NCBI GenBank assembly: GCA_965228895.1
Contig: OZ245842.1
Coordinates: forward strand, 5,408,001-5,472,000
Length of the DNA: 64,000 nt
Direction: 5' to 3'
DNA from: Alphaproteobacteria bacterium
GTDB taxonomy: Bacteria > Pseudomonadota > Alphaproteobacteria > SP197
Shown here: one piece after another, positions 1-64,000 of the stretch
Numbering within the stretch: the first letter of the stretch is position 1
Layout of the letters: each line of letters starts with the position of its first letter
Notes under the pieces: generated by a model
Databases searched by the model: none
The model's input: the letters and a program-made list of their open reading frames with translations, nothing else
Told to the model about the DNA's origin: nothing
Made by a program: the position numbers and the translations under genes

Positions 1-1
1 C

Positions 2-508
2 AACGCCGGCGGAGGAAAGTCGACTTTGGCGCGCCGCCTCGCGGCGGAGCACGACCTGCCTTACCGCGAGGTCGACGCGTTGTTGTGGAACCCCGATTGG
101 ACGCGGGTCAGCGACGATGCCTATCACGCCGCCCATGGCGCGCTGATCGCCCGCAACGGCTGGGTGATCGACGGTTTCGGCACCTGGCCCTCGGTCGAGG
201 CGCGATTTGCACGCGCCGACACAATCGTGCTCGTCGACCTGCCCTTGTGGGTCCACTTCTGGCTCGCGACCGAACGGCAGATTGCGTGGCAGAAGGGCAC
301 GCTCCAGGACGGTCCGGCGGGTCATGGCGAGCCGCCGGAGACCCGGGCGCTTTTTGAGACGATCTGGCAGATCGACAGCGACGACATGCCGCGCTTGCGT
401 CAACGCTGCGCTGACGCACAGGCCGACGGAAAGAAGGTCGTCACCGTCGCATCGCTGGACGGATTGGATGCGACCGGCTTCCAACACATCGGTTCTGCTC
501 AGAGATAG
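2..508 (+). CDS. P-loop kinase, adenylate kinase/FlaR-like (5'-partial)
   Basis: Frame from base 2 reads NAGGGKSTLA (Walker A), then DALLW and WVIDG; open at the window edge. Confidence 0.75.
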   Translation, partial: NAGGGKSTLARRLAAEHDLPYREVDALLWNPDWTRVSDDAYHAAHGALIARNGWVIDGFGTWPSVEARFARADTIVLVDLPLWVHFWLATERQIAWQKGTLQDGPAGHGEPPETRALFETIWQIDSDDMPRLRQRCADAQADGKKVVTVASLDGLDATGFQHIGSAQR

Positions 509-518
509 GACGAGAAAC

Positions 519-1025
519 ATGGCGATCGAGATTATGACTGCACGGGGTGCGGGCGACCTTGACGGTTTGCCGGATCTGCTTCGCGAGTTTCTGACGTGGG
601 ATCTCGATCAGCTTCGGCAGGTGTCCGGCGTTGAACTCAGCGTCGATGCCTACGTCAACAACTCGCTTGACGAGATCGACCTCTACATGCCGCCGCGAGG
701 GCGGCTTCTGCTCGTCAGGGATGGTGGGCGATTGCTCGGCATGGCGTTTCTCAAGCCAATTCGCGACGACACCTGCGAGATCAAACGCATGTACGTGTCA
801 CCGGAACTCAGAGGGCAGGGTTTGGGCAAGACACTGCTCACGACCTTGATCGATGAAGCCAGGGCCGTCGGCTACCGGTCGATCATGCTCGACAGCGCCG
901 TCTACATGGACGCTGCGCACGGCCTTTACCGTTCGATGGGATTCACCGACATCGACTACTATGAAGAGGGCGAGACGGCTGAGTCTCTAAAAGACTACTT
1001 GGTCTACATGGCGCTGCGCATCTGA
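519..1025 (+). CDS. GNAT family N-acetyltransferase
   Basis: CEIKRMYVSPELRGQGLGK acetyl-CoA motif and AHGLYRSMGF; ATG 519 lies 10 nt after the upstream stop. Confidence 0.85.
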   Translation: MAIEIMTARGAGDLDGLPDLLREFLTWDLDQLRQVSGVELSVDAYVNNSLDEIDLYMPPRGRLLLVRDGGRLLGMAFLKPIRDDTCEIKRMYVSPELRGQGLGKTLLTTLIDEARAVGYRSIMLDSAVYMDAAHGLYRSMGFTDIDYYEEGETAESLKDYLVYMALRI

Positions 1026-1053
1026 TCGCCGCGACCAGGGCCAAAGAGGCGGG

Positions 1054-2529
1054 TCATGTGGGCCGTGCTTGTGGTTCGCCTCGCTTGCGGGAACTTGCTG
1101 TTAGACTAACGACCGCACCGATCCCGACGTTGGCGACCAGCGCGATGACGCCGGCGTGCCAGCCGTCGATTTTGCCGTAGCCGGCAAAGTCCAGCCCGGC
1201 GGCGAGGGCGACGCCAACCATCAGGCCGGCCAACGCGCCGGTTGCGTTGAAGCGCCGCCACGTCGCACCGAGTACGAAGAGCGGTGCGGCTTGTAGCAGG
1301 ATCTCCAGTTTCAGTTCGATCAGGCCCCATAACGAAATGCGCGGCGTGAAGGCGACGGCGATCAGGGCCAGCATGACGAACCAGGATAGGCGTTTGCCGA
1401 TGGTGGTCAGACGTTGCGGGCTGGCGGACGTTAGCCAGATCTTGGCCAGCACGTCCTTGGCGACGATCGACGACAAACTCAGCAACATGCTGTCGGCCGT
1501 CGACATGATGGCCGCGATCGCGCCGGTCAGCACGAGGACGGCCATGGCATAGAGAAACCATGACTGTTCGGCCCATAGCCTGATCATCTCCGGCAGCACC
1601 TGATCGGCCGCGATGCCGTCGAGGCCCTGAAGCTGATGGATTGCCAGGATGCCGACCAGAAAAACCGGCAGGGTGGTGACAAGCGGCATGAAAACCATGG
1701 CGGTCAGCGACATACGCAGGGTGCGTGCACTCCGGGCTGCGAAGATGCGCTGGATTGCCTGCGGGTAGATCGAGGCGCTGAAACAGACGAGGACGATGGT
1801 GCTGATCCAGGTTCGGATTGCCGCGCCTTCCGGGACCGCTGCTTTCGCCGGTTCGTTCTCGATAATCCATTGGGTCGCTGACGCCATGCCCTCGATGCCG
1901 GGCAAGACGGCGATCAGCATGCCGATGATGCCGACCAGCAGCATCAGCGCCTGCAGGGCGTCGGTCCACACCACCGCGCGCATGCCGCCGACGCTCTCGT
2001 AGATCACGACGACAAGCCCAAGGCCGACAACGCCTGCCCAATAGGGCACGGCGCCGTCCGATAAGGCATCGACCGTGTGGCCCATGGCCATAAGCTGGGC
2101 GAGCAGGAAGTTGGTGATGGTGACCAGGAAAACCAGGCTGGCGGCGAGCGACAGAACACGCGAACCGAACCGGTGGTCGATCCAGTCGCCGGGGGTGACG
2201 AATTTGAAGCGCCGGGAGGCGCGGTAGAGCTGTGGCGCAAACGTCAGGTAACCGACGATGACCACCATCATGAAACCGACGCTCATGACCCACATGAAGC
2301 CGACGCGATAGGCTTCGCCGGGATAGCCGATCAGCGAATTGCCGCTGTACTGCGTCGCATAGAGCGTCAGCAGCAGGAGCAGGGCGCCGATGCTGCGGTT
2401 GGCAAGATAAAAGTCGGCGAGATCGCCGCTCTCGCGCCGCCGCCGCGCCGCAAGGCCGAGCACGATCATCAAGACGAAGTAAAGACCGACGAAAGCGAGC
2501 GCGCCGGGACCGAAGGGGCCGAGGCTCAC
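1054..2529 (-). CDS. Sodium:solute symporter (SSS, PanF/PutP-like)
   Basis: Many TM helices; FYLANR, GGMRAVVWTD, AAIMSTADS motifs. Confidence 0.9.
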   Translation of the reverse strand: MSLGPFGPGALAFVGLYFVLMIVLGLAARRRRESGDLADFYLANRSIGALLLLLTLYATQYSGNSLIGYPGEAYRVGFMWVMSVGFMMVVIVGYLTFAPQLYRASRRFKFVTPGDWIDHRFGSRVLSLAASLVFLVTITNFLLAQLMAMGHTVDALSDGAVPYWAGVVGLGLVVVIYESVGGMRAVVWTDALQALMLLVGIIGMLIAVLPGIEGMASATQWIIENEPAKAAVPEGAAIRTWISTIVLVCFSASIYPQAIQRIFAARSARTLRMSLTAMVFMPLVTTLPVFLVGILAIHQLQGLDGIAADQVLPEMIRLWAEQSWFLYAMAVLVLTGAIAAIMSTADSMLLSLSSIVAKDVLAKIWLTSASPQRLTTIGKRLSWFVMLALIAVAFTPRISLWGLIELKLEILLQAAPLFVLGATWRRFNATGALAGLMVGVALAAGLDFAGYGKIDGWHAGVIALVANVGIGAVVSLTASSRKRGEPQARPT

Positions 2530-2780
2530 GATCGATCCTCGGATCCGGGCTCGTCATCGGGCCAGTAACGCCCCACCACAAAGGCGGTGAAACAAGCAAT
2601 GCCAATGCATGCAAGAAGCGACAGCACGACCCAATAGGGCAGGCCAAACCATCGCGCCGGTTCCTTATCCGCCGGCAGGTACCAGGGAATCGATAGCGCA
2701 AAGAGCGCGACGTAGACCGCCCAGATCCATGGGCGCCGACTTAGCGGCCGCGACGATGCCGCCGATGATGAAGCGGGCAT
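2526..2780 (-). CDS. Small 2-TM partner of the SSS transporter (DUF3311/DUF997-like)
   Basis: ALSIPWY...WFGLPYWV; 4-nt overlap with the symporter start. Confidence 0.65.
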   Translation of the reverse strand: MPASSSAASSRPLSRRPWIWAVYVALFALSIPWYLPADKEPARWFGLPYWVVLSLLACIGIACFTAFVVGRYWPDDEPGSEDRS

Positions 2781-2856
2781 GATCCTCACCACAAATATGG
2801 GTTCTGATGGTATAGCGTGGTCTTCTTTGGGACCAGTTGGCACGCGCTGGTCTTAA

Positions 2857-3669
2857 ATGGATCGATCTGGAACGGAATGGGATCGCATGGACTTCTCAGA
2901 TCCTCGCATGGTCGAGATCTTTTTCAGTATTCACAGCGACTTGCCGCGTGAAGGGCCGGGCAACCGAAAGTCGACCGCAAAAGCCGTGGCAATGTGCGGA
3001 CCGCTGCCGCAGGACGCTCGGATTCTCGATCTTGGTTGCGGACCGGGCCAGCAGACGATGGACCTTGCCGGGCTTTTGCCGGACGCAACGATCATCGCGA
3101 TCGACAACCACGGCCCGTTCGTCGATGAGGCCAACCGGCGCGCCAAGGCAATGGGTGTCAACGATCGGGTCAAAGCCGAGGTCGGCGATATGGCCGCGCT
3201 AGACTATCCGCCCGCGAGCTTCGACCTCATCTGGTCCGAAGGCGCGGCCTACAGCATGGGTGTCGAGGCAGCGCTCAAGGCTTGGAGGCCGCTGCTGAAG
3301 CCGGCCGGCCGCCTGGCGTTATCCGAGGCCGTGTGGCTGAAAGGCGATCCGCCGGAGGATCTGCGCCGTGTTTGGGACGAAGAATATCCCGACATGCGCG
3401 ACATCCCGGCCTGCCGCGACCTCGTCGCGTCGTGCGGCTACCGGTTGCTCGGCGATTTTGTGCTGCCGGACAAGGCGTGGTGGGATGACTACTACACGCC
3501 CAAGCTCGCCCGTATCGAAACACTCCGTGAAACCTATGCCGGCGACGATTTTGCTCAGACCGTGCTCGACGAGGCGGTCGAGGAAACCACGATGCATCGC
3601 ACGTACAGCCACTACTACGGCTACGTGTTCCTGGTGATGGCGCTAACCCCCTCACCCGGCTCCGGCTAG
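2857..3669 (+). CDS. Class I SAM-dependent methyltransferase
   Basis: ILDLGCGPG motif I and FDLIWSEGAAY; start may be 2887. Confidence 0.88.
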   Translation: MDRSGTEWDRMDFSDPRMVEIFFSIHSDLPREGPGNRKSTAKAVAMCGPLPQDARILDLGCGPGQQTMDLAGLLPDATIIAIDNHGPFVDEANRRAKAMGVNDRVKAEVGDMAALDYPPASFDLIWSEGAAYSMGVEAALKAWRPLLKPAGRLALSEAVWLKGDPPEDLRRVWDEEYPDMRDIPACRDLVASCGYRLLGDFVLPDKAWWDDYYTPKLARIETLRETYAGDDFAQTVLDEAVEETTMHRTYSHYYGYVFLVMALTPSPGSG

Positions 3670-3772
3670 ATCGCTACCGCGCTCAACCCTGCGCAACCCT
3701 CTCCCTTGCTGGGGAGAGGGAAACGAAGACGGGCTCCTTCTCCCTTTGAGGGAGAGGGTTGGGGTGAGGGGT
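3647..3772. repeat. REP/RIME-like palindromic intergenic element
   Basis: CCCCTCACCC...GGGTGAGGGG termini with two internal (C)CTCTCCC-N5/6-GGGAGAGGG-type hairpins, between convergent genes. Confidence 0.7.
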
Positions 3773-3782
3773 GCTGGAGAGA

Positions 3783-4475
3783 TCAGCCGATCAGGTCTTC
3801 GACGCCGCCGGTCATGCGGATGACGTGGAAACCTTCGCCATGGGCGAAGCCGGCCTGGGTGCCACGGAAGACCGAGAGCGCGCGCAGGGCCTCGGCAGAG
3901 CGTGCGGCCGGGAAGGGCGGGATCTGGCTGCCGTAACAGGCAAGCGCCTCAAGCTTGGTGTCGATGGTGTCGGTGATGTCGACGACCCAGTTGGGCGTAA
4001 AGTTGGGTTCGATGTGGGGCGCGTTCCAATGGGTCTCCGACAGCGTCTCGAACGCCGCGACCAGCCTGATCCCGGCACCGGGACCAACCGGCCGGGTCGC
4101 GACCATGACAGCGTCGAAGATGACGCGATGGTCAACGTGGCGGTCGGGGTAGCAGCACAAGACCGCCGCCGGGTTGACTTCCTTGATCACCTTCATGATC
4201 GCGCCGTTCAGCTCGGGCACCGGTTGGTCGCGCACATAGACCGCCGGGATATCCAGAAAGCGTGCCTCAGCGACGCCCATGACGGCGTGGGCTGCCTTGG
4301 CCTCGGCGATCGTCTGCTGGTGCACCTCGTCGCTATAGAGCGGCGGCATGTGGGCGGCGACGGTCAGGACCGTCACCTTGTGCCCCGCCTTGGCGCAGCG
4401 CGCGATGGTACCGCCGGCGCCCAGGGTTTCGTCGTCGGGATGAGGCGCGATGACCAGGACGCCGTCGGCGCTCAT
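3783..4475 (-). CDS. PIG-L/LmbE family deacetylase
   Basis: APHPDDETLGAGG and DRHVDH metal-binding motifs. Confidence 0.9.
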   Translation of the reverse strand: MSADGVLVIAPHPDDETLGAGGTIARCAKAGHKVTVLTVAAHMPPLYSDEVHQQTIAEAKAAHAVMGVAEARFLDIPAVYVRDQPVPELNGAIMKVIKEVNPAAVLCCYPDRHVDHRVIFDAVMVATRPVGPGAGIRLVAAFETLSETHWNAPHIEPNFTPNWVVDITDTIDTKLEALACYGSQIPPFPAARSAEALRALSVFRGTQAGFAHGEGFHVIRMTGGVEDLIG

Positions 4476-6232
4476 GACACCACCACGCTTTCCTTCGGCT
4501 TGCGCAACAGGAAGCCGCCGGCGGCAAGTGTGTCCATGCCGGTCGCAAAGAACGTGCGCAGCGCATCGTGGATGGTGCAGACGACGGGCTCGCCTTTGAC
4601 GTTGAACGACGTATTGAGCAAGGCGGCGACTCCCGTGCGTGCTTCGAAGCAGCTGATCAGACGATGATAAAGCGGCAGCACGTCCTTGTGCACCATCTGC
4701 ACACGCGCCGTCCCGTCGACATGGACGACGGCCGGCGCGTCCTGCTTCAACGCATCCGTTGCCTCGAACGCGATAATCATGAACGGCGCGTCGTCGTAAG
4801 CTTTCAAATAGCGTTCCGCCGACTCGGCCGTGATCGACGGACAGAAGGGACGCCAGTATTCGCGGTACTTGATGACGGCATTGACCCGGTCGCGCGCTTC
4901 GACCTTACGCGGGTCGGCCAGGATGCTGCGTTGGCCGAGTGCGCGCGGTCCGGCTTCCATCCGGCCCTGGAACCAGCCGACGACGCGGCCGGCGACCAGG
5001 TCATCGGCGACCGCCTCGGCGATGTCGTCGGGTTTCTCGTAAGCGAGCCCGCAAAGCTTAAGCGTCGCTTCGATCTCCGCGTCCGTGTTCTGAGGCCCTG
5101 TCGCTAAGAGGCGCAGCGGTTCCGGGCGCGCGCCGGTCTTGTGCCAGCACGCGGCAAGCGCGGCACCGGCCGCGGCCCCGCCATCGCTGCACAAGGGTTG
5201 GGCGAAGACGTGGTCGACCTCGGGCAGGGCGTGGAGGCGCGTGTTCATCTTGACGTTCAGACCGACCCCGCCGCCGATGCAGAGGTTGCCGGTGCCGGCT
5301 TCCTTCAGTGCCCAACGGGCCAGCGGCTCGACGGCGTCCTCCAGGGCGGTTTGGACGGCGAACGCTACATCCTGGTGCCAGTCCTCTATCGGTTCGTTCT
5401 TCAGGCGCGGCGCGCGATCGAACAACTCGGGCAGATGATCGGTGAAACGGTCCGACCAGTTGCGCGGCCCGTAGTGGATATAGCCGGGATCAAGCCGGTA
5501 TTCGATGCCGTCGTCGGCGGGAAAAAGGATCGTTCGAACCTTGGCGGTCAGGTCGTCGTCGGGTCGCCCATAGGCGGCGAGACCCATGACCTTGTATTCG
5601 CCGTCATAGGCCTCGAAACCCAGATACTCGGTGAATGCCGCATAGAACCAGCCGAGCGAATGGGGCATGACGATTTCGCGCATCGGCGTGATCGTCTCGC
5701 CGTCGCCATGCCAGGCCACCGTGCAGTGCTGGTCGCCCGATCCGTCGACGGTCAAGCACACCGCATCATCGAACGGCGATTGCAGAAAGCTATGGGCGGC
5801 ATGGGTCATGTGATGGGGCGTGGCGACGATCTCCGGCAAGGGGACTGCGCCGAACGCCGCGCGCCAGGCTCGCGCGTGGCGGGTCGTCATGGCGTCTCGG
5901 TTGAAGTTGGCGAGCATGCTGCGTTGCCAGCCTTTGGTTGCCGGATCGAGCGGCCATGCCGCCGCCATGTCATCGAAGAAGGCGGCCATGCGGCCGTCGC
6001 CATAGGCGTCGACATCCCAATTGATGCCGATGCCGGCGACATCGTCGGGTCCGATGCCGGCGGCGTCCAGGCAATAGGCAAGCGCGCGGTGCGGGTAGAC
6101 GCGGTAGGCGTGTTTGTTGCGGATGAAGCGTTCTTCCTCCGCATAGGCGATCAGGCGGCCATCGCGCACGATGGCGACGGCCGGGTCGAAGTGACCCTCG
6201 AAGATGCCGAGGTAGTGGTCGGACTGGGCCAT
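4472..6232 (-). CDS. Carbamoyltransferase, NodU/CmcH family
   Basis: AEEERF, HHMTHA, VDGSGD, HSLG, EYKVMGLAAYG, GPRALGQRS, HVDGTAR, LNTSFN. Confidence 0.93.
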   Translation of the reverse strand: MAQSDHYLGIFEGHFDPAVAIVRDGRLIAYAEEERFIRNKHAYRVYPHRALAYCLDAAGIGPDDVAGIGINWDVDAYGDGRMAAFFDDMAAAWPLDPATKGWQRSMLANFNRDAMTTRHARAWRAAFGAVPLPEIVATPHHMTHAAHSFLQSPFDDAVCLTVDGSGDQHCTVAWHGDGETITPMREIVMPHSLGWFYAAFTEYLGFEAYDGEYKVMGLAAYGRPDDDLTAKVRTILFPADDGIEYRLDPGYIHYGPRNWSDRFTDHLPELFDRAPRLKNEPIEDWHQDVAFAVQTALEDAVEPLARWALKEAGTGNLCIGGGVGLNVKMNTRLHALPEVDHVFAQPLCSDGGAAAGAALAACWHKTGARPEPLRLLATGPQNTDAEIEATLKLCGLAYEKPDDIAEAVADDLVAGRVVGWFQGRMEAGPRALGQRSILADPRKVEARDRVNAVIKYREYWRPFCPSITAESAERYLKAYDDAPFMIIAFEATDALKQDAPAVVHVDGTARVQMVHKDVLPLYHRLISCFEARTGVAALLNTSFNVKGEPVVCTIHDALRTFFATGMDTLAAGGFLLRKPKESVVVS

Positions 6233-6370
6233 CGCGGGCGTGATCAATACGCGAGGCCCGGAACAACGCGATCAAGATGCGTCATGCTGTGCCGGTCGGA
6301 TTGGTAAGACGTCCGGCTACTGATACGGGACCGCGCGCCCGCCCGCAATGGCGCGCATCGTCTCCGTCGT

Positions 6371-6760
6371 TCAGTCGGCGCCGATGACCGTGGCGACGAC
6401 CTGCTTTTCCCAGCCGCCATGCATGGTGCGCGGCAGCTCGTCGCTGGCGAACCAGGCGGCCTCGGGGCCGCCGTTGGGACTGCCGGCGGCGGTGACGTCG
6501 TAATGGAAGACAAGATGCCAACCGCGCCGTCCCCGGAAGGACTCCACGTGGTTCAGGTGAGGTGTGCCGGCATCAAGCCCCGGCAGGTCGGCGAGTGTCT
6601 TGGCGGCGGTATCGTCGGGGTGGGTGAACGGTTCGACATCGTTGCCGGGCAGCCACCACTTTTCGTTTTCGGGATCGTAGCGCACAAAGAGCACGCGGCC
6701 TTGATCGTCGCGCACGACCAGATTGGCAATGACCTGCGTCTCCACGGGTTTGTCGTTCAC
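6371..6760 (-). CDS. Nudix-fold protein with degenerate Nudix box
   Basis: VVRDDQGRVLFVR...WWLPG...AAWF fold pattern, but no REUXEE glutamates. Confidence 0.65.
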   Translation of the reverse strand: MNDKPVETQVIANLVVRDDQGRVLFVRYDPENEKWWLPGNDVEPFTHPDDTAAKTLADLPGLDAGTPHLNHVESFRGRRGWHLVFHYDVTAAGSPNGGPEAAWFASDELPRTMHGGWEKQVVATVIGAD

Positions 6761-7284
6761 GGTGTTGCTCCCTCAGGTGTTGTTGTGAATTGGGCGAGTT
6801 CGCGCTCGGTCCAGGCAATTTCGGCGTCCAGCAGGGCGGCCTCGCGGCGCGCCAGAAATGGGCTGGGTGCCCTAGGCGCCAGAACATCCAGGCGCTCTCG
6901 GCGCGTCGTCAGGGCTTCAAGGCGCGCATGGAGACCATCGCGGATCTCGTAAGGCTCGAATTCGTCGCGTGCGGCCAAGACCGCATGAATGGGCCTGCCG
7001 TTGTCGCTGACCCCATCCCAGGCCCCGGTCAGTTCCGTGGCAAGTGCCGCCAGCCCATCGGGGGTGATCTTATAGAGCGTGCGGTTGGGCCGGTTGCCGA
7101 CCCGTTCTTCGCCGGCGACGCGGGCCAGACCCTGCTTCGTGAGTGATCGCAGCATGGCGTAGATCGACGCGTCCTCGATCGGGAACCAGAAGGCAAAGCC
7201 GGGATCGGTCAGGATCGATTTGATCTGATAGCCATGGCGCGGGTGCTCACTGAGCAGCCACAGAATGAGCAGGCGTGTCGTCAT
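6757..7284 (-). CDS. PadR family transcriptional regulator
   Basis: ILWLL..PRHGYQI, SIYAMLRSL..GL, RTLYKITPDG; 4-nt overlap with the Nudix-like gene. Confidence 0.88.
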   Translation of the reverse strand: MTTRLLILWLLSEHPRHGYQIKSILTDPGFAFWFPIEDASIYAMLRSLTKQGLARVAGEERVGNRPNRTLYKITPDGLAALATELTGAWDGVSDNGRPIHAVLAARDEFEPYEIRDGLHARLEALTTRRERLDVLAPRAPSPFLARREAALLDAEIAWTERELAQFTTTPEGATP

Positions 7285-7320
7285 AAAACCAATATACTAA
7301 AGTTTTAGTATATTGGTCAA
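7285..7320 (-). promoter_or_regulatory. Putative sigma70 promoter overlapped by a palindromic operator
   Basis: Minus strand TTGACC-N18-TATATT-N6-ATG; ACCAATATACTAAA-GT-TTTAGTATATTGGT palindrome at 7288-7317. Confidence 0.7.
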
Positions 7321-7578
7321 GCTGATCTGTGACGGCTGCACATAGTGCGTGCCTATGGACAAAAGGGCGCGGTATTCTGCGACTTCTACGCGGTCATCCT
7401 GGGCCTTTGGGCCCACGGGGCGGCGATGCTGAGCAGATCTGTGCGGCCGGTCACTCTCATTGCGGGCAAAATGATCCAATCTGATCGAGGGAATGAATGA
7501 CCGCGGGGACGCGGGGACCAATAGGCAACGGCGCAGGGCGTCAAGCCGGGTCCATCGCGGTGATGCAGGAGATTGGTC

Positions 7579-8058
7579 ATGTCGTTTGGACGACGCGAAC
7601 GAGACGAACGCAGGCGCGAACCGCGCCGTGAGGTACTGAGCCAAGCGGCCATTTACTATGGCGACGGCCCGTCGCGCGCGACCGGTCTGGTCCGCAACAT
7701 CTCGCGGACGGGTGCGAAGTTTTTTGTCGACTTTCCGTTGGATCTGCCGCGCGAGGTGGTCCTTCAGTTCTGCAACGGCGATGAGTTCGATTGCGAGGTC
7801 GTGCGCGATATCGGCGGCACCGAGTTCGGCCTGCACTTCAAGGATACGAACGAGTTCGACAAGTCGCAGACCAAGGACTGTGTCGATTCCGTGCGCAGCT
7901 TCACCAAGAGCCAGTCGCCGCGCGAACTCTATCAGTTGATGGAGAAGGTCGGTTTCTTCGGCGACGAGGAAATCGAGTCGATCATGAAAGGCTTCATCGC
8001 CTCGTACGACCAGGTCGTCAAAATCTACAGCGATCGTATTTTGCCCCAGCAGTCCTGA
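7579..8058 (+). CDS. PilZ domain protein with C-terminal extension (paralog 1)
   Basis: RREPR and RNISRTGA fit the RxxxR and (D/N)xSxxG motifs; AGGAGA RBS. Confidence 0.8.
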   Translation: MSFGRRERDERRREPRREVLSQAAIYYGDGPSRATGLVRNISRTGAKFFVDFPLDLPREVVLQFCNGDEFDCEVVRDIGGTEFGLHFKDTNEFDKSQTKDCVDSVRSFTKSQSPRELYQLMEKVGFFGDEEIESIMKGFIASYDQVVKIYSDRILPQQS

Positions 8059-8165
8059 GACGTTCCAGCGAACCGGCACCGGTCACGGGCTGCCCGGTCT
8101 CAGCAACAAAACACTTCAGAGTTCTAACGACGCATCGCGCGGCCGGCCTGCTCTATGGTCGGCAC

Positions 8166-8202
8166 AAAAAGAAAGCGGCGTTCCCTGGTCATGGAACGCC
8201 GC
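8166..8202 (-). terminator. Rho-independent terminator
   Basis: GCGGCGTTCC-N8-GGAACGCCGC stem followed by a U-rich tract on the minus strand. Confidence 0.65.
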
Positions 8203-8231
8203 CCTTTCGATTTGACTCGCGATGTCAGCCG

Positions 8232-8522
8232 TTACGACGGCCGCGATAGTGCGATGGGTGTCGGGAACGGTCGGCGCATTCTGCCCGGATCTATCTCGAA
8301 GATCCGATCCGTCAGTTTCATTTCCCGCGGCGCAACGCCGACGACAACGTCACCTTTGTCGCGCGGGATCTCGACGGGATCGCTGACGATTGCGAGCGGG
8401 GTTCGTTCCTGCTGAAGGCATAGTCGACCATTGTCGTCGACCACGAAGAAGTCGCCGGGTTTGACGTGAAGCGTGAACGCTTGACCGCCGACCTCCCAGA
8501 TATCGTTGGACCTGCCAGCCAT
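8232..8522 (-). CDS. Hypothetical protein, 96 aa
   Basis: GGAG RBS 6 nt before ATG and a terminator downstream; no family recognised. Confidence 0.55.
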   Translation of the reverse strand: MAGRSNDIWEVGGQAFTLHVKPGDFFVVDDNGRLCLQQERTPLAIVSDPVEIPRDKGDVVVGVAPREMKLTDRIFEIDPGRMRRPFPTPIALSRPS

Positions 8523-8672
8523 GGGTGTCTCCGAACGGGTTGTGTCTCCTGTTTCCATTTTCTGATCCCCGTATCGAGCTAGGCTCTAAGGCGAATACTC
8601 GCCGTAGTTCGTCTGCGGGTCTGTGTCCGCCGTCATGATTGACGAGCGAAAAAGTATAAAGAGCTGGTATTA

Positions 8673-8740
8673 TTAATGAAGTCTTACCAAAACGTTTACG
8701 GATTAAGTCGTCCGTTAAGAGTCTATTAAGGTCTTAGTAA
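8673..8740. promoter_or_regulatory. Cluster of CtrA-like boxes
   Basis: TTAA-N7-TTAC at 8673, TTAA-N7-TTAA at 8715, TTAA-N7-GTAA at 8726. Confidence 0.55.
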
Positions 8741-8830
8741 TGTCTTGTCGTCGGCATTGCCCTTTTGCCGCCTCAATTATGCTGTCAACAGACGGTCTCG
8801 ACTCGGCGGGGCGGCAGATTGGGGAAAACG

Positions 8831-9130
8831 ATGAAGTTCTTGGGTTGGTTGCTGATGGTGATCGGCATCGCTGCGGCGGTGTCCGGTATCTTGATGACCG
8901 GCATGGCGCCAGGCGGTCAATCGTCTGATATCGATCGGCTTGTGGCCAAGGTCACGCTGGTCATTTTCGGTGCCGGCCTTGGCCTCGCGGGCTGCGTTTT
9001 TGTCGTTGGTGCAGAGCTGCGCCTGTGGCTGTCGGCGATCTATGATGAAGTCGGCGCTGGCGAGGCGAACGTGAGCGCGGAGCCGGAGCCAGTCACAGGC
9101 CGCGTGCGCGCCGAACCCGTGATCCTTTAG
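8831..9130 (+). CDS. Small 2-TM membrane protein
   Basis: Two hydrophobic segments; GGGGA RBS. Confidence 0.6.
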   Translation: MKFLGWLLMVIGIAAAVSGILMTGMAPGGQSSDIDRLVAKVTLVIFGAGLGLAGCVFVVGAELRLWLSAIYDEVGAGEANVSAEPEPVTGRVRAEPVIL

Positions 9131-9428
9131 GCCGTCTCAATCTAGAACGGCACCACGTTGGGTTAACAATCCCCCAACAGATTGCATCACATGTCCAGAT
9201 TGTCGCCCGTTTTGCGTGCGGCCCATGCACCGATGGGTGTATCCTTACCAGGGTAGCTGCCGTAACCCGCTGGGGCTACGTTTTCCGTGGGATCACCGCA
9301 TAAGTGGCTGATTTCCAAGGCGGATAGTGTGGTGTCGGGGTCAATTCCGTATGATGCCACCTAATTGCGGTGGAGCGGAGCGTAGCCGCGGGTCAATCTA
9401 AGTGCCTGTGAGCCAGGAGTATGGTGTC

Positions 9429-9908
9429 GTGACGTTTGGACAACGTGAGAGTTTTAACCGACGGACTGACGAGCGGCGTAAATCGCTTAAGCGCGCGGAT
9501 CTCGTGTTCAACAACCGCGCCTCAAGCGTCAGCGGGTTGGTCAGGAACATTTCCGATAACGGCGCGAAGTTTGTCATCGAAGCGCCTGTTGAGATCCCCG
9601 ATCGCGTCTCGCTGCGCTTCAGCAATGGCGAAGAGTTTCAATGTGACGTCGTCTGGAAGAGCAGCGGTACCGAGTTCGGTCTGAGGTTTTGTGACGGCAT
9701 CGAGTTTGACCTGTCGAAGACGAAGCAAGGTCTCAACGCCATCTACCAGATGGCCCGAAACCTCTCGCCGGATGAGATTCTCAAACTCCTGGAAACAGCC
9801 GAGTATTTCGGCGACGAGGAGATCGAGAGCGCCGTCAAAGCTTATGTCGATGCTTACCACGAGATGGTGGGCGTGCTGCAGGAGAGAATCCTGCCGAAAC
9901 AGCATTAG
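9429..9908 (+). CDS. PilZ domain protein with C-terminal extension (paralog 2)
   Basis: RRTDERR and RNISDNGA; colinear with paralog 1; GTG start inferred from the alignment. Confidence 0.8.
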   Translation: MTFGQRESFNRRTDERRKSLKRADLVFNNRASSVSGLVRNISDNGAKFVIEAPVEIPDRVSLRFSNGEEFQCDVVWKSSGTEFGLRFCDGIEFDLSKTKQGLNAIYQMARNLSPDEILKLLETAEYFGDEEIESAVKAYVDAYHEMVGVLQERILPKQH

Positions 9909-10263
9909 AAGAGCTTGAAGTTGCTCGACGCACCGAGCGACGCAACATTCAGGCCGCCGACAAGCAAATCCGACAAAATGTGACCGTGCACACGCGGTTG
10001 AGACGCGATTCCTCCTCATTTCGTCGGTCGCAATTGCTCAAATCAAACCGGTGCTTGCAGATGGCGCGATGCACAGGCCTCTTGACCGATTGAGCAGTAA
10101 CCAGCGACGGCCAACCCCATAACTAGCAGGCAGCCCGGAGACCGGTCGCTTCATACCGGGGCGGTGAGAAGTGTGATGCGGTCTTAACGGGAGGGTGCAG
10201 GCAAGCAGGGCCAATTTTGGATTGTTCCAATCCCAATCGGCCCGGCATTGGGGAGTTCAGACG

Positions 10264-10653
10264 ATGTCAATACCGCCTTGTGCATTTGTTGTCGGCATGA
10301 GCGATGAGGTCCGTGGTGAACTGATCGGCTTGCTGGAGCAAACCGGTTACGACGTGACGCAGCCGGCGCTACATCCCAGTCGCGGTGGTCCCAACCCCAG
10401 CGGCAGGCGCGATTGCGGCATGGTCTTGATTGACGCTAGCGAAGGCGCGCACGAGGCGGCGGTCGAAGAGGGCTTGGCGCGCGACGACACACCGGGAACA
10501 ACGGTGGTTTTGATCAGCGAGAACGCCAGTGTCGCGCTTCCCATTGGCGCTCTGCCTGATGGTGCCTGGGCCCTTGTCCGCAAAGGCGCTAGCGCCAAAT
10601 CAATCATGGATCTGATTGCATTCCTGACGGGTACGACTCATACGATTCACTAG
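10264..10653 (+). CDS. Atypical stand-alone receiver-like protein
   Basis: VLID, VVLIS and LVRK spaced as in a CheY fold; N-terminal acidic pair missing. Confidence 0.45.
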   Translation: MSIPPCAFVVGMSDEVRGELIGLLEQTGYDVTQPALHPSRGGPNPSGRRDCGMVLIDASEGAHEAAVEEGLARDDTPGTTVVLISENASVALPIGALPDGAWALVRKGASAKSIMDLIAFLTGTTHTIH

Positions 10654-10868
10654 AGCGGGTCGCCGACGTCATTTCTTCACCGTAAAATTCGATTCATGAC
10701 TTCGATTGTCGCGATTGGCAGTCAACCGGTTTGTGCGACATCGCGGTCCCATTCACCGGTCTTGTGTTGAAGAGAGCTGTCGCCGGCGGTTCGGCATTTG
10801 ATATTGCCGAACTGTGATGATCAGATAGACGGCGAGCGCGGTAAGGTTCAGCGATTGGGATCGCGGCC

Positions 10869-11243
10869 ATGCCTGACAACAAAGAACCGACGTTAGATAC
10901 GACAATTCTGGATGAGATCCATCGCTCCACCGGCGAGAACGATTTCGCCGAACTGATTGGCGAATTTGTCGAAGCCGTCGAACGCCTCGCTGGCGAGGTC
11001 GCCCTGGCTCAAAAGACGGTCGACATGGAGCGTTTGGAGCGCGCCGCCCACGAATTGGCCGGTATGGTCACCACATTCGGCGCCATGCGTTTGGGCGCTG
11101 CCGCCCGCAGCATCATGTTGGATTGCCGCGGCAACGAGATCGATAGCGCGATGGCGCAGACGTCCGATCTTCACGACTTGATCGATGAGGCGCTTGACGC
11201 GCTGAACGCCAGGTTCCCGGCCATGTCGCTTAACAAGGCCTAG
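10869..11243 (+). CDS. Hpt histidine phosphotransfer protein
   Basis: LERAAHELAGMVTTFGA. Confidence 0.85.
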   Translation: MPDNKEPTLDTTILDEIHRSTGENDFAELIGEFVEAVERLAGEVALAQKTVDMERLERAAHELAGMVTTFGAMRLGAAARSIMLDCRGNEIDSAMAQTSDLHDLIDEALDALNARFPAMSLNKA

Positions 11244-11288
11244 TGACGACCGTCGGCGCGTCAGTGACGTGTAACGCGCGGCGTCTTG

Positions 11289-14200
11289 TTAGTGGTTGCT
11301 GGACCGGATGTCGTGCGTTGCGGGTTTCGATGGCAACCAACGAGCGATGAGGGCCAGCAGCTCCGGTTTTCGGACGGGTTTGGCCAGATGGTCCGACATG
11401 CCGGCTTCAAGGTAGCGCTGACGGTCGCCACGCAGGGCATCGGCGGTCAGGGCGATGATCGGCAGGTCGGCAAAGGTGTTGCCCAGGCGGCGCATCCGAC
11501 GCGTTGCTTCGATACCGTCCATTTCCGGCATGCTGGCATCCATCAACACGAGGTCGTAGTGCCGTTTGCGTGCGGCGTCCAACGCCTCAAGGCCGTTGTT
11601 CGCGATGTCGACACGGTATCCCGCCGATTCGAGGATTTTCACCGTCACCAGTTGGTTGACCCGGTTGTCTTCGGCCAACAGCAGACGGCGCCCCTTTCCA
11701 GGCAGCGCTTTGTCACCAGACTTGGCTTGTGATCTCGCCTGTCTGCTGGCGGCGCTGTCGGTGCCCAGGATGGCGGGAACCAAATCGCGCTGATGGACGG
11801 GAACCTGGACGAAGCCATCGGCGCCGTCTTGCGATGAGACATTGACGCCGATTGGCACCGCGCTGACGAGCCGGGCGCTGTCCCGGTCCGTCATGGCGCT
11901 CAAGCGTCGGACCTCGCCGGCGATGTCGACGTTGGCGCTGAGATGCCCGATCAAGATGGCGTTGTGGCGCTCGCTTCTGGTGCCGACGTGGTCGACGGTG
12001 CCGGAACTTGCGACGTCGACGCTGGCCCCAGCAGTCACAAGTTGCCGTTTGATCAGCGCGCTGCCGACGTCGGTATCGTCGACCAACAGGACGTGCGAGC
12101 CGGCAAGTGGCTTGACCTGCGGGGCCGGCGTGCCAGGCACCGCATCGAATTTGGCGGTGAACCAGAACGTCGATCCTTGTTCAGGCGTCGAATCGAAACC
12201 GATGTCGCCATGCATCATGCTGACGAGGCGTTGAGATATCGCCAGACCCAATCCGGTGCCGCCGCGCGAGCGGCCGGAAGACGGGTCGATTTGGGTGAAC
12301 ATATCGAACAGACGCTCGCGCGCGTCATGGGGAATGCCGATGCCCGTGTCAGCAACGGTAAACCGCAGCATTGGACCACCACCATCGTCGCCGGTCGTCG
12401 AGACATCCACGGTCACGCCGCCACTCTCGGTGAACTTCAGCGCGTTGCCGAGCAGATTGAGCAAGATCTGGCGAATCCTACCCGCGTCGCCTGACAGCAT
12501 CGCCGGGACGTCGGCCGCGATATGAGCGCCGATGACCAGGTCTTTGGCCGATGCGATGGGGTAAAGCAGGTCGATGACGCTGGTGACCGTGTCTTCAAGT
12601 TCGAACGCGGCGATTTCCAGATCCATCTTGCCGGCTTCGATCTTGGATAGGTCGAGGATGTCGTTGATGATCGTCAGCAGCGCCTCGGCGGACTGGCGCA
12701 TATTGCTGACATAGCGTGCATGTTCGCGATCGAGATCCGCCTCGGACAAAAGGTTCGCCATGCCCAGGATGCCGTTCATGGGCGTGCGGATCTCATGGCT
12801 CATGGTTGCCAGGAACCGCGACTTCGCGTCGTTCGCCGCCTCGGCCTGTTCCTTCAGGTCACGCAATGTCTGCTCGATCTGCTTGCGTGGCGTTATGTCC
12901 TGGATGGTCGAGATTTCCCGGTGCGTCGCACGGCCATTCTGCTCCAAACGATGCACCACTTCGTTGATGTGGCAAATCTGCCCGTCGCCGCGGATCATCC
13001 GATACTCGATGTCCAGGGGTTTGCCGGTCGCCTCACCACGCCGGTAGGCCTCTGCGACACGGTCTCGGTCATCAGGGTGCACATAGAGACTGAGTTCTTC
13101 TTGCCACGGCAGCAGCATGTCCTCGCGCGTAACGCCAACAATTTCGGCCGCAACGTCGGAGCAATCGACTGCCCGATCGAGTTCGAGGTCATAGATCACG
13201 TGGCCGACCCGCGCGACGCTTTGCGCAACCGCCAGGACCGTTCGCTGCTCCTCCAAGTCCAGTTGAGTTTGGCGAATATCCGTCAGGTCAAGGACCGCGC
13301 CGATCCCACGCTGCGCGTTCTTGCCGTCACCGTCGATTGTCTCGCCCATCTCGCGTACCCACCTGACCTCGCCGTCGGGCCTGATGATGCGATACTCAAG
13401 ATCATAGGGTTCGCGCGACGCCTGCGCGGCTTCAATGATCCGTTGCGCGTGCTCGCGATCGTCGGGATGCGCCAGGCTGTACTCGCTGCCGTCATAGGTC
13501 AGCAGTTCCTCTTCGGATCGACCATAAATGGCGGCGAACTCCGGCGACACATGAACGAACCGGTTTGCGACGTCGTCAAAGATGAACGTGCCCATCTGTG
13601 CGATACGCTGGGTCGTCGCCAGAATCATCGCGGTTTCTTGAAGCTGGGCGGCCGCTTCGCGGTCGCGGGTCACGTCGATTATCGCGCCGACCAGGCGATT
13701 GGGTTTGCCGGACCCGGCATCCAGGACAGCGACGATGTCGCGCACGCGGATCAGTCGGCCGTCCTTGCAGGTCAGTGTGTATTCGGCCTCGCCCTGTGAA
13801 CCCTCCTTGACGACCGCGTTGAAAATCTGTGCGACGCGATCGACATCGTGTTCGTGCACGGCGGCCAGCGGAGCGGTTCCAAGCGCATTGAGGTCATCGG
13901 GCGTGTACCCGGAAATGTCCTGCAAGCTCTTCGACACGAAGGTGAAGCGGTTGGTGTCGAGATCGATGACGTAATGGCCGAAGCGGGCGACCTCCTGTGC
14001 GAAAGCCATGGTGATGCGGTTGTCTTGCAGTTCCTGTTCGGCTGCACGGATATCGGTCATGTCGATCACGGTGCCGATCGAGCGTGCCGTCGCCTGACCG
14101 TCCTTCATGACGTACTCGCCGGACTCGCGCACGTAGCGGATGTCGCCGTCGGGCCTTACCATGCGGAAGTCGATCGTATAGGGCCGGCGTTGTTCGGCGG

Positions 14201-15101
14201 CGTCGCCAAACTCCTGCGCGACGGCGGCGCGGTCGTCTGGATGAACAAATGCCATGGTGCGTTGCCATGGCGACATGGCCTCTTCTCTTGAGACGCCAGA
14301 GATCTCGATGTATGCGTCGGAACAAGAGACAACGCGGTCAAGGTCGTCGTCATAGACATAATGCCCGAACCGCGCGATACGTTGTGCGGTCGCCAGGATG
14401 GCTTGGTTCTCGTTGAGTTTGGCCTCTCTCTCCCGAAAGTCCGTGATGTCCATGATCGTACCGATCGACCGGTCGGTCGGTTTGCCGTCACGTTTCAGGA
14501 AACGGCAGGACTCCCTGACATAGCGAACCGTGCCGTCGGGATGGACAACGCGGTAATCGACGTTGTAGGGCGCGCGCGCCTCGCTTGCCTCGTTGAAAAT
14601 CCTTTCGATGCGTTCGCGGTCCTCCGGGTGAACGAAGGTCAACTCGTCGTCCCACTCGCGTGGCAGTGAGTCCAGCGTATAGCCGTGGATCGCGGCGAAC
14701 TGCTCGGAAGCCTCTTCGTAAAGCTCAGTCGCTTCGTTGAATGTGTAGTAGCCGACGCCAGCAAGGTCGGCGGCGTCATTGAGCAGCGCGTTTGATTCGG
14801 CCAGACGCCGCCTGTCCGCATAGTGAACATCCAGGCGGCGAGCCAGGATAATGACGACGGCGAAGGTCGCGACGGCGGCGAGCAGCGCGGCGACGTCGCC
14901 GGCGAGCACCCAGTCGAGCCACGTCGAAAGATCGGCCTGAAAATGGCTTTGCAGCAGGTGGACGACCGATTGAAGCGCAACGAACCCGATCAAGGCGACC
15001 AGGGCTGCCGTCAGCAGACTGCGGTGGCGCAAGACGATAATGCCGGCCACCACAAGCGAGGCGAGCAGCAGACCGGTGGAAATGATCAGAAAGCCGTTCA
15101 T
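11289..15101 (-). CDS. Hybrid sensor histidine kinase (TM, 5 PAS, HisKA, HATPase, degenerate REC, REC)
   Basis: SHEIRTPMNG, NLLGNALKFT, DTGIG, GTGLGL, LAEDN...LMDASMP; five PAS/PAC repeats ending in DIT/DMT/DVT/DLT. Confidence 0.93.
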   Translation of the reverse strand: MNGFLIISTGLLLASLVVAGIIVLRHRSLLTAALVALIGFVALQSVVHLLQSHFQADLSTWLDWVLAGDVAALLAAVATFAVVIILARRLDVHYADRRRLAESNALLNDAADLAGVGYYTFNEATELYEEASEQFAAIHGYTLDSLPREWDDELTFVHPEDRERIERIFNEASEARAPYNVDYRVVHPDGTVRYVRESCRFLKRDGKPTDRSIGTIMDITDFREREAKLNENQAILATAQRIARFGHYVYDDDLDRVVSCSDAYIEISGVSREEAMSPWQRTMAFVHPDDRAAVAQEFGDAAEQRRPYTIDFRMVRPDGDIRYVRESGEYVMKDGQATARSIGTVIDMTDIRAAEQELQDNRITMAFAQEVARFGHYVIDLDTNRFTFVSKSLQDISGYTPDDLNALGTAPLAAVHEHDVDRVAQIFNAVVKEGSQGEAEYTLTCKDGRLIRVRDIVAVLDAGSGKPNRLVGAIIDVTRDREAAAQLQETAMILATTQRIAQMGTFIFDDVANRFVHVSPEFAAIYGRSEEELLTYDGSEYSLAHPDDREHAQRIIEAAQASREPYDLEYRIIRPDGEVRWVREMGETIDGDGKNAQRGIGAVLDLTDIRQTQLDLEEQRTVLAVAQSVARVGHVIYDLELDRAVDCSDVAAEIVGVTREDMLLPWQEELSLYVHPDDRDRVAEAYRRGEATGKPLDIEYRMIRGDGQICHINEVVHRLEQNGRATHREISTIQDITPRKQIEQTLRDLKEQAEAANDAKSRFLATMSHEIRTPMNGILGMANLLSEADLDREHARYVSNMRQSAEALLTIINDILDLSKIEAGKMDLEIAAFELEDTVTSVIDLLYPIASAKDLVIGAHIAADVPAMLSGDAGRIRQILLNLLGNALKFTESGGVTVDVSTTGDDGGGPMLRFTVADTGIGIPHDARERLFDMFTQIDPSSGRSRGGTGLGLAISQRLVSMMHGDIGFDSTPEQGSTFWFTAKFDAVPGTPAPQVKPLAGSHVLLVDDTDVGSALIKRQLVTAGASVDVASSGTVDHVGTRSERHNAILIGHLSANVDIAGEVRRLSAMTDRDSARLVSAVPIGVNVSSQDGADGFVQVPVHQRDLVPAILGTDSAASRQARSQAKSGDKALPGKGRRLLLAEDNRVNQLVTVKILESAGYRVDIANNGLEALDAARKRHYDLVLMDASMPEMDGIEATRRMRRLGNTFADLPIIALTADALRGDRQRYLEAGMSDHLAKPVRKPELLALIARWLPSKPATHDIRSSNH

Positions 15102-15285
15102 AACGCCTTTCTAGTCACGTTCGCTGCCCATCGAAGGATGCAAGCAAAGGCAAACCATGGTGCCGCAGAATACTATCTTTTGGTGTAGGTGAACAGGTTT
15201 TGCGCCCCGATCGCGCGCCGCCCGTCGTGCCTGCGGGCTAGGCCCTTCTGACGGGGCCAAGCCCGCCGACACGGTCAATTCGGGC

Positions 15286-15408
15286 TCAGTAGAGCCGCAG
15301 CACAAAGGCGCCGACGGCCATGAACGGAGTCGACATCACGAGCCCCGCCACCACGACCGTTACCGTTCCGGCTACTTGATGCAGGTTGAATGTGTTGATC
15401 TTGGTCAT
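15286..15408 (-). CDS. Putative 40-aa single-TM small protein (below the ORF-track cutoff)
   Basis: MTKINTFNLHQVAGTVTVVVAGLVMSTPFMAVGAFVLRLY; GGGGGAAG upstream; hairpin at 15241-15258 downstream. Confidence 0.5.
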   Translation of the reverse strand: MTKINTFNLHQVAGTVTVVVAGLVMSTPFMAVGAFVLRLY

Positions 15409-15544
15409 CTTGCTTCCCCCTGTGGGCCATGGCGCCCACGTCCATAGAACTCATGTGGCGCGCGCATGGCTGGGTTGCGACCTCGTTTGCTGTGACGCCG
15501 GTCACGTTCAACCCCATTCGCTCCAAATCGGCCCACCGGCGCGC

Positions 15545-15558
15545 TTGACTCAGGTCAA
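15545..15558. promoter_or_regulatory. FNR/FixK box
   Basis: TTGAC-TCAG-GTCAA upstream of the hemerythrin gene. Confidence 0.75.
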
Positions 15559-15616
15559 TGCGTTGGCTGCTGCGCCCGGCCCATGCTCTCGGGACAGGAC
15601 GGCAAGGGGACGTCAC

Positions 15617-16174
15617 ATGGTCCGAGCCAAGAACGATTCGGGCGCCAGCCCCGAAGGGGCCGGCGCGTTGCGGATATCTGATCCCATTGAGTTCCTTTAT
15701 GGCGAGCACGACCGACAGCTTGTGATTTGCGCGGCGCTGGATCACCTGGCGTCCGCTCCAGGTGCGCCTGATGCACGCGAGACGGCGGACCTCATTCTCA
15801 ACTATGCCGATACCGACATGCCGCTCCATCTGCGCGATGAGGAAGAGGATCTGTTTCCGCGTCTTCTGGAGCGCTGCGAGCCCGAGGATGGCCTCGAGAA
15901 CCTGGTCGATCAGCTTGAACACGAACATGAGACCGACAACGCCCTCTATCAGCGGCTGAAGGGCGCCCTGAAAACGCTCGCCGAAGGCGGTACGTTGCGC
16001 CATCCTGAGGTCTTCGAGAGCGATGCCCAGGCGTTCGCCCTGCTGCAACGGCGCCATCTCAATTGGGAGAACGGCACCGTCCTGCCGCTTGCAAGGCAGC
16101 GCCTGACATCGCAGGACCTGGAAGAGATGAGGGTTGCTATGGCGGCGCGCCGTCACGGGACATCAGTCGACTGA
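15617..16174 (+). CDS. Hemerythrin/HHE cation-binding domain protein
   Basis: EHDRQ, HLRDEEEDLFPRL, EHE, HLNWENGTVLP. Confidence 0.85.
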   Translation: MVRAKNDSGASPEGAGALRISDPIEFLYGEHDRQLVICAALDHLASAPGAPDARETADLILNYADTDMPLHLRDEEEDLFPRLLERCEPEDGLENLVDQLEHEHETDNALYQRLKGALKTLAEGGTLRHPEVFESDAQAFALLQRRHLNWENGTVLPLARQRLTSQDLEEMRVAMAARRHGTSVD

Positions 16175-16175
16175 T

Positions 16176-17063
16176 ATGACGGATCCGACCGGGGGCGATC
16201 AGCCGCGCCGCGCGGCTGCGACACTTGATGCGCTGTTGCCGGCCGAAATTGCCCGCAAGGCCGAGGAGGTCGGTGTCGCCAAGGCGGAGATGAACGCCTT
16301 GTCGCTGCTGGTTCTGGCGGTCTTGGCGGGCGCCTTCATCGGTCTGGGTTCCATGGCCGCGACCATTGTGTGGACCGACGCTTCGCCCGCCATGCCCTTC
16401 GGCGTCGCGCGCATGCTGGGTGGGCTGGTGTTTGCGCTTGGTCTGATCCTTGTGGTCCTGGGCGGCGCCGAACTCTTTACCGGCAACAATCTGATGGTCA
16501 TCGCGGCCGCCAGCCGCCGTATCGGTCTTGTCGCTCTGTGTCGTGCCTGGGTGATCGTCTTCGTCGGCAACATGATTGGCGCTGTCGGTACCGCAGCTCT
16601 CGTGTTTTTGGCCGGGCAGCACGACTTCGCCGGGGGTGGCGTCGGCCAGACAATGCTTGCCATCGGCAGCGCCAAGGCCGAGATGCCCTTCGCCCGCGCC
16701 TTCTTCCTGGGCATTTTGTGCAATGTACTGGTCTGTCTGGCGGTCTGGCTGTGCTACGGCGCCCACACGACCACCGACAAGCTGCTGGCGATCCTCTTCC
16801 CGATTGCCGCCTTCGTGGCCGCGGGTTTCGAGCATTCGGTCGCCAATATGTACTTCATCCCGCTCGCCATAATCGTCAAGGCGTTCGCCGCCGACAGCTT
16901 TTGGGCCATGATCGGCGCCTCTCCGGCTGATTTTGGCGGCCTGACGCTTGCCGGGCTGGTGCAAAACCTGGTGCCGGTCACGCTTGGCAACATCGTGGGC
17001 GGCGGCGTGTTGGTCGGGATGGTTTACTGGTTCGTCTATCTGCGGCGCGCAGGGCAGGGTTGA
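16176..17063 (+). CDS. Formate/nitrite transporter (FNT, FocA-like)
   Basis: GAELFTGN, GILCNVLVCLAVW, GFEHSVANM, VTLGNIVGG. Confidence 0.92.
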   Translation: MTDPTGGDQPRRAAATLDALLPAEIARKAEEVGVAKAEMNALSLLVLAVLAGAFIGLGSMAATIVWTDASPAMPFGVARMLGGLVFALGLILVVLGGAELFTGNNLMVIAAASRRIGLVALCRAWVIVFVGNMIGAVGTAALVFLAGQHDFAGGGVGQTMLAIGSAKAEMPFARAFFLGILCNVLVCLAVWLCYGAHTTTDKLLAILFPIAAFVAAGFEHSVANMYFIPLAIIVKAFAADSFWAMIGASPADFGGLTLAGLVQNLVPVTLGNIVGGGVLVGMVYWFVYLRRAGQG

Positions 17064-17073
17064 CTCAGATCAA
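17060..17073. promoter_or_regulatory. FNR/FixK box of ccoNOQP
   Basis: TTGAC-TCAG-ATCAA overlapping the FNT stop codon. Confidence 0.8.
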
Positions 17074-17185
17074 TGCTGCACTTGCGAACGACCTGGAGTA
17101 TGCACCGCGTGTTCAAAGGAAACGGCAACCGTAGAGCGGGATAGCCGAACTGTGGCGTGTCAATTCCGTTTGGGGGGAATGACGA

Positions 17186-18667
17186 ATGGCCGAAACGGCA
17201 CTAGTCGGTGGGACCGCGGTTCCCAGGGAAACCGTGACGTACAACGACGCGGTTATCCGGCGATTTGCCGTCGCGACCATGTTCTGGGGCATCGTGGCGT
17301 TTCTCGCAGGCGTCTATATCGCGCTGCAACTGGCGTTTCCGATCTTGAATCTGGACTTGCCGTGGACGACCTTCGGGCGGCTAAGGCCGGTGCATACGTC
17401 GGCCGCGGTTTTTGCCTTCGGCGGTAACGCGCTTTTTGCCGCCTCGCTCTACTGTGTCCAGCGGACCTGCCGGACATCGCTGTTCGGCGGCGCGCATGCC
17501 GGCAATTTCCTGTTCTGGGGCTATAACTTCTTCATCGTCATCGCGGCCTGGGGCTATGTCACCGGTGTCACGCAAAGTCGCGAATACGCCGAACCCGAAT
17601 GGATGGCCGACCTGTGGCTAACCGTGGTTTGGGTGGTCTATCTGGTCGTCTTCGTCGGCACGATCATGAAGCGGCGCGAGCCGCACATCTATGTCGCCAA
17701 CTGGTTCTTTCTGGCCTTCATCATCACCGTGGCGATGCTGCACATCGTCAACAACCTGGCGATCCCGGTCGACTGGACGGGCGCCAAGAGTTATTCGCTG
17801 TTCTCCGGCGTCCAGGACGCGCTGACCCAGTGGTGGTACGCCCATAACGCGGTGGGTTTCTTCCTGACCGCCGGTTTTCTGGGCATCATGTATTACTTCG
17901 TGCCCAAGCAGGCGGAGCGGCCGATCTATTCCTACCGGCTCTCCATCGTCCATTTCTGGTCGCTGATCTTCCTCTATATCTGGGCCGGCCCCCATCACCT
18001 GCACTACACGTCACTGCCCGACTGGGCGCAGACGCTGGGCATGACGTTCTCGGTGATGCTGTGGATGCCGTCATGGGGCGGCATGATCAACGGCCTCATG
18101 ACGCTGTCGGGCGCCTGGTACAAACTGAGGACCGATCCGGTCCTGCGCATGATGGTGGTGTCGCTGGGTTTCTACGGCATGTCGACCTTTGAGGGCCCGG
18201 TCATGTCGATCAAGGCGGTCAACGCGCTGAGCCACTACACCGACTGGACCATCGGCCACGTGCATTCCGGCGCGCTGGGCTGGGTCGCCTATATCAGCTT
18301 TGGCGCGCTCTATTATCTGTTCCCGAAACTGTGGGGGCGCGAGCGGCTCTATTCGATCAAGCTGGTCAACTGGCACTTCTGGATCTCGACCGTCGGCATC
18401 CTGCTTTACATCATCTCGATGTGGATCTCCGGCATCATGCAGGGCCTGATGTGGCGGACATACGATGCGCTCGGCTTCCTGCAGTACTCGTTCGTCGAGA
18501 CCGTTGCCGCCATGCACCCGTTCTACGTCGTTCGTGCGCTGGGTGGCGTCCTGTTCCTGATCGGCGGCTTGATCATGGCTTACAACCTGTGGCGCACGGT
18601 GCGCGGCGATGTACGCGACGAGGTACTCGCCCAGCCGCCGCAATCCGCAACGCAGCCGGCGGAATAG
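17186..18667 (+). CDS. ccoN: cbb3-type cytochrome c oxidase subunit I
   Basis: [39 protein letters not shown]. Confidence 0.97.
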
Positions 18668-18678
18668 GGGGCGGGACC

Positions 18679-19413
18679 ATGGCTAGGTTCATCAATCACA
18701 AGCGTATCGAACGCAACGTAACGCTGATGTTGGTCTTGACCCTGATCACCGTCGCCATCGGCGGTCTGGTCGAGATCGTGCCGCTCTATGTGGTCGACAC
18801 CACGATCGAGCGGGTCGACGGCGTGCGCCCCTATTCGCCGCTGGAGCAGCGCGGTCGCGACATCTATATCCGCGAGGGTTGCTATGTCTGCCACAGCCAG
18901 CAGATCCGTCCGTTCCGCGACGAGGTCGAGCGCTATGGCCATTACAGCCTGGCGGCTGAAAGTATGTACGATCATCCCTTCCAGTGGGGTTCCAAACGAA
19001 CCGGACCTGATCTGGCGCGGGTCGGCGGCAAGTTCTCCAACGAATGGCATGTCGCGCATTTCCTGAACCCGCGCGAGATTGTCCCGGAGTCGATCATGCC
19101 GGGTTATGCGTTCCTGGCCGATCGCAAGCTGGAGACCGAGGATATTGTCGCGCGTCTGGAAGCGCTGAGCATAGCCGGTGTGCCCTACGACGAGGCGATG
19201 CTCGAAAACGCCTATGCCGACCTGCTCGCTCAGGCCGACCCCAACGGCGATCACACCGGCCTGCTGGAACGTTATCCCAAGGCCGCGGTCGGCGACTTTG
19301 ACGGCAACCCGCGCGAGCTTACCGAGCTCGATGCGATGATCGCCTATATGCAGATCCTTGGCCGCATGGTCGACTTCGCCGACATCGATGCCGGCGACGT
19401 GGTCCAGCAATAG
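18679..19413 (+). CDS. ccoO: cbb3-type cytochrome c oxidase subunit II
   Basis: [23 protein letters not shown]. Confidence 0.96.
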
Positions 19414-19421
19414 GTAGCGCG

Positions 19422-19583
19422 ATGTCACTCCAGGAAATCTCGGACATCGCCCGCGAACTCTGGGTCGTTTGGCTGATCGTGCTGTTCGTCGGCATCATCA
19501 TCTGGGCCTACCGGCCGCGTAGCAAAAAGAGTTTCGAGGAACAGGGCAAAATCCCGTTCCGCGACGACAACGGGGAGGCCTGA
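19422..19583 (+). CDS. ccoQ: cbb3-type cytochrome c oxidase subunit IV
   Basis: 53 aa with LFVGIIIWAYRP...IPF, between ccoO and ccoP; translated by hand. Confidence 0.88.
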   Translation: MSLQEISDIARELWVVWLIVLFVGIIIWAYRPRSKKSFEEQGKIPFRDDNGEA

Positions 19584-19587
19584 GCCG

Positions 19588-20439
19588 ATGCCGACCAAGA
19601 TCGAAAAAGATTCCGTTACGGGTCAGGAAACGACCGGCCACGAATGGGATGGCATCAAGGAGCTGAACAACCCGCTGCCGAGGTGGTGGCTCTACATCCT
19701 GTGGGCAACCATTATCTGGTCAATCGGCTATTACTTCTGGTCCTCGCCGATCCCCGGCATTCAAGGTTTCCAGGAACCGAAACGCGAGCAGCTGGTCGGC
19801 GAGATGGAGGCGGCGCGCGCCGAGCAGGCGGTTTTCCTGGAAAAGATCGCGGCTGCCCAGTTGGAAGAAATTCGTGACGATCCCGAACTCTTAAACTTCG
19901 CCATGGCCGGCGGTGGCTCGTCGTTTGCCGATAACTGTGCGCCGTGCCACGGCCAGGGCGGCGCCGGTGCGCCGGGATTCCCCTCGCTCGCCGATGACGC
20001 CTGGAACTGGGGCGGCACGCTGGAGGCGATCCACCAGACGATTTTGCATGGCGTGCGAAACGACGACATCCAGTCGCGTTACTCCGAGATGATGGCCTTT
20101 GGTGACGGCATCCTGGACCGAGCCCAGGTTTCCGATGTCGCCGATTATGTGCTGTCGCTGAGCGGTCAGTCTGTCGACCGCGAAGCCGCCGCGCGCGGCG
20201 AGGTGCTGTTCGAAGAGAACTGCGTCGCCTGTCATGCCGAAGGTGGCGTCGGCGACATGGAGCAGGGTGCTCCCGCACTCAACAACCAGGTCTGGCTCTA
20301 TGGCGGCACAAAAGCCGACATCGAAGCGCAGATCTGGGAGCCCCAGCATGGCGTCATGCCGGGCTGGATCGAGCGTCTGGATCCGGAAACGATCAAGATG
20401 CTGACAGTCTACGTGCACACGTTGGGTGGCGGCCAATAG
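19588..20439 (+). CDS. ccoP: cbb3-type cytochrome c oxidase subunit III
   Basis: TTGHEWDGIKELNNPLPRWW; two CxxCH motifs. Confidence 0.96.
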   Translation: MPTKIEKDSVTGQETTGHEWDGIKELNNPLPRWWLYILWATIIWSIGYYFWSSPIPGIQGFQEPKREQLVGEMEAARAEQAVFLEKIAAAQLEEIRDDPELLNFAMAGGGSSFADNCAPCHGQGGAGAPGFPSLADDAWNWGGTLEAIHQTILHGVRNDDIQSRYSEMMAFGDGILDRAQVSDVADYVLSLSGQSVDREAAARGEVLFEENCVACHAEGGVGDMEQGAPALNNQVWLYGGTKADIEAQIWEPQHGVMPGWIERLDPETIKMLTVYVHTLGGGQ

Positions 20440-20518
20440 AAGAGTAAGATGCGGGCGCGCCGTTAGAAGAAGCGTGTCACCACAACGATAACAAGACGCG
20501 AGGTCACAGTAAGGCGCC

Positions 20519-21976
20519 ATGGTCGATATCTATGGCAACGCGGACGCCCGGTCGCGCCAAGAACAAAAGCAGGAAAGCCACTACCAGAGTAGGGTCAAGG
20601 TACACCCGAAGAAGGTATCGGGCACGTTCCGGCGCCTGAAGTGGGCGATTCTGATTGTCCTGCTCGGCATCTATTACATCGCGCCGTGGATCCGCTGGGA
20701 TCGCGGACCGGGTGCTCCCGATCAGGCATTTCTGGTCGATATGCCGCACCGGCGCGCCTACTTCCTGTGGATCGAGATTTGGCCACAGGAAGTCTATTAC
20801 CTCGCCGGCATTCTCTTGTTGGGCGCCGTCGGCTTGATTTTCGTGACCAGCCTGCTCGGTCGCGTGTGGTGCGGCTATACGTGTCCGCAGACTGTCTGGA
20901 CCGACCTCTTCATGTGGGTCGAACGCCTGGTCGAAGGCGACCGCTCCAAACGATTGCGGTTGGACAAGGCGCCGACATCGTTATCAAAGGTCGCCAAGAG
21001 GGCTGCCAAACACGGCATCTGGCTGATCATCGCCGCGCTCACAGGTGGCGCCTGGATCATGTACTTCAACGACGCACCGACCGTGGTGGTCGACATCCTG
21101 ACCGGTCAGGCGTCGCTCAAGGTCTATGGTTTCTTCGCGCTGTTTACGGCGACGACGTACTTGCTGGCCGGCTGGGCGCGCGAGCAAGTCTGCGTCTATA
21201 TGTGCCCGTGGCCGCGCTTTCAGTCCGCCATGTTCGACGAGGACACGATGATCGTGACCTACGAGGGCTGGCGCGGCGAACCCCGCGGCAAACATAAGAA
21301 AGGCACGAGCTGGGAAGGTCGTGGTCACTGCGTCGACTGCAAACAATGCATCGCTGCGTGTCCGACCGGTATCGACATTCGCGATGGCGTGCAGCTTGAG
21401 TGCATCGGCTGCGCGCTGTGCATCGATGCCTGCGACGAGATCATGGAGCGGCTTGATCTGCCCAAGGGCCTGATCAGCTACGATACCGACCGCAATGTCG
21501 CTAACAAGGCCGCGGGCAAGCCGCTGGCCTATCGGCTGATCCGCCCGCGCACGATTATCTATTCCGTCCTGTTGGCCATCGTCGCCGCAGCCATGGTGTG
21601 GAGCCTGGCGACCCGTGCGCAGGTCGACATCAATGTCCTGCACGACCGCAATCCGCTCTTCGTGACTCTGTCGGACGGCAGTATCCGTAACGGCTATACG
21701 ATCAAAATCCTCAACATGACGCGCGAAGAGAAGGTCTACAAACTCGCATTCGACGGTTTGGGTTATGCCGAGATGACGGTTGTCGGCCAAGAGGATTCGG
21801 CAAGCCAGAACATCGCCCGTCTGACGGCCGATCCCGATACGGTGGCGACCTATCGCGTGTTCATGATCGTGCCGGCGGACCTGGTCCAGGGCCAGGTTCA
21901 AGACTTCGCCTTTGTGCTGACCGAACTTCAAACATCCGAAACGGTGCGGCGTGACACCGTGTTCAGAGGGCCTTGA
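20519..21976 (+). CDS. ccoG: Cytochrome c oxidase accessory ferredoxin-like protein
   Basis: WCGYTCPQT, CVYMCPW, two CxxCxxCxxxC motifs. Confidence 0.95.
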   Translation: MVDIYGNADARSRQEQKQESHYQSRVKVHPKKVSGTFRRLKWAILIVLLGIYYIAPWIRWDRGPGAPDQAFLVDMPHRRAYFLWIEIWPQEVYYLAGILLLGAVGLIFVTSLLGRVWCGYTCPQTVWTDLFMWVERLVEGDRSKRLRLDKAPTSLSKVAKRAAKHGIWLIIAALTGGAWIMYFNDAPTVVVDILTGQASLKVYGFFALFTATTYLLAGWAREQVCVYMCPWPRFQSAMFDEDTMIVTYEGWRGEPRGKHKKGTSWEGRGHCVDCKQCIAACPTGIDIRDGVQLECIGCALCIDACDEIMERLDLPKGLISYDTDRNVANKAAGKPLAYRLIRPRTIIYSVLLAIVAAAMVWSLATRAQVDINVLHDRNPLFVTLSDGSIRNGYTIKILNMTREEKVYKLAFDGLGYAEMTVVGQEDSASQNIARLTADPDTVATYRVFMIVPADLVQGQVQDFAFVLTELQTSETVRRDTVFRGP

Positions 21977-21977
21977 C

Positions 21978-22472
21978 ATGATGGGTGCAAAAGCCTGGTT
22001 GATGCGCGGCGACCGGTGGATCCCGGGTATGATCGTGCTGGGTTTCGTGGTCATGATTATTGCCAACGGCACCATGGTCTGGGTCGCGCTCAGCACGTGG
22101 ACCGGCTTGACCACCGGCGAGGCCTATAATCGCGGCTTGGCCTACAACGAAACGATCGCCCAGGCCGAAACGCGCGACGCGCTGGGATGGACGGTCGACA
22201 TCGAGACCAGCATGACGTCGGACGGTCATGAGGCCGAACTGGTTATCGCCGATGCAAACGGCGCACCGATCGACGGTGCGACGATCATCGGCAGGTTTGT
22301 CCGACCAACCCATGAAGGCTACGACTTTGACGTCAACTTCAGTCAGGTCGGGGCGGGACGTTACCGCGCGGCGTTTCTGGCACCGCTCGCCGGTCTATGG
22401 GATCTGCGGTTTGAAATCGCCAGGGGTAATGACATTTTTCGCGCGGCCGAGCGGTTGCGGCTCTCACCGTGA
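21978..22472 (+). CDS. ccoH: FixH/CcoH family protein
   Basis: N-terminal TM, AYNRGLAYN, RPTHEGYD; position in the ccoGHIS order. Confidence 0.85.
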   Translation: MMGAKAWLMRGDRWIPGMIVLGFVVMIIANGTMVWVALSTWTGLTTGEAYNRGLAYNETIAQAETRDALGWTVDIETSMTSDGHEAELVIADANGAPIDGATIIGRFVRPTHEGYDFDVNFSQVGAGRYRAAFLAPLAGLWDLRFEIARGNDIFRAAERLRLSP

Positions 22473-24712
22473 GCGACATCGTCCACCTGAAGCCCGCTTC
22501 GTCGGCCGCCCAAGGGGATGTTGCCAACGACGCGGACGCGGTGGATTGTTCGGACTTCATTCAAAGCGGCGATGACGGCGGCCATCGATTGCACCTTCTT
22601 GTCGAGGGCGCCCATTGCGGCGGCTGTGTCCGTAAGATCGAGGGCGCGCTCGCGGACTTTGACGACGTTACCGAAGCACGCATGAACCTGAGCACGCGCC
22701 GTCTTGCCGTCGGCTGGCAAGGTCAGGCCGCGCGCGCCAACACATTTGCGCGTGCGGTCGCGGGACTTGGCTTCCGCGTCATGCCTTACGATCCGATCTC
22801 GGCATCCGGCGCCTACGAACAAGACGGCCGCATGCTGCTGCGCTGCATGGCGGTTGCCGGTTTCGCCGCCGCCAACGTCATGCTGCTCTCGGTTTCCATC
22901 TGGACGGGCCACGTTGAAGGCATGACGTCGGCGACGCGGGATCTGTTCCACTGGCTATCGGCACTGATCGCGCTGCCCGCCGTTGTCTATGCCGGGCGCC
23001 CGTTTTTCCGTTCCGCGATCGCGGCGCTGCGCAACCGGCGCGCCAACATGGATGTGCCGATTTCGCTCGCCGTCATCCTGGCATCGGGCATGAGTTTGGC
23101 CGAAACGATGCGCGGCGCCGATCACGCCTATTTCGATTCGGCCGTGATGCTGCTGTTCTTCCTGTTGGTCGGCCGCTATCTCGATCACCGCGCGCGGGGC
23201 AAGGTGCGGTTTGCCGCCGAGCGGCTGCTGGCCTTGGGTCAAGCGCCGGTGACGGTGGTCAACCCGGATGGCACCCGTCAGGCGCGTCATCCCGCCAACG
23301 TCGATCTGGGTCAGCATGTGCTGGTCGCGACCGGTGAACGTGTGGCGGTCGATGGCCGCATCCTCAGCGGCGACGGCGAACTGGATACCAGTCTTATCAC
23401 CGGCGAAACGATGCCACGCCCTGCCCATGCCGGTGATGTCGTGCATGCCGGCATGCTTAACCTCGGCGCACCGTTGACGCTGGTCGTGACAGCGACCGGC
23501 GAGGGTACGGTGCTGGCTGATATTGTGCGCCTGATGGAGGCCGCCGAGCAGCGGCGTGCCGGTTATGTCGCGCTGGCCGATCGGGTCGCGCGTTTCTACG
23601 CGCCGGTCGTCCATGGGTTGGCCGCCGGCGCCTTCTTCGGCTGGTTCGTTTTGGGCGGCATGGCTTGGCAGGATGCGTTGATGATCGCCATTGCGGTCCT
23701 GATCGTCACCTGTCCGTGCGCCCTGGGCCTTGCGGTGCCGGCGGTTCAGGTCATCGCCAGCGGCCGGCTGATGCGGGGCGGCATCCTGCTGAAATCCGCG
23801 ACCGCGTTGGAGCGTTTCGCCACGATCGATACCGTCGTGTTCGACAAGACCGGCACGCTCACGCAAGGCGAGCCCGATCTGGTCAACCGTGACGCTATCG
23901 CCACTGCTGACTTGACGCTTGCTGCTTCGATGGCAGCGGCCAGCCGCCACCCACTGGCCCGCGCCGTGGTCCGGGCGGCGCCGGTCGCGCCGCTGGCCGA
24001 GGACGTTCGGGAAGTGGCTGGCTCGGGCCTTGTGATGATGCGCGACGGGGTCGAGGTGAAACTCGGCAATCGCTTGTGGTGCGGCGTTGGCCAGGACGAA
24101 CAGGATGATCTGACCGGACCGGAGTTGTGGCTGCGACGGGGCGATGGTTCGGCTGTACGGTTCGCGTTTTCCGACCGGCTGCGCGACGGTGCCAGGGACG
24201 TCGTTGCCGCCCTTAAGCGGCAGGGCCTGGAGGTCGAGTTGTTGTCCGGAGATCGTGCCGGCGCTGTCGAGGCGGCCGCTCGCGCTGCTGGCATCGATCG
24301 CTGGCAGGCGGCATGTCGGCCGGACGAAAAATGTGACCGACTTGCCGACCTTGAGCGGCAGGGGCGGCGTGTCCTCATGGTTGGTGACGGCTTGAACGAC
24401 GCGCCGGCGCTTGCCGCGGCCCATGTGTCGCTGTCACCAAGCAGCGCGGCGGATATCAGCCAGACGGCTGCGGATGCGGTGTTTCAGGGCGGTCGTCTGG
24501 ACGCCGTCCTGACCGTTCTGGACGTGGCGCGGCGCGCCAATCGCTTGGTGCGCCAGAACTTCTTTATGGCCACGGCCTACAACATCATCACCGTGCCGCT
24601 CGCGATCATGGGTTTCGTGACGCCGTTGGTTGCTGCGGCCGCGATGTCCAGTTCGTCCCTGATCGTGGTCGGCAACGCGTTGCGCCTTGCCGGGCGCAGA
24701 AGACGGTCGTGA
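22469..24712 (+). CDS. ccoI: Cu-translocating P1B-type ATPase
   Basis: HCGGC, TGE, CPC, DKTGT, HP, GDGLND. Confidence 0.93.
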   Translation: MSDIVHLKPASSAAQGDVANDADAVDCSDFIQSGDDGGHRLHLLVEGAHCGGCVRKIEGALADFDDVTEARMNLSTRRLAVGWQGQAARANTFARAVAGLGFRVMPYDPISASGAYEQDGRMLLRCMAVAGFAAANVMLLSVSIWTGHVEGMTSATRDLFHWLSALIALPAVVYAGRPFFRSAIAALRNRRANMDVPISLAVILASGMSLAETMRGADHAYFDSAVMLLFFLLVGRYLDHRARGKVRFAAERLLALGQAPVTVVNPDGTRQARHPANVDLGQHVLVATGERVAVDGRILSGDGELDTSLITGETMPRPAHAGDVVHAGMLNLGAPLTLVVTATGEGTVLADIVRLMEAAEQRRAGYVALADRVARFYAPVVHGLAAGAFFGWFVLGGMAWQDALMIAIAVLIVTCPCALGLAVPAVQVIASGRLMRGGILLKSATALERFATIDTVVFDKTGTLTQGEPDLVNRDAIATADLTLAASMAAASRHPLARAVVRAAPVAPLAEDVREVAGSGLVMMRDGVEVKLGNRLWCGVGQDEQDDLTGPELWLRRGDGSAVRFAFSDRLRDGARDVVAALKRQGLEVELLSGDRAGAVEAAARAAGIDRWQAACRPDEKCDRLADLERQGRRVLMVGDGLNDAPALAAAHVSLSPSSAADISQTAADAVFQGGRLDAVLTVLDVARRANRLVRQNFFMATAYNIITVPLAIMGFVTPLVAAAAMSSSSLIVVGNALRLAGRRRRS

Positions 24713-24879
24713 GCGGACTGCTGATCCTGATACCCGCGGCCCTGTTGCTCGGGCTCGCCGGTCTTGTCGCCTTCCTCTGGTCGCTGAAAAGCGGCCAGTA
24801 CGACGATCTCGACGGCGCTGCCGAACGCATCCTCTATGACGACAGCGACGAGTCCGACCAGGATAAGAAGGACCGCTAG
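24709..24879 (+). CDS. ccoS: cbb3 oxidase assembly protein
   Basis: LLILIP...FLWSLKSGQYDDLDGAAERIL; translated by hand. Confidence 0.9.
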   Translation: MSGLLILIPAALLLGLAGLVAFLWSLKSGQYDDLDGAAERILYDDSDESDQDKKDR

Positions 24880-24894
24880 AGCAGATCCGCTCTA
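24877..24894. repeat. Minimal remnant of a TAGAGC-type inverted-repeat element
   Basis: TAGAGC-AGATCC-GCTCTA; its ends match the elements at 34020-34157. Confidence 0.5.
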
Positions 24895-25638
24895 ACTGCC
24901 TTCCGCCAGCTCCTGAAGACCTTCGACGTCGCAGATTTCGACCTCGTGCGGTGTCGGCGTGGCAATCAGCTTGTCGCGCCGTAGCTTGGTAAAAGTCCGG
25001 CTGACCGTCTCGACCGTCAGACCGAGGTAGTCGCCCATGTCTGTGCGTGTCATGGGCAGCGCGATCCTGTCGCCCTTCAGGCCGCGCGCCTGCAGGCGCG
25101 TGGTCAGATGAAGCAGGAATGAGGCGACACGTTCAACGGCGGTCTTGCGGCCAAGCAGCAGCATTTGGTCTTGCGCGGCAATCAACTCATTGCCGGCGGT
25201 CTCCAGCAGGCGCGTTTCAAGCGCCGGTAACTCGGCAAACAGGGCTTCCAGCTTCTCCCGCGGGAAGCTGCAGATCACGCCGTCGGTGATGGTTTCCGCG
25301 CTATAGGCGTACCGTTTCTTCAGCGCGATGCCGACGAAGTCGGTGGCGAACAAGAAGCCGGTAATCTGCCGCCGTCCGTCCGGCATCAGTTTGAACAGGC
25401 GCAGCGCCCCATCAATGATGTTGTAGACGTGCTCGGCGTCATCGCCTTCCTGAAACAAGGTGCGACCGGCGGGCACGGGTATACGGGTGACAATTTTGGC
25501 CATACGGTCGATCTCGCGATCACGCAGGGCATCGCAGATCGTCAATTCGCGTACGTCGCAGGCCGCACACGGCATCAGCGCCGGCTGCTTTTTGCCTGCG
25601 TGCGCCACCGGTTGTGGCAAAATATCGAAGCGTGCCAC
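24892..25638 (-). CDS. fnrN: O2-sensing FNR-type regulator (FnrN/FnrL/AadR group)
   Basis: C-x2-C-x7-C N-terminus, internal Cys, GRRQITGF, GLTVETVSR HTH. Confidence 0.85.
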   Translation of the reverse strand: MARFDILPQPVAHAGKKQPALMPCAACDVRELTICDALRDREIDRMAKIVTRIPVPAGRTLFQEGDDAEHVYNIIDGALRLFKLMPDGRRQITGFLFATDFVGIALKKRYAYSAETITDGVICSFPREKLEALFAELPALETRLLETAGNELIAAQDQMLLLGRKTAVERVASFLLHLTTRLQARGLKGDRIALPMTRTDMGDYLGLTVETVSRTFTKLRRDKLIATPTPHEVEICDVEGLQELAEGS

Positions 25639-25712
25639 CGGTCCCCTCCAGTCGGGTTCCCTGTCCTTACATATATGTGACCGGCCGGATCATAAATCCA
25701 ATGTACGGGCCG

Positions 25713-25726
25713 TTGACCTAGGTCAA
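25713..25726. promoter_or_regulatory. FNR box
   Basis: Perfect palindrome TTGACCTAGGTCAA; TAAACT -10-like hexamer at 25748 gives class II spacing. Confidence 0.8.
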
Positions 25727-25771
25727 TTCAGACGCGGGCCTGGACGGTAAACTGCTTTACCTTGGGGCACA

Positions 25772-26269
25772 ATGCCGGTGGAAGTCATGACTGACAACCT
25801 GCATGCTAGGCCGTTGGAGCCGGATCAACTGGACAAGGCGTTCGCCTTGATCCAGATCGCTTTTCAGGACGTCTCCCTGGAGCGATGGCGCCGCCATGTC
25901 CACGAATCCGTGGACATGGATAACGATAACGCGGGCTGGATCGCGATCGAGGACGACAAGGGCTACATCCACGGCCTCGTCGCCTATCACGTCCAGCCGG
26001 ACTTGATGTGTGGGCGCACGTTGATCGGCCATGACATCATCGTTGCGGGCGTTGCGTTGGGCCAGATAACCGCATGCGCCGTCGAAGGTTTGTCGCAGAT
26101 GGCCCGGCGGGCCGGGTGCGGTGCGGTTCACATCAACCAGATCGGCAGCGGCGGTGAGGCGTTTGATCGCGATCACGAAGGGCTGCGGGACATTCTCTTG
26201 CAATGCGGCTTCGTCGATCGCGGCACGCATTTGTGCCTGCGCCGTGTCGGGTGCTGCCCGCGTTCGTGA
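25772..26269 (+). CDS. Hypothetical protein, possibly degenerate GNAT fold
   Basis: ARPL..., GYIHGLVAY, MARRAGCGAVHI, LLQCGF; divergent from the FNR regulator. Confidence 0.55.
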   Translation: MPVEVMTDNLHARPLEPDQLDKAFALIQIAFQDVSLERWRRHVHESVDMDNDNAGWIAIEDDKGYIHGLVAYHVQPDLMCGRTLIGHDIIVAGVALGQITACAVEGLSQMARRAGCGAVHINQIGSGGEAFDRDHEGLRDILLQCGFVDRGTHLCLRRVGCCPRS

Positions 26270-26358
26270 TCGGCGCCGTCTCCTCAATTCCGCCAAATTG
26301 ATCCCGCTATATCCCTGACAGTCGAGCGCGCCTCAGAACCGGGGAGTTTTATCCGGGT

Positions 26359-27885
26359 ATGTTGTCGCGTCGTGCGTGTTTGGGTTGCGGCACCGCCGCT
26401 GTTTTGTTGCCGCTGGGTCATCGTCCGGCGTCTGCAGGTGCGTTCAGTTTCGAAACCGTCAAGGCGATGGCGGCCGAGCGGGCGGCAAACCCGTTTGACG
26501 ATGCCCATCCGCCACTGCCCGATTCGCTGCGCGATCTCGACTATGACGGTTATCGCAAGATCAGGTTCAAGCCCGACGGTGCCTTGTGGCACGGTGACGG
26601 ACGCTTCAGCCTGCAGTTCTTTCACCTGGGCTTTTTGTTCAAGCGGCCGATCGCCATCAACCTCGTCGAAGCCGGAGAGGCGGTACCGCTGGCCTATGAG
26701 CGCGAGATGTTCGACTTTGGCGGCAACGATCTCGGTGAAGGCCTGGCGGAAGTCACCGGGTTCGCAGGTTTCCGCGTGCACTTTCCCTTGCATCAGCCCG
26801 ACTATGACGACGAGATCGCCGTCTTCTTAGGCGCGTCGTACTTTCGGGTGCTCGGGCGCGAGCAGATCTATGGCATTTCGGCGCGCGCGCTGGCCATCGA
26901 CACGGCCAGCGAAACCGGCGAGGAGTTCCCCTTTTTCCGCGCCTTCTGGATCGAGAAACCGGCTGCGGATTCCGATCACATCGTCATCAACGCGCTGCTC
27001 GACAGCCAGAGCGTGGCCGGCGCCTACCGCTTCACGATTACGCCGGGCACCGACACGGTGGTCGATGTCGAAAGTGTCGTCTACCCGCGCCGTGACGTCG
27101 CCAAGCTCGGCGTCGTCCCGCTGACCAGCATGTATCTGTTTGGTGAGAACGACCGTGTCGACGTCGATGACATCCGCCCGGAGGTGCACGACTCCGACGG
27201 GCTCGCCATTCATCATGCGAACGGTGAATGGGTGTGGCGGCCTCTGGTCAACCGCGACGAGCTGACAATCACGCCGATCGCCGCCGATCCGCCCCAGGGG
27301 TTTGGCTTGATGCAGCGCGACCGCGACTTCGCAAGTTATCTGGATGTGGAGGCCGAGTACGAACGTCGGCCCGGGCTGTGGATCGAGCCGCAGGGCGATT
27401 GGGGGCCGGGCCGGATAGAGCTCGTCGAAATCCCCAGCCAGCGCGAAATCCATGACAACATCGTCTCCTATTGGGTGCCCGACGAACCGGTCGTTGCCGG
27501 CCAACCTCTGGACTTCAACTACCGTCTGACGGCAACACTCAACGGATCTGCCGGCCAGCCGCCCGGTGGGTGGGTCATGGCGACCCGGGTCGGTAAGGCC
27601 AATCCCTGGCTGGAAGAGGACACGGGTCCGGCACGTCAGTTCGTCATCGACTTTGCCGGTGGTGACCTCGATCTGTTGCGGCCTGAGCAGCAGGTGACCG
27701 GCGACGTCGCGATCAGCGCCGGCCGCATCGAACCGGTGGTCGTCAAGGCGGTGCCGGAAATCGGCTGTTGGCGGGCGGCCTTCATCTATGAGCCCGACGG
27801 CGCGCCGGCGGATCTCCGATGTTTCCTGAAACTCGACGATACGATCCTGACCGAGACATGGAGCTATTTATGGACGCCGGCCTAA
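26359..27885 (+). CDS. opgG: Periplasmic glucan biosynthesis protein (OpgG/OpgD family)
   Basis: SRR Tat-like signal, YRKIRF, FLGASYFR, EEFP, RPEVHDSDGL, ETWSY. Confidence 0.9.
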   Translation: MLSRRACLGCGTAAVLLPLGHRPASAGAFSFETVKAMAAERAANPFDDAHPPLPDSLRDLDYDGYRKIRFKPDGALWHGDGRFSLQFFHLGFLFKRPIAINLVEAGEAVPLAYEREMFDFGGNDLGEGLAEVTGFAGFRVHFPLHQPDYDDEIAVFLGASYFRVLGREQIYGISARALAIDTASETGEEFPFFRAFWIEKPAADSDHIVINALLDSQSVAGAYRFTITPGTDTVVDVESVVYPRRDVAKLGVVPLTSMYLFGENDRVDVDDIRPEVHDSDGLAIHHANGEWVWRPLVNRDELTITPIAADPPQGFGLMQRDRDFASYLDVEAEYERRPGLWIEPQGDWGPGRIELVEIPSQREIHDNIVSYWVPDEPVVAGQPLDFNYRLTATLNGSAGQPPGGWVMATRVGKANPWLEEDTGPARQFVIDFAGGDLDLLRPEQQVTGDVAISAGRIEPVVVKAVPEIGCWRAAFIYEPDGAPADLRCFLKLDDTILTETWSYLWTPA

Positions 27886-29714
27886 GACGGTCATCTTGGG
27901 CCTGGCGCCCACTCCTGTTCGCGACCCTGGTCCTGGCCAGCGTTGGCGCCGGCGGCTGGGTCATGACGACTATTCTGGCGAACGAGGGCCTGAACGAACT
28001 TGAGCTGTTGATCCTTGCACTGTTTGTCGTGACGTTTGGCTGGATCGCCGTTTCGTTCTGGACGGCGGTCTTGGGCGGCACGGTAACGCTGATTGCCCGC
28101 ATCAAAGGTGTCGCGCCGGCGCGTCTGGTGACACCGCTAGATGTTGGCGACGTGGCCCCTGGAACGGCACGGGTTGCGCTGGTCATGCCGGTCTACCAGG
28201 AAGACGCCGATCAGGTTGTCGCCGGTCTGATGGCGATGCACCGTGCACTGGTGGCACAAGGGTGCCGGGAACGTTTCGACGTCTTTCTGTTGAGTGACAC
28301 GCCGGCAGGCGAAGCGGCCGCTTACGAGGAAGACGCGTTCGCCGCCTACGAGCGGGCGACATGCGCGGAGGGCCGCAGCATCTATCGCCGCCGCGCCGCG
28401 AACCATCGGCGTAAGGTCGGCAACCTCGAAGACTTTTGCCAGCGCTGGGGCGCCGACTACGACTTCATGCTGGTGCTGGATGCCGACAGCATCATGGCCG
28501 GCTCGACCATGGTGCGTTTGGCAGCCTTGATGGAGGCCAACCCGGATGTCGGCCTGATCCAGTCGCAACCGCTGCCGGTCGGTCAGCAGACGTTGTTCGG
28601 CCGTGTCCTTCAGTTCGCCAACCGGCTTGCCGGCCCGTTGATGGCGACCGGGCTCGCCTTCTGGCAAGGGCGCAACGGCAACTATTGGGGACACAACGCG
28701 ATCGTCAGGCTCGACGCATTTACGGACCATTGCACGCTGCCGGATCTGCCTGGCAGACCGCCCCTGGGTGGCGAGATCTTGAGTCACGACTTTGTCGAGG
28801 CGGCGTTTTTGGCGCGTGCCGGCTATGCGGTCTGGCTGTTGCCGGATGCCGAAGGCAGCTATGAGGAGCTGCCGGGTGACGTCATCGCGTTCGCGACGCG
28901 CGATCGGCGCTGGTGTCAGGGCAATCTGCAGCACCTTCGCCTAATCGGACTGCGTGGCCTGACCCTGCTGAGCCGCTTGCACCTGAGCATGGGTGCGCTG
29001 GCCTATCTGTCGTCGCTTCTTTGGCTCGGTTTTCTCGTGCTGTCGCTGGCGGATCTCGGCTACACCCGGCTCGTCGGCCATGCGTATTTCCCCGAGGGCT
29101 ATAGCCTGTTCCCGAACTGGCCCGAAGACCGGACCGAAGAGACGTTGTCGCTGTTTGCCGTCACCATGGCGATGCTTGCGACGCCACGGCTACTCGCCCT
29201 TGCCCTGACCCTGATCGATAGACCGATGCGGCGTGCCTTTGGCGGCGGCGTGCGGGTCGTGATCAGCACAATCCTGGAGATCGCCTTTTCCGCGCTGCTG
29301 GCGCCGATCATGATGGTGCATCACGCGTTCTTTTCGGTTGCCGTTTTGGTCGGCAGCGCTGTCGGTTGGAAGGCGCAACGCCGCAGCGTGCGCGCTCTGA
29401 CATGGACCGATGCGGCACGTCCGCATGTCGCGGCCACCGTGATCGGTATCTTGACCGGCTTCGGCGTCTTGCTTCTGGCACCCGATTACATTTGGTGGCT
29501 GCTACCCGTGGTCATCGGTCTCGTGCTCTCGATACCGTTTGTCTGGGTCACCGCACGGCCCGACGTCGGGCTTGCCGCACGCCGCCATGGGCTCTTCCTG
29601 ATCCCCGAAGAAGTCGCGCCGCCGGACGTGCTTTCCCACACGGTGGATCTTGCCGCCCGCAACGATAGCCGTCCGTCGCCACGCCATGTGCCAGGTCTCG
29701 TCCAGCCGAGCTGA
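27870..29714 (+). CDS. opgH: Glucan biosynthesis glucosyltransferase
   Basis: LSDT, RKVGN, LDADS, NYWGHNAI, SHDFVEAA, RDRRWCQGNLQH. Confidence 0.93.
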   Translation: MDAGLRRSSWAWRPLLFATLVLASVGAGGWVMTTILANEGLNELELLILALFVVTFGWIAVSFWTAVLGGTVTLIARIKGVAPARLVTPLDVGDVAPGTARVALVMPVYQEDADQVVAGLMAMHRALVAQGCRERFDVFLLSDTPAGEAAAYEEDAFAAYERATCAEGRSIYRRRAANHRRKVGNLEDFCQRWGADYDFMLVLDADSIMAGSTMVRLAALMEANPDVGLIQSQPLPVGQQTLFGRVLQFANRLAGPLMATGLAFWQGRNGNYWGHNAIVRLDAFTDHCTLPDLPGRPPLGGEILSHDFVEAAFLARAGYAVWLLPDAEGSYEELPGDVIAFATRDRRWCQGNLQHLRLIGLRGLTLLSRLHLSMGALAYLSSLLWLGFLVLSLADLGYTRLVGHAYFPEGYSLFPNWPEDRTEETLSLFAVTMAMLATPRLLALALTLIDRPMRRAFGGGVRVVISTILEIAFSALLAPIMMVHHAFFSVAVLVGSAVGWKAQRRSVRALTWTDAARPHVAATVIGILTGFGVLLLAPDYIWWLLPVVIGLVLSIPFVWVTARPDVGLAARRHGLFLIPEEVAPPDVLSHTVDLAARNDSRPSPRHVPGLVQPS

Positions 29715-29794
29715 TCCGACCACGCACACGATCTAGGTTCTGGTCTCCACGCTACGTGGCGTCCTATTCTCTGCGCCACCTGGTCGGAGGAACG

Positions 29795-30964
29795 ATGCCG
29801 CTATTTGCCGCCTTTCCGGAAGCTGAACATCGCGCGCGGCTGGCCCGCGCGCGCCATGTGCTGCGCGAGGCCGGTTTCGAAATCGCCGTCGTCATGGCGC
29901 CGGAGCATCTGTTCTATCTGGGCGGCTACGACAGCTGGGTTGCCGTCAACAGTCCGCAGGCGATGATCTTCGGTCTTGCCGACGACGACGAACCGGTCAT
30001 CGTCGTGCGCAACGTCGATCTCTCTCTCGTGACCGAGACATCCTGGGTCCGCGACATCCGCACCTATCATCTTCATGTCGACGATCCCATGGCGACCATT
30101 GCGGCGGCGGCGGAGGAAAAGGGCCTGCGCGACGGGCCGGTCGCGATCGAGACACAGTCTTACGTGGTGACCCGGGCGCTGGCCGAACGGCTCCAAGAGG
30201 CGCTGTCGCCGGCACCGCTCCGTGACGCGACCGAAGTGCTGGGCAGGCTTCGCTGGCTGAAGTCCGACCTTGAGATCGCCGCGCTGCGCCGGGCCGCCGG
30301 CTATGCCGAAGCGGGCCTTGAGGCTGCCCGGCGCACCCTTCGGCCTGGAATCACCGAGGTTGCCCTAGCCGCTGAGATCGAGGCGGCGATGCGCCGGTCG
30401 GGCAGCGACTTTTGGGCGATTCCGACGGAACTCACCTCCGGCAACCGTAACGCGGGCGGCCATGGCACGCCGAGGCTACGGGTCATCGAACCCGGCGACC
30501 TCGTGCATATGGAGTTCGCCGGCGTCGACCGGCGCTATCACGCGGTGGCGATTTCGACCATGGCGGCTGGCGAGCCGGACCGCGAGGACCGCGACCTCTA
30601 TGAGCTCACCCGGGCCTCGCTGGCCGCGGGTATGGCAGCGATCCAGCCCGGCGTGCCGGTAGCCGACGTCGAGGAGGCGTCGCTTGAGCCGTTGCACGCC
30701 GCCGGGCTGGCCGACGCGGCGATGATGCGCTTTGGCTACGGCATCGGCATTGCCTACCCGCCGGTCTGGCTCGAGACCCTGCAGATCAGCCGGGGCATCG
30801 ATCAACGCCTGGAACCCGGCATGGTGTTTGTCCTCCATGCCTGCCTCGCCCTGCCGGACCAGCAACGCGGCACCATTCAAGGCGGCACCTGGATGCTCGG
30901 CGAGGCCGGCCTGGAGATGCTCGTCGGCCCGGGCGATGTCGCGCTGGAGGTCGTGGCGGGGTAG
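29795..30964 (+). CDS. M24 (pita-bread) hydrolase, ectoine hydrolase DoeA/creatinase-like
   Basis: EHLFYLGGYD, KSDLEI, MEFAG..RRYH, GYGIGIAYPPVW; canonical prolidase metal ligands absent. Confidence 0.8.
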   Translation: MPLFAAFPEAEHRARLARARHVLREAGFEIAVVMAPEHLFYLGGYDSWVAVNSPQAMIFGLADDDEPVIVVRNVDLSLVTETSWVRDIRTYHLHVDDPMATIAAAAEEKGLRDGPVAIETQSYVVTRALAERLQEALSPAPLRDATEVLGRLRWLKSDLEIAALRRAAGYAEAGLEAARRTLRPGITEVALAAEIEAAMRRSGSDFWAIPTELTSGNRNAGGHGTPRLRVIEPGDLVHMEFAGVDRRYHAVAISTMAAGEPDREDRDLYELTRASLAAGMAAIQPGVPVADVEEASLEPLHAAGLADAAMMRFGYGIGIAYPPVWLETLQISRGIDQRLEPGMVFVLHACLALPDQQRGTIQGGTWMLGEAGLEMLVGPGDVALEVVAG

Positions 30965-30970
30965 ATTATA

Positions 30971-31008
30971 TGCTGCAGAATTGCAGCAGTTGATGGCGAT
31001 TCGCAGCA
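30971..31008. promoter_or_regulatory. Putative tandem enhancer (UAS) sites
   Basis: TGCTGCA-GAAT-TGCAGCA followed by the degenerate TGATG-N8-CAGCA at 20-bp period. Confidence 0.6.
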
Positions 31009-31050
31009 TAAAATGGGCCGTGTGATACTCGGTGCCGATGGCGACCAGTT

Positions 31051-31063
31051 TAAACCTTTGATT
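31051..31063 (-). promoter_or_regulatory. IHF binding site
   Basis: AATCAAAGGTTTA matches WATCAANNNNTTR, with an adjacent A/T tract. Confidence 0.7.
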
Positions 31064-31091
31064 TCTAATAAGAAAAAATTTCGTTCCCGAA

Positions 31092-31107
31092 TGGCATCGC
31101 CCTTGCA
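31092..31107 (+). promoter_or_regulatory. sigma54 -24/-12 promoter
   Basis: TGGCAT-CGCCC-TTGCA. Confidence 0.8.
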
Positions 31108-31180
31108 ACGATGAGGGCGGGAAGCACTGCCGCCAAGAGACCGATCAAGGGTTCCGGCGGAGAAGGGAACTGGGAGACAC

Positions 31181-32536
31181 GTGACGGGCGCCAATACGCC
31201 GACGTCGGCCAGCGACGACCTGACCGAGCAACTGACCGAGCGCGGCGTGCGCACGGTGCACGTGGTGATTCCTGATCTTGACGGTAGCCTGAGGGAACGC
31301 CGGCTGGCCCCCGGCGACCTCACCGCCGTGTTCGGCGATGACGGCAGCTTCGTCAACGTGTTGCACAAGTGGGATACCGCCGATGCGGTCTATCGCGACG
31401 GCCCGTTTGTCGGCGAGGCCATGCGGATCGACACCGCGTCGCTGCGCGATTATCCGTTTGAAGACAATGCCGCCCTGGTCTTCGCCGACTATGCCGGCAT
31501 TTCGGCGCCGCTCAGCCCGCGTGAGGTCCTGAAGACCCAGATCGCCCGCGCCGATGCCATGGGCTACGCGGTGAATACGGCGCTGGAGTTCGAGTTCATC
31601 GTCATCGACGAGACCGGCGAAAGTCTGCGTGAAAAGGGCTGGGAAGGCTTCGACACCTATGCGGTCGACAACCGCTGCTGGTCGGCGCAGTCGGCGGCGA
31701 TCTATGCGGATCTGGTGGCCGAACTGGAAACTGTCTTGGAGCGTGCGGGGGTCGGCCTGTTCGGCCTGGGCCTGGAACTGGGCGCCGGCTGTTTCGAAGG
31801 CACCTTGCGCGCGACCGATGCGCTGCGTGCGGCCGACGAAGCCGTCCTGTTCAAGACCTTCACCAAGGCATTCGCGCGGCGCAACGGCCTCACGGCAAGT
31901 TTCATGGCGCAGCTCTCGGCCAACTTTCCGGGACTGTCGGGCCATGTCCATCTGTCGCTCGCCGACAAAGAGGACGGCCAGAACCTGTTTCATGACGCCG
32001 CCGATAGCGACGGTATGAGTGCGCTCATGCGCCACGGCATTGCCGGCCTGGTCGACCTGACGCCCGATGCCTTGGCGCTGGCCGCCCATACGGTCAACGC
32101 CTGGCGCCGGCTGACGCCGGGTAACTGGGCGCCGCGCACCGCTACATGGGCGATCCAGAACTATGCCGTCGCCGTGCGCGCGGTACCGGTGCCGGAAACG
32201 GCGGCGAGGCTGGAGTATCGCCTGCCGGCCGCCGACACCAACCCCTATCTGGCGATTGCGCTGACGCTGGGCGCCGCGCTCGACGGCATCGAGAACGCCA
32301 CGGCATTGCCTGCGCCGATGGCCGGTGGCGGGCCCGACGAGACGCCGGAGGACATGCCCGGCCTGCCCCATGATCTCTTGGAGGCTGCCGATCGTTTGGA
32401 TGCCAGTCAGAAGGCGCGCGCGATCTTCGGCGATGCCTTCATCGACTACTTCGTCGCCAGCCGCCGCCGTGAAGAGGCGGTGCTGCGTCGCCATGTCAGC
32501 GCATTCGAACGCGCGCGTTACATTGAGGCCGTTTGA
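31181..32536 (+). CDS. Glutamine synthetase-like gamma-glutamyl ligase A (divergent active site)
   Basis: PDLDGSLR, LEFEF, SGHVHLS, RLEYR..ADTNPYL; NY in place of NR. Confidence 0.85.
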   Translation: MTGANTPTSASDDLTEQLTERGVRTVHVVIPDLDGSLRERRLAPGDLTAVFGDDGSFVNVLHKWDTADAVYRDGPFVGEAMRIDTASLRDYPFEDNAALVFADYAGISAPLSPREVLKTQIARADAMGYAVNTALEFEFIVIDETGESLREKGWEGFDTYAVDNRCWSAQSAAIYADLVAELETVLERAGVGLFGLGLELGAGCFEGTLRATDALRAADEAVLFKTFTKAFARRNGLTASFMAQLSANFPGLSGHVHLSLADKEDGQNLFHDAADSDGMSALMRHGIAGLVDLTPDALALAAHTVNAWRRLTPGNWAPRTATWAIQNYAVAVRAVPVPETAARLEYRLPAADTNPYLAIALTLGAALDGIENATALPAPMAGGGPDETPEDMPGLPHDLLEAADRLDASQKARAIFGDAFIDYFVASRRREEAVLRRHVSAFERARYIEAV

Positions 32537-32555
32537 ATGCTCAGGAGACGATCAC

Positions 32556-34022
32556 GTGCTTGAAGTCGATGCCTATGCCCAGGCTCCCGGGCGGGATGAG
32601 TTGATCGCCGAAGTCCGCGCCAAGATCAACGAGCTCGGGATCGATTTCATCTACTATCAGTATATCTCGATCACCGGTCGCATCATGGGCAAGGCAGCCC
32701 CCGCGCCGCACTGGGAAGCGATGGCCATGAGCGGCATCCAGACCTGGTATGGCGGCGTGACGAATGTGTTTCCCAACCGTGCCGGCGAACTGCTGGGTTT
32801 TCCATCGAATGCCCACGAGCTGATCGCGATCCCCGATCCCGACACCTTTTGTCAGTTGCCCTGGAACAAGCGTACGGCGCGTGTCTATTGCACGGTGTTT
32901 TATGGCCGCCAGCAGGAAGGCAACCCCGGCGGTTTCATGGAAGAGGACGCGCGCGGCAATCTGCGCCGCGTCCACCAGCAGTTCATGGACGACCACGACG
33001 GCATGCATCTGCGCCACGGTTGCGAGCCCGAGATGTGCTGGCTGAAAAAGGGCGAGGACGGCATGCCCGACGGCGGGCCGACCAAACCCTATGCCTATCA
33101 CATCGACCAGTTCGAAGAACTGAGCTCGGTCTATATGAAGGTCATCGACTACGGCCAGCAGATGGGTCTCGACATGATCCAGGGCGATCACGAGGACGCG
33201 CCGGGTCAGCTTGAGCTCAACTTCATGTTCGACGACGCGCTTCGGACCTGCGACCGGTTGACCACCTACCGGCAGATTTGCGCCCAGGTCGCGCGCGAGG
33301 AGGGTCTGATCGCCTGCTTCCTGGCCAAGACCTTCATGGGCATGCCGGCCAATGGTTGCCATCACAACATGTCCCTGTGGCGCGGCGGCGATGACGAACT
33401 GGTGGCCCGTGTCGACGAGCCGCTGCCGGGCGTAAAGGATGTCTTCCATCACCGCAAGGGCGGCGAGAACCTGCTGCTTGGCGAGCCCGGTGACTGGATG
33501 CCCGGACCGGTCGGCCGCCAGGCCATCGGCGGCATGATGGCGCATCTGCCGGCACTGACCGCGATCGGCGCGTCGACGGTGAATTCCTACCGTCGGATGC
33601 TGGACCTCGGCATGTGGGCGCCGGTCTATGCCGACTGGGGTTACCAGAACCGCACGACCTCGCTGCGCGTTTCCGCGCCCGGCCGGTTCGAGTTCCGCGC
33701 CGTCGACTCCATGGTCAATCCGTATTTGATGGCCGCTGCGCTTCTGAAGTCGTTCGACGACGGCATCCGAAACGACATCGACCCCGGCGAGCCGGAACAC
33801 CGCAACATCTATGACGCCATGGAAGCCGGCAAGGAGGTCAAGCGCCTGCCGCGCTATTTCGGCGAAGCGCTCGACGCGCTGGCCGCCGATGAGGTGATCA
33901 AGTCGGCGCTGCCCGGCCGGCTTTACGAGATCTATATGGAGTACAAGACTGACGAGTGGGACAGGTTCAACGCCGAAGTCAGCGAATGGGACCTGAAAAC
34001 GTACCTGGACTGCCTGCCTTAG
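32556..34022 (+). CDS. Glutamine synthetase-like gamma-glutamyl ligase B (GmaS-related motifs)
   Basis: CEPEM, DHEDAPGQLE, NGCHHNMS, NSYRR, NRTTSLR, RFEFR; AGGAG RBS before GTG. Confidence 0.88.
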   Translation: MLEVDAYAQAPGRDELIAEVRAKINELGIDFIYYQYISITGRIMGKAAPAPHWEAMAMSGIQTWYGGVTNVFPNRAGELLGFPSNAHELIAIPDPDTFCQLPWNKRTARVYCTVFYGRQQEGNPGGFMEEDARGNLRRVHQQFMDDHDGMHLRHGCEPEMCWLKKGEDGMPDGGPTKPYAYHIDQFEELSSVYMKVIDYGQQMGLDMIQGDHEDAPGQLELNFMFDDALRTCDRLTTYRQICAQVAREEGLIACFLAKTFMGMPANGCHHNMSLWRGGDDELVARVDEPLPGVKDVFHHRKGGENLLLGEPGDWMPGPVGRQAIGGMMAHLPALTAIGASTVNSYRRMLDLGMWAPVYADWGYQNRTTSLRVSAPGRFEFRAVDSMVNPYLMAAALLKSFDDGIRNDIDPGEPEHRNIYDAMEAGKEVKRLPRYFGEALDALAADEVIKSALPGRLYEIYMEYKTDEWDRFNAEVSEWDLKTYLDCLP

Positions 34023-34082
34023 AGCGGGTCGTGGTTATGTGGAACCGGTTGACGGTTCCACATAACCACGTGAATCCGCTCT
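34020..34082. repeat. Inverted-repeat element (CIR/BRU-RS-like), copy 1
   Basis: AGAGCGG/CCGCTCT termini; perfect 18-bp stem 34030-34047/34053-34070. Confidence 0.7.
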
Positions 34083-34093
34083 CACTCTATGAG

Positions 34094-34157
34094 TAGGGCA
34101 GATTCACCTTTCTTGACGGAATCGCGAAGCGATTCCATCAAAGCAGGATCTGCCCTA
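34094..34157. repeat. Inverted-repeat element (CIR/BRU-RS-like), copy 2
   Basis: TAGGGCAGAT/ATCTGCCCTA termini; inner GGAATCGC-GAA-GCGATTCC hairpin. Confidence 0.7.
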
Positions 34158-34178
34158 GAGGCGTGACGGAGACCCCTG

Positions 34179-35042
34179 ATGATTGAGCTTAGCCAAGAAC
34201 AAATCGACCGTTTCAACGACGACGGATTCCTGTTCGTCGACAACCTGATCGATGAAGAAACCGCTGAAGAGATCAAGCAGCACTATGAGCTGATGTTCCG
34301 TGGCAACTTCGAAACGGGCATTCGGCCGGACGAGGTGAATTGGCAGGAGAGCACCGGCGATCCCAGCCTGACACGTCAGATCTGCAATGGCTGGAAAGGC
34401 GATCGCGCCATCGCCCGCGTTGTCTTGCGCGAGGATATCGGCCGTGCCTGTGCGACCCTCGGCGGTTGGCCGGGCGCGCGCATCAAGGTCGACAACGTCT
34501 TGTGGAAGCCGCCGGGCACGCGCCCGCTTGGCATGCACCAGGACTCCGCCTATCTCGCCTGGATCAATCCCTCCGACATGATCAGCTGCTGGATCGCGCT
34601 TGATGACACCAGCTCGGAGAGCGGCACCATGGAACTGGTCCGCGGCAGCCACAAGTGGCGCCATGCCAAGCCGGAGGGAGAGTTTCACGGTCCCGAGGAC
34701 TACCAGAAATACATGCGTCAGGCGGCAGCGGCAGAGGGTATTGATGAACCGGACGTCGTGCCGGTTGTCGCCAAGAAAGGCGGCGGTTCGTTCCATCACG
34801 GCTGGACGTGGCATGGGTCCGGTTTCAACCGTGCGACTTATCCGCGGCGGTCACTGGTCTCACACTGCATCTCGTCGGACGCCGAGTATGTACCGGAAAA
34901 CATTGGAACCGGTACTGGTCCGATGTACGGCCGTTACATGCATCGCGGTGATCGCGTGATGGAGGAAGACTACTTCCCGATCCTGTGGACACGCGACGGC
35001 CACCGCTCGGCCTGGATCGACGGCTGGCTTGGCGCTGCCTGA
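34179..35042 (+). CDS. PhyH-family Fe(II)/2-oxoglutarate dioxygenase
   Basis: FNDDGF, HQD, WIALDD, GSHKW, HGS..N..RR. Confidence 0.9.
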   Translation: MIELSQEQIDRFNDDGFLFVDNLIDEETAEEIKQHYELMFRGNFETGIRPDEVNWQESTGDPSLTRQICNGWKGDRAIARVVLREDIGRACATLGGWPGARIKVDNVLWKPPGTRPLGMHQDSAYLAWINPSDMISCWIALDDTSSESGTMELVRGSHKWRHAKPEGEFHGPEDYQKYMRQAAAAEGIDEPDVVPVVAKKGGGSFHHGWTWHGSGFNRATYPRRSLVSHCISSDAEYVPENIGTGTGPMYGRYMHRGDRVMEEDYFPILWTRDGHRSAWIDGWLGAA

Positions 35043-35045
35043 ACG

Positions 35046-36242
35046 ATGACGCAGCGCGCCGATCACGATAACCGGTACACGCTGTTCGACAGCGTGCCGA
35101 TGATGTGTGACGTGATCGGTGCCGACGGACGCTTGCTGGCGGCCAACCGCTACCAGACGGATGCCTTAGGCTATGCGCCGGGGACACTGGACGGTATGCC
35201 GCTCGCCAACGTTTATGCCGCTTCGGCGGCGGACCTCCTTCAACGCCAGCTTGAGGATGCGGCGGCGGGCGATCTGGGCAACGAGGAAGGCGTGCCGCTG
35301 CAGCTTCGTTGCCGTAACCGCTCGCTGGTCAACGTCTTGGCCAACATTGCACGGGACCGCAACGCGATGGGCGCGCCGTTGCTGAGGCTCGCCAAGTCGC
35401 GGCCGAACGAAACGACTCTGCGTGCTGAATCGATGGCGCGTGAGAACACCGTGCTGCGCGGCATTGTCGGAACCGCAAGCGATGCCTGCTGGTGCATCGA
35501 ATACGCCGAGCCGCTTGATCTGAGCGCGCCGGAATCGGAGGTTTTGCGCCAGTTCTTCGAGAACGTTTCTTATTGGCGGCTGTGCAACGAGGCGATGGCA
35601 AAGCTCTACAAGCTTCCCGCCGACCTCGACTTCAACGAGCAGAGCGTTCGTTTCTATTTTCCGCACAGCCCGGCCAACGAGGAGTTCGTCAAGAACCTCA
35701 TTGCAGCCAACTTCAACCTCGACAACGCCTTGTCGGTCGACCAGCGCCATGACGGTACTGCCATGTATGTCGAGAACGACGTGCGCGCCCATATTCGCGA
35801 CAGCAAGCTTTACCGGTTGTGGGGAACGGCGCGCGATATCTCCGGCTACAAGCGTAAGGAGCACGAGCTGACGCGTCGGGTCGACGACATGGTCGATGTG
35901 CTGAGCGCCGTGCCCGATCCCATTCTGGTGTTGGACGGCGACGGCCGGCTTGAGGCCGCGAACCCGGCGCTTGAGGCGGCACTTGGCTGGTCGATCGACG
36001 CCGCGTTGGGTACGGGAATCGATGACATCATCACCTTTGACGGCGGGTTCATGGCCGTCGCCGGCAGGCTTAACACCGGCACCGACGGTTTGCGCCTGCA
36101 GGTCGCGGTCACCGATACCGCCGGCGTCTCGCGCGCCTGTGACGTGACCCTGACACGGATTGACGAAGGCGGCACCGCGCCGCGCTACGTCGCGACGTTG
36201 CACGGTCTTGAGACCAATCTCGCCGTAGCGGGTGGATCATGA
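35046..36242 (+). CDS. Multi-PAS protein without an output domain
   Basis: PAS starts at FDSVP..DVIGADG..AAN and LSAVPDPILVLDGDG..AAN, plus a central PAS-like block ending GTARDIS. Confidence 0.7.
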   Translation: MTQRADHDNRYTLFDSVPMMCDVIGADGRLLAANRYQTDALGYAPGTLDGMPLANVYAASAADLLQRQLEDAAAGDLGNEEGVPLQLRCRNRSLVNVLANIARDRNAMGAPLLRLAKSRPNETTLRAESMARENTVLRGIVGTASDACWCIEYAEPLDLSAPESEVLRQFFENVSYWRLCNEAMAKLYKLPADLDFNEQSVRFYFPHSPANEEFVKNLIAANFNLDNALSVDQRHDGTAMYVENDVRAHIRDSKLYRLWGTARDISGYKRKEHELTRRVDDMVDVLSAVPDPILVLDGDGRLEAANPALEAALGWSIDAALGTGIDDIITFDGGFMAVAGRLNTGTDGLRLQVAVTDTAGVSRACDVTLTRIDEGGTAPRYVATLHGLETNLAVAGGS

Positions 36243-37684
36243 GATTTCGCGCGCTCGAGATAGGCCATACGCCGGACGGCGCGCCACCGGCCGAGCTGCT
36301 GGCTGCGCTCGCCGAACCGGCGGTCGGGGCTATCGCCGATGCGATGCCGGATGCGCTGATGGCTGTCGATGGTGCCGGCATTGTCGTGCTCGCCAATCGC
36401 GCGGCTGAAAGCGTCCACGGTTTGAAACGTGCCGATCTGATGGGAAGCAGTCTGGCCGAATTGGCTGAGACCAGCGCGCTCGACTGTACGGAACTGGTCG
36501 ACACCTTTCATAACAACACCCGCGCTGACCTCTACGCGACGACGGCGGATGGTCGCGCCATGCTGATATCGGTCAGGCCGGTCCGCGACCGCCGGCGCGA
36601 CACGGTCTTTACGTTGTTTGTCATGCGTGATCTCGACGTCATCGATCACCAGCGCAACGCCGGTGCGCCGCGGCCGGGCCAGGAGCGTTTTCGGTTCCGC
36701 AACACCAAACCGACGGATGCGACCCCGGTCGATCACATGGTGACCAGTGCTGAGCTGGAAGCTGTTATTGCTTATGGCGAGCGCGCGATGGCGCGCCGCG
36801 CGCGTGTTCTGCTGACTGGCGAGTCCGGCACCGGCAAGACTGAGATCGCCAAACACCTGCACAGCCTTGTTTGCGGCGATGCCCGGCCGTTCGTCCACGT
36901 TAACTGTGGCAGCATTCCCGAGAGCCTGTTCGAATCGGAGATGTTCGGCTACGAACGCGGTTCGTTCACCGGCGCGCTGCAGGGTGGCAAGAAGGGTCTG
37001 ATCGAGAACGCCGGCGGCGGCACGCTGTTCCTCGATGAGGTCGGCGAGATCCCGTTGATGAGCCAGGCCAAGCTCCTGAACTTCCTGGAGGACGGAACGG
37101 TACAGCGTATCGGCGCGGCGACCGCCAAGCGGGTCGATGTGCGCGTCATCGCCGCGACGAACCGCGACCTCGACCTGATGGTCGACGAAGGCCGTTTCCG
37201 CCGCGATCTCTATTTCCGTCTCAGCGTGATCGCCCTCGACGTGCCGCCGCTAAGAGGCTCCCGCGATCTGATCGCCAATCTGCTCGATCTCTTCGTGTCA
37301 CGCGTCAACAAGCAGCGCATGCCGCCGCTCCACCTCGATGATGCTTGCCGCGCGGCGTTGCTCGCACACGACTATCCCGGCAACATTCGCGAACTCGCGA
37401 ACATTGTCGAACACCTCTCCGTCGTGGCCGAGGGGGACGCGAGCCCGGCCGATCTGCCGCCATCGGTCACCGACAAAGAGATTGCCAGTTTTGTTGATCC
37501 GACTCGTGCGGGAACACCTCATGGTTTCCCGAACATTTCGCTGAAAGAGGAAGTCAGGGCCTACGAAACGCAACTTATCGGCGAAGCGATCAGGGTTCTC
37601 GGCAGCAAACGCAAGGCCGCGCGTGCATTGGGTGTCGATATCGGTACCGTGGTGCGCAAGACGCGGCGAGGATCCGGGCGTTGA
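36239..37684 (+). CDS. sigma54-dependent activator (PAS-AAA+-HTH)
   Basis: GESGTGKT, ESEMFGYERGSFTGA, LFLDE, FRRDLYFRL, PGNIREL, C-terminal HTH. Confidence 0.93.
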   Translation: MRFRALEIGHTPDGAPPAELLAALAEPAVGAIADAMPDALMAVDGAGIVVLANRAAESVHGLKRADLMGSSLAELAETSALDCTELVDTFHNNTRADLYATTADGRAMLISVRPVRDRRRDTVFTLFVMRDLDVIDHQRNAGAPRPGQERFRFRNTKPTDATPVDHMVTSAELEAVIAYGERAMARRARVLLTGESGTGKTEIAKHLHSLVCGDARPFVHVNCGSIPESLFESEMFGYERGSFTGALQGGKKGLIENAGGGTLFLDEVGEIPLMSQAKLLNFLEDGTVQRIGAATAKRVDVRVIAATNRDLDLMVDEGRFRRDLYFRLSVIALDVPPLRGSRDLIANLLDLFVSRVNKQRMPPLHLDDACRAALLAHDYPGNIRELANIVEHLSVVAEGDASPADLPPSVTDKEIASFVDPTRAGTPHGFPNISLKEEVRAYETQLIGEAIRVLGSKRKAARALGVDIGTVVRKTRRGSGR

Positions 37685-37895
37685 TACGCCATGGGTACGT
37701 GATGACTGGCGGCCGGTTGCGGCCGCCGTTCCGGGTCGTTGGCGCCCCGGCCGCTACTGAGCTGCGGACAACGCGTCATTTCAACGCCGCCCGTTCGGCG
37801 CTACAAGTAACCAATCCGGTGCAAGGCGGGGAACGCACCGGGCTTGACGGTCAACGCCGTTGGGCAACGACCAACATCCGCTAAGGAGGCTTTTC

Positions 37896-38966
37896 ATGAG
37901 GAACCTTTTATCAACTGTCGGCACCGCCGTCGCGGCGGCCTCGATTGCGCTGACCGGCCTGCCAATCAGCAATGCCTGGGCCGAAGGCGAACTGAACGTC
38001 TTGACCTGGGAAGGCTACACCGATCCCAGCTTTGTCGCGATTTTCGAGGATAAGACCGGCTGCAAGGTGACACCGACCTATGTCGGCTCGAACGACGAGT
38101 ATCCCGCGAAACTTGCGGGCGGCGGCGGCGTCTACGACCTCGTCTCGCCTTCGGTCGACACGACGACGATCTTGAGGAAGATGGGCGTCGTCGAGGAGAT
38201 CGACCTGTCGCGACTGGACGGTTTCGACAAGGTTTACGAGAACTTCCGCGACCATCCCGGCGTGACAAACGAAGGCGCGGTCTATGGCGTTCCGTTCACC
38301 TGGGGTTCGATTCCGTTCATGTACCGCGTCGACAGCTTCGATACGCCGCCGACGGCGTTTGCCGATCTGTTCGATCCTGGCCTCGAGGGCAAGGTCAGCT
38401 TGTGGGACGACAAGACCAACATCTATGTCGCTGCGCGCATGATGTTCGGCCCGGATGTCGATGTCTTCAATCTGAACGAAGACCAGCTTGCCCAGGTTCG
38501 CGACAAGCTGATCGAGATGAAGCCGCAGATCCGCAAGTACTGGTCGACGGCGGGTGAACTGGTCAACCTCTATGCCAATGGCGAGGTCACCGTCTCCAAC
38601 ACCTGGGGCGGTTATCAGTCAGCATTGTTGGCCGAGCAGGGCATCGAGATGGTCGAGTTCATTCCGACCGAGAATGCCGATGGTTGGGCCGACGCCTGGC
38701 AGATCGTCAAGGGCACGCCGAACGAAGATTGCGCCTACCAGTGGCTCAACTTTTCGCTCAGCGCGGATGGCCAGTGCGGCGTAGTCGGTATCACCGGCTA
38801 CTCCGGCTCCAATCCGGAGGCGCTCAAGACGTGCCTGACGGACGAAGAGTTTGCCGCGCTGCACCAGGACGATTTCGACTACATCAACTCGCTTGCCCTG
38901 TGGCAGGAGCCGGGTGATGTGGGCGCCTATATCGCCACCTGGAACGCGATCAAAGCGGCTCAGTAA
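37896..38966 (+). CDS. Polyamine-type ABC transporter substrate-binding protein (PotD/PotF-like)
   Basis: Signal peptide, LNVLTWEGY, YDLVSPS, VPFTWG; AAGGAGG RBS. Confidence 0.88.
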   Translation: MRNLLSTVGTAVAAASIALTGLPISNAWAEGELNVLTWEGYTDPSFVAIFEDKTGCKVTPTYVGSNDEYPAKLAGGGGVYDLVSPSVDTTTILRKMGVVEEIDLSRLDGFDKVYENFRDHPGVTNEGAVYGVPFTWGSIPFMYRVDSFDTPPTAFADLFDPGLEGKVSLWDDKTNIYVAARMMFGPDVDVFNLNEDQLAQVRDKLIEMKPQIRKYWSTAGELVNLYANGEVTVSNTWGGYQSALLAEQGIEMVEFIPTENADGWADAWQIVKGTPNEDCAYQWLNFSLSADGQCGVVGITGYSGSNPEALKTCLTDEEFAALHQDDFDYINSLALWQEPGDVGAYIATWNAIKAAQ

Positions 38967-38982
38967 CCGTCTGTTGTGTAGG

Positions 38983-39010
38983 CGGGGTCCGGTGATTGGG
39001 CCGGACCCCG
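38983..39010 (+). other. Intercistronic stem-loop after the binding-protein gene
   Basis: CGGGGTCCGGT-N6-GCCGGACCCCG. Confidence 0.55.
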
Positions 39011-39080
39011 TTCCGACCAGACCCATTTGGATTTGCTGCGCTGGGCATTCTTGGGAGCGCGCACCGAACATGCGGAAGCG

Positions 39081-40208
39081 ATGGCAAACATTCTTGAACT
39101 GATCAATGTGACCAAGACGTTTCGCGGCGGCGTCGTCGCGGTCGACGATATCTCGCTGGATATCCCCGAAGGCGAGTTCCTGACCATGCTTGGGCCTTCG
39201 GGCTGCGGCAAGACCACGACGCTGCGCATGGTCGGCGGGTTCGAATACCCGGATTCCGGCTCGATCATGCTCGACGGCCGCGATGTCACGGACGACCCGC
39301 CGTTCCGACGGCCGGTCAACATGATGTTTCAGGACTTCGCGCTGTTCCCGCACATGTCGGTGACCGATAACATCGGCTACGGCTTGAAGATTGCGGGCGC
39401 GCCCAGAAACGAGATTCAAGACAAGGTTACGCGCATGCTCGACCTGATCGAAATGCCGCAGATGGCCGGCCGTCTGCCGGCGCAATTGTCGATCGGCCAG
39501 CGCCAGCGTGTTGCCATGGCGCGCGCGCTGATCCGCGAACCGCGCATTCTGCTGCTCGACGAGCCGATGTCGGCCTTGGACGCCAAGCTGAAAGAAGCGA
39601 TGCAGATCGAGCTGCGTCATATCCATGATCGCATCGGCATCACGTTCATCATGGTCACCCACGACCAGAACGAAGCAATGATCATGTCCGACCGCATCAT
39701 GGTGATGCATGCCGGCCGGATCGAGCAGGTCGGTACGCCGACTGAGCTCTATGATTATCCCGCGACGGCCTATGTGGCGGAGTTCCTGGGTACGTCGAAC
39801 ATGCTGAAGGCAGCCGTCACCCGTGACGGTGACGGCGTCGTCGCGCAGGCAGGGGCGATTACAGTAAAGATTCCCGGCGCGTCACCCGGTATCGGCGACG
39901 GCGCGACGAAGACGCTGTTCATCCGCCCTGAAAAAATACGGCTTGTCGCCGGATCGGCGCCCGAGGGCGCGGTCACGTTCGATGGCGTCGTGCGTGAGAT
40001 GTTTTTCAGTGGCAACGCGGTTCGTCTCGATCTGGACATCGGCGCCGATCGATTGGTGATGGTGCATCACCAGCTCGACACCGGTCTGTCGCAGGCCGGG
40101 TTGCCGGTGGCGGGCGAGACGGTGACGTGTGCTATCAGACCCGATATCGTCGGCCTGTTCGACACCGCCGAGGTGGCGGCCGTCGAGGCCGAGGAGGCGG
40201 CGGCATGA
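39081..40208 (+). CDS. ABC transporter ATP-binding protein (PotA-like)
   Basis: GPSGCGKTT, LSIGQRQR, LLLDEP, VTHDQ, TOBE-like tail. Confidence 0.92.
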   Translation: MANILELINVTKTFRGGVVAVDDISLDIPEGEFLTMLGPSGCGKTTTLRMVGGFEYPDSGSIMLDGRDVTDDPPFRRPVNMMFQDFALFPHMSVTDNIGYGLKIAGAPRNEIQDKVTRMLDLIEMPQMAGRLPAQLSIGQRQRVAMARALIREPRILLLDEPMSALDAKLKEAMQIELRHIHDRIGITFIMVTHDQNEAMIMSDRIMVMHAGRIEQVGTPTELYDYPATAYVAEFLGTSNMLKAAVTRDGDGVVAQAGAITVKIPGASPGIGDGATKTLFIRPEKIRLVAGSAPEGAVTFDGVVREMFFSGNAVRLDLDIGADRLVMVHHQLDTGLSQAGLPVAGETVTCAIRPDIVGLFDTAEVAAVEAEEAAA

Positions 40209-41074
40209 ACCATCGCCTCAGACGCATGGTCGGGTTCTGGGCGCTGTTCTCCGGGCCGGCGCTGTGGTGGGGCCTGGTCTTGCTGGTGCCCTACCTGATG
40301 ATGCTGGCGATCAGCTTCTACACCCAGCAGTTCCCGTTCCACGTGCCGGACTTCCAGCTTGGTAACTATCTGACATTACTGGGTGATTCTCAATACTACG
40401 GGGTCCTCGGCCGCAGCGTGAAGGTGGCGCTCTTCGTGTCGGTGGCGGCGTTCTGCCTGAGTTATCCGCTGGCCTATTTCCTGGCTTTCAAGGTCCAGTC
40501 CAGCCGGCTGCGCATGTTCCTCTATATCGCGACCATCGTGCCGCTATGGGTGAGCTATCTGCTGCGCGCCTATACCTGGAAGACCATCCTGGGTTCGGAA
40601 GGCATCTTGAACTCGTTCCTGATGTGGCTTGGCATCATCGACCAGCCGAGCACCATCTTTCTCTATAACGAGTTCGCGATGGTCATCACCATGGCCTATA
40701 TCTTCACGCCCTTCATGGTGATGCCGATCTATGCATCACTGGAGAAGATCCCGCGCAGCCTGATGGAGGCATCAAAGGATTTGGGTGCTGGGCGTTGGAA
40801 GACGTTCATGAAGATCACCCTGCCGTTGACCATGCCGGGCATCTTGGCGGGCTTTACGTTCACGTTCGGGCTGTCGGTCGGCGACTTCATTTCGCCGATT
40901 CTGGTCGGCGGCCCTTACTCCAACATGATCGCCAATGTCGTCGCCAGTCAGTTCGGCATCTCGATGAACTGGCCGCTCGGTGCGGCGCTTTCCGTCGTGC
41001 TGTTGTTCATCGTACTCGGCATCATCACCGCCTCCGACAAGCTTGAGCGTGTCGGCCGGCTGAATATGGGTTAG
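40205..41074 (+). CDS. ABC transporter permease (PotB-like)
   Basis: PLWVSYLLR, EASKDLGA. Confidence 0.9.
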   Translation: MNHRLRRMVGFWALFSGPALWWGLVLLVPYLMMLAISFYTQQFPFHVPDFQLGNYLTLLGDSQYYGVLGRSVKVALFVSVAAFCLSYPLAYFLAFKVQSSRLRMFLYIATIVPLWVSYLLRAYTWKTILGSEGILNSFLMWLGIIDQPSTIFLYNEFAMVITMAYIFTPFMVMPIYASLEKIPRSLMEASKDLGAGRWKTFMKITLPLTMPGILAGFTFTFGLSVGDFISPILVGGPYSNMIANVVASQFGISMNWPLGAALSVVLLFIVLGIITASDKLERVGRLNMG

Positions 41075-41084
41075 GGGGAGCAAG

Positions 41085-41936
41085 ATGGCTGTCTTAACCG
41101 CAGAAGGAACCGCCGGTGCCACGCAGCGGCGGCGTCCTTTCGATATCTCCAACACCACGCTGGCCGTTGCCGCGGCTTGCGTGCTGGCCTTCCTCTATGT
41201 GCCCATCGCCACCTTGATGGTGTTCAGCTTCAACGCCAATCCGGTCACCAAATTACCGCTGACCGAGTTCACCTTTGCTTGGTACGAAAAGGCGCTCAAC
41301 AATCCCGACCTGATGACAGCGGTTTGGAACAGTGTCGTTGTCGGATTGTCTGCGGTCTGTATCTGCATCGCTATTGGCGTGCCGACGGCGCTGGCGCTCG
41401 ATCGCTATAACTTCCCCGGCAAGACAATCTTCCGGCGCCTGGTCATCCTGCCGATCACGCTTCCCGGCCTGATCACCGGCGTTTCGATGCTGACCATGTT
41501 CAGAACGGCCGGCATCGAGCTCAGCCTTGTCACCGTCATCATCGGGCACGGTACGGCGCTGACGGCGATCGTCGTCACCAATGTCTTTGCGCGGCTGCAG
41601 CGCTTTGACCGCAGGATCGAAGAGGCATCGGCGGATCTGGGCGCGCGGCCCTGGCAGACCTTCCGCTATGTGACCCTGCCCAACATCAAATCGGCCCTGA
41701 TTGGCTCGTCGCTTATCTCGTTCACGCTGTCGTTTGATGAGATCCCGGTGACCTTTTTCCTGACCGGTCGCGACAACACCTTGCCGATGTATATCTGGTC
41801 GGTCATCCGGCGTGGGATCACACCGGAGATCAACGCCATTGGCACGATCATTGTCGGTGTCTCCATCATCTTGATCCTGTTTTCCGTCTTCATCATGCAT
41901 GAGGACAACCAGCGCGCGGGGCCGGTCCAGAAGTAG
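41085..41936 (+). CDS. ABC transporter permease (PotC-like)
   Basis: FLYVPI..SFN, EEASADLGA, TLSFDE, PEINA. Confidence 0.9.
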   Translation: MAVLTAEGTAGATQRRRPFDISNTTLAVAAACVLAFLYVPIATLMVFSFNANPVTKLPLTEFTFAWYEKALNNPDLMTAVWNSVVVGLSAVCICIAIGVPTALALDRYNFPGKTIFRRLVILPITLPGLITGVSMLTMFRTAGIELSLVTVIIGHGTALTAIVVTNVFARLQRFDRRIEEASADLGARPWQTFRYVTLPNIKSALIGSSLISFTLSFDEIPVTFFLTGRDNTLPMYIWSVIRRGITPEINAIGTIIVGVSIILILFSVFIMHEDNQRAGPVQK

Positions 41937-41999
41937 GCGGTTGCCTGAACCCGGGCCGCCGTGGTCTAAGCGATCGTCTTCTGTTGATCGGGGTTCGGG

Positions 42000-43607
42000 A
42001 TGGCGGACAATCAAGGCAACGGTGACGGCGCTCTCGATTTAGTCATTGTCGGCGCCGGTTTTGCCGGCCTCTACATGCTGCACCTGGCGCGTGGCCTTGG
42101 ACTGAAGGCGCGTGTGCTTGAGGCTGGCGACGGCGTCGGCGGCACATGGTACTGGAACCGCTATCCCGGCGCGCGCTGCGATGTCGAGAGCATGGAGTAC
42201 TCCTATCAATTCTGTCCGGAGCTGGAACAGGAATGGGAGTGGTCGGAACGCTACGCACCGCAGCCGGAGATCCTGCGCTACGCCAATCACGTTGCCGACC
42301 GGTTTGACCTGCGCGACGATATCCAGTTCGAGACTCGGGTCACAGCCGCGACCTTCGACGACCGCTCGGGAACATGGGCCGTCGAGACCGATGATAGCGG
42401 CACGCTCGAAACCCGGTTCGTGGTCATGGCGACAGGCTGCCTGTCGTCCGCCAATACGCCGGCGATCAAGGGTCTCGACGACTTCAAAGGTCCGATCTAC
42501 CACACCGGTACCTGGCCCCACGACGACATCGATTTCACCGGGCTTCGTGTCGGCGTGATCGGCACGGGGTCTTCGGCCATCCAGTCGATCCCCATCATCG
42601 CCGAGCAGGCGGATGAGCTGTTCGTTTTTCAGCGCACGCCAAACTATGCGGTACCGGCGCAAAATCACCCGCTGGATCCCGCCTACCAACGCGACGTGAA
42701 GGCCCACTATGGCGAACTTCGCGCCCGTGCGCGCCAGACAAAGAACGGCGTCGATACGCGTCCCAACGATGTCTCCGCGCTGGCGGTCGGCGATGACGAA
42801 CGCCGGGCCGAATATGAGGCACGCTGGGAATATGGCGGTCTGCCTTTCATGGCTGCCTTCAACGACCTCCTGATCAGGCAAGACGCGAACGATACGGCAC
42901 GCGAATTTTTGTGCGGCAAGATCCACGAGATTGTCGACGACCCGGCGGTCGCAGCGCTGCTGTCGCCCACCAATGTCGTCGGCTGCAAACGTCTGTGCGT
43001 CGATACCGGCTACTACGCGACCTATAACCGCGACAACGTGACTCTGGTCGATGTGTCGGAGTCGCCGGTCGAGCAGATTACACCGGACGGTCTGATCGTC
43101 GGCAATCGCTCATACGCGCTCGATGTCATTGTCATGGCAACCGGCTTCGACGCCATGACGGGCGCGCTTTTGAAGGTGGCGATCCAGGGCCGCGATGGTG
43201 AGCGCCTGCAGGACAAGTGGGCCGCTGGCCCGCGCACCTATCTGGGCCTGATGTCGGCGGGTTTCCCCAACCTCTTCATGGTCACCGGGCCCGGCAGCCC
43301 GTCAGTGCTGACCAACATGCTGCCGTCGATCGAGCAGCATGTGGAGTGGATCGCCGGTTGCCTCGGTTATCTGGCCGAACACGGTCACGACCGGATCGAG
43401 CCGACGCCGGATGCTGAGAACGACTGGGTCGACCACGTCAACGATCTGGCCGACCACACGCTCTATCCGACCTGCAACTCGTGGTATCTGGGCGCGAACG
43501 TCCCCGGAAAACCGCGCGTCTTCATGCCGCACATCGGTTATCCGACCTATGTCCGCCATTGCGAGCAGGTCGTCGCCAAGGGCTACGAGGGTTTCGCATT
43601 GGGTTGA
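42000..43607 (+). CDS. Type I Baeyer-Villiger monooxygenase (CHMO/PAMO-like)
   Basis: GAGFAG, GGTWYWNRYPGARCD, FKGPIYHTGTWP fingerprint, GTGSSA. Confidence 0.93.
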   Translation: MADNQGNGDGALDLVIVGAGFAGLYMLHLARGLGLKARVLEAGDGVGGTWYWNRYPGARCDVESMEYSYQFCPELEQEWEWSERYAPQPEILRYANHVADRFDLRDDIQFETRVTAATFDDRSGTWAVETDDSGTLETRFVVMATGCLSSANTPAIKGLDDFKGPIYHTGTWPHDDIDFTGLRVGVIGTGSSAIQSIPIIAEQADELFVFQRTPNYAVPAQNHPLDPAYQRDVKAHYGELRARARQTKNGVDTRPNDVSALAVGDDERRAEYEARWEYGGLPFMAAFNDLLIRQDANDTAREFLCGKIHEIVDDPAVAALLSPTNVVGCKRLCVDTGYYATYNRDNVTLVDVSESPVEQITPDGLIVGNRSYALDVIVMATGFDAMTGALLKVAIQGRDGERLQDKWAAGPRTYLGLMSAGFPNLFMVTGPGSPSVLTNMLPSIEQHVEWIAGCLGYLAEHGHDRIEPTPDAENDWVDHVNDLADHTLYPTCNSWYLGANVPGKPRVFMPHIGYPTYVRHCEQVVAKGYEGFALG

Positions 43608-43670
43608 GACCGGGTAGCCCGGTTCGTTAGATAATTGTTCAGGCTATGGTGGGTTTGGGGAGGAGCAGAG

Positions 43671-44966
43671 ATGACGCGCCACTACCTCGACCCAGCGCCG
43701 CGCAGCTATTCGTCCGCCGTCATGCTTTTGCGCCGGGGGGAACTGAAGCCGGACGACCCTGCGCGGCTCGGTAAACCGGACCTCGAGACGTGGCTTCTGA
43801 ACGACGCGGCTGACGAAACCGACCTCCTGGAACTGTTCCAGGCCTTTGCCTGGCGCATGGTCGCAGCGGGCCTACCGGTTCAACGGGTCGGCCTGAGTAT
43901 CGGCACACTCCATCCCCAACTCGTCGGTTATTCGTGGAACTGGAACAGCGATGACGGGTACTGCGATGAGCTGGAGGTCGAGGAGCGTGTTCTGACGACC
44001 GATGCCTATCGGCTTAACCCCATTTTCCAAGTCATCGAACATGGCGAACCGTTCCGTTCGCGCACGGATTTGGCTGATGGCGCGCAGCAGTCACCGCTGA
44101 TGACGGAGCTCGCCGAGCAAGGCATTGTGGAGTACGCCGCCTTGCCGCTACCCGCCGGCAGCAACGTCCACAATGCGGTGACCATCGCGACCAAACAGCC
44201 GGGTGGGTTTTCCGATGCTCAGTTCGCTGACATCAACCACTACCTCCGCCTGCTCGCGCTTCATGTCCAAAAGCACATCGCGCTCCGTATCTCGGAGAAC
44301 ATCGTCACGACCTATCTCGGTGCGGCCGCTGGCGATCAGGTGTTGCGCGGCTCGATCAAGCGCGGATCGGGTCAGCCGATCGATGCCATCATCTGGGCCT
44401 CGGACATGCGGGGATTCACGGATCTGGCGGCACAGCTGACGGAGCGGGACATGATCGCGGTGCTCGACGCCTATTTCGACCGGCTGGCAGGCTCGGTGAT
44501 GACCCATGGCGGCGAGGTCTTGAAGTTCATCGGCGATGGCCTGTTGGCCGTCTTTCCTTTTTCGCGCTTCGGCAGCGAACACGATGCCGCCACCGCCGCC
44601 ATCACCGCCGCGCAAGACGCACTTTGCGTACTCGATCAGCTGAACAAGGATGAGAGCCAATTGTCCGACATCGACGGTTGGCGGCCGCTGCGCACGGGTA
44701 TTGCTCTGCATCGCGGTGAGGTCTTTTTTGGCAATGTCGGCGCGCCGGAACGTCTCGATTTCACGGTGATCGGTCGTGCGGTCAACGCGGTCAGCCGGGT
44801 CGAGGGTCTGTGCAAGCCGCTTGGCCGCCCTATTCTAATCACACAGCCCGTCGCCGATCTGCTCAGTCTGCCGTTGGACGATTTGGGTGAACACACGCTG
44901 CGCGGATTTACCGAACCGGTTTCGATCTATGCGCCGCAGGGCGGTCCCTCCAATCCAGGAACTTGA
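43671..44966 (+). CDS. Soluble class III adenylate cyclase with GAF-like N-terminal region
   Basis: SDMRGFT, KFIGDG, DFTVIG.AVN..SR. Confidence 0.88.
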   Translation: MTRHYLDPAPRSYSSAVMLLRRGELKPDDPARLGKPDLETWLLNDAADETDLLELFQAFAWRMVAAGLPVQRVGLSIGTLHPQLVGYSWNWNSDDGYCDELEVEERVLTTDAYRLNPIFQVIEHGEPFRSRTDLADGAQQSPLMTELAEQGIVEYAALPLPAGSNVHNAVTIATKQPGGFSDAQFADINHYLRLLALHVQKHIALRISENIVTTYLGAAAGDQVLRGSIKRGSGQPIDAIIWASDMRGFTDLAAQLTERDMIAVLDAYFDRLAGSVMTHGGEVLKFIGDGLLAVFPFSRFGSEHDAATAAITAAQDALCVLDQLNKDESQLSDIDGWRPLRTGIALHRGEVFFGNVGAPERLDFTVIGRAVNAVSRVEGLCKPLGRPILITQPVADLLSLPLDDLGEHTLRGFTEPVSIYAPQGGPSNPGT

Positions 44967-44996
44967 TGCGGCGCGCGTGTCCTCGCGCCGCGCCTG

Positions 44997-46331
44997 TCAG
45001 CTCATCTCGTAATAGCGGCGCAGCTCGAGATCCGTGACTGTCTCGCGGAACACCGAACACTCGTAACGCGCGAGGTCGATCAGGTTGTCGACAAACGCGG
45101 CCGGCAGGATCTCGCGAATGGCCGGTGTGGTGTCGGCGAGATCGGCCGCCTCTTCGAGGGTACGCGGCACGTGGTCGAGGCCTTGGACATGATAGGCGTT
45201 GCCGTCGACGGGCGCGGGAAGACGCATTTTTTTGTCGACGCCGCGCATGCCGGCGCCGAACAGCACGGCGAAAGCGGTATAGGGATTGAGGTCGGCGCCG
45301 CCGATACGATGTTCCAGCCGCGTCTTGCCGGCGCCGGTGTTGATGACACGCAATCCAGAGGTCCTGTTGTCGATACTCCAGCAGCGGGTGACGCCGGCGA
45401 AACTGTCGTCCTGAAAACGTTTGTAGGAATTGACAAAGGGCGCAATGAACAGCGTGGTCTCACAAAGAAGGTCAAGCTGACCGGCGATGAAGCGGCGGAA
45501 CCACGGCGTCAGGTTGTCCTTGGACCCCGCATCATAACACAGCGACTTGCCGGTCTTGGCGTCGCTGAAGCTTTGATGGATATGGCCGGAATTGCCGGAG
45601 AAGTCCTGATGCCACTTGGCCATGAAGGTCGCGGAGAGGCCGGCCTCCGCTGCGATCTGTTTCACCGCCGTCTTGAACAGCATGACCTGGTCGGCCATGG
45701 CGAGCGCGTCGGTAGCCGCCAGGTTGATCTCGAACTGGCCCTGGCCCCATTCTGGCGTGCAGCCCTCGACGATAGCCTCGAAGCATTCGCGAATCCGCGC
45801 GACAACGGGTTCGTGGAAACTGCCTTCGTAAATCGAATAGCAGTGGATGTCCTGGGATGCCGGGCCGAGGCCGGAGAAGTCGCCGCGCCTGACATCGGCG
45901 ATCGGCTTGGGCATCAAATAGAACTCAAACTCCAGCGCGACACGTTCGGCGATGTTCCGTTTTCGCATCGCCGCGATCTGGCGCTTCAGTTCGCTGCGCG
46001 GGCAATAGGGGCAGGGACTGCCGTCGGGCCAGACCCAGTCGATCAGTACGATGGCGGTGTTCGGTTCCCACGGCGCTATCTGCAGGGTCGTGAGGTCGGG
46101 CACGCCTTTGACGTCCGGCACGCCGGTGCCCAGCATGTCCGGTAGGACGTCGTCGACGGTGGTTGTGCGCATGATGAACCAGGCAAAGGTCAGGCCCGAT
46201 TCAAGTGCCGTCTGGAAATAGGGTACGGTCAAACGTTTGCCACGCAAGACGCCCATCGGATCGGTGCCCGCAGCAATGACCGTGCGGATACCGTTCTCTT
46301 CCAAGAACGCTTTGATGTGCTGTCGTTTCAT
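44997..46331 (-). CDS. Glutamine synthetase-like gamma-glutamyl ligase C (PuuA/IpuC-like)
   Basis: DPMGVLRGK, LEFEF, EWGQGQFE, NSGHIHQS, DNRTSGLR, RLEHR..GADLNPY. Confidence 0.88.
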   Translation of the reverse strand: MKRQHIKAFLEENGIRTVIAAGTDPMGVLRGKRLTVPYFQTALESGLTFAWFIMRTTTVDDVLPDMLGTGVPDVKGVPDLTTLQIAPWEPNTAIVLIDWVWPDGSPCPYCPRSELKRQIAAMRKRNIAERVALEFEFYLMPKPIADVRRGDFSGLGPASQDIHCYSIYEGSFHEPVVARIRECFEAIVEGCTPEWGQGQFEINLAATDALAMADQVMLFKTAVKQIAAEAGLSATFMAKWHQDFSGNSGHIHQSFSDAKTGKSLCYDAGSKDNLTPWFRRFIAGQLDLLCETTLFIAPFVNSYKRFQDDSFAGVTRCWSIDNRTSGLRVINTGAGKTRLEHRIGGADLNPYTAFAVLFGAGMRGVDKKMRLPAPVDGNAYHVQGLDHVPRTLEEAADLADTTPAIREILPAAFVDNLIDLARYECSVFRETVTDLELRRYYEMS

Positions 46332-46407
46332 GGTGCCGCCCGTCTCGTCTTATGCCCGGGATTGATCCCGGCGCCCCTCATCTGTCATCGGCCATGGGCG
46401 GCGTGAC

Positions 46408-46554
46408 GTCAAGCCGGCGCGTGGCGCTTTGTTTGCCCCTTAGCGGCTCCGGCCCGCTCCCCCACCCGGCCACCCCAAGTATCCTCGCAGGGTGGCCGGG
46501 TGGGGGAGCGGGCCGGCTATGGCCGGCTTGCTGTGTCAAGCCGGCGCGTGGCGC
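46408..46554. repeat. 27-bp perfect inverted repeat flanked by a 20-bp direct repeat
   Basis: IR arms 46449-46475 and 46490-46516; GTCAAGCCGGCGCGTGGCGC at 46408 and 46535. Confidence 0.8.
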
Positions 46555-47762
46555 AAGGACGGCGTGCGGGTCAAGCCAATCAGGAAGCCGATAATCAGCA
46601 AGTTGGCGACGTTGAACGCGGTCCCGGCCAGGAAGGCCGAGGTGTAGCTGCCCGTCATGTCATAGCCGAAGCCGCCCAGCCAGCCGCCGATCGCCATGCC
46701 GAAGGTGCCGAACATAACGACGATGCCGGTGTAGCGCCCCGCGCGCCGCTCCGGCAGATATTCGCGCACGATGACGGGATAACACGGGCCGATGCCGCCA
46801 TAGCCGAAGCCGAACATGGCCGCGACGACGTAGAAACCCATCAGGCCCTGCGTGAACGGCAGGATGGTCAGCATGACGACCTGTATCACCGAGAACAGGA
46901 AGAGCGCCTTCAAAGCGCCAAAGCGGCTAATCAGCAAGCCGGCAAAGACCGCGCGGGCAACGAAGCTGGCCAGCAGCATGACCGAGAGTAGTGTCGCCGC
47001 CTGCATCGGCGCGATACCGACATCGGTGGCATGGACCTTCAGATGCGCCAAGGGCAGCGACATGGCGATACAGCAACCGATGATGGCACAACACAGCAGC
47101 GCAAGCAGGCTGTTGGGCCTGAGACGATAAATCGTGGCGCTGCGTCCCGGCGCGGCCGAGCCGCCGGAAACGGTGTGGTGGTCGACCGGCGGTGGGCTTC
47201 GTTTCAGGATGAGGCTGAGCGGCACCATGACCAGGATGGTTGCGATGCCGTAGTAGATATAGGTCGCCCGCCAACCGATCTCGGTCAGACCCAGTTCGAA
47301 GATCGGCGGCCACAGGAACCCGGCCAGACTCTGGCCACTGGCGACCAGACCGACGGCCATGCCGCGGTTGCGGTCGAACCATCGGGTGATGTTGGCCATT
47401 AACGGTGCGAACATGGCGGCCGTGCCCAAAAGGCCGATCATCACACCGTAGATGGCCCACAACTCCCAGCGGCTTGAGATCATGCCGGTGAGAATGGCGC
47501 CGGAACCGATCATGACGGCGCCGAGCAGCGCGGGTTTTCCCATGCCGGCGCGATCGAGCCACCAGCCCATGGCGATGCAGCCCAGCCCGCCGCCGACAAA
47601 CTGTAGCGCATAAGCGGTCGAGGGCACACCACGTGGCCAGTCGAAGCTGTCGGCAATATCCGCCATGGCGACGATGATCAGGAACATCGCGCCGTTGGCC
47701 ATCAGCAGCATCAGGATCGACGCGGCGAGCACATACCAACGATAACGGCGGGGATCAGACAT
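46536..47762 (-). CDS. MFS transporter (OFA/MCT-like)
   Basis: About 12 TM; GWWLDRAG, RWFDRNRGMAVG. Confidence 0.88.
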   Translation of the reverse strand: MSDPRRYRWYVLAASILMLLMANGAMFLIIVAMADIADSFDWPRGVPSTAYALQFVGGGLGCIAMGWWLDRAGMGKPALLGAVMIGSGAILTGMISSRWELWAIYGVMIGLLGTAAMFAPLMANITRWFDRNRGMAVGLVASGQSLAGFLWPPIFELGLTEIGWRATYIYYGIATILVMVPLSLILKRSPPPVDHHTVSGGSAAPGRSATIYRLRPNSLLALLCCAIIGCCIAMSLPLAHLKVHATDVGIAPMQAATLLSVMLLASFVARAVFAGLLISRFGALKALFLFSVIQVVMLTILPFTQGLMGFYVVAAMFGFGYGGIGPCYPVIVREYLPERRAGRYTGIVVMFGTFGMAIGGWLGGFGYDMTGSYTSAFLAGTAFNVANLLIIGFLIGLTRTPSLRHAPA

Positions 47763-47846
47763 TCACAGGACCGGCGGGTTAGGCACGCAGCCTACTCCCT
47801 CAATTCGCGCCGGCCAAACACGAACTGCGGTGGAATTGACGCGATC

Positions 47847-48995
47847 ATGGTAACGTCAGGACAAGCGCTGGAACCAAGCTGGCGGAGCAGGGACGTGGCA
47901 ACGACAGGCGTAACGGCCGGCATGATCGGTCACGGCGAATACAACCGCAACTCCGCACCGCAGATGGCGGCCATCGCCCATGTCATGCCCTGGCTTGATG
48001 ACGCGCTTGCCGCCCTGCCGTTGGGTGACTCGTTGCCGGCCATCAGCCTGGCCGATTTCGGCTGTTCGGAAGGGCGTAACTCTATTGCCGTCATGGAACA
48101 CGGCGTAACGACACTACGCACCCGCACGCCGCGATCCATCCAGACGATCCATAGTGATTTGCCGACCAACGACTATGCCGCGTTGCTGACCGGTCTGCGG
48201 CCTGGCGGGCGTTCCGTATTCGGCGATGACGCGGTCTCTTCCGCTGTTGTCGGCGGCTCCATGTACGATCGGCTGCTACCGCCGTGTTCCCTGCACCTGG
48301 CGATGACATTCAACGCGATTGCGTTCTTTAGCCGACGCCCGCTCGATCGTCTGCCCGGTTACATTGTCGCGAACGGCCCCAGTGATCTGGGCAGTGGGGC
48401 CGGCTGGGTGACAGACGAGGAGCATGCAGCGTTAGCCGCACAATCGCGACGGGATCTCGAGGCGTTCTTGAACGCGCGTGCGGTCGAGCTGATCCCGGGC
48501 GGCAAACTCCTGCTGCAGGTATTCGGCACCGGGCCGACACACGCAACGTGTGACGGTTTCGCGGATGCGTTGAACGATGCGCTGCTGGAGATGGTGGACG
48601 ACAATCTGATCGATCGCGATCACTACGAGATCTACTATCATCCCACTTACTTTCGCACACTCGACGAGCTGACCGCGCCGCTAACGGATGCGCGATCACC
48701 ATGTGCCCAACTCTTCGCACTGGAACGAGCCGAGACCTATGAGATCCCGGTGTCGTTCGTCGAGACGTTTAGGAATACCGGCGATGCCGACCGGTTTGCC
48801 GACGAGTTCACGGCGTTCTTCCGTGTTTTTAGTGAGTCGCCGCTAAGGCTTTGCTTGGCGGGGCTAGCGAATCTCGACGACCTCATCGACGACATCTATG
48901 CCCGTGCGAAACGTCTCATCCGCGACGATCGCCGCCGCCACGACTATCATTTCATTGCGTTGGCGGCGTTGCTGACGCGGCGCGAGAACCCGTAG
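47847..48995 (+). CDS. SABATH-like (Methyltransf_7) SAM-dependent methyltransferase
   Basis: YNRNS..Q, ADFGCSEGRNS, SDLPTNDY, GSMYDRLLP, ARAVELIPGG; start may be 47895. Confidence 0.8.
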   Translation: MVTSGQALEPSWRSRDVATTGVTAGMIGHGEYNRNSAPQMAAIAHVMPWLDDALAALPLGDSLPAISLADFGCSEGRNSIAVMEHGVTTLRTRTPRSIQTIHSDLPTNDYAALLTGLRPGGRSVFGDDAVSSAVVGGSMYDRLLPPCSLHLAMTFNAIAFFSRRPLDRLPGYIVANGPSDLGSGAGWVTDEEHAALAAQSRRDLEAFLNARAVELIPGGKLLLQVFGTGPTHATCDGFADALNDALLEMVDDNLIDRDHYEIYYHPTYFRTLDELTAPLTDARSPCAQLFALERAETYEIPVSFVETFRNTGDADRFADEFTAFFRVFSESPLRLCLAGLANLDDLIDDIYARAKRLIRDDRRRHDYHFIALAALLTRRENP

Positions 48996-49013
48996 GTAAG
49001 CCGCCGACCGCCC

Positions 49014-50693
49014 TCAGGCCGCACGATAGGGCCGGTAGACGGGTTTCCAGATCTTACCGTTGATCTTGGCCTCAAGCTCATCGGCACTCGATTCGGGCGC
49101 ATGGCCCTGTTCCTGAGCTTCGCGCGCCACGGCGACCGCGATGTCGCGGCTGACCTTTTGGATGTCTTCCAGGTGCGCCAGCAGCGAGCCGTTGGGATCG
49201 GACATGATCGGCGCGTCGGCGGCCAGCGCTTCGGCGGCGGCCATCATCATCTCGTTGCTGATCCGTTTGGCGCCACTGGCCAAAACGCCGAGGCCAAGAC
49301 CCGGGAAGACATAGACGTTGTTCGACTGGGCGATTTCGTAGGTCTTGCCCTTGTGATCGACCGGATCGAACGGGCTGCCGGTCGCCACCAATGCTTTGCC
49401 GTCGGTCCACTTGATGATGTCTTCGGGCGCTGCCTCGGTGCGCGACGTCGGGTTGGACATAGGGAAGACAATAGGCCGTTCGGTGTACTTCGCCATCTTT
49501 CGGATGATCGATTCCGTGAACGTATTGGGCTGGCCGCTGACACCGATCAGCACGGTCGGTTTGGCATTGTCGATGACATCTTCCAGCGAGATCGTCTCGC
49601 CCTCAGATGCCCAGCCGGCGACCTTGTCTTTCGGTTGTACCAGCGGCTTCTGAATATCCAACAGGCCGGTCATGCCGTCATGCAGGAGGCCCTGGCGGTC
49701 GACCATGAAAAAGCGCTCGGCTGCTTCCTTCTCCGACAGACCGTTGCGCACCATGCCGCGATGGATCTGCTGGGCGATGCCGCAGCCGGCGGAACCGGCG
49801 CCCAGAAAGGCGACACGCATGTCCGTGACCTTTGACCCGGCCGCCTGAACAGCCGCAAGCAAGGTGCCATAGGCGACCGCCGCGGTGCCTTGAATATCGT
49901 CGTTAAAGGTCAGCAGGCGGTCGCGGTAACGCTCCAGGATCGGCGCGGCATGCTGCTGCGCGAAATCCTCCCATTGCAGCAGGACCTTGGGATAGCGCGC
50001 CTCGATGCTCTGCACGAACAGGTCGACGAAGTCGTCATAGTCCTGGCCGCTGATGCGTTCGTTGCGCCAACCGATGTAAAGCGGGTCGTTCAGGCGCTCC
50101 TCGTTGTTGGTGCCGACGTCGAGCACGATCGGCAACGTGGTTGCCGGGTCGATGCCGCCGCAGGCCGTATAGAGCGACAGCTTGCCGATCGGGATGCCCA
50201 AACCGCCGGCGCCCTGGTCGCCCAAGCCCAGAATACGCTCACCATCGGTGACGACGATCGCCTCGACGTTGTCGAGTGGGGCGTTCTCCATGATCTTGTG
50301 CATGACGTTGCGCCGCGGATAGGGCACGAACAAGCCGCGCGGGCGCCGGTAGATCTCGCTGAAGCGCTGACACGCCTGACCGACCGTCGGCGTATAGACC
50401 AGGGGCAGCATTTCGGTGATGTAGCGGCCGATCAGCGCATAGAACAGCGTCTCGTTGGTGTCTTGAAGTTGGCGCAGGTAGATGTGCTTGCCCATCGGCG
50501 TGTTCTTGGTGCCGACGGCTTGGTAGGCGCGCTGGATCTGACTTTCGAGATCTTCGATGTGTGGCGGCAGCAGGCCGAACAGACCGAGCTCGTCACGCTC
50601 TTCATAGGTAAACGCGGTCGCCTTGTTCAGCAGCGGGTTATGAAGCAGTGCGCTTCCGCGCCGCTTTACATCAATCGCACCGGACCCCGACAT
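49014..50693 (-). CDS. maeA: NAD-dependent malic enzyme
   Basis: [41 protein letters not shown]. Confidence 0.93.
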
Positions 50694-50796
50694 ACTCTAC
50701 CTCCCGACGGTTCGCATCAGTTTGACCCGAAATGACATTCACAGCCACCTTTGCCCATGACATAGTTCGATAACAGTCGTTTTGACGGAGGCTGTC

Positions 50797-51645
50797 ATGG
50801 ACGTCACGACGCTGACAGGTGCGCTGGGAGCGCGGGTCGACGGTGTCGATCTGGCCAAACCCATGGACGACCGTTTGTTCAAAGCCGTGCAGCAGGCCTT
50901 CGGCGACCATCTGGTTCTGTTGTTCCCCAATCAATCTCTGTCGCCCGCCGAACAGGTTGCCTTTACCTCACGGTTTGGGGCCGTCGAGCCTCATCCGCTG
51001 CGGTCGCGCCGCGGGGCCGAAGGATTCCCAGAGGTCCTGGTGATCGAGAACCAGCCGGGCAAACCCGGCGCGCGCAACGATGAATGGCACAGCGATATCA
51101 CGTGTTCGGAGAAACCGCCGGCGCTCTCGGTCCTGCAGGCGCTGACGGTGACCGAAGGGCGCGGCGCCACCATGTTCTGCAACATGTACCGGGCCTACGA
51201 AACGTTGTCGGACGGCATGCGCGCCATGCTTGACCGGCTCAACGCGCTTCACAGCGCTGAATCCCTGGTCGCGCGCAACAACGAGCCGGGCACCGACGCG
51301 CTGCCGATCCTTAAGACGCCGCCACCGGCCAGCCATCCCGTGGTGCGCCGCCATCCGGTAACGGGACGTCGCGCCCTGTTCGTCAACCCCAGCTTCACCA
51401 TAGCGTTCGAGGGCATGAGCCGGGAGGAAAGCGCGCCGCTTCTGGCCTTCCTCTACGACCATGCGACCCGGCCGGAGAACGTGTTCCGTCATGCCTGGAG
51501 CCAGGGCGACGTTTTGATGTGGGATAACCGCTGTGCCATGCATTATGGGGTTCACGACTACGACGAGACCATGCCGCGGCTGATGCACCGCACGACCGCG
51601 GCGGGTGATCGTCCGGTCTTCGCTGAGGCTCAGGCCGTCGCCTGA
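50797..51645 (+). CDS. TauD/TfdA family dioxygenase (TauD-like)
   Basis: WHSD, HPVVRRHPVTG, WDNR..MH. Confidence 0.9.
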   Translation: MDVTTLTGALGARVDGVDLAKPMDDRLFKAVQQAFGDHLVLLFPNQSLSPAEQVAFTSRFGAVEPHPLRSRRGAEGFPEVLVIENQPGKPGARNDEWHSDITCSEKPPALSVLQALTVTEGRGATMFCNMYRAYETLSDGMRAMLDRLNALHSAESLVARNNEPGTDALPILKTPPPASHPVVRRHPVTGRRALFVNPSFTIAFEGMSREESAPLLAFLYDHATRPENVFRHAWSQGDVLMWDNRCAMHYGVHDYDETMPRLMHRTTAAGDRPVFAEAQAVA

Positions 51646-52442
51646 GCCACGACCGCGCCGTCGCGCAATGCCAGCACCGTACCTTCGTCGACCGGCACCC
51701 AATTCTCGCCGGTCAAGGGCACGCTCGCCAACAGCGTGACCGACTGATCGTTATCGTCGGTGCTTACGCTGATGCCGCCGCCGGACACTTCAATACCTTC
51801 GCCGCCGCAGGTACGCGTCAACCTATGCAAGCCGATGCCGGTCGATCCGTCGTCTTGATGGCGGATATGGCTGTGGGCGAACAGGACGTCGCCGTCGGCG
51901 TACAGGAAATTCGCGCGGCCGACGCTGCGCAGTTCGCCGGCAAAGTTGGCGACTTCGTCCAGTCGGGCCTCCAGGGCCGGCACGCCATCAGCGTCGCGCC
52001 ACAGCTTGCGCATGCGTGCCAGAAGCGAGCAAAAAACATACTCAGAGTCGGTGCTGCCGACCGGATGGTAGCTATCAAGCGGAAAGCGGGAATCGCCCAT
52101 CGCGCCGTCAACAACACCGTTATGGGCAAAGACATGCATGCGCCCGCCCAGCTCGCGGCTGAACGGATGGGTGTTGTAAAGCGCGACGTGGCCGGTGGTC
52201 GCGTAGCGGATATGGCTGATCACGGTCGCACTGACCAGGCCCTGCTCTTCGACGAAACGGACCCAGACGCTGCTGCTTGCTTGGTGCGTGTCCTTGATCA
52301 GCCGGATGTCGCCTTCCTCGTAATAGGCAATGCCCCAGCCATCGCGGTGGGGTCCGGTTTGCCCGCCATGTTCGGCGAAGGTATCCAGCGACAGGTTGAC
52401 GTTGGCCGGTTGACGGCTCGATTTGGCGAACAGCTCACACAT
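51630..52442 (-). CDS. Class II glutamine amidotransferase (YafJ/EgtC-like)
   Basis: N-terminal MCEL, HRDGWG, HIRYAT, NTHPF, AHNG, TDSE. Confidence 0.9.
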   Translation of the reverse strand: MCELFAKSSRQPANVNLSLDTFAEHGGQTGPHRDGWGIAYYEEGDIRLIKDTHQASSSVWVRFVEEQGLVSATVISHIRYATTGHVALYNTHPFSRELGGRMHVFAHNGVVDGAMGDSRFPLDSYHPVGSTDSEYVFCSLLARMRKLWRDADGVPALEARLDEVANFAGELRSVGRANFLYADGDVLFAHSHIRHQDDGSTGIGLHRLTRTCGGEGIEVSGGGISVSTDDNDQSVTLLASVPLTGENWVPVDEGTVLALRDGAVVAQATA

Positions 52443-52470
52443 GGGTCATGAGGTCCCTCGGGTCGTGTCG

Positions 52471-54048
52471 CTAGAAACGCTCGGCGCTCGCATTCGACCA
52501 GTAGCGGTCGAATGGCTGCGGAAGGGCGCCGCCCAGCATCGCCTCCGGCTCCAGCCAAGGATAGATCTCGGCATAGGACCGGGCCGTGCTGTCGTTGCCA
52601 CGCAGGAAGATATGTCCCGGCGTCAGATCTCCAGGCTGCTCTATGCCCATGGCGCCAAGCAGGGCCAGAAAACTCTCGATGGTTTTTTCGTGATACCGCG
52701 CGACCGTGTAACGCTTTTTATCGATGTCGATGGCCTTGTAACGCTCGGGGTCTTGCGTCGCGACGCCCGTCGGACATCTGTTGGTGTGGCAGCGGAGCGC
52801 CTGAATACAGCCGACCGTGAACATGAACGGCCGTGCGACATTGCAGGTGTCGGCACCCAACGCCATTTTGACAACCATATCGAAACCGGTGGCGACCTTG
52901 CCGCTGGCGCCGATCCGGATCTTGTCGCGCAGACCGGCGCCGACCAGGCTGGTATGGACAAAGGAAAGCCCTTCGTTGATCGGCAGGCCGAGCGAGTTCG
53001 AGAACTCCAGGGGGGCTGCGCCGGTGCCGCCCTCTGATCCGTCGACAACGATGAAATCGGGTGTGATGCCGGTCTTCAACATGCCTTTGACGATACTCAG
53101 GAACTCGCTGCGCCGACCGATGCACAGTTTGAACCCCGCGGGTTTGCCGCCGGAGAGTTCGCGCAATTGCGCGACGAATTCCATCATTTCGCAAGGGTTT
53201 GAATAGGCCGTGTGGGCCGGCGGCGAGATGCAGTCCTGGCCCATCGGCACGCCACGTATTCTCGATATCTCCTCGCTGATCTTGGGTGCTGGCAACACGC
53301 CGCCGTGAGACGGCTTGGCGCCCTGGCTGACCTTGATCTCGACCATCTTGACGTGGTCGTGGCTGGCCTTGTCGCCGAACTGTTCGGGATCGAAGTTGCC
53401 GTCGGCCGTGCGACAGCCGAAGTAGCCCGTGCCAATCTCCCACACGATGTCGCCGCCGCCTTCCAGATGATGCGGTGTCAGGCCGCCTTCGCCGGTGTCT
53501 TGATAAAAGCCGCCGAGGGCGGCGCCGCGGTTCATGGCGATGACCGCGTTGCGCGAAAGCGCGCCATAGCTCATCGCCGACACGTTCAGCCGCGACGCGT
53601 TATAGGGCTGGCTGCAGTCGGGACCCACAACGACACGCGCCACATCCTGTGCCGGCTCTTTCGGCGACAACGAGTGCATGGCGAACTCGATGCCTGACGA
53701 CAGCAGGTCGTGTTGGGTGCCGAACGGCTGGATACCGTCGCCGCCGTGGGCACGCGCGTGAATGACTTCGCGGGTCTCGCGCGGATATGGCCGGCCGGAC
53801 AGGTTGCTGGCGACGAAGTACTGCTGAATTTCCGGGCGGATGAATTCGGCGAGATAACGGATGTGGCCGATCACCGGATAGTTGCGCAGGACATTGTGGA
53901 CGCCGTGAGTCGCGTCATAGACACCGAGCAGAAAGAGCGGCACCAAAATGAGCAGTGACCAAAGAACCGGCGGCCACACGATCGCCCACAGCGCGACCGC
54001 AACGAACAACACGATGGAGACGATGTAAAAACCCTGTCTGACGGTCAC
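52471..54048 (-). CDS. Stand-alone FMN-binding glutamate synthase family protein with N-terminal TM
   Basis: RNYPVIGH, SAMSYGALS, TGEGG, EIKVSQGAKP, DGSEGGTGAAP, CIQALRCHTNRCPTG. Confidence 0.9.
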   Translation of the reverse strand: MTVRQGFYIVSIVLFVAVALWAIVWPPVLWSLLILVPLFLLGVYDATHGVHNVLRNYPVIGHIRYLAEFIRPEIQQYFVASNLSGRPYPRETREVIHARAHGGDGIQPFGTQHDLLSSGIEFAMHSLSPKEPAQDVARVVVGPDCSQPYNASRLNVSAMSYGALSRNAVIAMNRGAALGGFYQDTGEGGLTPHHLEGGGDIVWEIGTGYFGCRTADGNFDPEQFGDKASHDHVKMVEIKVSQGAKPSHGGVLPAPKISEEISRIRGVPMGQDCISPPAHTAYSNPCEMMEFVAQLRELSGGKPAGFKLCIGRRSEFLSIVKGMLKTGITPDFIVVDGSEGGTGAAPLEFSNSLGLPINEGLSFVHTSLVGAGLRDKIRIGASGKVATGFDMVVKMALGADTCNVARPFMFTVGCIQALRCHTNRCPTGVATQDPERYKAIDIDKKRYTVARYHEKTIESFLALLGAMGIEQPGDLTPGHIFLRGNDSTARSYAEIYPWLEPEAMLGGALPQPFDRYWSNASAERF

Positions 54049-54142
54049 GTTCCGGTCAACTCCCCCATGTTGTCTTCATCGCATCGAAACGGCCGCGTCA
54101 TGCGGCGGCGTCTGATGCAACGACGATCACGAAAACCGCCGC

Positions 54143-55246
54143 TCAGTAGCGCAGCACACCCTGTTCTAGGACGTCGGTCGCGTCGCCGGCGTAACGGGTA
54201 TTCTCGCGGTTCTCTTGTTTCTTAATGCCCTGGCTTCGATAGATCTCGATCCTCGGGTCGATCGGACGACTGTCGTGGGCGGTCAGCCAAAGACGCAACA
54301 ACATGCGGCCGGTTTCGGGGCCTGGGCGATCCTCGAAGCCGGTGCGCGCGTGCAGCACCGTATAGTTGTTGGCGAAACAAAGCTGGCCCGGCGGCATCAT
54401 GAACTCGACCTTCATGTCGTCACGCTGCGCGGTGTCGTCGAAAAATTCCAACGCCTCACGCTCGAAGTCGCCGATCTCTTCACCAAGTTCCTCATAGGCC
54501 ATGTAGATATAGCCGGCGATGTAGCGCGTGCTAACCACACCGTCGCGATGGCACAGCACCGGCACCTCGTGTGGTGTCACCGGTTCTTCGCCGGGTGCTT
54601 GTTCGCCGAAACGATGATAACGGAAACCGCGATAGAGCGGTTCCAGCAGGTCGGGCCGGGCCTTCAGGATCTCGTTATGGACGGCGAGCGCGCTGGCGTA
54701 TTGCGACAGCCCGCCTTCATCGGCCGGCCGGATCGACAACATGCCCAGGATGCCGCAGCCGTCGGTGTGCAGGGTGAGCGGCATGCTGTTGCGGTAGGCG
54801 CGCTCCTTCGGGTCCTTGCCGCCGACATTGATGACATGCCCCAGCCTGTCGCCCATGACCGACTGCGATACGCCGGTGCCGAAATGGGTGCCGATGCCCC
54901 AATAGACGATCTCGGTTTTAGACAACGGCCAGTCCTCGACCGGCAACCGGTCGATCAGCACCAGGCCGCGGCCATCGATGATCTCGCGGTAGATATCGGC
55001 GAGGTCGTCGGCAATGGCCGGCACCTCGAAGTGCTCCCGCTCGACTTGATCGAGACTAAGGCCGGCGCGATCGATCGCCCGCCATGCTTCCTCAAAGGCG
55101 TCGATGTGCCGTTGGTCGAACCGGAGCGTGATGTCGTCCAGGCTCGAAAAATCACTGGCCTTCCAGGCCGCCGGATGGTCGACCGGTTCGAGATAGGCGT
55201 GTCCCACGCGATCGCCTCCCTCAGGCGTTGTTGGCGCTTCGTTCAA
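54143..55246 (-). CDS. TauD/TfdA family dioxygenase (CAS-like subgroup)
   Basis: GRGLVL, LHTD, NNYTVLHARTGF, RLWL. Confidence 0.85.
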   Translation of the reverse strand: MNEAPTTPEGGDRVGHAYLEPVDHPAAWKASDFSSLDDITLRFDQRHIDAFEEAWRAIDRAGLSLDQVEREHFEVPAIADDLADIYREIIDGRGLVLIDRLPVEDWPLSKTEIVYWGIGTHFGTGVSQSVMGDRLGHVINVGGKDPKERAYRNSMPLTLHTDGCGILGMLSIRPADEGGLSQYASALAVHNEILKARPDLLEPLYRGFRYHRFGEQAPGEEPVTPHEVPVLCHRDGVVSTRYIAGYIYMAYEELGEEIGDFEREALEFFDDTAQRDDMKVEFMMPPGQLCFANNYTVLHARTGFEDRPGPETGRMLLRLWLTAHDSRPIDPRIEIYRSQGIKKQENRENTRYAGDATDVLEQGVLRY

Positions 55247-55342
55247 TCAAGTCTAGCCGCAACAGGCGCGGTCGCGCCATGGGTGCTTTGTCAGGCGCCC
55301 GCTCCGCGCTAGGTTCACCATCTGGGAACCGGGGAGGGCGCG

Positions 55343-55693
55343 TTGATCACCGTCTATGGCTTGAAGAACTGCGATACCTGCAAAAAAGCGCTGGCGTGGC
55401 TCAAGACCGAGGGCATTGATCATCAATTCCGCGATGTCCGCGCGGACGGCCTGGACGCCGGTGACGTCAAAGCCTGGGTCAGCGAGCTGGGCAGCGATGT
55501 TCTGGTCAACACGCGCGGCACAACCTGGCGCGGTCTTGATGCGGCCGACAAGGCGGATATGGACGATGCCAAGGCGGCGGCGCTTATCCTCGCCCATCCG
55601 GCGTTGATGAAGCGTCCCGTTTTTGATCTGGGGGATCGCCGTCTGGTCGGCTTCAAGGACGCCCAGAAAGAGGCGCTTCAGGCGCTGGCATAG
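55343..55693 (+). CDS. ArsC/Spx family protein (YffB-like)
   Basis: YGLKNCDTCKKA, NTRGTTWR, LMKRPV. Confidence 0.9.
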   Translation: MITVYGLKNCDTCKKALAWLKTEGIDHQFRDVRADGLDAGDVKAWVSELGSDVLVNTRGTTWRGLDAADKADMDDAKAAALILAHPALMKRPVFDLGDRRLVGFKDAQKEALQALA

Positions 55694-56166
55694 GCCAGCG
55701 GCAGGGCGGTCGTGTACTTGATGCGCTCCATGGCGAACATGGAGCTGACATCGAAGAACCGCACCTTGGCGATCAACGACTTGTAGACCCGGTCGTAACC
55801 CTGGATGTCGGGGACAACCACCTTCAGCAGGTAATCGATATCGCCCGCCATGCGATAGATCTCGACGACCTCCGGCACATCCGCGACCTCGCGGGCAAAG
55901 TCCGTCAGCCATTCCGCGTTATGCTGGTCCGTCTTGATGGCGACGAACACCGTGATGCCGACATTGACCTTGTTGGGGTCCAGAAGCGCCACGCGCCCGG
56001 TGATAAAGCCGTCCCGCTCGAGCCGCTGAATGCGGCGCCAGCACGGTGTGGTCGATAGATTGACGGCTTCGGCAATCTGCGCGAGCGACAGACTGGCATC
56101 CGCCTGCAACAGCTCAAGTATCTCAATATCCTTGGTGTTAAGGGAAGTTTTTTCCTGCATGGCCAA
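55678..56166 (-). CDS. Lrp/AsnC family regulator (DecR-like)
   Basis: LSTTPCWRRIQRLE, YRMAGDIDYLL, SSMFAME.IK.TTALP. Confidence 0.9.
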   Translation of the reverse strand: MAMQEKTSLNTKDIEILELLQADASLSLAQIAEAVNLSTTPCWRRIQRLERDGFITGRVALLDPNKVNVGITVFVAIKTDQHNAEWLTDFAREVADVPEVVEIYRMAGDIDYLLKVVVPDIQGYDRVYKSLIAKVRFFDVSSMFAMERIKYTTALPLAYASA

Positions 56167-56321
56167 ATCTCATAGAATGAATTGCTCAAACCTCTACCAA
56201 TGACCTTATGATTGGCAAGCTTTTTTCTCGCGCGGACGGTTACGATTCCGCCCGTCCTGAAGACCCTGAATCGGGTCGGGGACATAGGTGAGGCGGCGTC
56301 AACAACGGTGAGCATGGTTCG

Positions 56322-56579
56322 ATGATTTCTCTTTTCACTCGGCATCCCGAATCGGTCGGCGAGACCTATTTCGAGCACATGGGCATGGCCTCCAGCTTCG
56401 GCCTGAAGATGCTGGCGGCAGGATGCTGCTGTCTGCTTCACGGCCTGTTTCCTTTTCTGTTCGTCAAGACCGGCAGCACGGCTATTGCCGACCTCCATCA
56501 CCGCATGGTGACGCACCGCAGGCGCGATGATGCGCCGTCGGCGGAACAGACTGTTCGGATCAGCCGCCCGGCTTGGTGA
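56322..56579 (+). CDS. Small conserved protein (DUF6356-like)
   Basis: FTRHPESVGETYFEH...HGLFPFLF.KTGS. Confidence 0.75.
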   Translation: MISLFTRHPESVGETYFEHMGMASSFGLKMLAAGCCCLLHGLFPFLFVKTGSTAIADLHHRMVTHRRRDDAPSAEQTVRISRPAW

Positions 56580-56683
56580 ACGCCGGCCCCGCTAAGGGGC
56601 GGGGTTATCCAAGAGTCGGAATTTGATTGGCAGTGCGTGCGCGCGCTGGCAACGTCTCGCCGGTTTCTTCTGGCGAGGTTCTG

Positions 56684-58765
56684 ATGGCGCGCATGGCGGT
56701 CGATATCGGCGGCACGTTTACCGATGTCGCGATTGAGAAGGACGACGGCGGTCTGATCACCGCCAAGGTTCCGACGACACCGGCAGCGCCGGAAACCGGT
56801 GTGATGGACGGCGTCCTGTTGGCGCTGTCCGACGCCGGCCTCAAGCCAGGCGCTATCGACCACGTCATTCACGGCACGACCCTGGCCACCAACGCGCTGA
56901 TCGAACGCAAAGGCGCGGTGACCGCGCTTGTCGTGACGGAAGGTTTCCGCGACACCCTGGCGATCGCCTATGAGAGCCGGTACGACCAGTACGACGTCTT
57001 TCTTGAAAAGCCGGCGCCGGTCGTGCCGCGTTACCTGACTTTGCCGGTCGGCGAACGCCTCAACATTCACGGCGAGGTGCTCGATCCACTCGACGAGACG
57101 GCGCTTGCCGGTGTTCTCGAAACCATCGACGAACATCAGGTCGAGGCGGTGGCGATCGGCTTTCTACATGCTTACGCCAACCCAGCGCACGAGCGCCGCT
57201 TTGCCGATCTTCTACGTGACGCCAGACCGGATCTCTATCTGACGCTATCGTCGGAAGTCTGTCCGGAGATGCGCGAATACGAACGCCTCTCGACGGCGGC
57301 CTGCAACGCCTATGTCCAGCCGCTGATGGCCCGCTACCTCGGCGCGTTGAACGACGCCTTGGCCAAGGCCGGGTTTGACGCGCCACTCTTGATGATGACA
57401 TCGGGCGGTGGCCTGTGCGCGTTGCAGACGGCCACGCGATTTCCCATACGCCTGGTCGAGTCGGGCCCCAGCGGCGGCGCGATCCTGTCGGCGACCGTTG
57501 CGGCGCAGCGCGGTGACCGGGAAGTCCTTTCCTATGACATGGGCGGCACGACGGCGAAGATCTGTCTGATCGACGACTACACGCCACAGACCGCGCGCCG
57601 CTTCGAGATCGCACGCGCCGCGCGATTCATGAAGGGCAGCGGCACGCCGGTGCGCATTCCCGTCATCGAGATGATCGAGATCGGCGCCGGCGGCGGTTCG
57701 ATCGCCCATGTCGACGAACTCCAGCGTATTGCCGTCGGACCGGAGAGCGCGGGTTCGGAGCCGGGACCGGCCTGCTACACCCGGGGTGGCTTGCGCCCGA
57801 CTGTCACCGATGGTGATCTGCTGTTGGGGCGCCTTGACGCCGACCGCTTTGCCGATGGACGCATGAAGCTCGACACCGGCCTGGCGCAGGACGCCGTCGG
57901 CCGCGATGTCGGCGCCCCCTTGGGCCTCGATGCGCCGCTTGCCGCGCACGGTCTTTCCGAGGTCGTTGATGAAAGCATGGCGAACGCCGCACGGGTGCAC
58001 GCGGTCGAGCGCGGCAAGGAACTGCGGCAGCGCACCTTGATCGCGTTCGGTGGTGCCGGTCCGCTGCATGCCGCCCGGCTCGCCGAAAAACTCGACCTCG
58101 CCCGCATCGTCGTGCCGGAGAGTCCCGGCGTCGGCTCGGCGGTCGGTTTTCTGATGGCGCCGGTTGCCTATGAGGTCGTCAAAAGCCACTACATGACACT
58201 TGACGGTTTTGACGCCGCCGCGGTGACGGCGTTGTTCGACGACCTTGCGGCCGAAGCCCGCGACGTTGTTGGGCAAGCGGTCAAGGACGTACCGCTTGAC
58301 GAGCGGCGCACCTGTTTCATGCGCTATCTCGGTCAGGGTCACGAGATCGAGGTCGAGGTGCCGGCGCGCCCGCTGACCGTCGACGACCGCGACGCGATCC
58401 GCGCTGCCTATGACGAAACCTACACCCGTATGTACGGGCGCACGGTGCCGGCGATGGATATCGAAGTGTTGAGCTGGACGCTGACCTTGACCGCCAAAGG
58501 CCAGGGTCTTGAAGCGTCGCTGGACGAGATCGCCGATCACGACGCCGTCGCTGCCGGATCACGCCGGTTGTTCGATGGCTATGCCGGAGACTTCGTCGAG
58601 GCGCCGGTCTTCGATCGGGCCGCACTCAAGCCAGGGGCACGGTTCCGTGGCCCGTGCGTCGTGACCGAAGGTCAGACCTCGACGGTCGTGACATCGCGCT
58701 TCACCGGACGCATCGACGGCCACCGCCATATCGTGCTGGAGCAAATCCAGGAGGCTGCGGAATGA
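56684..58765 (+). CDS. Hydantoinase/oxoprolinase subunit A
   Basis: DIGGTFTD, HGTTLATN, ESGP, DMGGTT, GAGGGS, FGGAG. Confidence 0.92.
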   Translation: MARMAVDIGGTFTDVAIEKDDGGLITAKVPTTPAAPETGVMDGVLLALSDAGLKPGAIDHVIHGTTLATNALIERKGAVTALVVTEGFRDTLAIAYESRYDQYDVFLEKPAPVVPRYLTLPVGERLNIHGEVLDPLDETALAGVLETIDEHQVEAVAIGFLHAYANPAHERRFADLLRDARPDLYLTLSSEVCPEMREYERLSTAACNAYVQPLMARYLGALNDALAKAGFDAPLLMMTSGGGLCALQTATRFPIRLVESGPSGGAILSATVAAQRGDREVLSYDMGGTTAKICLIDDYTPQTARRFEIARAARFMKGSGTPVRIPVIEMIEIGAGGGSIAHVDELQRIAVGPESAGSEPGPACYTRGGLRPTVTDGDLLLGRLDADRFADGRMKLDTGLAQDAVGRDVGAPLGLDAPLAAHGLSEVVDESMANAARVHAVERGKELRQRTLIAFGGAGPLHAARLAEKLDLARIVVPESPGVGSAVGFLMAPVAYEVVKSHYMTLDGFDAAAVTALFDDLAAEARDVVGQAVKDVPLDERRTCFMRYLGQGHEIEVEVPARPLTVDDRDAIRAAYDETYTRMYGRTVPAMDIEVLSWTLTLTAKGQGLEASLDEIADHDAVAAGSRRLFDGYAGDFVEAPVFDRAALKPGARFRGPCVVTEGQTSTVVTSRFTGRIDGHRHIVLEQIQEAAE

Positions 58766-60393
58766 GCGACGCGCTTGACCGGATCAACCGGCAGATCATG
58801 TGGGACCGCTTGCAGGCGGTCGTTGAGGAGCAGGGTCAGACCCTGACCCGCGCGGCGTTCAGCCCGATCGTCCGGGAATGCGGCGATATCTCCGCCGGCA
58901 TCTTCGATCTGGACGGCCTGATGATCGCACAGGCGGTCACCGGCACGCCCGGGCACATCAACACCATGGCCGCCTCGGTCGGCCACTTCATCAAACACTT
59001 TCGGCCGCAGACCATGCGTCCCGGCGATATCTACATGACCAACGATCCCTGGATGGGCTCGGGTCATTTGAACGACTTTGTGCTGGTGCGCCCTTGTTTC
59101 CTGGACGATCGGTTGATCGGCTACAACTCCTGCACCTCCCACCTGATCGACCTGGGCGGGCGCGGCACCGGACCGGAAGGCCGCGACGTGCATGAGGAGG
59201 GGCTCTATATTCCCATGGTCAAGCTGGTCGATCAGGGCGCGATCAACGAGACCCTGATGGATATCGTGCGCGCCAACAGCCGCATGCCGGTACAGAACGA
59301 AGGTGACGTCTATGCCCTGATCGCCTGCGCGGAAGTCGGCGAAGAGCGCCTGATCGCCATGATGCGTGAGTTCGCCATCGATGGCCTGGACGATCTGGGC
59401 CGGCACATTCTCAAGACGTCGGAAGACGCAACGCGTAGACGCATCGCCGAACTGCCGGACGGTGTCTGGGATCACGAGCTTAGACTCGATGGCTACGATT
59501 TCGAGATCGCCCTGAAGGCGCGGCTCGCCATCGAGGGCGATACGCTGACTGTCGACTTTACCGGGACATCGCCAGCCTCGCGCTTCGGCATCAATGTGCC
59601 GATTACCTATGCCCAGGCCTATACGGTGTTTGGGCTCAAATGCATCATCGCACCGGACATCCCGAACAACGCCGGTGCGCTCGCGCCCTTCATCGTGACG
59701 GCGCCGGAAGGGTCGATCCTTAATCCGCTGAAACCAGCGCCGGTCTCCCAGCGCCATGTCATCGGCCAGCTTCTGCCCGACACCGTGTTCGGCTGCCTCG
59801 ACCAGGCGATGCCGGGCCGCGTGCCGGCTGAAGGCACGGGCTGTCTGTGGAGCATGGTGATGCGCAGCACGATCGGCAGCCAGGCCGATGGCAACGCGCC
59901 GGCGTTCATGATCGAGCCGGTGCACAACGGGGGTACCGGCGGTCGTCCGTCGAGCGACGGCCTGTCGGCGACGGCTTACCCGTCGGGCGTCATGGGAAGC
60001 CAGGTCGAGCTGACCGAGAGCACGTGTCCGCTCATCATTCGGCGACGCGAGCTGCGGCCGGACTCCGCCGGCGACGGTGCGTACCGCGGCGGCTTTGGCC
60101 AGATTCTGGAAATCGAACACAGCGCCGGCGCGCCGTTCATGCTGGGCTCCGCCGTCGAGCGCGTCACCTATCCGCCGCGCGGCCGCCATGGCGGCCACGA
60201 TGGCGCCGCCGGCGAGTTGTGGCTGGCGTCCGGAGCGGCGCTGCCGGCCAAGGGCGAGAAGGAAATCCCCGCCGGCGATCGCCTGATCATCAAGACACCC
60301 GGCGGTGGCGGTTACGGCGATCCCGCCAGGCGAGACGCCGCGTTGCGTGACGCCGACCGGCGCGATGGTTTGGTGACAGCAAAACAGAACTAG
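58762..60393 (+). CDS. Hydantoinase/oxoprolinase subunit B
   Basis: [34 protein letters not shown]. Confidence 0.92.
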
Positions 60394-60416
60394 ACCTTAC
60401 GCCAGTCGGTTGTCAC

Positions 60417-61733
60417 CTAGCGGTTCACCCACCGGTCGTGAAGGTCGTACATCTGCATGGCGAGCGGCACGAACCATGTGTTGTTGGTCAAGAACGAGAG
60501 GTTCGGGAAGTCACGGTCGCTGAAAATCGTTCGGCCCTTCTCCAGACCCATCACCTGCCAGGCCACCTTGTGGCCCAGATAGGTTCCCATGGGCATCCCG
60601 ACGAACGAATAGCCGGTGGCATAGTAGACACCCTTTTGGTGGATTAGTTTCGGCAGACGATCGACGGGCGCGGAGCACCATCCGGTCCAAAAGCGCCCAA
60701 GCTGGATGTCGCCAAGCTGCGGGAACACCCCGACGAACTGATGGCGTAGCTTTCGTGCCTTGGCTTCCAGGGTGTCTTCTTCCGTACCGGTCAAGCCTGA
60801 CATCAAGATGCGCCGGCCATCGGGTGCGACCTGGATCGCCGTGGTGTTGAAGTTGTAGTCCAGATAGGTCCGCCGGTTGGGCATCAACGTGTCGAGTTGG
60901 TTTTCGCTTAACTCTTCCGTCGCCATGGCAAAGGCATGAAACGGGATCAAACGTGATCGCAGCCAATTGAGGTCCGAACCCGTATAGCCGTTCGTGGCGA
61001 CGATGACGTCGCGCGCACGTATCCGGCCATGGGACGTTTCGATGTCGAGCCAACCGTCCGCATCGGGCTCGCCGATAAGGTCGACCTTGGTATGCGGGTG
61101 CACCTCCGCACCGCTTTCCATGGCGCGGTCAAGCAGGCCCGCGTGATACTTGCCGGGGTGGAAACTGCCGAGGTCCGGTACGTAAATGGCGCCAATGAAG
61201 TCCTCTGACCCGTTGAACTCGCCCAGCAACGCGTCGCGATCCAACACCTCGAAACGCTGACCGAGGTGTTCCTGTTTCAACGTGTACTCATTGACGATGT
61301 CGTCAAACTGGCGTTTCGAACGGGCAAGAAAAACCCGACCGCAGGCGCGATAGTGGCAGTCGATCTTTTCTGCCTCCACCGTCCGGCTCACGCTCTCGAA
61401 CGCTTCGCGTGCTTCCAGATAGTAGGCCTTGGCCTGCGCCAGGCCGCGCCGTTTGATCAGGTCACCGAAGCTGCGCTTGAGTGCGCTTCCGACAAAGCCC
61501 ATGTTGCGCGTGCTGGCGCCATAACCGGCGTCTTCGGCATCCAACACCGCGACATGGCGACCGCCGCGTGCGAGCTCGCGCGCCGCGTTCAGACCCGTGA
61601 CGCCCGAACCGACGATGACGACATCAGCCCGCTCGGGCAATGGTTGGACACCGAGCTGCGGCCGTGGCGCCGCGTCCCACCAATACGGCGCCTGTTTATA
61701 GTCTGGCGCGAAGATATCCGATGCGGCGCTCAT
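60417..61733 (-). CDS. FAD-dependent amine oxidoreductase (PuuB/DadA-like)
   Basis: PYWWD, IVGSGVTG, GASTRN, ATNGYT. Confidence 0.87.
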   Translation of the reverse strand: MSAASDIFAPDYKQAPYWWDAAPRPQLGVQPLPERADVVIVGSGVTGLNAARELARGGRHVAVLDAEDAGYGASTRNMGFVGSALKRSFGDLIKRRGLAQAKAYYLEAREAFESVSRTVEAEKIDCHYRACGRVFLARSKRQFDDIVNEYTLKQEHLGQRFEVLDRDALLGEFNGSEDFIGAIYVPDLGSFHPGKYHAGLLDRAMESGAEVHPHTKVDLIGEPDADGWLDIETSHGRIRARDVIVATNGYTGSDLNWLRSRLIPFHAFAMATEELSENQLDTLMPNRRTYLDYNFNTTAIQVAPDGRRILMSGLTGTEEDTLEAKARKLRHQFVGVFPQLGDIQLGRFWTGWCSAPVDRLPKLIHQKGVYYATGYSFVGMPMGTYLGHKVAWQVMGLEKGRTIFSDRDFPNLSFLTNNTWFVPLAMQMYDLHDRWVNR

Positions 61734-61866
61734 GACGGGAAGCCTCCGACCGCTCCATACCGATGGCAAGGATAACACTCTGGGCGACCACGCCAACCCG
61801 ATGGGCTGGACCGCTGCGCTGTGTGGTCCTAGCTTGTTCCGAGGGTTGCCGTAGGTGGATCGCGTG

Positions 61867-62388
61867 ATGATGGGCCAATCGAGGCAAGGTGCCGGGCGTG
61901 CAACGCGGCGGTGGATTGGATCGACAGTCTTCGTTCTGACGGTCTATGCGATCCTGGAAACGGCGCATGCGCGAGACCTCTGTGCCGACATCAATGATTT
62001 GATCGAACAGTCGCGATCGCAATTTGCCGAGATTGCCGCGGAAGCGAGTGACGAGACCGGCGATCACGTGGCAACGCGGGTGCTGGCCGACGCCACCTAT
62101 TGCCGTATCACCGCATCATCCGAAGACAGTGCGTACTACTGTGCTTGGGCCTTTCCTTATCGCGCCGAGATCGCGGCCGAGACGTTCGACCAGCTCGCGC
62201 TCGGTATCGGTGAGTGTGTGGGCCCACATGCGACCGTCCATGGGGACCAGGGCGTTAATCACCCGGACTTCTATGACGTACGCCGTTTTCGGACCGAGGC
62301 GGCAGACGTGAGTGTCTCGATCAAAGACAAGGTCGCTTTGGACGCAACGTACGTGTTCGTCCGCGTCCATGGCCGGACCGACGGCTGA
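61867..62388 (+). CDS. Hypothetical exported protein with 4 Cys
   Basis: Signal-like N-terminus ending AHA; VNHPD motif. Confidence 0.6.
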   Translation: MMGQSRQGAGRATRRWIGSTVFVLTVYAILETAHARDLCADINDLIEQSRSQFAEIAAEASDETGDHVATRVLADATYCRITASSEDSAYYCAWAFPYRAEIAAETFDQLALGIGECVGPHATVHGDQGVNHPDFYDVRRFRTEAADVSVSIKDKVALDATYVFVRVHGRTDG

Positions 62389-62510
62389 CCGTCGCGAACG
62401 GTTTTCTCAAAGGATGTCAGCCTGATGACGGGTTTGGTCCTGGCGTGATAGGCTAAGTCCGCCGCAAGAAAAACAACAATGACCGGCGACATACCAAGGG
62501 GGAGAAAGCC

Positions 62511-62948
62511 ATGTCTCACAAGTATTCAGGTGGTTGTGATCACGTCCACACCCACGCGGACAGCGATCCCATCGATAATCACACGTGCCACTGTTCCGTC
62601 TGCAAAGGCGTGACCGGTCAGGACACGACCCATGTGGTGTTCTTTAAGCACGGCGACGTTGCCGTCGACAACCTTGATGGCCTGAACCGTCAGCCGTTCA
62701 ACGCCAACAACCCGGACGGCCCGCTGGAGCTGTGCACCTGCGCTGACTGCGGCGCGCCGATCATGCTCGACGACAAGCAAAGCCGTATTCGCGTCATCGT
62801 GCCCAATCTGATGGGATATGACACCGACAGCATGCCGGCGACCTATCATGCGTTTTATGATCCGGCGACTGGCGCGCCGAAACCAGACGACGGCCGTCCG
62901 GTCTATGAAGGTCTTCGCCCTGACTTTGTCTGGCCAGAACCGTCCTGA
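62511..62948 (+). CDS. GFA/CENP-V-like zinc-binding protein
   Basis: YSGGC, CHCSVC, CADCG; strong GGGGAG RBS. Confidence 0.7.
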   Translation: MSHKYSGGCDHVHTHADSDPIDNHTCHCSVCKGVTGQDTTHVVFFKHGDVAVDNLDGLNRQPFNANNPDGPLELCTCADCGAPIMLDDKQSRIRVIVPNLMGYDTDSMPATYHAFYDPATGAPKPDDGRPVYEGLRPDFVWPEPS

Positions 62949-63107
62949 TACGTCCTGTTTCTAGGACCTGAACCTGCGAAGCGTCCCGCACCGGTCAATC
63001 CATGTGGGGCGCTTCGTTGCTTTTGAGGCATCACACAGGTTGGAGAGCAGACTGACCTCGTCGGTAGTCCAGAACGGGGGTCCGATGTGGTGGCGAGACA
63101 TGGTTTG

Positions 63108-64000
63108 ATGTCCCGCAGCACCACGGTGCTGGCGGCGGCTTTCCTGGTGCTATTCGTCAGTGGCGGCTCGCGCTTCGCCATCGGACTCACGTTGAAGCCG
63201 ATGGCTGAGGATCTGGGTTGGAGCCGCAGCACGCTCGGCCTGACCGTCGCGGTGTTTTTCGTCGTCTCCGCCACATGTATGTTCCTGGCCGGGCGGCTCG
63301 CGGACCGCTACAGCCTGCGTTTCATCTTGGGTGGTGGGCTTGCGATCTGCGCCGTTGGCATCGGTCTGACGAGCCTTGTCACCGCGCCATGGCAGGCCTT
63401 CCTGCTATACGGCGTCATCTTCGCAATCGGTAGCGGCGCGGCGTCGCTGACGCCGATCGGGGTGATGGTCAGCCGCTGGTTCCCGGGGCGAACCGGTCTT
63501 GCCAATGCGGTGGCCATCTCCGGTATCAGTGTCGGTCAGCTGTTGATGATCGCGGTGCTCGCCGCGGTGCTCGCGCAGATTGGCTGGCGCTCGGTCTATG
63601 GCTTGCTCGGCATGGCCAACCTTCTTCTGGTGCCGGTCGTTGTCGCGGCGATCGCGACCGGCCGTGTGATCGCGGCCGATGCCGCGACATTCAGGCACGA
63701 CACCGGGTTGGCGATGCGGGGTGCGCTTCGTTCGCGTCATTTCTGGCTGCTGGCGGTTGTCTACGCGATCTGTGGTTTCCAGGACTTCTTTGTTGCCACG
63801 CATGTGGTCGCCTTCGCGACGGATCGCGGCGTCGAAACCTTGTTCGCCGGCAACCTGCTCGCGCTCATGGGATTGACCGGCTTGGTCGGCGTGCTCGCGG
63901 CAGGAGCATGGAGTGATCGGTCCGGCCCCGTCTCGGCCACGCTTGCCTGCTTCGCGCTGCGGATCGTGATCTTCTGCGTGATCTTGCTCGACCAAAGCAC
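63108..64000 (+). CDS. MFS transporter (3'-partial, absent from the ORF track)
   Basis: Hand translation: MSRSTTVL...DLGWSRS...AGRLADRY...RWFPGRTGLA; no stop seen before the window end. Confidence 0.85.
   Translation, partial: MSRSTTVLAAAFLVLFVSGGSRFAIGLTLKPMAEDLGWSRSTLGLTVAVFFVVSATCMFLAGRLADRYSLRFILGGGLAICAVGIGLTSLVTAPWQAFLLYGVIFAIGSGAASLTPIGVMVSRWFPGRTGLANAVAISGISVGQLLMIAVLAAVLAQIGWRSVYGLLGMANLLLVPVVVAAIATGRVIAADAATFRHDTGLAMRGALRSRHFWLLAVVYAICGFQDFFVATHVVAFATDRGVETLFAGNLLALMGLTGLVGVLAAGAWSDRSGPVSATLACFALRIVIFCVILLDQS

Follow-up and report, generated by a model that had tools for sequence, protein, structure and literature searches.

A gene cluster combining glutamine synthetase-like ligases, a PhyH-family dioxygenase and a Pot-type importer in uncultured aquatic bacteria

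Genes that probably serve to import a small amine, join it to glutamate and then oxidise it by an iron enzyme are clustered in the genome of an alphaproteobacterium (contig OZ245842.1). The cluster is real and common to many uncultured aquatic bacteria. Positions given below refer to the window, the whole stretch of 64,000 nucleotides analysed. All genes lie on the + strand behind a sigma-54 promoter, in the order GSA, GSB (both glutamine synthetase (GS)-like), PhyH, PAS-only protein, PAS-bEBP, PotABCD-type importer and type I BVMO. A preliminary description had named these co-oriented genes, and ORF, Pfam and NCBIfam analyses recover each of them, all in + orientation and with positions equal or close to those first assigned. 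It had also proposed the pathway as a candidate undescribed one, and the profile searches support the view that the gene set is orthologous to no curated or characterised one: scores against enzyme-specific (equivalog) NCBIfam models are below cut-off for all cluster proteins, and the PotA subfamily model alone is reached. A full-text literature search found no pathway in which a PhyH enzyme is paired with GS-like ligases, in line with the earlier statement that no tandem-ligase and PhyH pathway is known.

The linkage of the genes, noted in the preliminary description, is strongly conserved. At 15 of 80 related loci compared, the whole set of nine genes that begins with GSA and ends with the second permease stands in the order of the window, and the proteins encoded there are 42–82% identical to those of the window. 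The 15 loci are labelled Rhodospirillales, Kiloniellales and Hyphomicrobiales, and Gammaproteobacteria in one case. GSB lies directly upstream of PhyH at 49 of the 75 loci with enough flank, and the two form the tightest pair of the cluster, spaced by 9–27 nt at most loci. GSA was found in 41 of the 45 GSB loci having at least 3.1 kb upstream, and is absent or decayed in 4; GSB is absent from one locus. The tandem ligase pair, described earlier together with PhyH, is frequent but not obligatory, and of 68 PhyH orthologues for which 3.1 kb or more upstream is available, 22 (about a third) lack a GS neighbour. These 22 are scattered in the PhyH tree, where at least seven changes of state are required, so that a dedicated ligase is not needed for PhyH to persist. 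Hydrolases, amidotransferase-type hydrolases and aldehyde dehydrogenases are not conserved beside the cluster, and no lyase is encoded in it. The BVMO (42000..43607, +) carries both type I fingerprints, GGxWxxxxYPGxxxD at residue 47 and FxGxxxHxxxWP at residue 162. It adjoins the cluster in the genus of the window; elsewhere it is found at only 2 of 43 other GS-linked loci, on the opposite strand. Its membership was doubted from the start, and the BVMO is a lineage-specific neighbour rather than a core member.

GSA (31181..32536, +; 451 aa) and GSB (32556..34022, +; 488 aa) both match the Pfam model Gln-synt_C (262 and 268 bits, respectively). The true start of GSB is most likely the GTG at 32556, located behind AGGAG, rather than 32325, where the ORF opens; alignments of the orthologues begin at residue 2–3. 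On its residues, GSB is classed with the GmaS-type ligases, and its small-amine pocket is intact. The seven residues listed for the methylamine pocket of RhGmaS in PMC7948447 (K30', Y147, Q175, D177, E179, E186, N188) are kept, along with R312, in 50/50 GSB orthologues. Scores against TIGR03105 (cut-off 469.6 bits) are 286.6 for GSB and 663 for the canonical GmaS of the genome, and GSB differs from GmaS by an insertion of about 20–25 residues and by His237→Asn. A paralogue in the same genome, 64% identical to GSB, sits in a cluster of DAO, GS, MgsA-like, MgsB-like and MgsC-like genes; an Amt transporter gene is found near this NMG-synthase-like cluster. In a GS tree made with 25 of the 50 GSB rows, GSB and the paralogue form one clade (SH-aLRT 99), inside which GSB has a clade of its own (SH-aLRT 100). 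The GS family numbers about 14 genes in this genome.

GSA, the divergent ligase, stays under every NCBIfam cut-off. It matches structure entry 8wwu, annotated just as glutamine synthetase and possibly the NpaA1 structure, at no better than E = 4.7e-32. GSA retains R321, R344 and R359 in addition to six metal ligands. In 44/44 orthologues R339, which corresponds to R312 of RhGmaS, is changed to Y and E327 to W, and the amine pocket is remodelled, differing from that of GmaS. PMC7948447 assigns to R312 of RhGmaS the polarisation of the ATP gamma-phosphate, and GSA, devoid of the equivalent Arg, may be other than an ordinary ligase. The W replacing Glu-flap residue E327 is common to GSA and GSB, as W300 in RhGmaS, and D50 and Y179 are lost in both. 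Neither protein appears to resemble a true glutamine synthetase, as had been anticipated, and the ammonium-site residues are gone in every orthologue.

The PhyH-family Fe(II)/2OG dioxygenase (34179..35042, +; 287 aa; Pfam PhyH, 84.8 bits) features H120, D122, H212, R223 and R224, invariant in 46 sequences, and its catalytic residues are intact. The AlphaFold2 model has a pLDDT of 92.1, and the closest solved structures are only 15–23% identical. The best matches, by structure as well as by sequence, include MysH; of the PhyH-fold enzymes that act on amino acids, GriE, proline hydroxylases and EctD are nearest. MysH carries out oxidative N-dealkylation, and KanJ, also of the PhyH family, oxidative deamination. 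MysH and the PHYHD1-type demethylases are like the cluster enzyme in the PhyH fold, and remove alkyl groups with release of a carbonyl compound, the chemistry proposed below for the cluster. They share only about 21% identity with it, act on unrelated substrates and are not known to be linked to GS-like ligases. PHYHD1-type enzymes are presented in PMC12709175 as 2'-O-methyl nucleoside demethylases.

The importer is made by a periplasmic PotD/PotF-type SBP (37896..38966, +; SBP_bac_8), a PotA-subfamily ABC ATPase (39081..40208, +; ORF opening at 39027, start judged), a PotB/PotH-like permease (40205..41074, +) and a PotC/PotI-like permease (41085..41936, +). The SBP ORF opens at 37860, and ATG 37896, with an RBS ahead and a predicted signal peptide, is the probable start. 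The ATPase scores 358.3 bits against TIGR01187 potA (cut-off 355.6). Both permeases match BPD_transp_1 and remain below cut-off against NF007044 (206 bits) and NF007047 (193.7 bits), respectively. The SBP misses the cut-offs of the PotD, PotF and YdcS models. Of 12 residues of the PotD spermidine site it keeps 8; the aromatic box and D168/D257 are retained, and further acidic residues have been gained. At least three of the four transporter genes are present at 23/40 GS-linked loci, and at 0/17 loci without GS.

The PAS-only protein (35046..36242, +; 398 aa; PAS_4, PAS_9 and PAS domains) is the probable sensor partner of the PAS-AAA+-HTH sigma-54 bEBP (36239..37684, +; 481 aa; Sigma54_activat 201 bits, HTH_50). 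The stop of the former overlaps the start of the latter by 4 nt, and the PAS-only protein is present at 19 of 20 loci having the bEBP. The bEBP features a Walker A motif at residue 194, a GSFTGA loop at residue 241, and an HTH. The -24/-12 promoter TGGCATCGCCCTTGCA (31092..31107, +), one mismatch from TGGCAC-N5-TTGCW, is 74 nt upstream of GSA. Sites with up to two mismatches are not enriched in the window (19 found, 30 expected by chance), and a single site is therefore weak evidence alone. Its weight comes from conservation across loci: sites matching at least 9/11 positions (background, 93/3544 windows) are found upstream of GSA at 17/17 bEBP loci and at 1/21 loci without bEBP, and promoter and bEBP thus co-occur. 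The genome encodes rpoN. The 18-bp palindrome TGCTGCAGAATTGCAGCA (30971..30988, no strand), whose first base is also the first of the stretch marked out in the preliminary description, is a candidate enhancer (UAS) at which the bEBP might act. At least one half-site TG[C/A][A/T][G/T]CA is present upstream of GSA at 16/18 bEBP loci, and at 0/16 loci without bEBP.

As to which substrate is used, in what order the steps run, where oxidation takes place and what each ligase does, we infer the following. The SBP and the ABC transporter would import a cationic amine, for which small primary amines and short diamines, methylamine itself excepted, are the likeliest candidates. GSB would join this amine, at the expense of ATP, to the glutamate gamma-carboxyl, giving an N5-alkylglutamine, and GSA, which has a wider, uncharged pocket, might glutamylate a second amino group or a bulkier related amine. 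PhyH would then oxidise the gamma-glutamyl amide. In the simplest chemistry, the carbon adjoining the amide nitrogen would be hydroxylated, and the carbinolamide would yield glutamine plus an aldehyde or ketone. The inducer would be sensed by the PAS-only protein and the PAS-bEBP, which would act on the promoter to switch on the genes from GSA onwards. We hold it somewhat more probable than the opposite that the cluster is a nitrogen-scavenging module run by sigma-54 and the bEBP, in which PhyH oxidises N5-alkylglutamine, possibly dealkylating it to glutamine. In its favour speak the conserved linkage, the promoter and bEBP occurring together, the GmaS-type residues and clade of GSB, the divergence of both ligases from true glutamine synthetases, the intact PhyH residues, the lack of a conserved hydrolase or aldehyde dehydrogenase, the amine-catabolism genes around PhyH at five gammaproteobacterial loci (described below), and MysH among the nearest structures. 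Several data count against this reading. The GmaS-like small-amine pocket seems to match poorly a PotD-like SBP with several acidic ligand-binding residues; carbinolamides can be stable; GSA has lost its Arg; and there are PhyH orthologues without GS neighbours. Moreover, two MgsA-type genes reside in each of 24/24 other genomes of the family, and PhyH is therefore not needed as the sole route for gamma-glutamyl-alkylamides. Earlier on, the substrate had been regarded as unreadable from the sequence. This is not wholly so, because the GmaS-type small-amine pocket of GSB appears intact and can be read, though the exact substrate is still what we infer. The earlier interpretation is supported in part.

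Polyamines offer a second, rather unlikely explanation. In the Puu/Pau systems (PuuA, PuuB, PuuC, PuuD; PauA paralogues; Streptomyces GlnA2/3) the amine is protected as gamma-glutamyl amide, and then oxidised. The cluster shares with them protection by GS-like ligases, Pot-type uptake and nitrogen scavenging. PhyH would replace the flavin oxidase PuuB, and deaminate oxidatively, as KanJ does, or hydroxylate the far end or the chain of a di- or polyamine glutamylated at one or both ends; aldehyde dehydrogenase and gamma-glutamyl hydrolase would come from elsewhere. The PotD-type residues of the SBP and its extra acidic ones, the ATPase score above the PotA cut-off, a small- and a large-pocket ligase suited to stepwise diamine glutamylation, and Peptidase_C26 hydrolases elsewhere in the genome favour this route. 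A classical pair of GS-like and Peptidase_C26 genes lies about 320 kb away. In contrast to Puu/Pau, however, genes for an FAD oxidase, an aldehyde dehydrogenase and a Peptidase_C26 hydrolase are missing from the cluster, a 2OG dioxygenase serves as oxidant, and the two ligases score far below the PuuA cut-off (168.8 and 215.3 versus 650 bits). Across 52 GS-linked loci, PuuC- or PuuD-type genes are not conserved. In five gammaproteobacterial loci the PhyH orthologue is again surrounded by amine-catabolism genes, which code for a polyamine-type SBP, a further GS-like protein, a Rieske oxygenase and a DAO oxidase; PhyH and DAO oxidase occur together, and therefore are not simple substitutes for each other. 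The GSB pocket, moreover, agrees with that of a methylamine ligase.

It is quite unlikely that PhyH acts first, cleaving an imported secondary or N-alkylated amine, with the two ligases trapping the two primary amines released, and the GSB product of a methylamine-like fragment passing to NMG-type clusters elsewhere in the genome. Such clusters are at hand, given the paired MgsA-type loci of the family, and the five GS-less PhyH genomes examined all hold one gene cluster in which DAO, a GS289-type ligase and Mgs-like genes stand together; the differing ligase pockets would match two differing products. The close spacing of GSB and PhyH speaks against it, kinship to GriE, proline hydroxylases and EctD better suits an amino-acid-like gamma-glutamyl amide than a free amine, and nothing points to a secondary-amine substrate. 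Glutamylation and hydroxylation without a hydrolase could also give a stable end product, a hydroxylated gamma-glutamyl compound serving as osmolyte, signal or storage form. Such a biosynthetic role is improbable, as an importer with SBP, sigma-54/bEBP control and the origin of one ligase, GSB, from a catabolic GmaS type are typical of nutrient use, and neither an exporter nor further tailoring genes are conserved. That the ligases are spare glutamine synthetases next to an unrelated PhyH and transporter, as the GS-less PhyH orthologues and the many GS-family genes might suggest, is already disfavoured and hardly credible, since different taxonomic orders share the gene order at the identities given above, the transporter occurs only where GS genes do, the promoter travels with the bEBP, and ammonium-site residues are lost throughout.

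Under the preferred reading, nitrogen scavenging through N5-alkylglutamine, three other known systems resemble the cluster. In the Ipu pathway for isopropylamine (IpuC ligase, IpuD P450, IpuF hydrolase) a small alkylamine is gamma-glutamylated and its alkyl oxygenated while protected, a likeness in described chemistry; the P450 contrasts with a PhyH 2OG enzyme, and the cluster has two ligases and no hydrolase. In the aromatic-amine systems TdnQ/AtdA1 and NpaA1, as PMC11335346 describes them, a GS-like ligase likewise supplies the gamma-glutamyl amide that an oxygenase attacks, in their case a Rieske dioxygenase; the cluster has neither a Rieske oxygenase nor a GATase-like partner. The aquatic uncultured hosts and the GmaS-like pocket argue for aliphatic over aromatic amines as likely substrates. 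The N-methylglutamate pathway (GmaS, MgsABC, NMG dehydrogenase) also starts with a GmaS-type ligase, whose pocket and catalytic residues, within the residue list cited above, are those kept in GSB, and the closest GSB paralogue adjoins MgsABC-like genes and a DAO oxidase. Mgs/Mgd genes are missing from the cluster, which has PhyH and a second GS-like ligase instead, and an ABC importer in place of the Amt channel. The net logic would be the same, the N-alkyl being oxidised while the nitrogen stays on glutamate or glutamine, and in the hosts of the cluster no gamma-glutamyl hydrolase would be needed for amine nitrogen to reach the glutamine pool.

Between positions 30971 and 43607, ORF calls place 10–11 genes, all on the + strand and separated by short gaps or 4-nt overlaps, and the family assignment of each gene is backed by Pfam and NCBIfam searches. 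The first two genes encode GS-like ligases. GSA spans 31181–32536; the GSB ORF is open from 32325, and its likely start is the GTG at 32556, which is preceded by AGGAG, and orthologues align starting at residue 2–3 of the product read from this GTG. They are followed by genes for a Fe(II)/2OG dioxygenase, PhyH (34179–35042), a protein with PAS domains only (35046–36242), and a PAS/AAA+/HTH sigma-54 enhancer-binding protein, or bEBP (36239–37684). The gene for a solute-binding protein (SBP) starts at ATG 37896, with AAGGAGG upstream and a signal peptide at the N-terminus of the product, and precedes the genes assigned by Pfam and NCBIfam to an ABC ATPase and two permeases. The last gene (42000–43607) encodes a flavin monooxygenase. 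A motif search found in it two Rossmann motifs, FxGxxxHxxxW[P/D], and [A/G]GxWxxxx[F/Y]P[G/M]xxxD, and hence both fingerprints of what we take to define a type I Baeyer-Villiger monooxygenase (BVMO). The preliminary description of genes and promoter is correct: its gene set was recovered in full, on the + strand, by ORF, Pfam and NCBIfam analyses, and its promoter by a motif scan.

A search of the whole window at gathering scores gave no Rfam match, riboswitches included, and two sub-threshold matches only, at chance level, fall within 30800–38000. Terminator and sigma-70 scans of 30500–45200 gave sites no commoner than in shuffles, and identified no separating element between the BVMO and permease genes. 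Directly upstream of the promoter, an M24/Creatinase_N protein is encoded on the + strand (29756–30964), whose top NCBIfam match, the ectoine hydrolase DoeA_2, reaches 177.6 bits against a cut-off of 575. As a candidate pathway member this creatinase-like gene was discarded, since its position is conserved in the window's own genus only. A gene for an adenylate/guanylate cyclase-domain protein (43635–44966, + strand) directly follows the BVMO gene, and in one congeneric genome it occupies the same place. GSC, the third GS-like gene of the window (44997–46331, – strand; Gln-synt_C 266 bits, under all NCBIfam cut-offs), adjoins an MFS transporter gene (46536–47762, – strand). GSC homologues adjoin the cluster in the related loci L044 (78%) and L032/L119 (50%). 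A SABATH-type SAM-dependent carboxyl methyltransferase is encoded at 47847–48995 on the + strand (Methyltransf_7, 121.8 bits), and has no NCBIfam match; the family is known mostly from plants.

The genome hosting the window is a single contig of 5.53 Mb. PhyH orthologues, 61–92% identical, reside in 23/24 other genomes of the same family. Sampling of 16 other families of the class, one genome each, gave as best PhyH matches only remote paralogues (E of at least 1e-13), or no match. All species-level genomes were scanned with two PhyH peptide patterns, which gave 483 relatives, and the best 80 loci (58–92% identity) were fetched. All but one of these best 80 of 483 loci are labelled MAG; labels are mostly of Alphaproteobacteria (Rhodospirillales, Kiloniellales, Hyphomicrobiales), with some Gammaproteobacteria. 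The record of L091, a locus with the full cluster, carries no MAG label and may derive from a culture. Neighbours in the best 80 loci were searched by tblastn with the window's proteins, and other ORFs were sorted by stop-to-stop ORF clustering. PhyH loci with or without a neighbouring GS-like gene are referred to as GS-linked or GS-less.

GSB lies directly upstream of PhyH in 49 of the 75 loci with at least 1.6 kb of upstream sequence, and GSA is present in 41 of the 45 GSB loci in which the upstream flank reaches 3.1 kb. At least three of the four transporter genes were found in 23/40 GS-linked loci with full flanks, as opposed to 0/17 GS-less loci. The bEBP gene is present in 18/45 GS-linked loci, the gene for the PAS-only protein in 19/20 bEBP loci. 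Fifteen loci feature all nine genes in the window's order, with proteins 42–82% identical to those of the window. A survey of 20 family genomes, which are in part those of the 80 loci and hence no independent sample, gave a concordant picture, with GSB adjacent in 17 and GSA in 13. GSA, GSB, PhyH and the ABC importer constitute the core. The linkage, the conservation of which had been set as a test in the preliminary description, is kept, as the counts of GSB-PhyH pairs and of nine-gene loci indicate. The doubt cast there on BVMO membership is upheld: a BVMO gene marks 2/43 loci, both from Hyphomicrobiales and on the opposite strand, and within the window's own genus it is likewise adjacent to the cluster. 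The genes for the BVMO, the cyclase-domain protein and the upstream M24 protein are local additions to the cluster. In the two Hyphomicrobiales MAG loci, L112 and L115, the BVMO is 55% identical to that of the window and convergent to the cluster. The BVMO region of L115 (16634–19433, – strand) includes a gene for a Zn-dependent alcohol dehydrogenase which precedes the BVMO, and this association near an amine cluster suggests ketone metabolism.

The GSA-GSB pair is usual, not obligatory. Of 45 GSB loci, 4 have no GSA or only a remnant of it, and a few other loci have a GSB gene with a frameshift or interruption. L080 has no GSB, and GSA precedes PhyH as sole ligase, an arrangement that may hint that GSA is functional. 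Signs of decay of ligase genes beside an intact PhyH gene were observed in G004, L083, L035, G041 and L021/L029/L073, assembly errors being possible. They take the form of an in-frame stop (one TGA in GSB of G004), a frameshift, C-terminal GSB remnants beside PhyH, and GSA remnants. ORF clustering revealed no extra conserved enzyme in the flanks of 52 GS-linked loci, and specifically no conserved hydrolase, amidotransferase-type hydrolase, aldehyde dehydrogenase or aminotransferase. The commonest neighbour family is made of ABC exporter-type proteins (14 loci), and the remaining neighbours reflect lineage-specific synteny, as chvI/chvG/pckA.

A sigma-54 site one mismatch away from the consensus, TGGCATCGCCCTTGCA, is located 74 nt before GSA, and the palindrome TGCTGCAGAATTGCAGCA, read in the sequence, begins at 30971. 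When two mismatches are allowed, the window contains 19 sigma-54 sites, fewer than the 30 in shuffled sequence; a lone near-consensus site would thus be little evidence, whereas the comparative evidence is strong. Related loci with sufficient flanking sequence were scanned over the 350 nt upstream of GSA; a site with at least 9/11 matching positions was found in 17/17 bEBP loci and in 1/21 loci devoid of bEBP, the background rate being 93/3544 windows. Upstream of the promoter, 16/18 bEBP loci and 0/16 others carry half-sites TG[C/A][A/T][G/T]CA, often paired into an 18-bp palindrome. The SBP gene lacks a comparable sigma-54 promoter of its own: only 1/29 loci have a site of at least 9/11 in front of it. 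The bEBP carries a Walker A motif and a GSFTGA loop of the GAFTGA type, and rpoN was found in the window's genome. The presence of a –24/–12 promoter, of a bEBP with AAA+ domain and loop, and of rpoN predicts a sigma-54-dependent operon. The PAS/bEBP pair and its promoter form a detachable, modular regulatory unit.

GSB was compared to RhGmaS, the GmaS reference with a solved structure. According to PMC7948447, Trp300 of RhGmaS stands in for the flap Glu, Arg312 polarises the ATP gamma-phosphate, and Tyr147, Gln175, Asp177, Glu179, Glu186, Asn188 and Lys30' line the methylamine pocket. Residues were mapped through HMMER alignment to 7cql, in which the chain index equals the PMC7948447 numbering plus 20, and through the genome's own RhGmaS-like gene. 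K30', Y147, Q175, D177, E179, E186, N188, R312 and the flap Trp, as listed in PMC7948447, are kept in 50/50 GSB orthologues. With the TIGR03105 model (GmaS, type III glutamate-ammonia ligase), GSB scores 286.6 bits, below the cut-off of 469.6; GS289, a GSB paralogue found at ~289 kb in the same genome, scores 302.4 bits, and the canonical GmaS of the genome 663.1 bits. Relative to canonical GmaS, GSB features an insertion of ~20–25 residues after the His motif, and Asn in place of His237. Its closest relative is GS289, 64% identical and sharing the insertion. In a tree including 25 of the 50 GSB sequences, six of the GS289 type and three outgroups, GSB makes one clade (SH-aLRT 100), nested in or next to the GS289 type (99 for the joint clade) and far from canonical GmaS. 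No mgsABC linkage of GSB was found in the window or in the 52 GS-linked loci, whereas the sister GS289 is linked. Because of the paralogue relation and the tree placement, GSB appears to be a GmaS-derived ligase no longer in the context of N-methylglutamate (NMG) synthase.

Residues of the GS family are given in what we take to be the E. coli GS numbering. Positions E327 and R339 agree with PMC7948447. An alignment to GlnA of the window's genome shows that the six metal ligands, R321, R344 and R359 are preserved in GSA as well as in GSB. The ammonium-site residues D50 and Y179 are lost and Trp is found at E327 of the Glu flap in 44/44 GSA and 50/50 GSB orthologues, which argues against the possibility, raised in the preliminary description as fatal to the pathway, that the ligases only make glutamine. 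Scores with the GlnA model TIGR00653 (GSA 165.4, GSB 240.6 bits) are below the cut-off of 429.15, those with the PuuA model NF045547 (GSA 168.8, GSB 215.3 bits) below that of 650. No PuuB, PuuC or PuuD partner is conserved beside the cluster, the nearest Peptidase_C26 gene being ~320 kb away. GSA is of a lineage different from that of GSB, and its best paralogue in the genome is 42% identical. Its best solved relative, 5dm3, retains Arg at the R312 position; this residue (R339 in E. coli numbering) is Tyr in 44/44 GSA orthologues. The pocket is remodelled as well (Tyr147 to Trp, Gln175 to Ser/Gly/Ala, Asp177 to Gly/Ser, Asn188 to Thr, Lys30' to Arg). The role of GSA may be to ligate a second amino group, or a compound related to the substrate but bulkier.

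The 5.5-Mb genome of the window hosts ~14 GS-family genes (16 PF00120 matches), and a classical pair of GS-like and Peptidase_C26 genes near 5.084 Mb. PhyH paralogues are also many (36 candidates, 9 matches). The GS289 cluster (L122, at ~282–292.5 kb of contig C1 of G000, the window's own genome) includes DAO oxidase, GS289, GATase class II, GXGXG and glutamate-synthase domain genes, a set which looks NMG-synthase-like, with an Amt-family transporter gene nearby. A GSB-like ligase gene is found ~80 nt from an MgsA-type gene in the 23 other family genomes holding both matches, G011 being the exception. The DAO-ligase-MgsA/MgsB order also turned up in 5 genomes that are more distant, the fetched stretch of L129 ending short of the DAO side. 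Canonical GmaS (TIGR03105, 663 bits) and mgsABC-like genes reside at ~5.120–5.126 Mb of the same contig (L124). A TauD-family dioxygenase gene (Pfam 210.8 bits; taurine dioxygenase 204 against a cut-off of 313) lies directly upstream of them, a further case of a 2OG oxygenase gene next to a GmaS system. Two MgsA-type genes were found in 24/24 other family genomes. In these genomes the cluster is a third GmaS-like system, beside two with NMG-synthase-like genes.

PhyH scores 84.8 bits with Pfam PF05721 (gathering score 22). The triad H120, D122, H212 (HxD...H) and R223/R224 are invariant in 46 sequences, and the invariant Arg presumably binds 2OG. The AlphaFold2 model is of high confidence (pLDDT 92.1, pTM 0.91) and shows the PhyH fold. 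The nearest solved structures are SnoN/SnoK, MysH, human PhyH, PHYHD1, proline hydroxylases, EctD and GriE, at 15–23% identity. The fold is certain, the substrate is not. Scores are far below cut-offs for ectoine hydroxylase (TIGR02408, 25.7 against 336.5 bits) and methylphosphonate hydroxylase (NF052437, 23.5 against 500 bits). No PhyH relative above 33% identity was found among 41 matching records of a plasmid collection, and the ESM Atlas gave only generic PhyH clusters.

A GS neighbour is missing in 22 of the 68 PhyH orthologues with at least 3.1 kb of upstream sequence. In a PhyH tree of 46 rows (the window and 45 loci with full flanks), GS-less copies are scattered, with at least 7 state changes on well-supported branches and 10 by parsimony; the linkage to GS genes has therefore been repeatedly lost or rearranged, and GS-less copies make no separate subfamily. 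Five GS-less genomes, chosen for their long contigs, all carry a GS289-type cluster elsewhere; one has in addition all of GSA, GSB and PhyH as a set, and in another a remnant of GSB persists next to PhyH. No neighbour is common to all of 24 GS-less PhyH loci. In five MAG loci (L100, L101, L116, L117, L092; four with gammaproteobacterial labels), PhyH resides among amine-type genes, as at 3666–12368 of L101. Neighbours in this subgroup encode a Rieske oxygenase, a different GS-like protein, an alpha/beta hydrolase, an EutQ-like cupin, a polyamine-type binding protein and a DAO oxidase, and the setting is again amine-catabolic.

The importer ATPase scores 358.3 bits with the PotA subfamily model, just above the cut-off of 355.6. 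The SBP is under the cut-offs for PotD (88.3 against 582), PotF (79.3 against 636) and YdcS (123.3 against 725), and both permeases score under their curated cut-offs. The SBP was aligned to E. coli PotD (1pot), the offset being set by WTEY at chain positions 11–14. Of the residues which we presume to be the PotD ligand contacts, W34, Y37, S83, D168, W229, W255, D257 and Y293 are retained, and T35, E36, Y85 and E171 are changed to E, G, D and N, respectively. The predicted site, an aromatic box with acidic residues, fits a cationic amine, and is not a copy of the spermidine site.

Bacteria in general handle amines by gamma-glutamylation. The cluster resembles in its logic the NMG, Puu/Pau, Ipu and Tdn/Npa gamma-glutamylation pathways, but is a member of none by curated models or gene content. 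It is real, conserved and uncharacterised. In line with the novelty claimed for it, full-text searches, mostly of articles outside subscription journals and of main texts, found no coupling of a GS-like ligase to a PhyH-type dioxygenase; a description elsewhere may exist. The preliminary reading holds in outline, and is refined on four points: the descent of GSB from GmaS, the non-core status of the BVMO, the ligase pair being usual without being obligatory, and the modular regulation.

From the sequence data, we infer as best-supported order that an amine would be imported, gamma-glutamylated at the expense of ATP, and the resulting N5-alkylglutamine oxidised in a 2OG-dependent manner. Ligation before oxidation is favoured because the GSB-PhyH pairing is very tight, because the nearest PhyH-fold hydroxylases take amino-acid substrates, and because the product of the ligase ancestral to GSB is handled onward as a gamma-glutamyl amide. 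With no hydrolase in the cluster, oxidative N-dealkylation becomes an attractive option: PhyH would hydroxylate the carbon next to the amide nitrogen, and the product would collapse to glutamine and a carbonyl compound, making the three enzymes self-sufficient. Such dealkylation would have the same net outcome as the NMG synthase and dehydrogenase of the sister cluster. A 2OG dioxygenase would also be favoured by the high 2-oxoglutarate that comes with nitrogen limitation. Canonical GmaS-mgsABC and the GS289 cluster are found in every family genome, so that the GSB system probably serves a small amine different from methylamine; for the same reason PhyH is not needed as sole outlet of the amide, and this co-presence lends no support to the dealkylase idea. 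Genomes with GSB and PhyH and devoid of NMG-synthase genes, sought as favouring a dealkylase, were 0/24 in the family, and the comparison is non-discriminating. Were PhyH a dealkylase, then GSA, with its invariant Tyr in place of the phosphoryl-transfer Arg, would either ligate a second amino group or use its GS fold for a role other than ligation.

That PhyH is an N5-alkylglutamine dealkylase, which with the GmaS-derived ligase would make a two-enzyme, hydrolase-free route carrying amine nitrogen into the glutamine amide and releasing carbon as aldehyde or ketone, is a tentative and somewhat doubtful proposal. The route would be a 2-oxoglutarate-driven alternative to NMG synthase and NMG dehydrogenase in many uncultured aquatic Alpha- and Gammaproteobacteria. 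In the few lineages with a BVMO next to the cluster, accompanied in L115 by the Zn-dependent alcohol dehydrogenase, the released carbonyl could be a ketone derived from a sec-alkylamine. The model is directly testable, as three soluble enzymes and one binding protein are expressible.

The cluster, kept in several orders of mostly uncultured aquatic bacteria, points to the recruitment of a GmaS-derived ligase to other downstream chemistry, a 2OG dioxygenase taking the place of NMG synthase/dehydrogenase or of a flavin oxidase. GmaS serves as a marker gene for marine methylamine users. If the dealkylase reading is true, not all GmaS-like marker matches would denote methylamine use, PhyH-fold enzymes would gain a new reaction, and dissolved organic nitrogen would have a new, simple path into glutamine.
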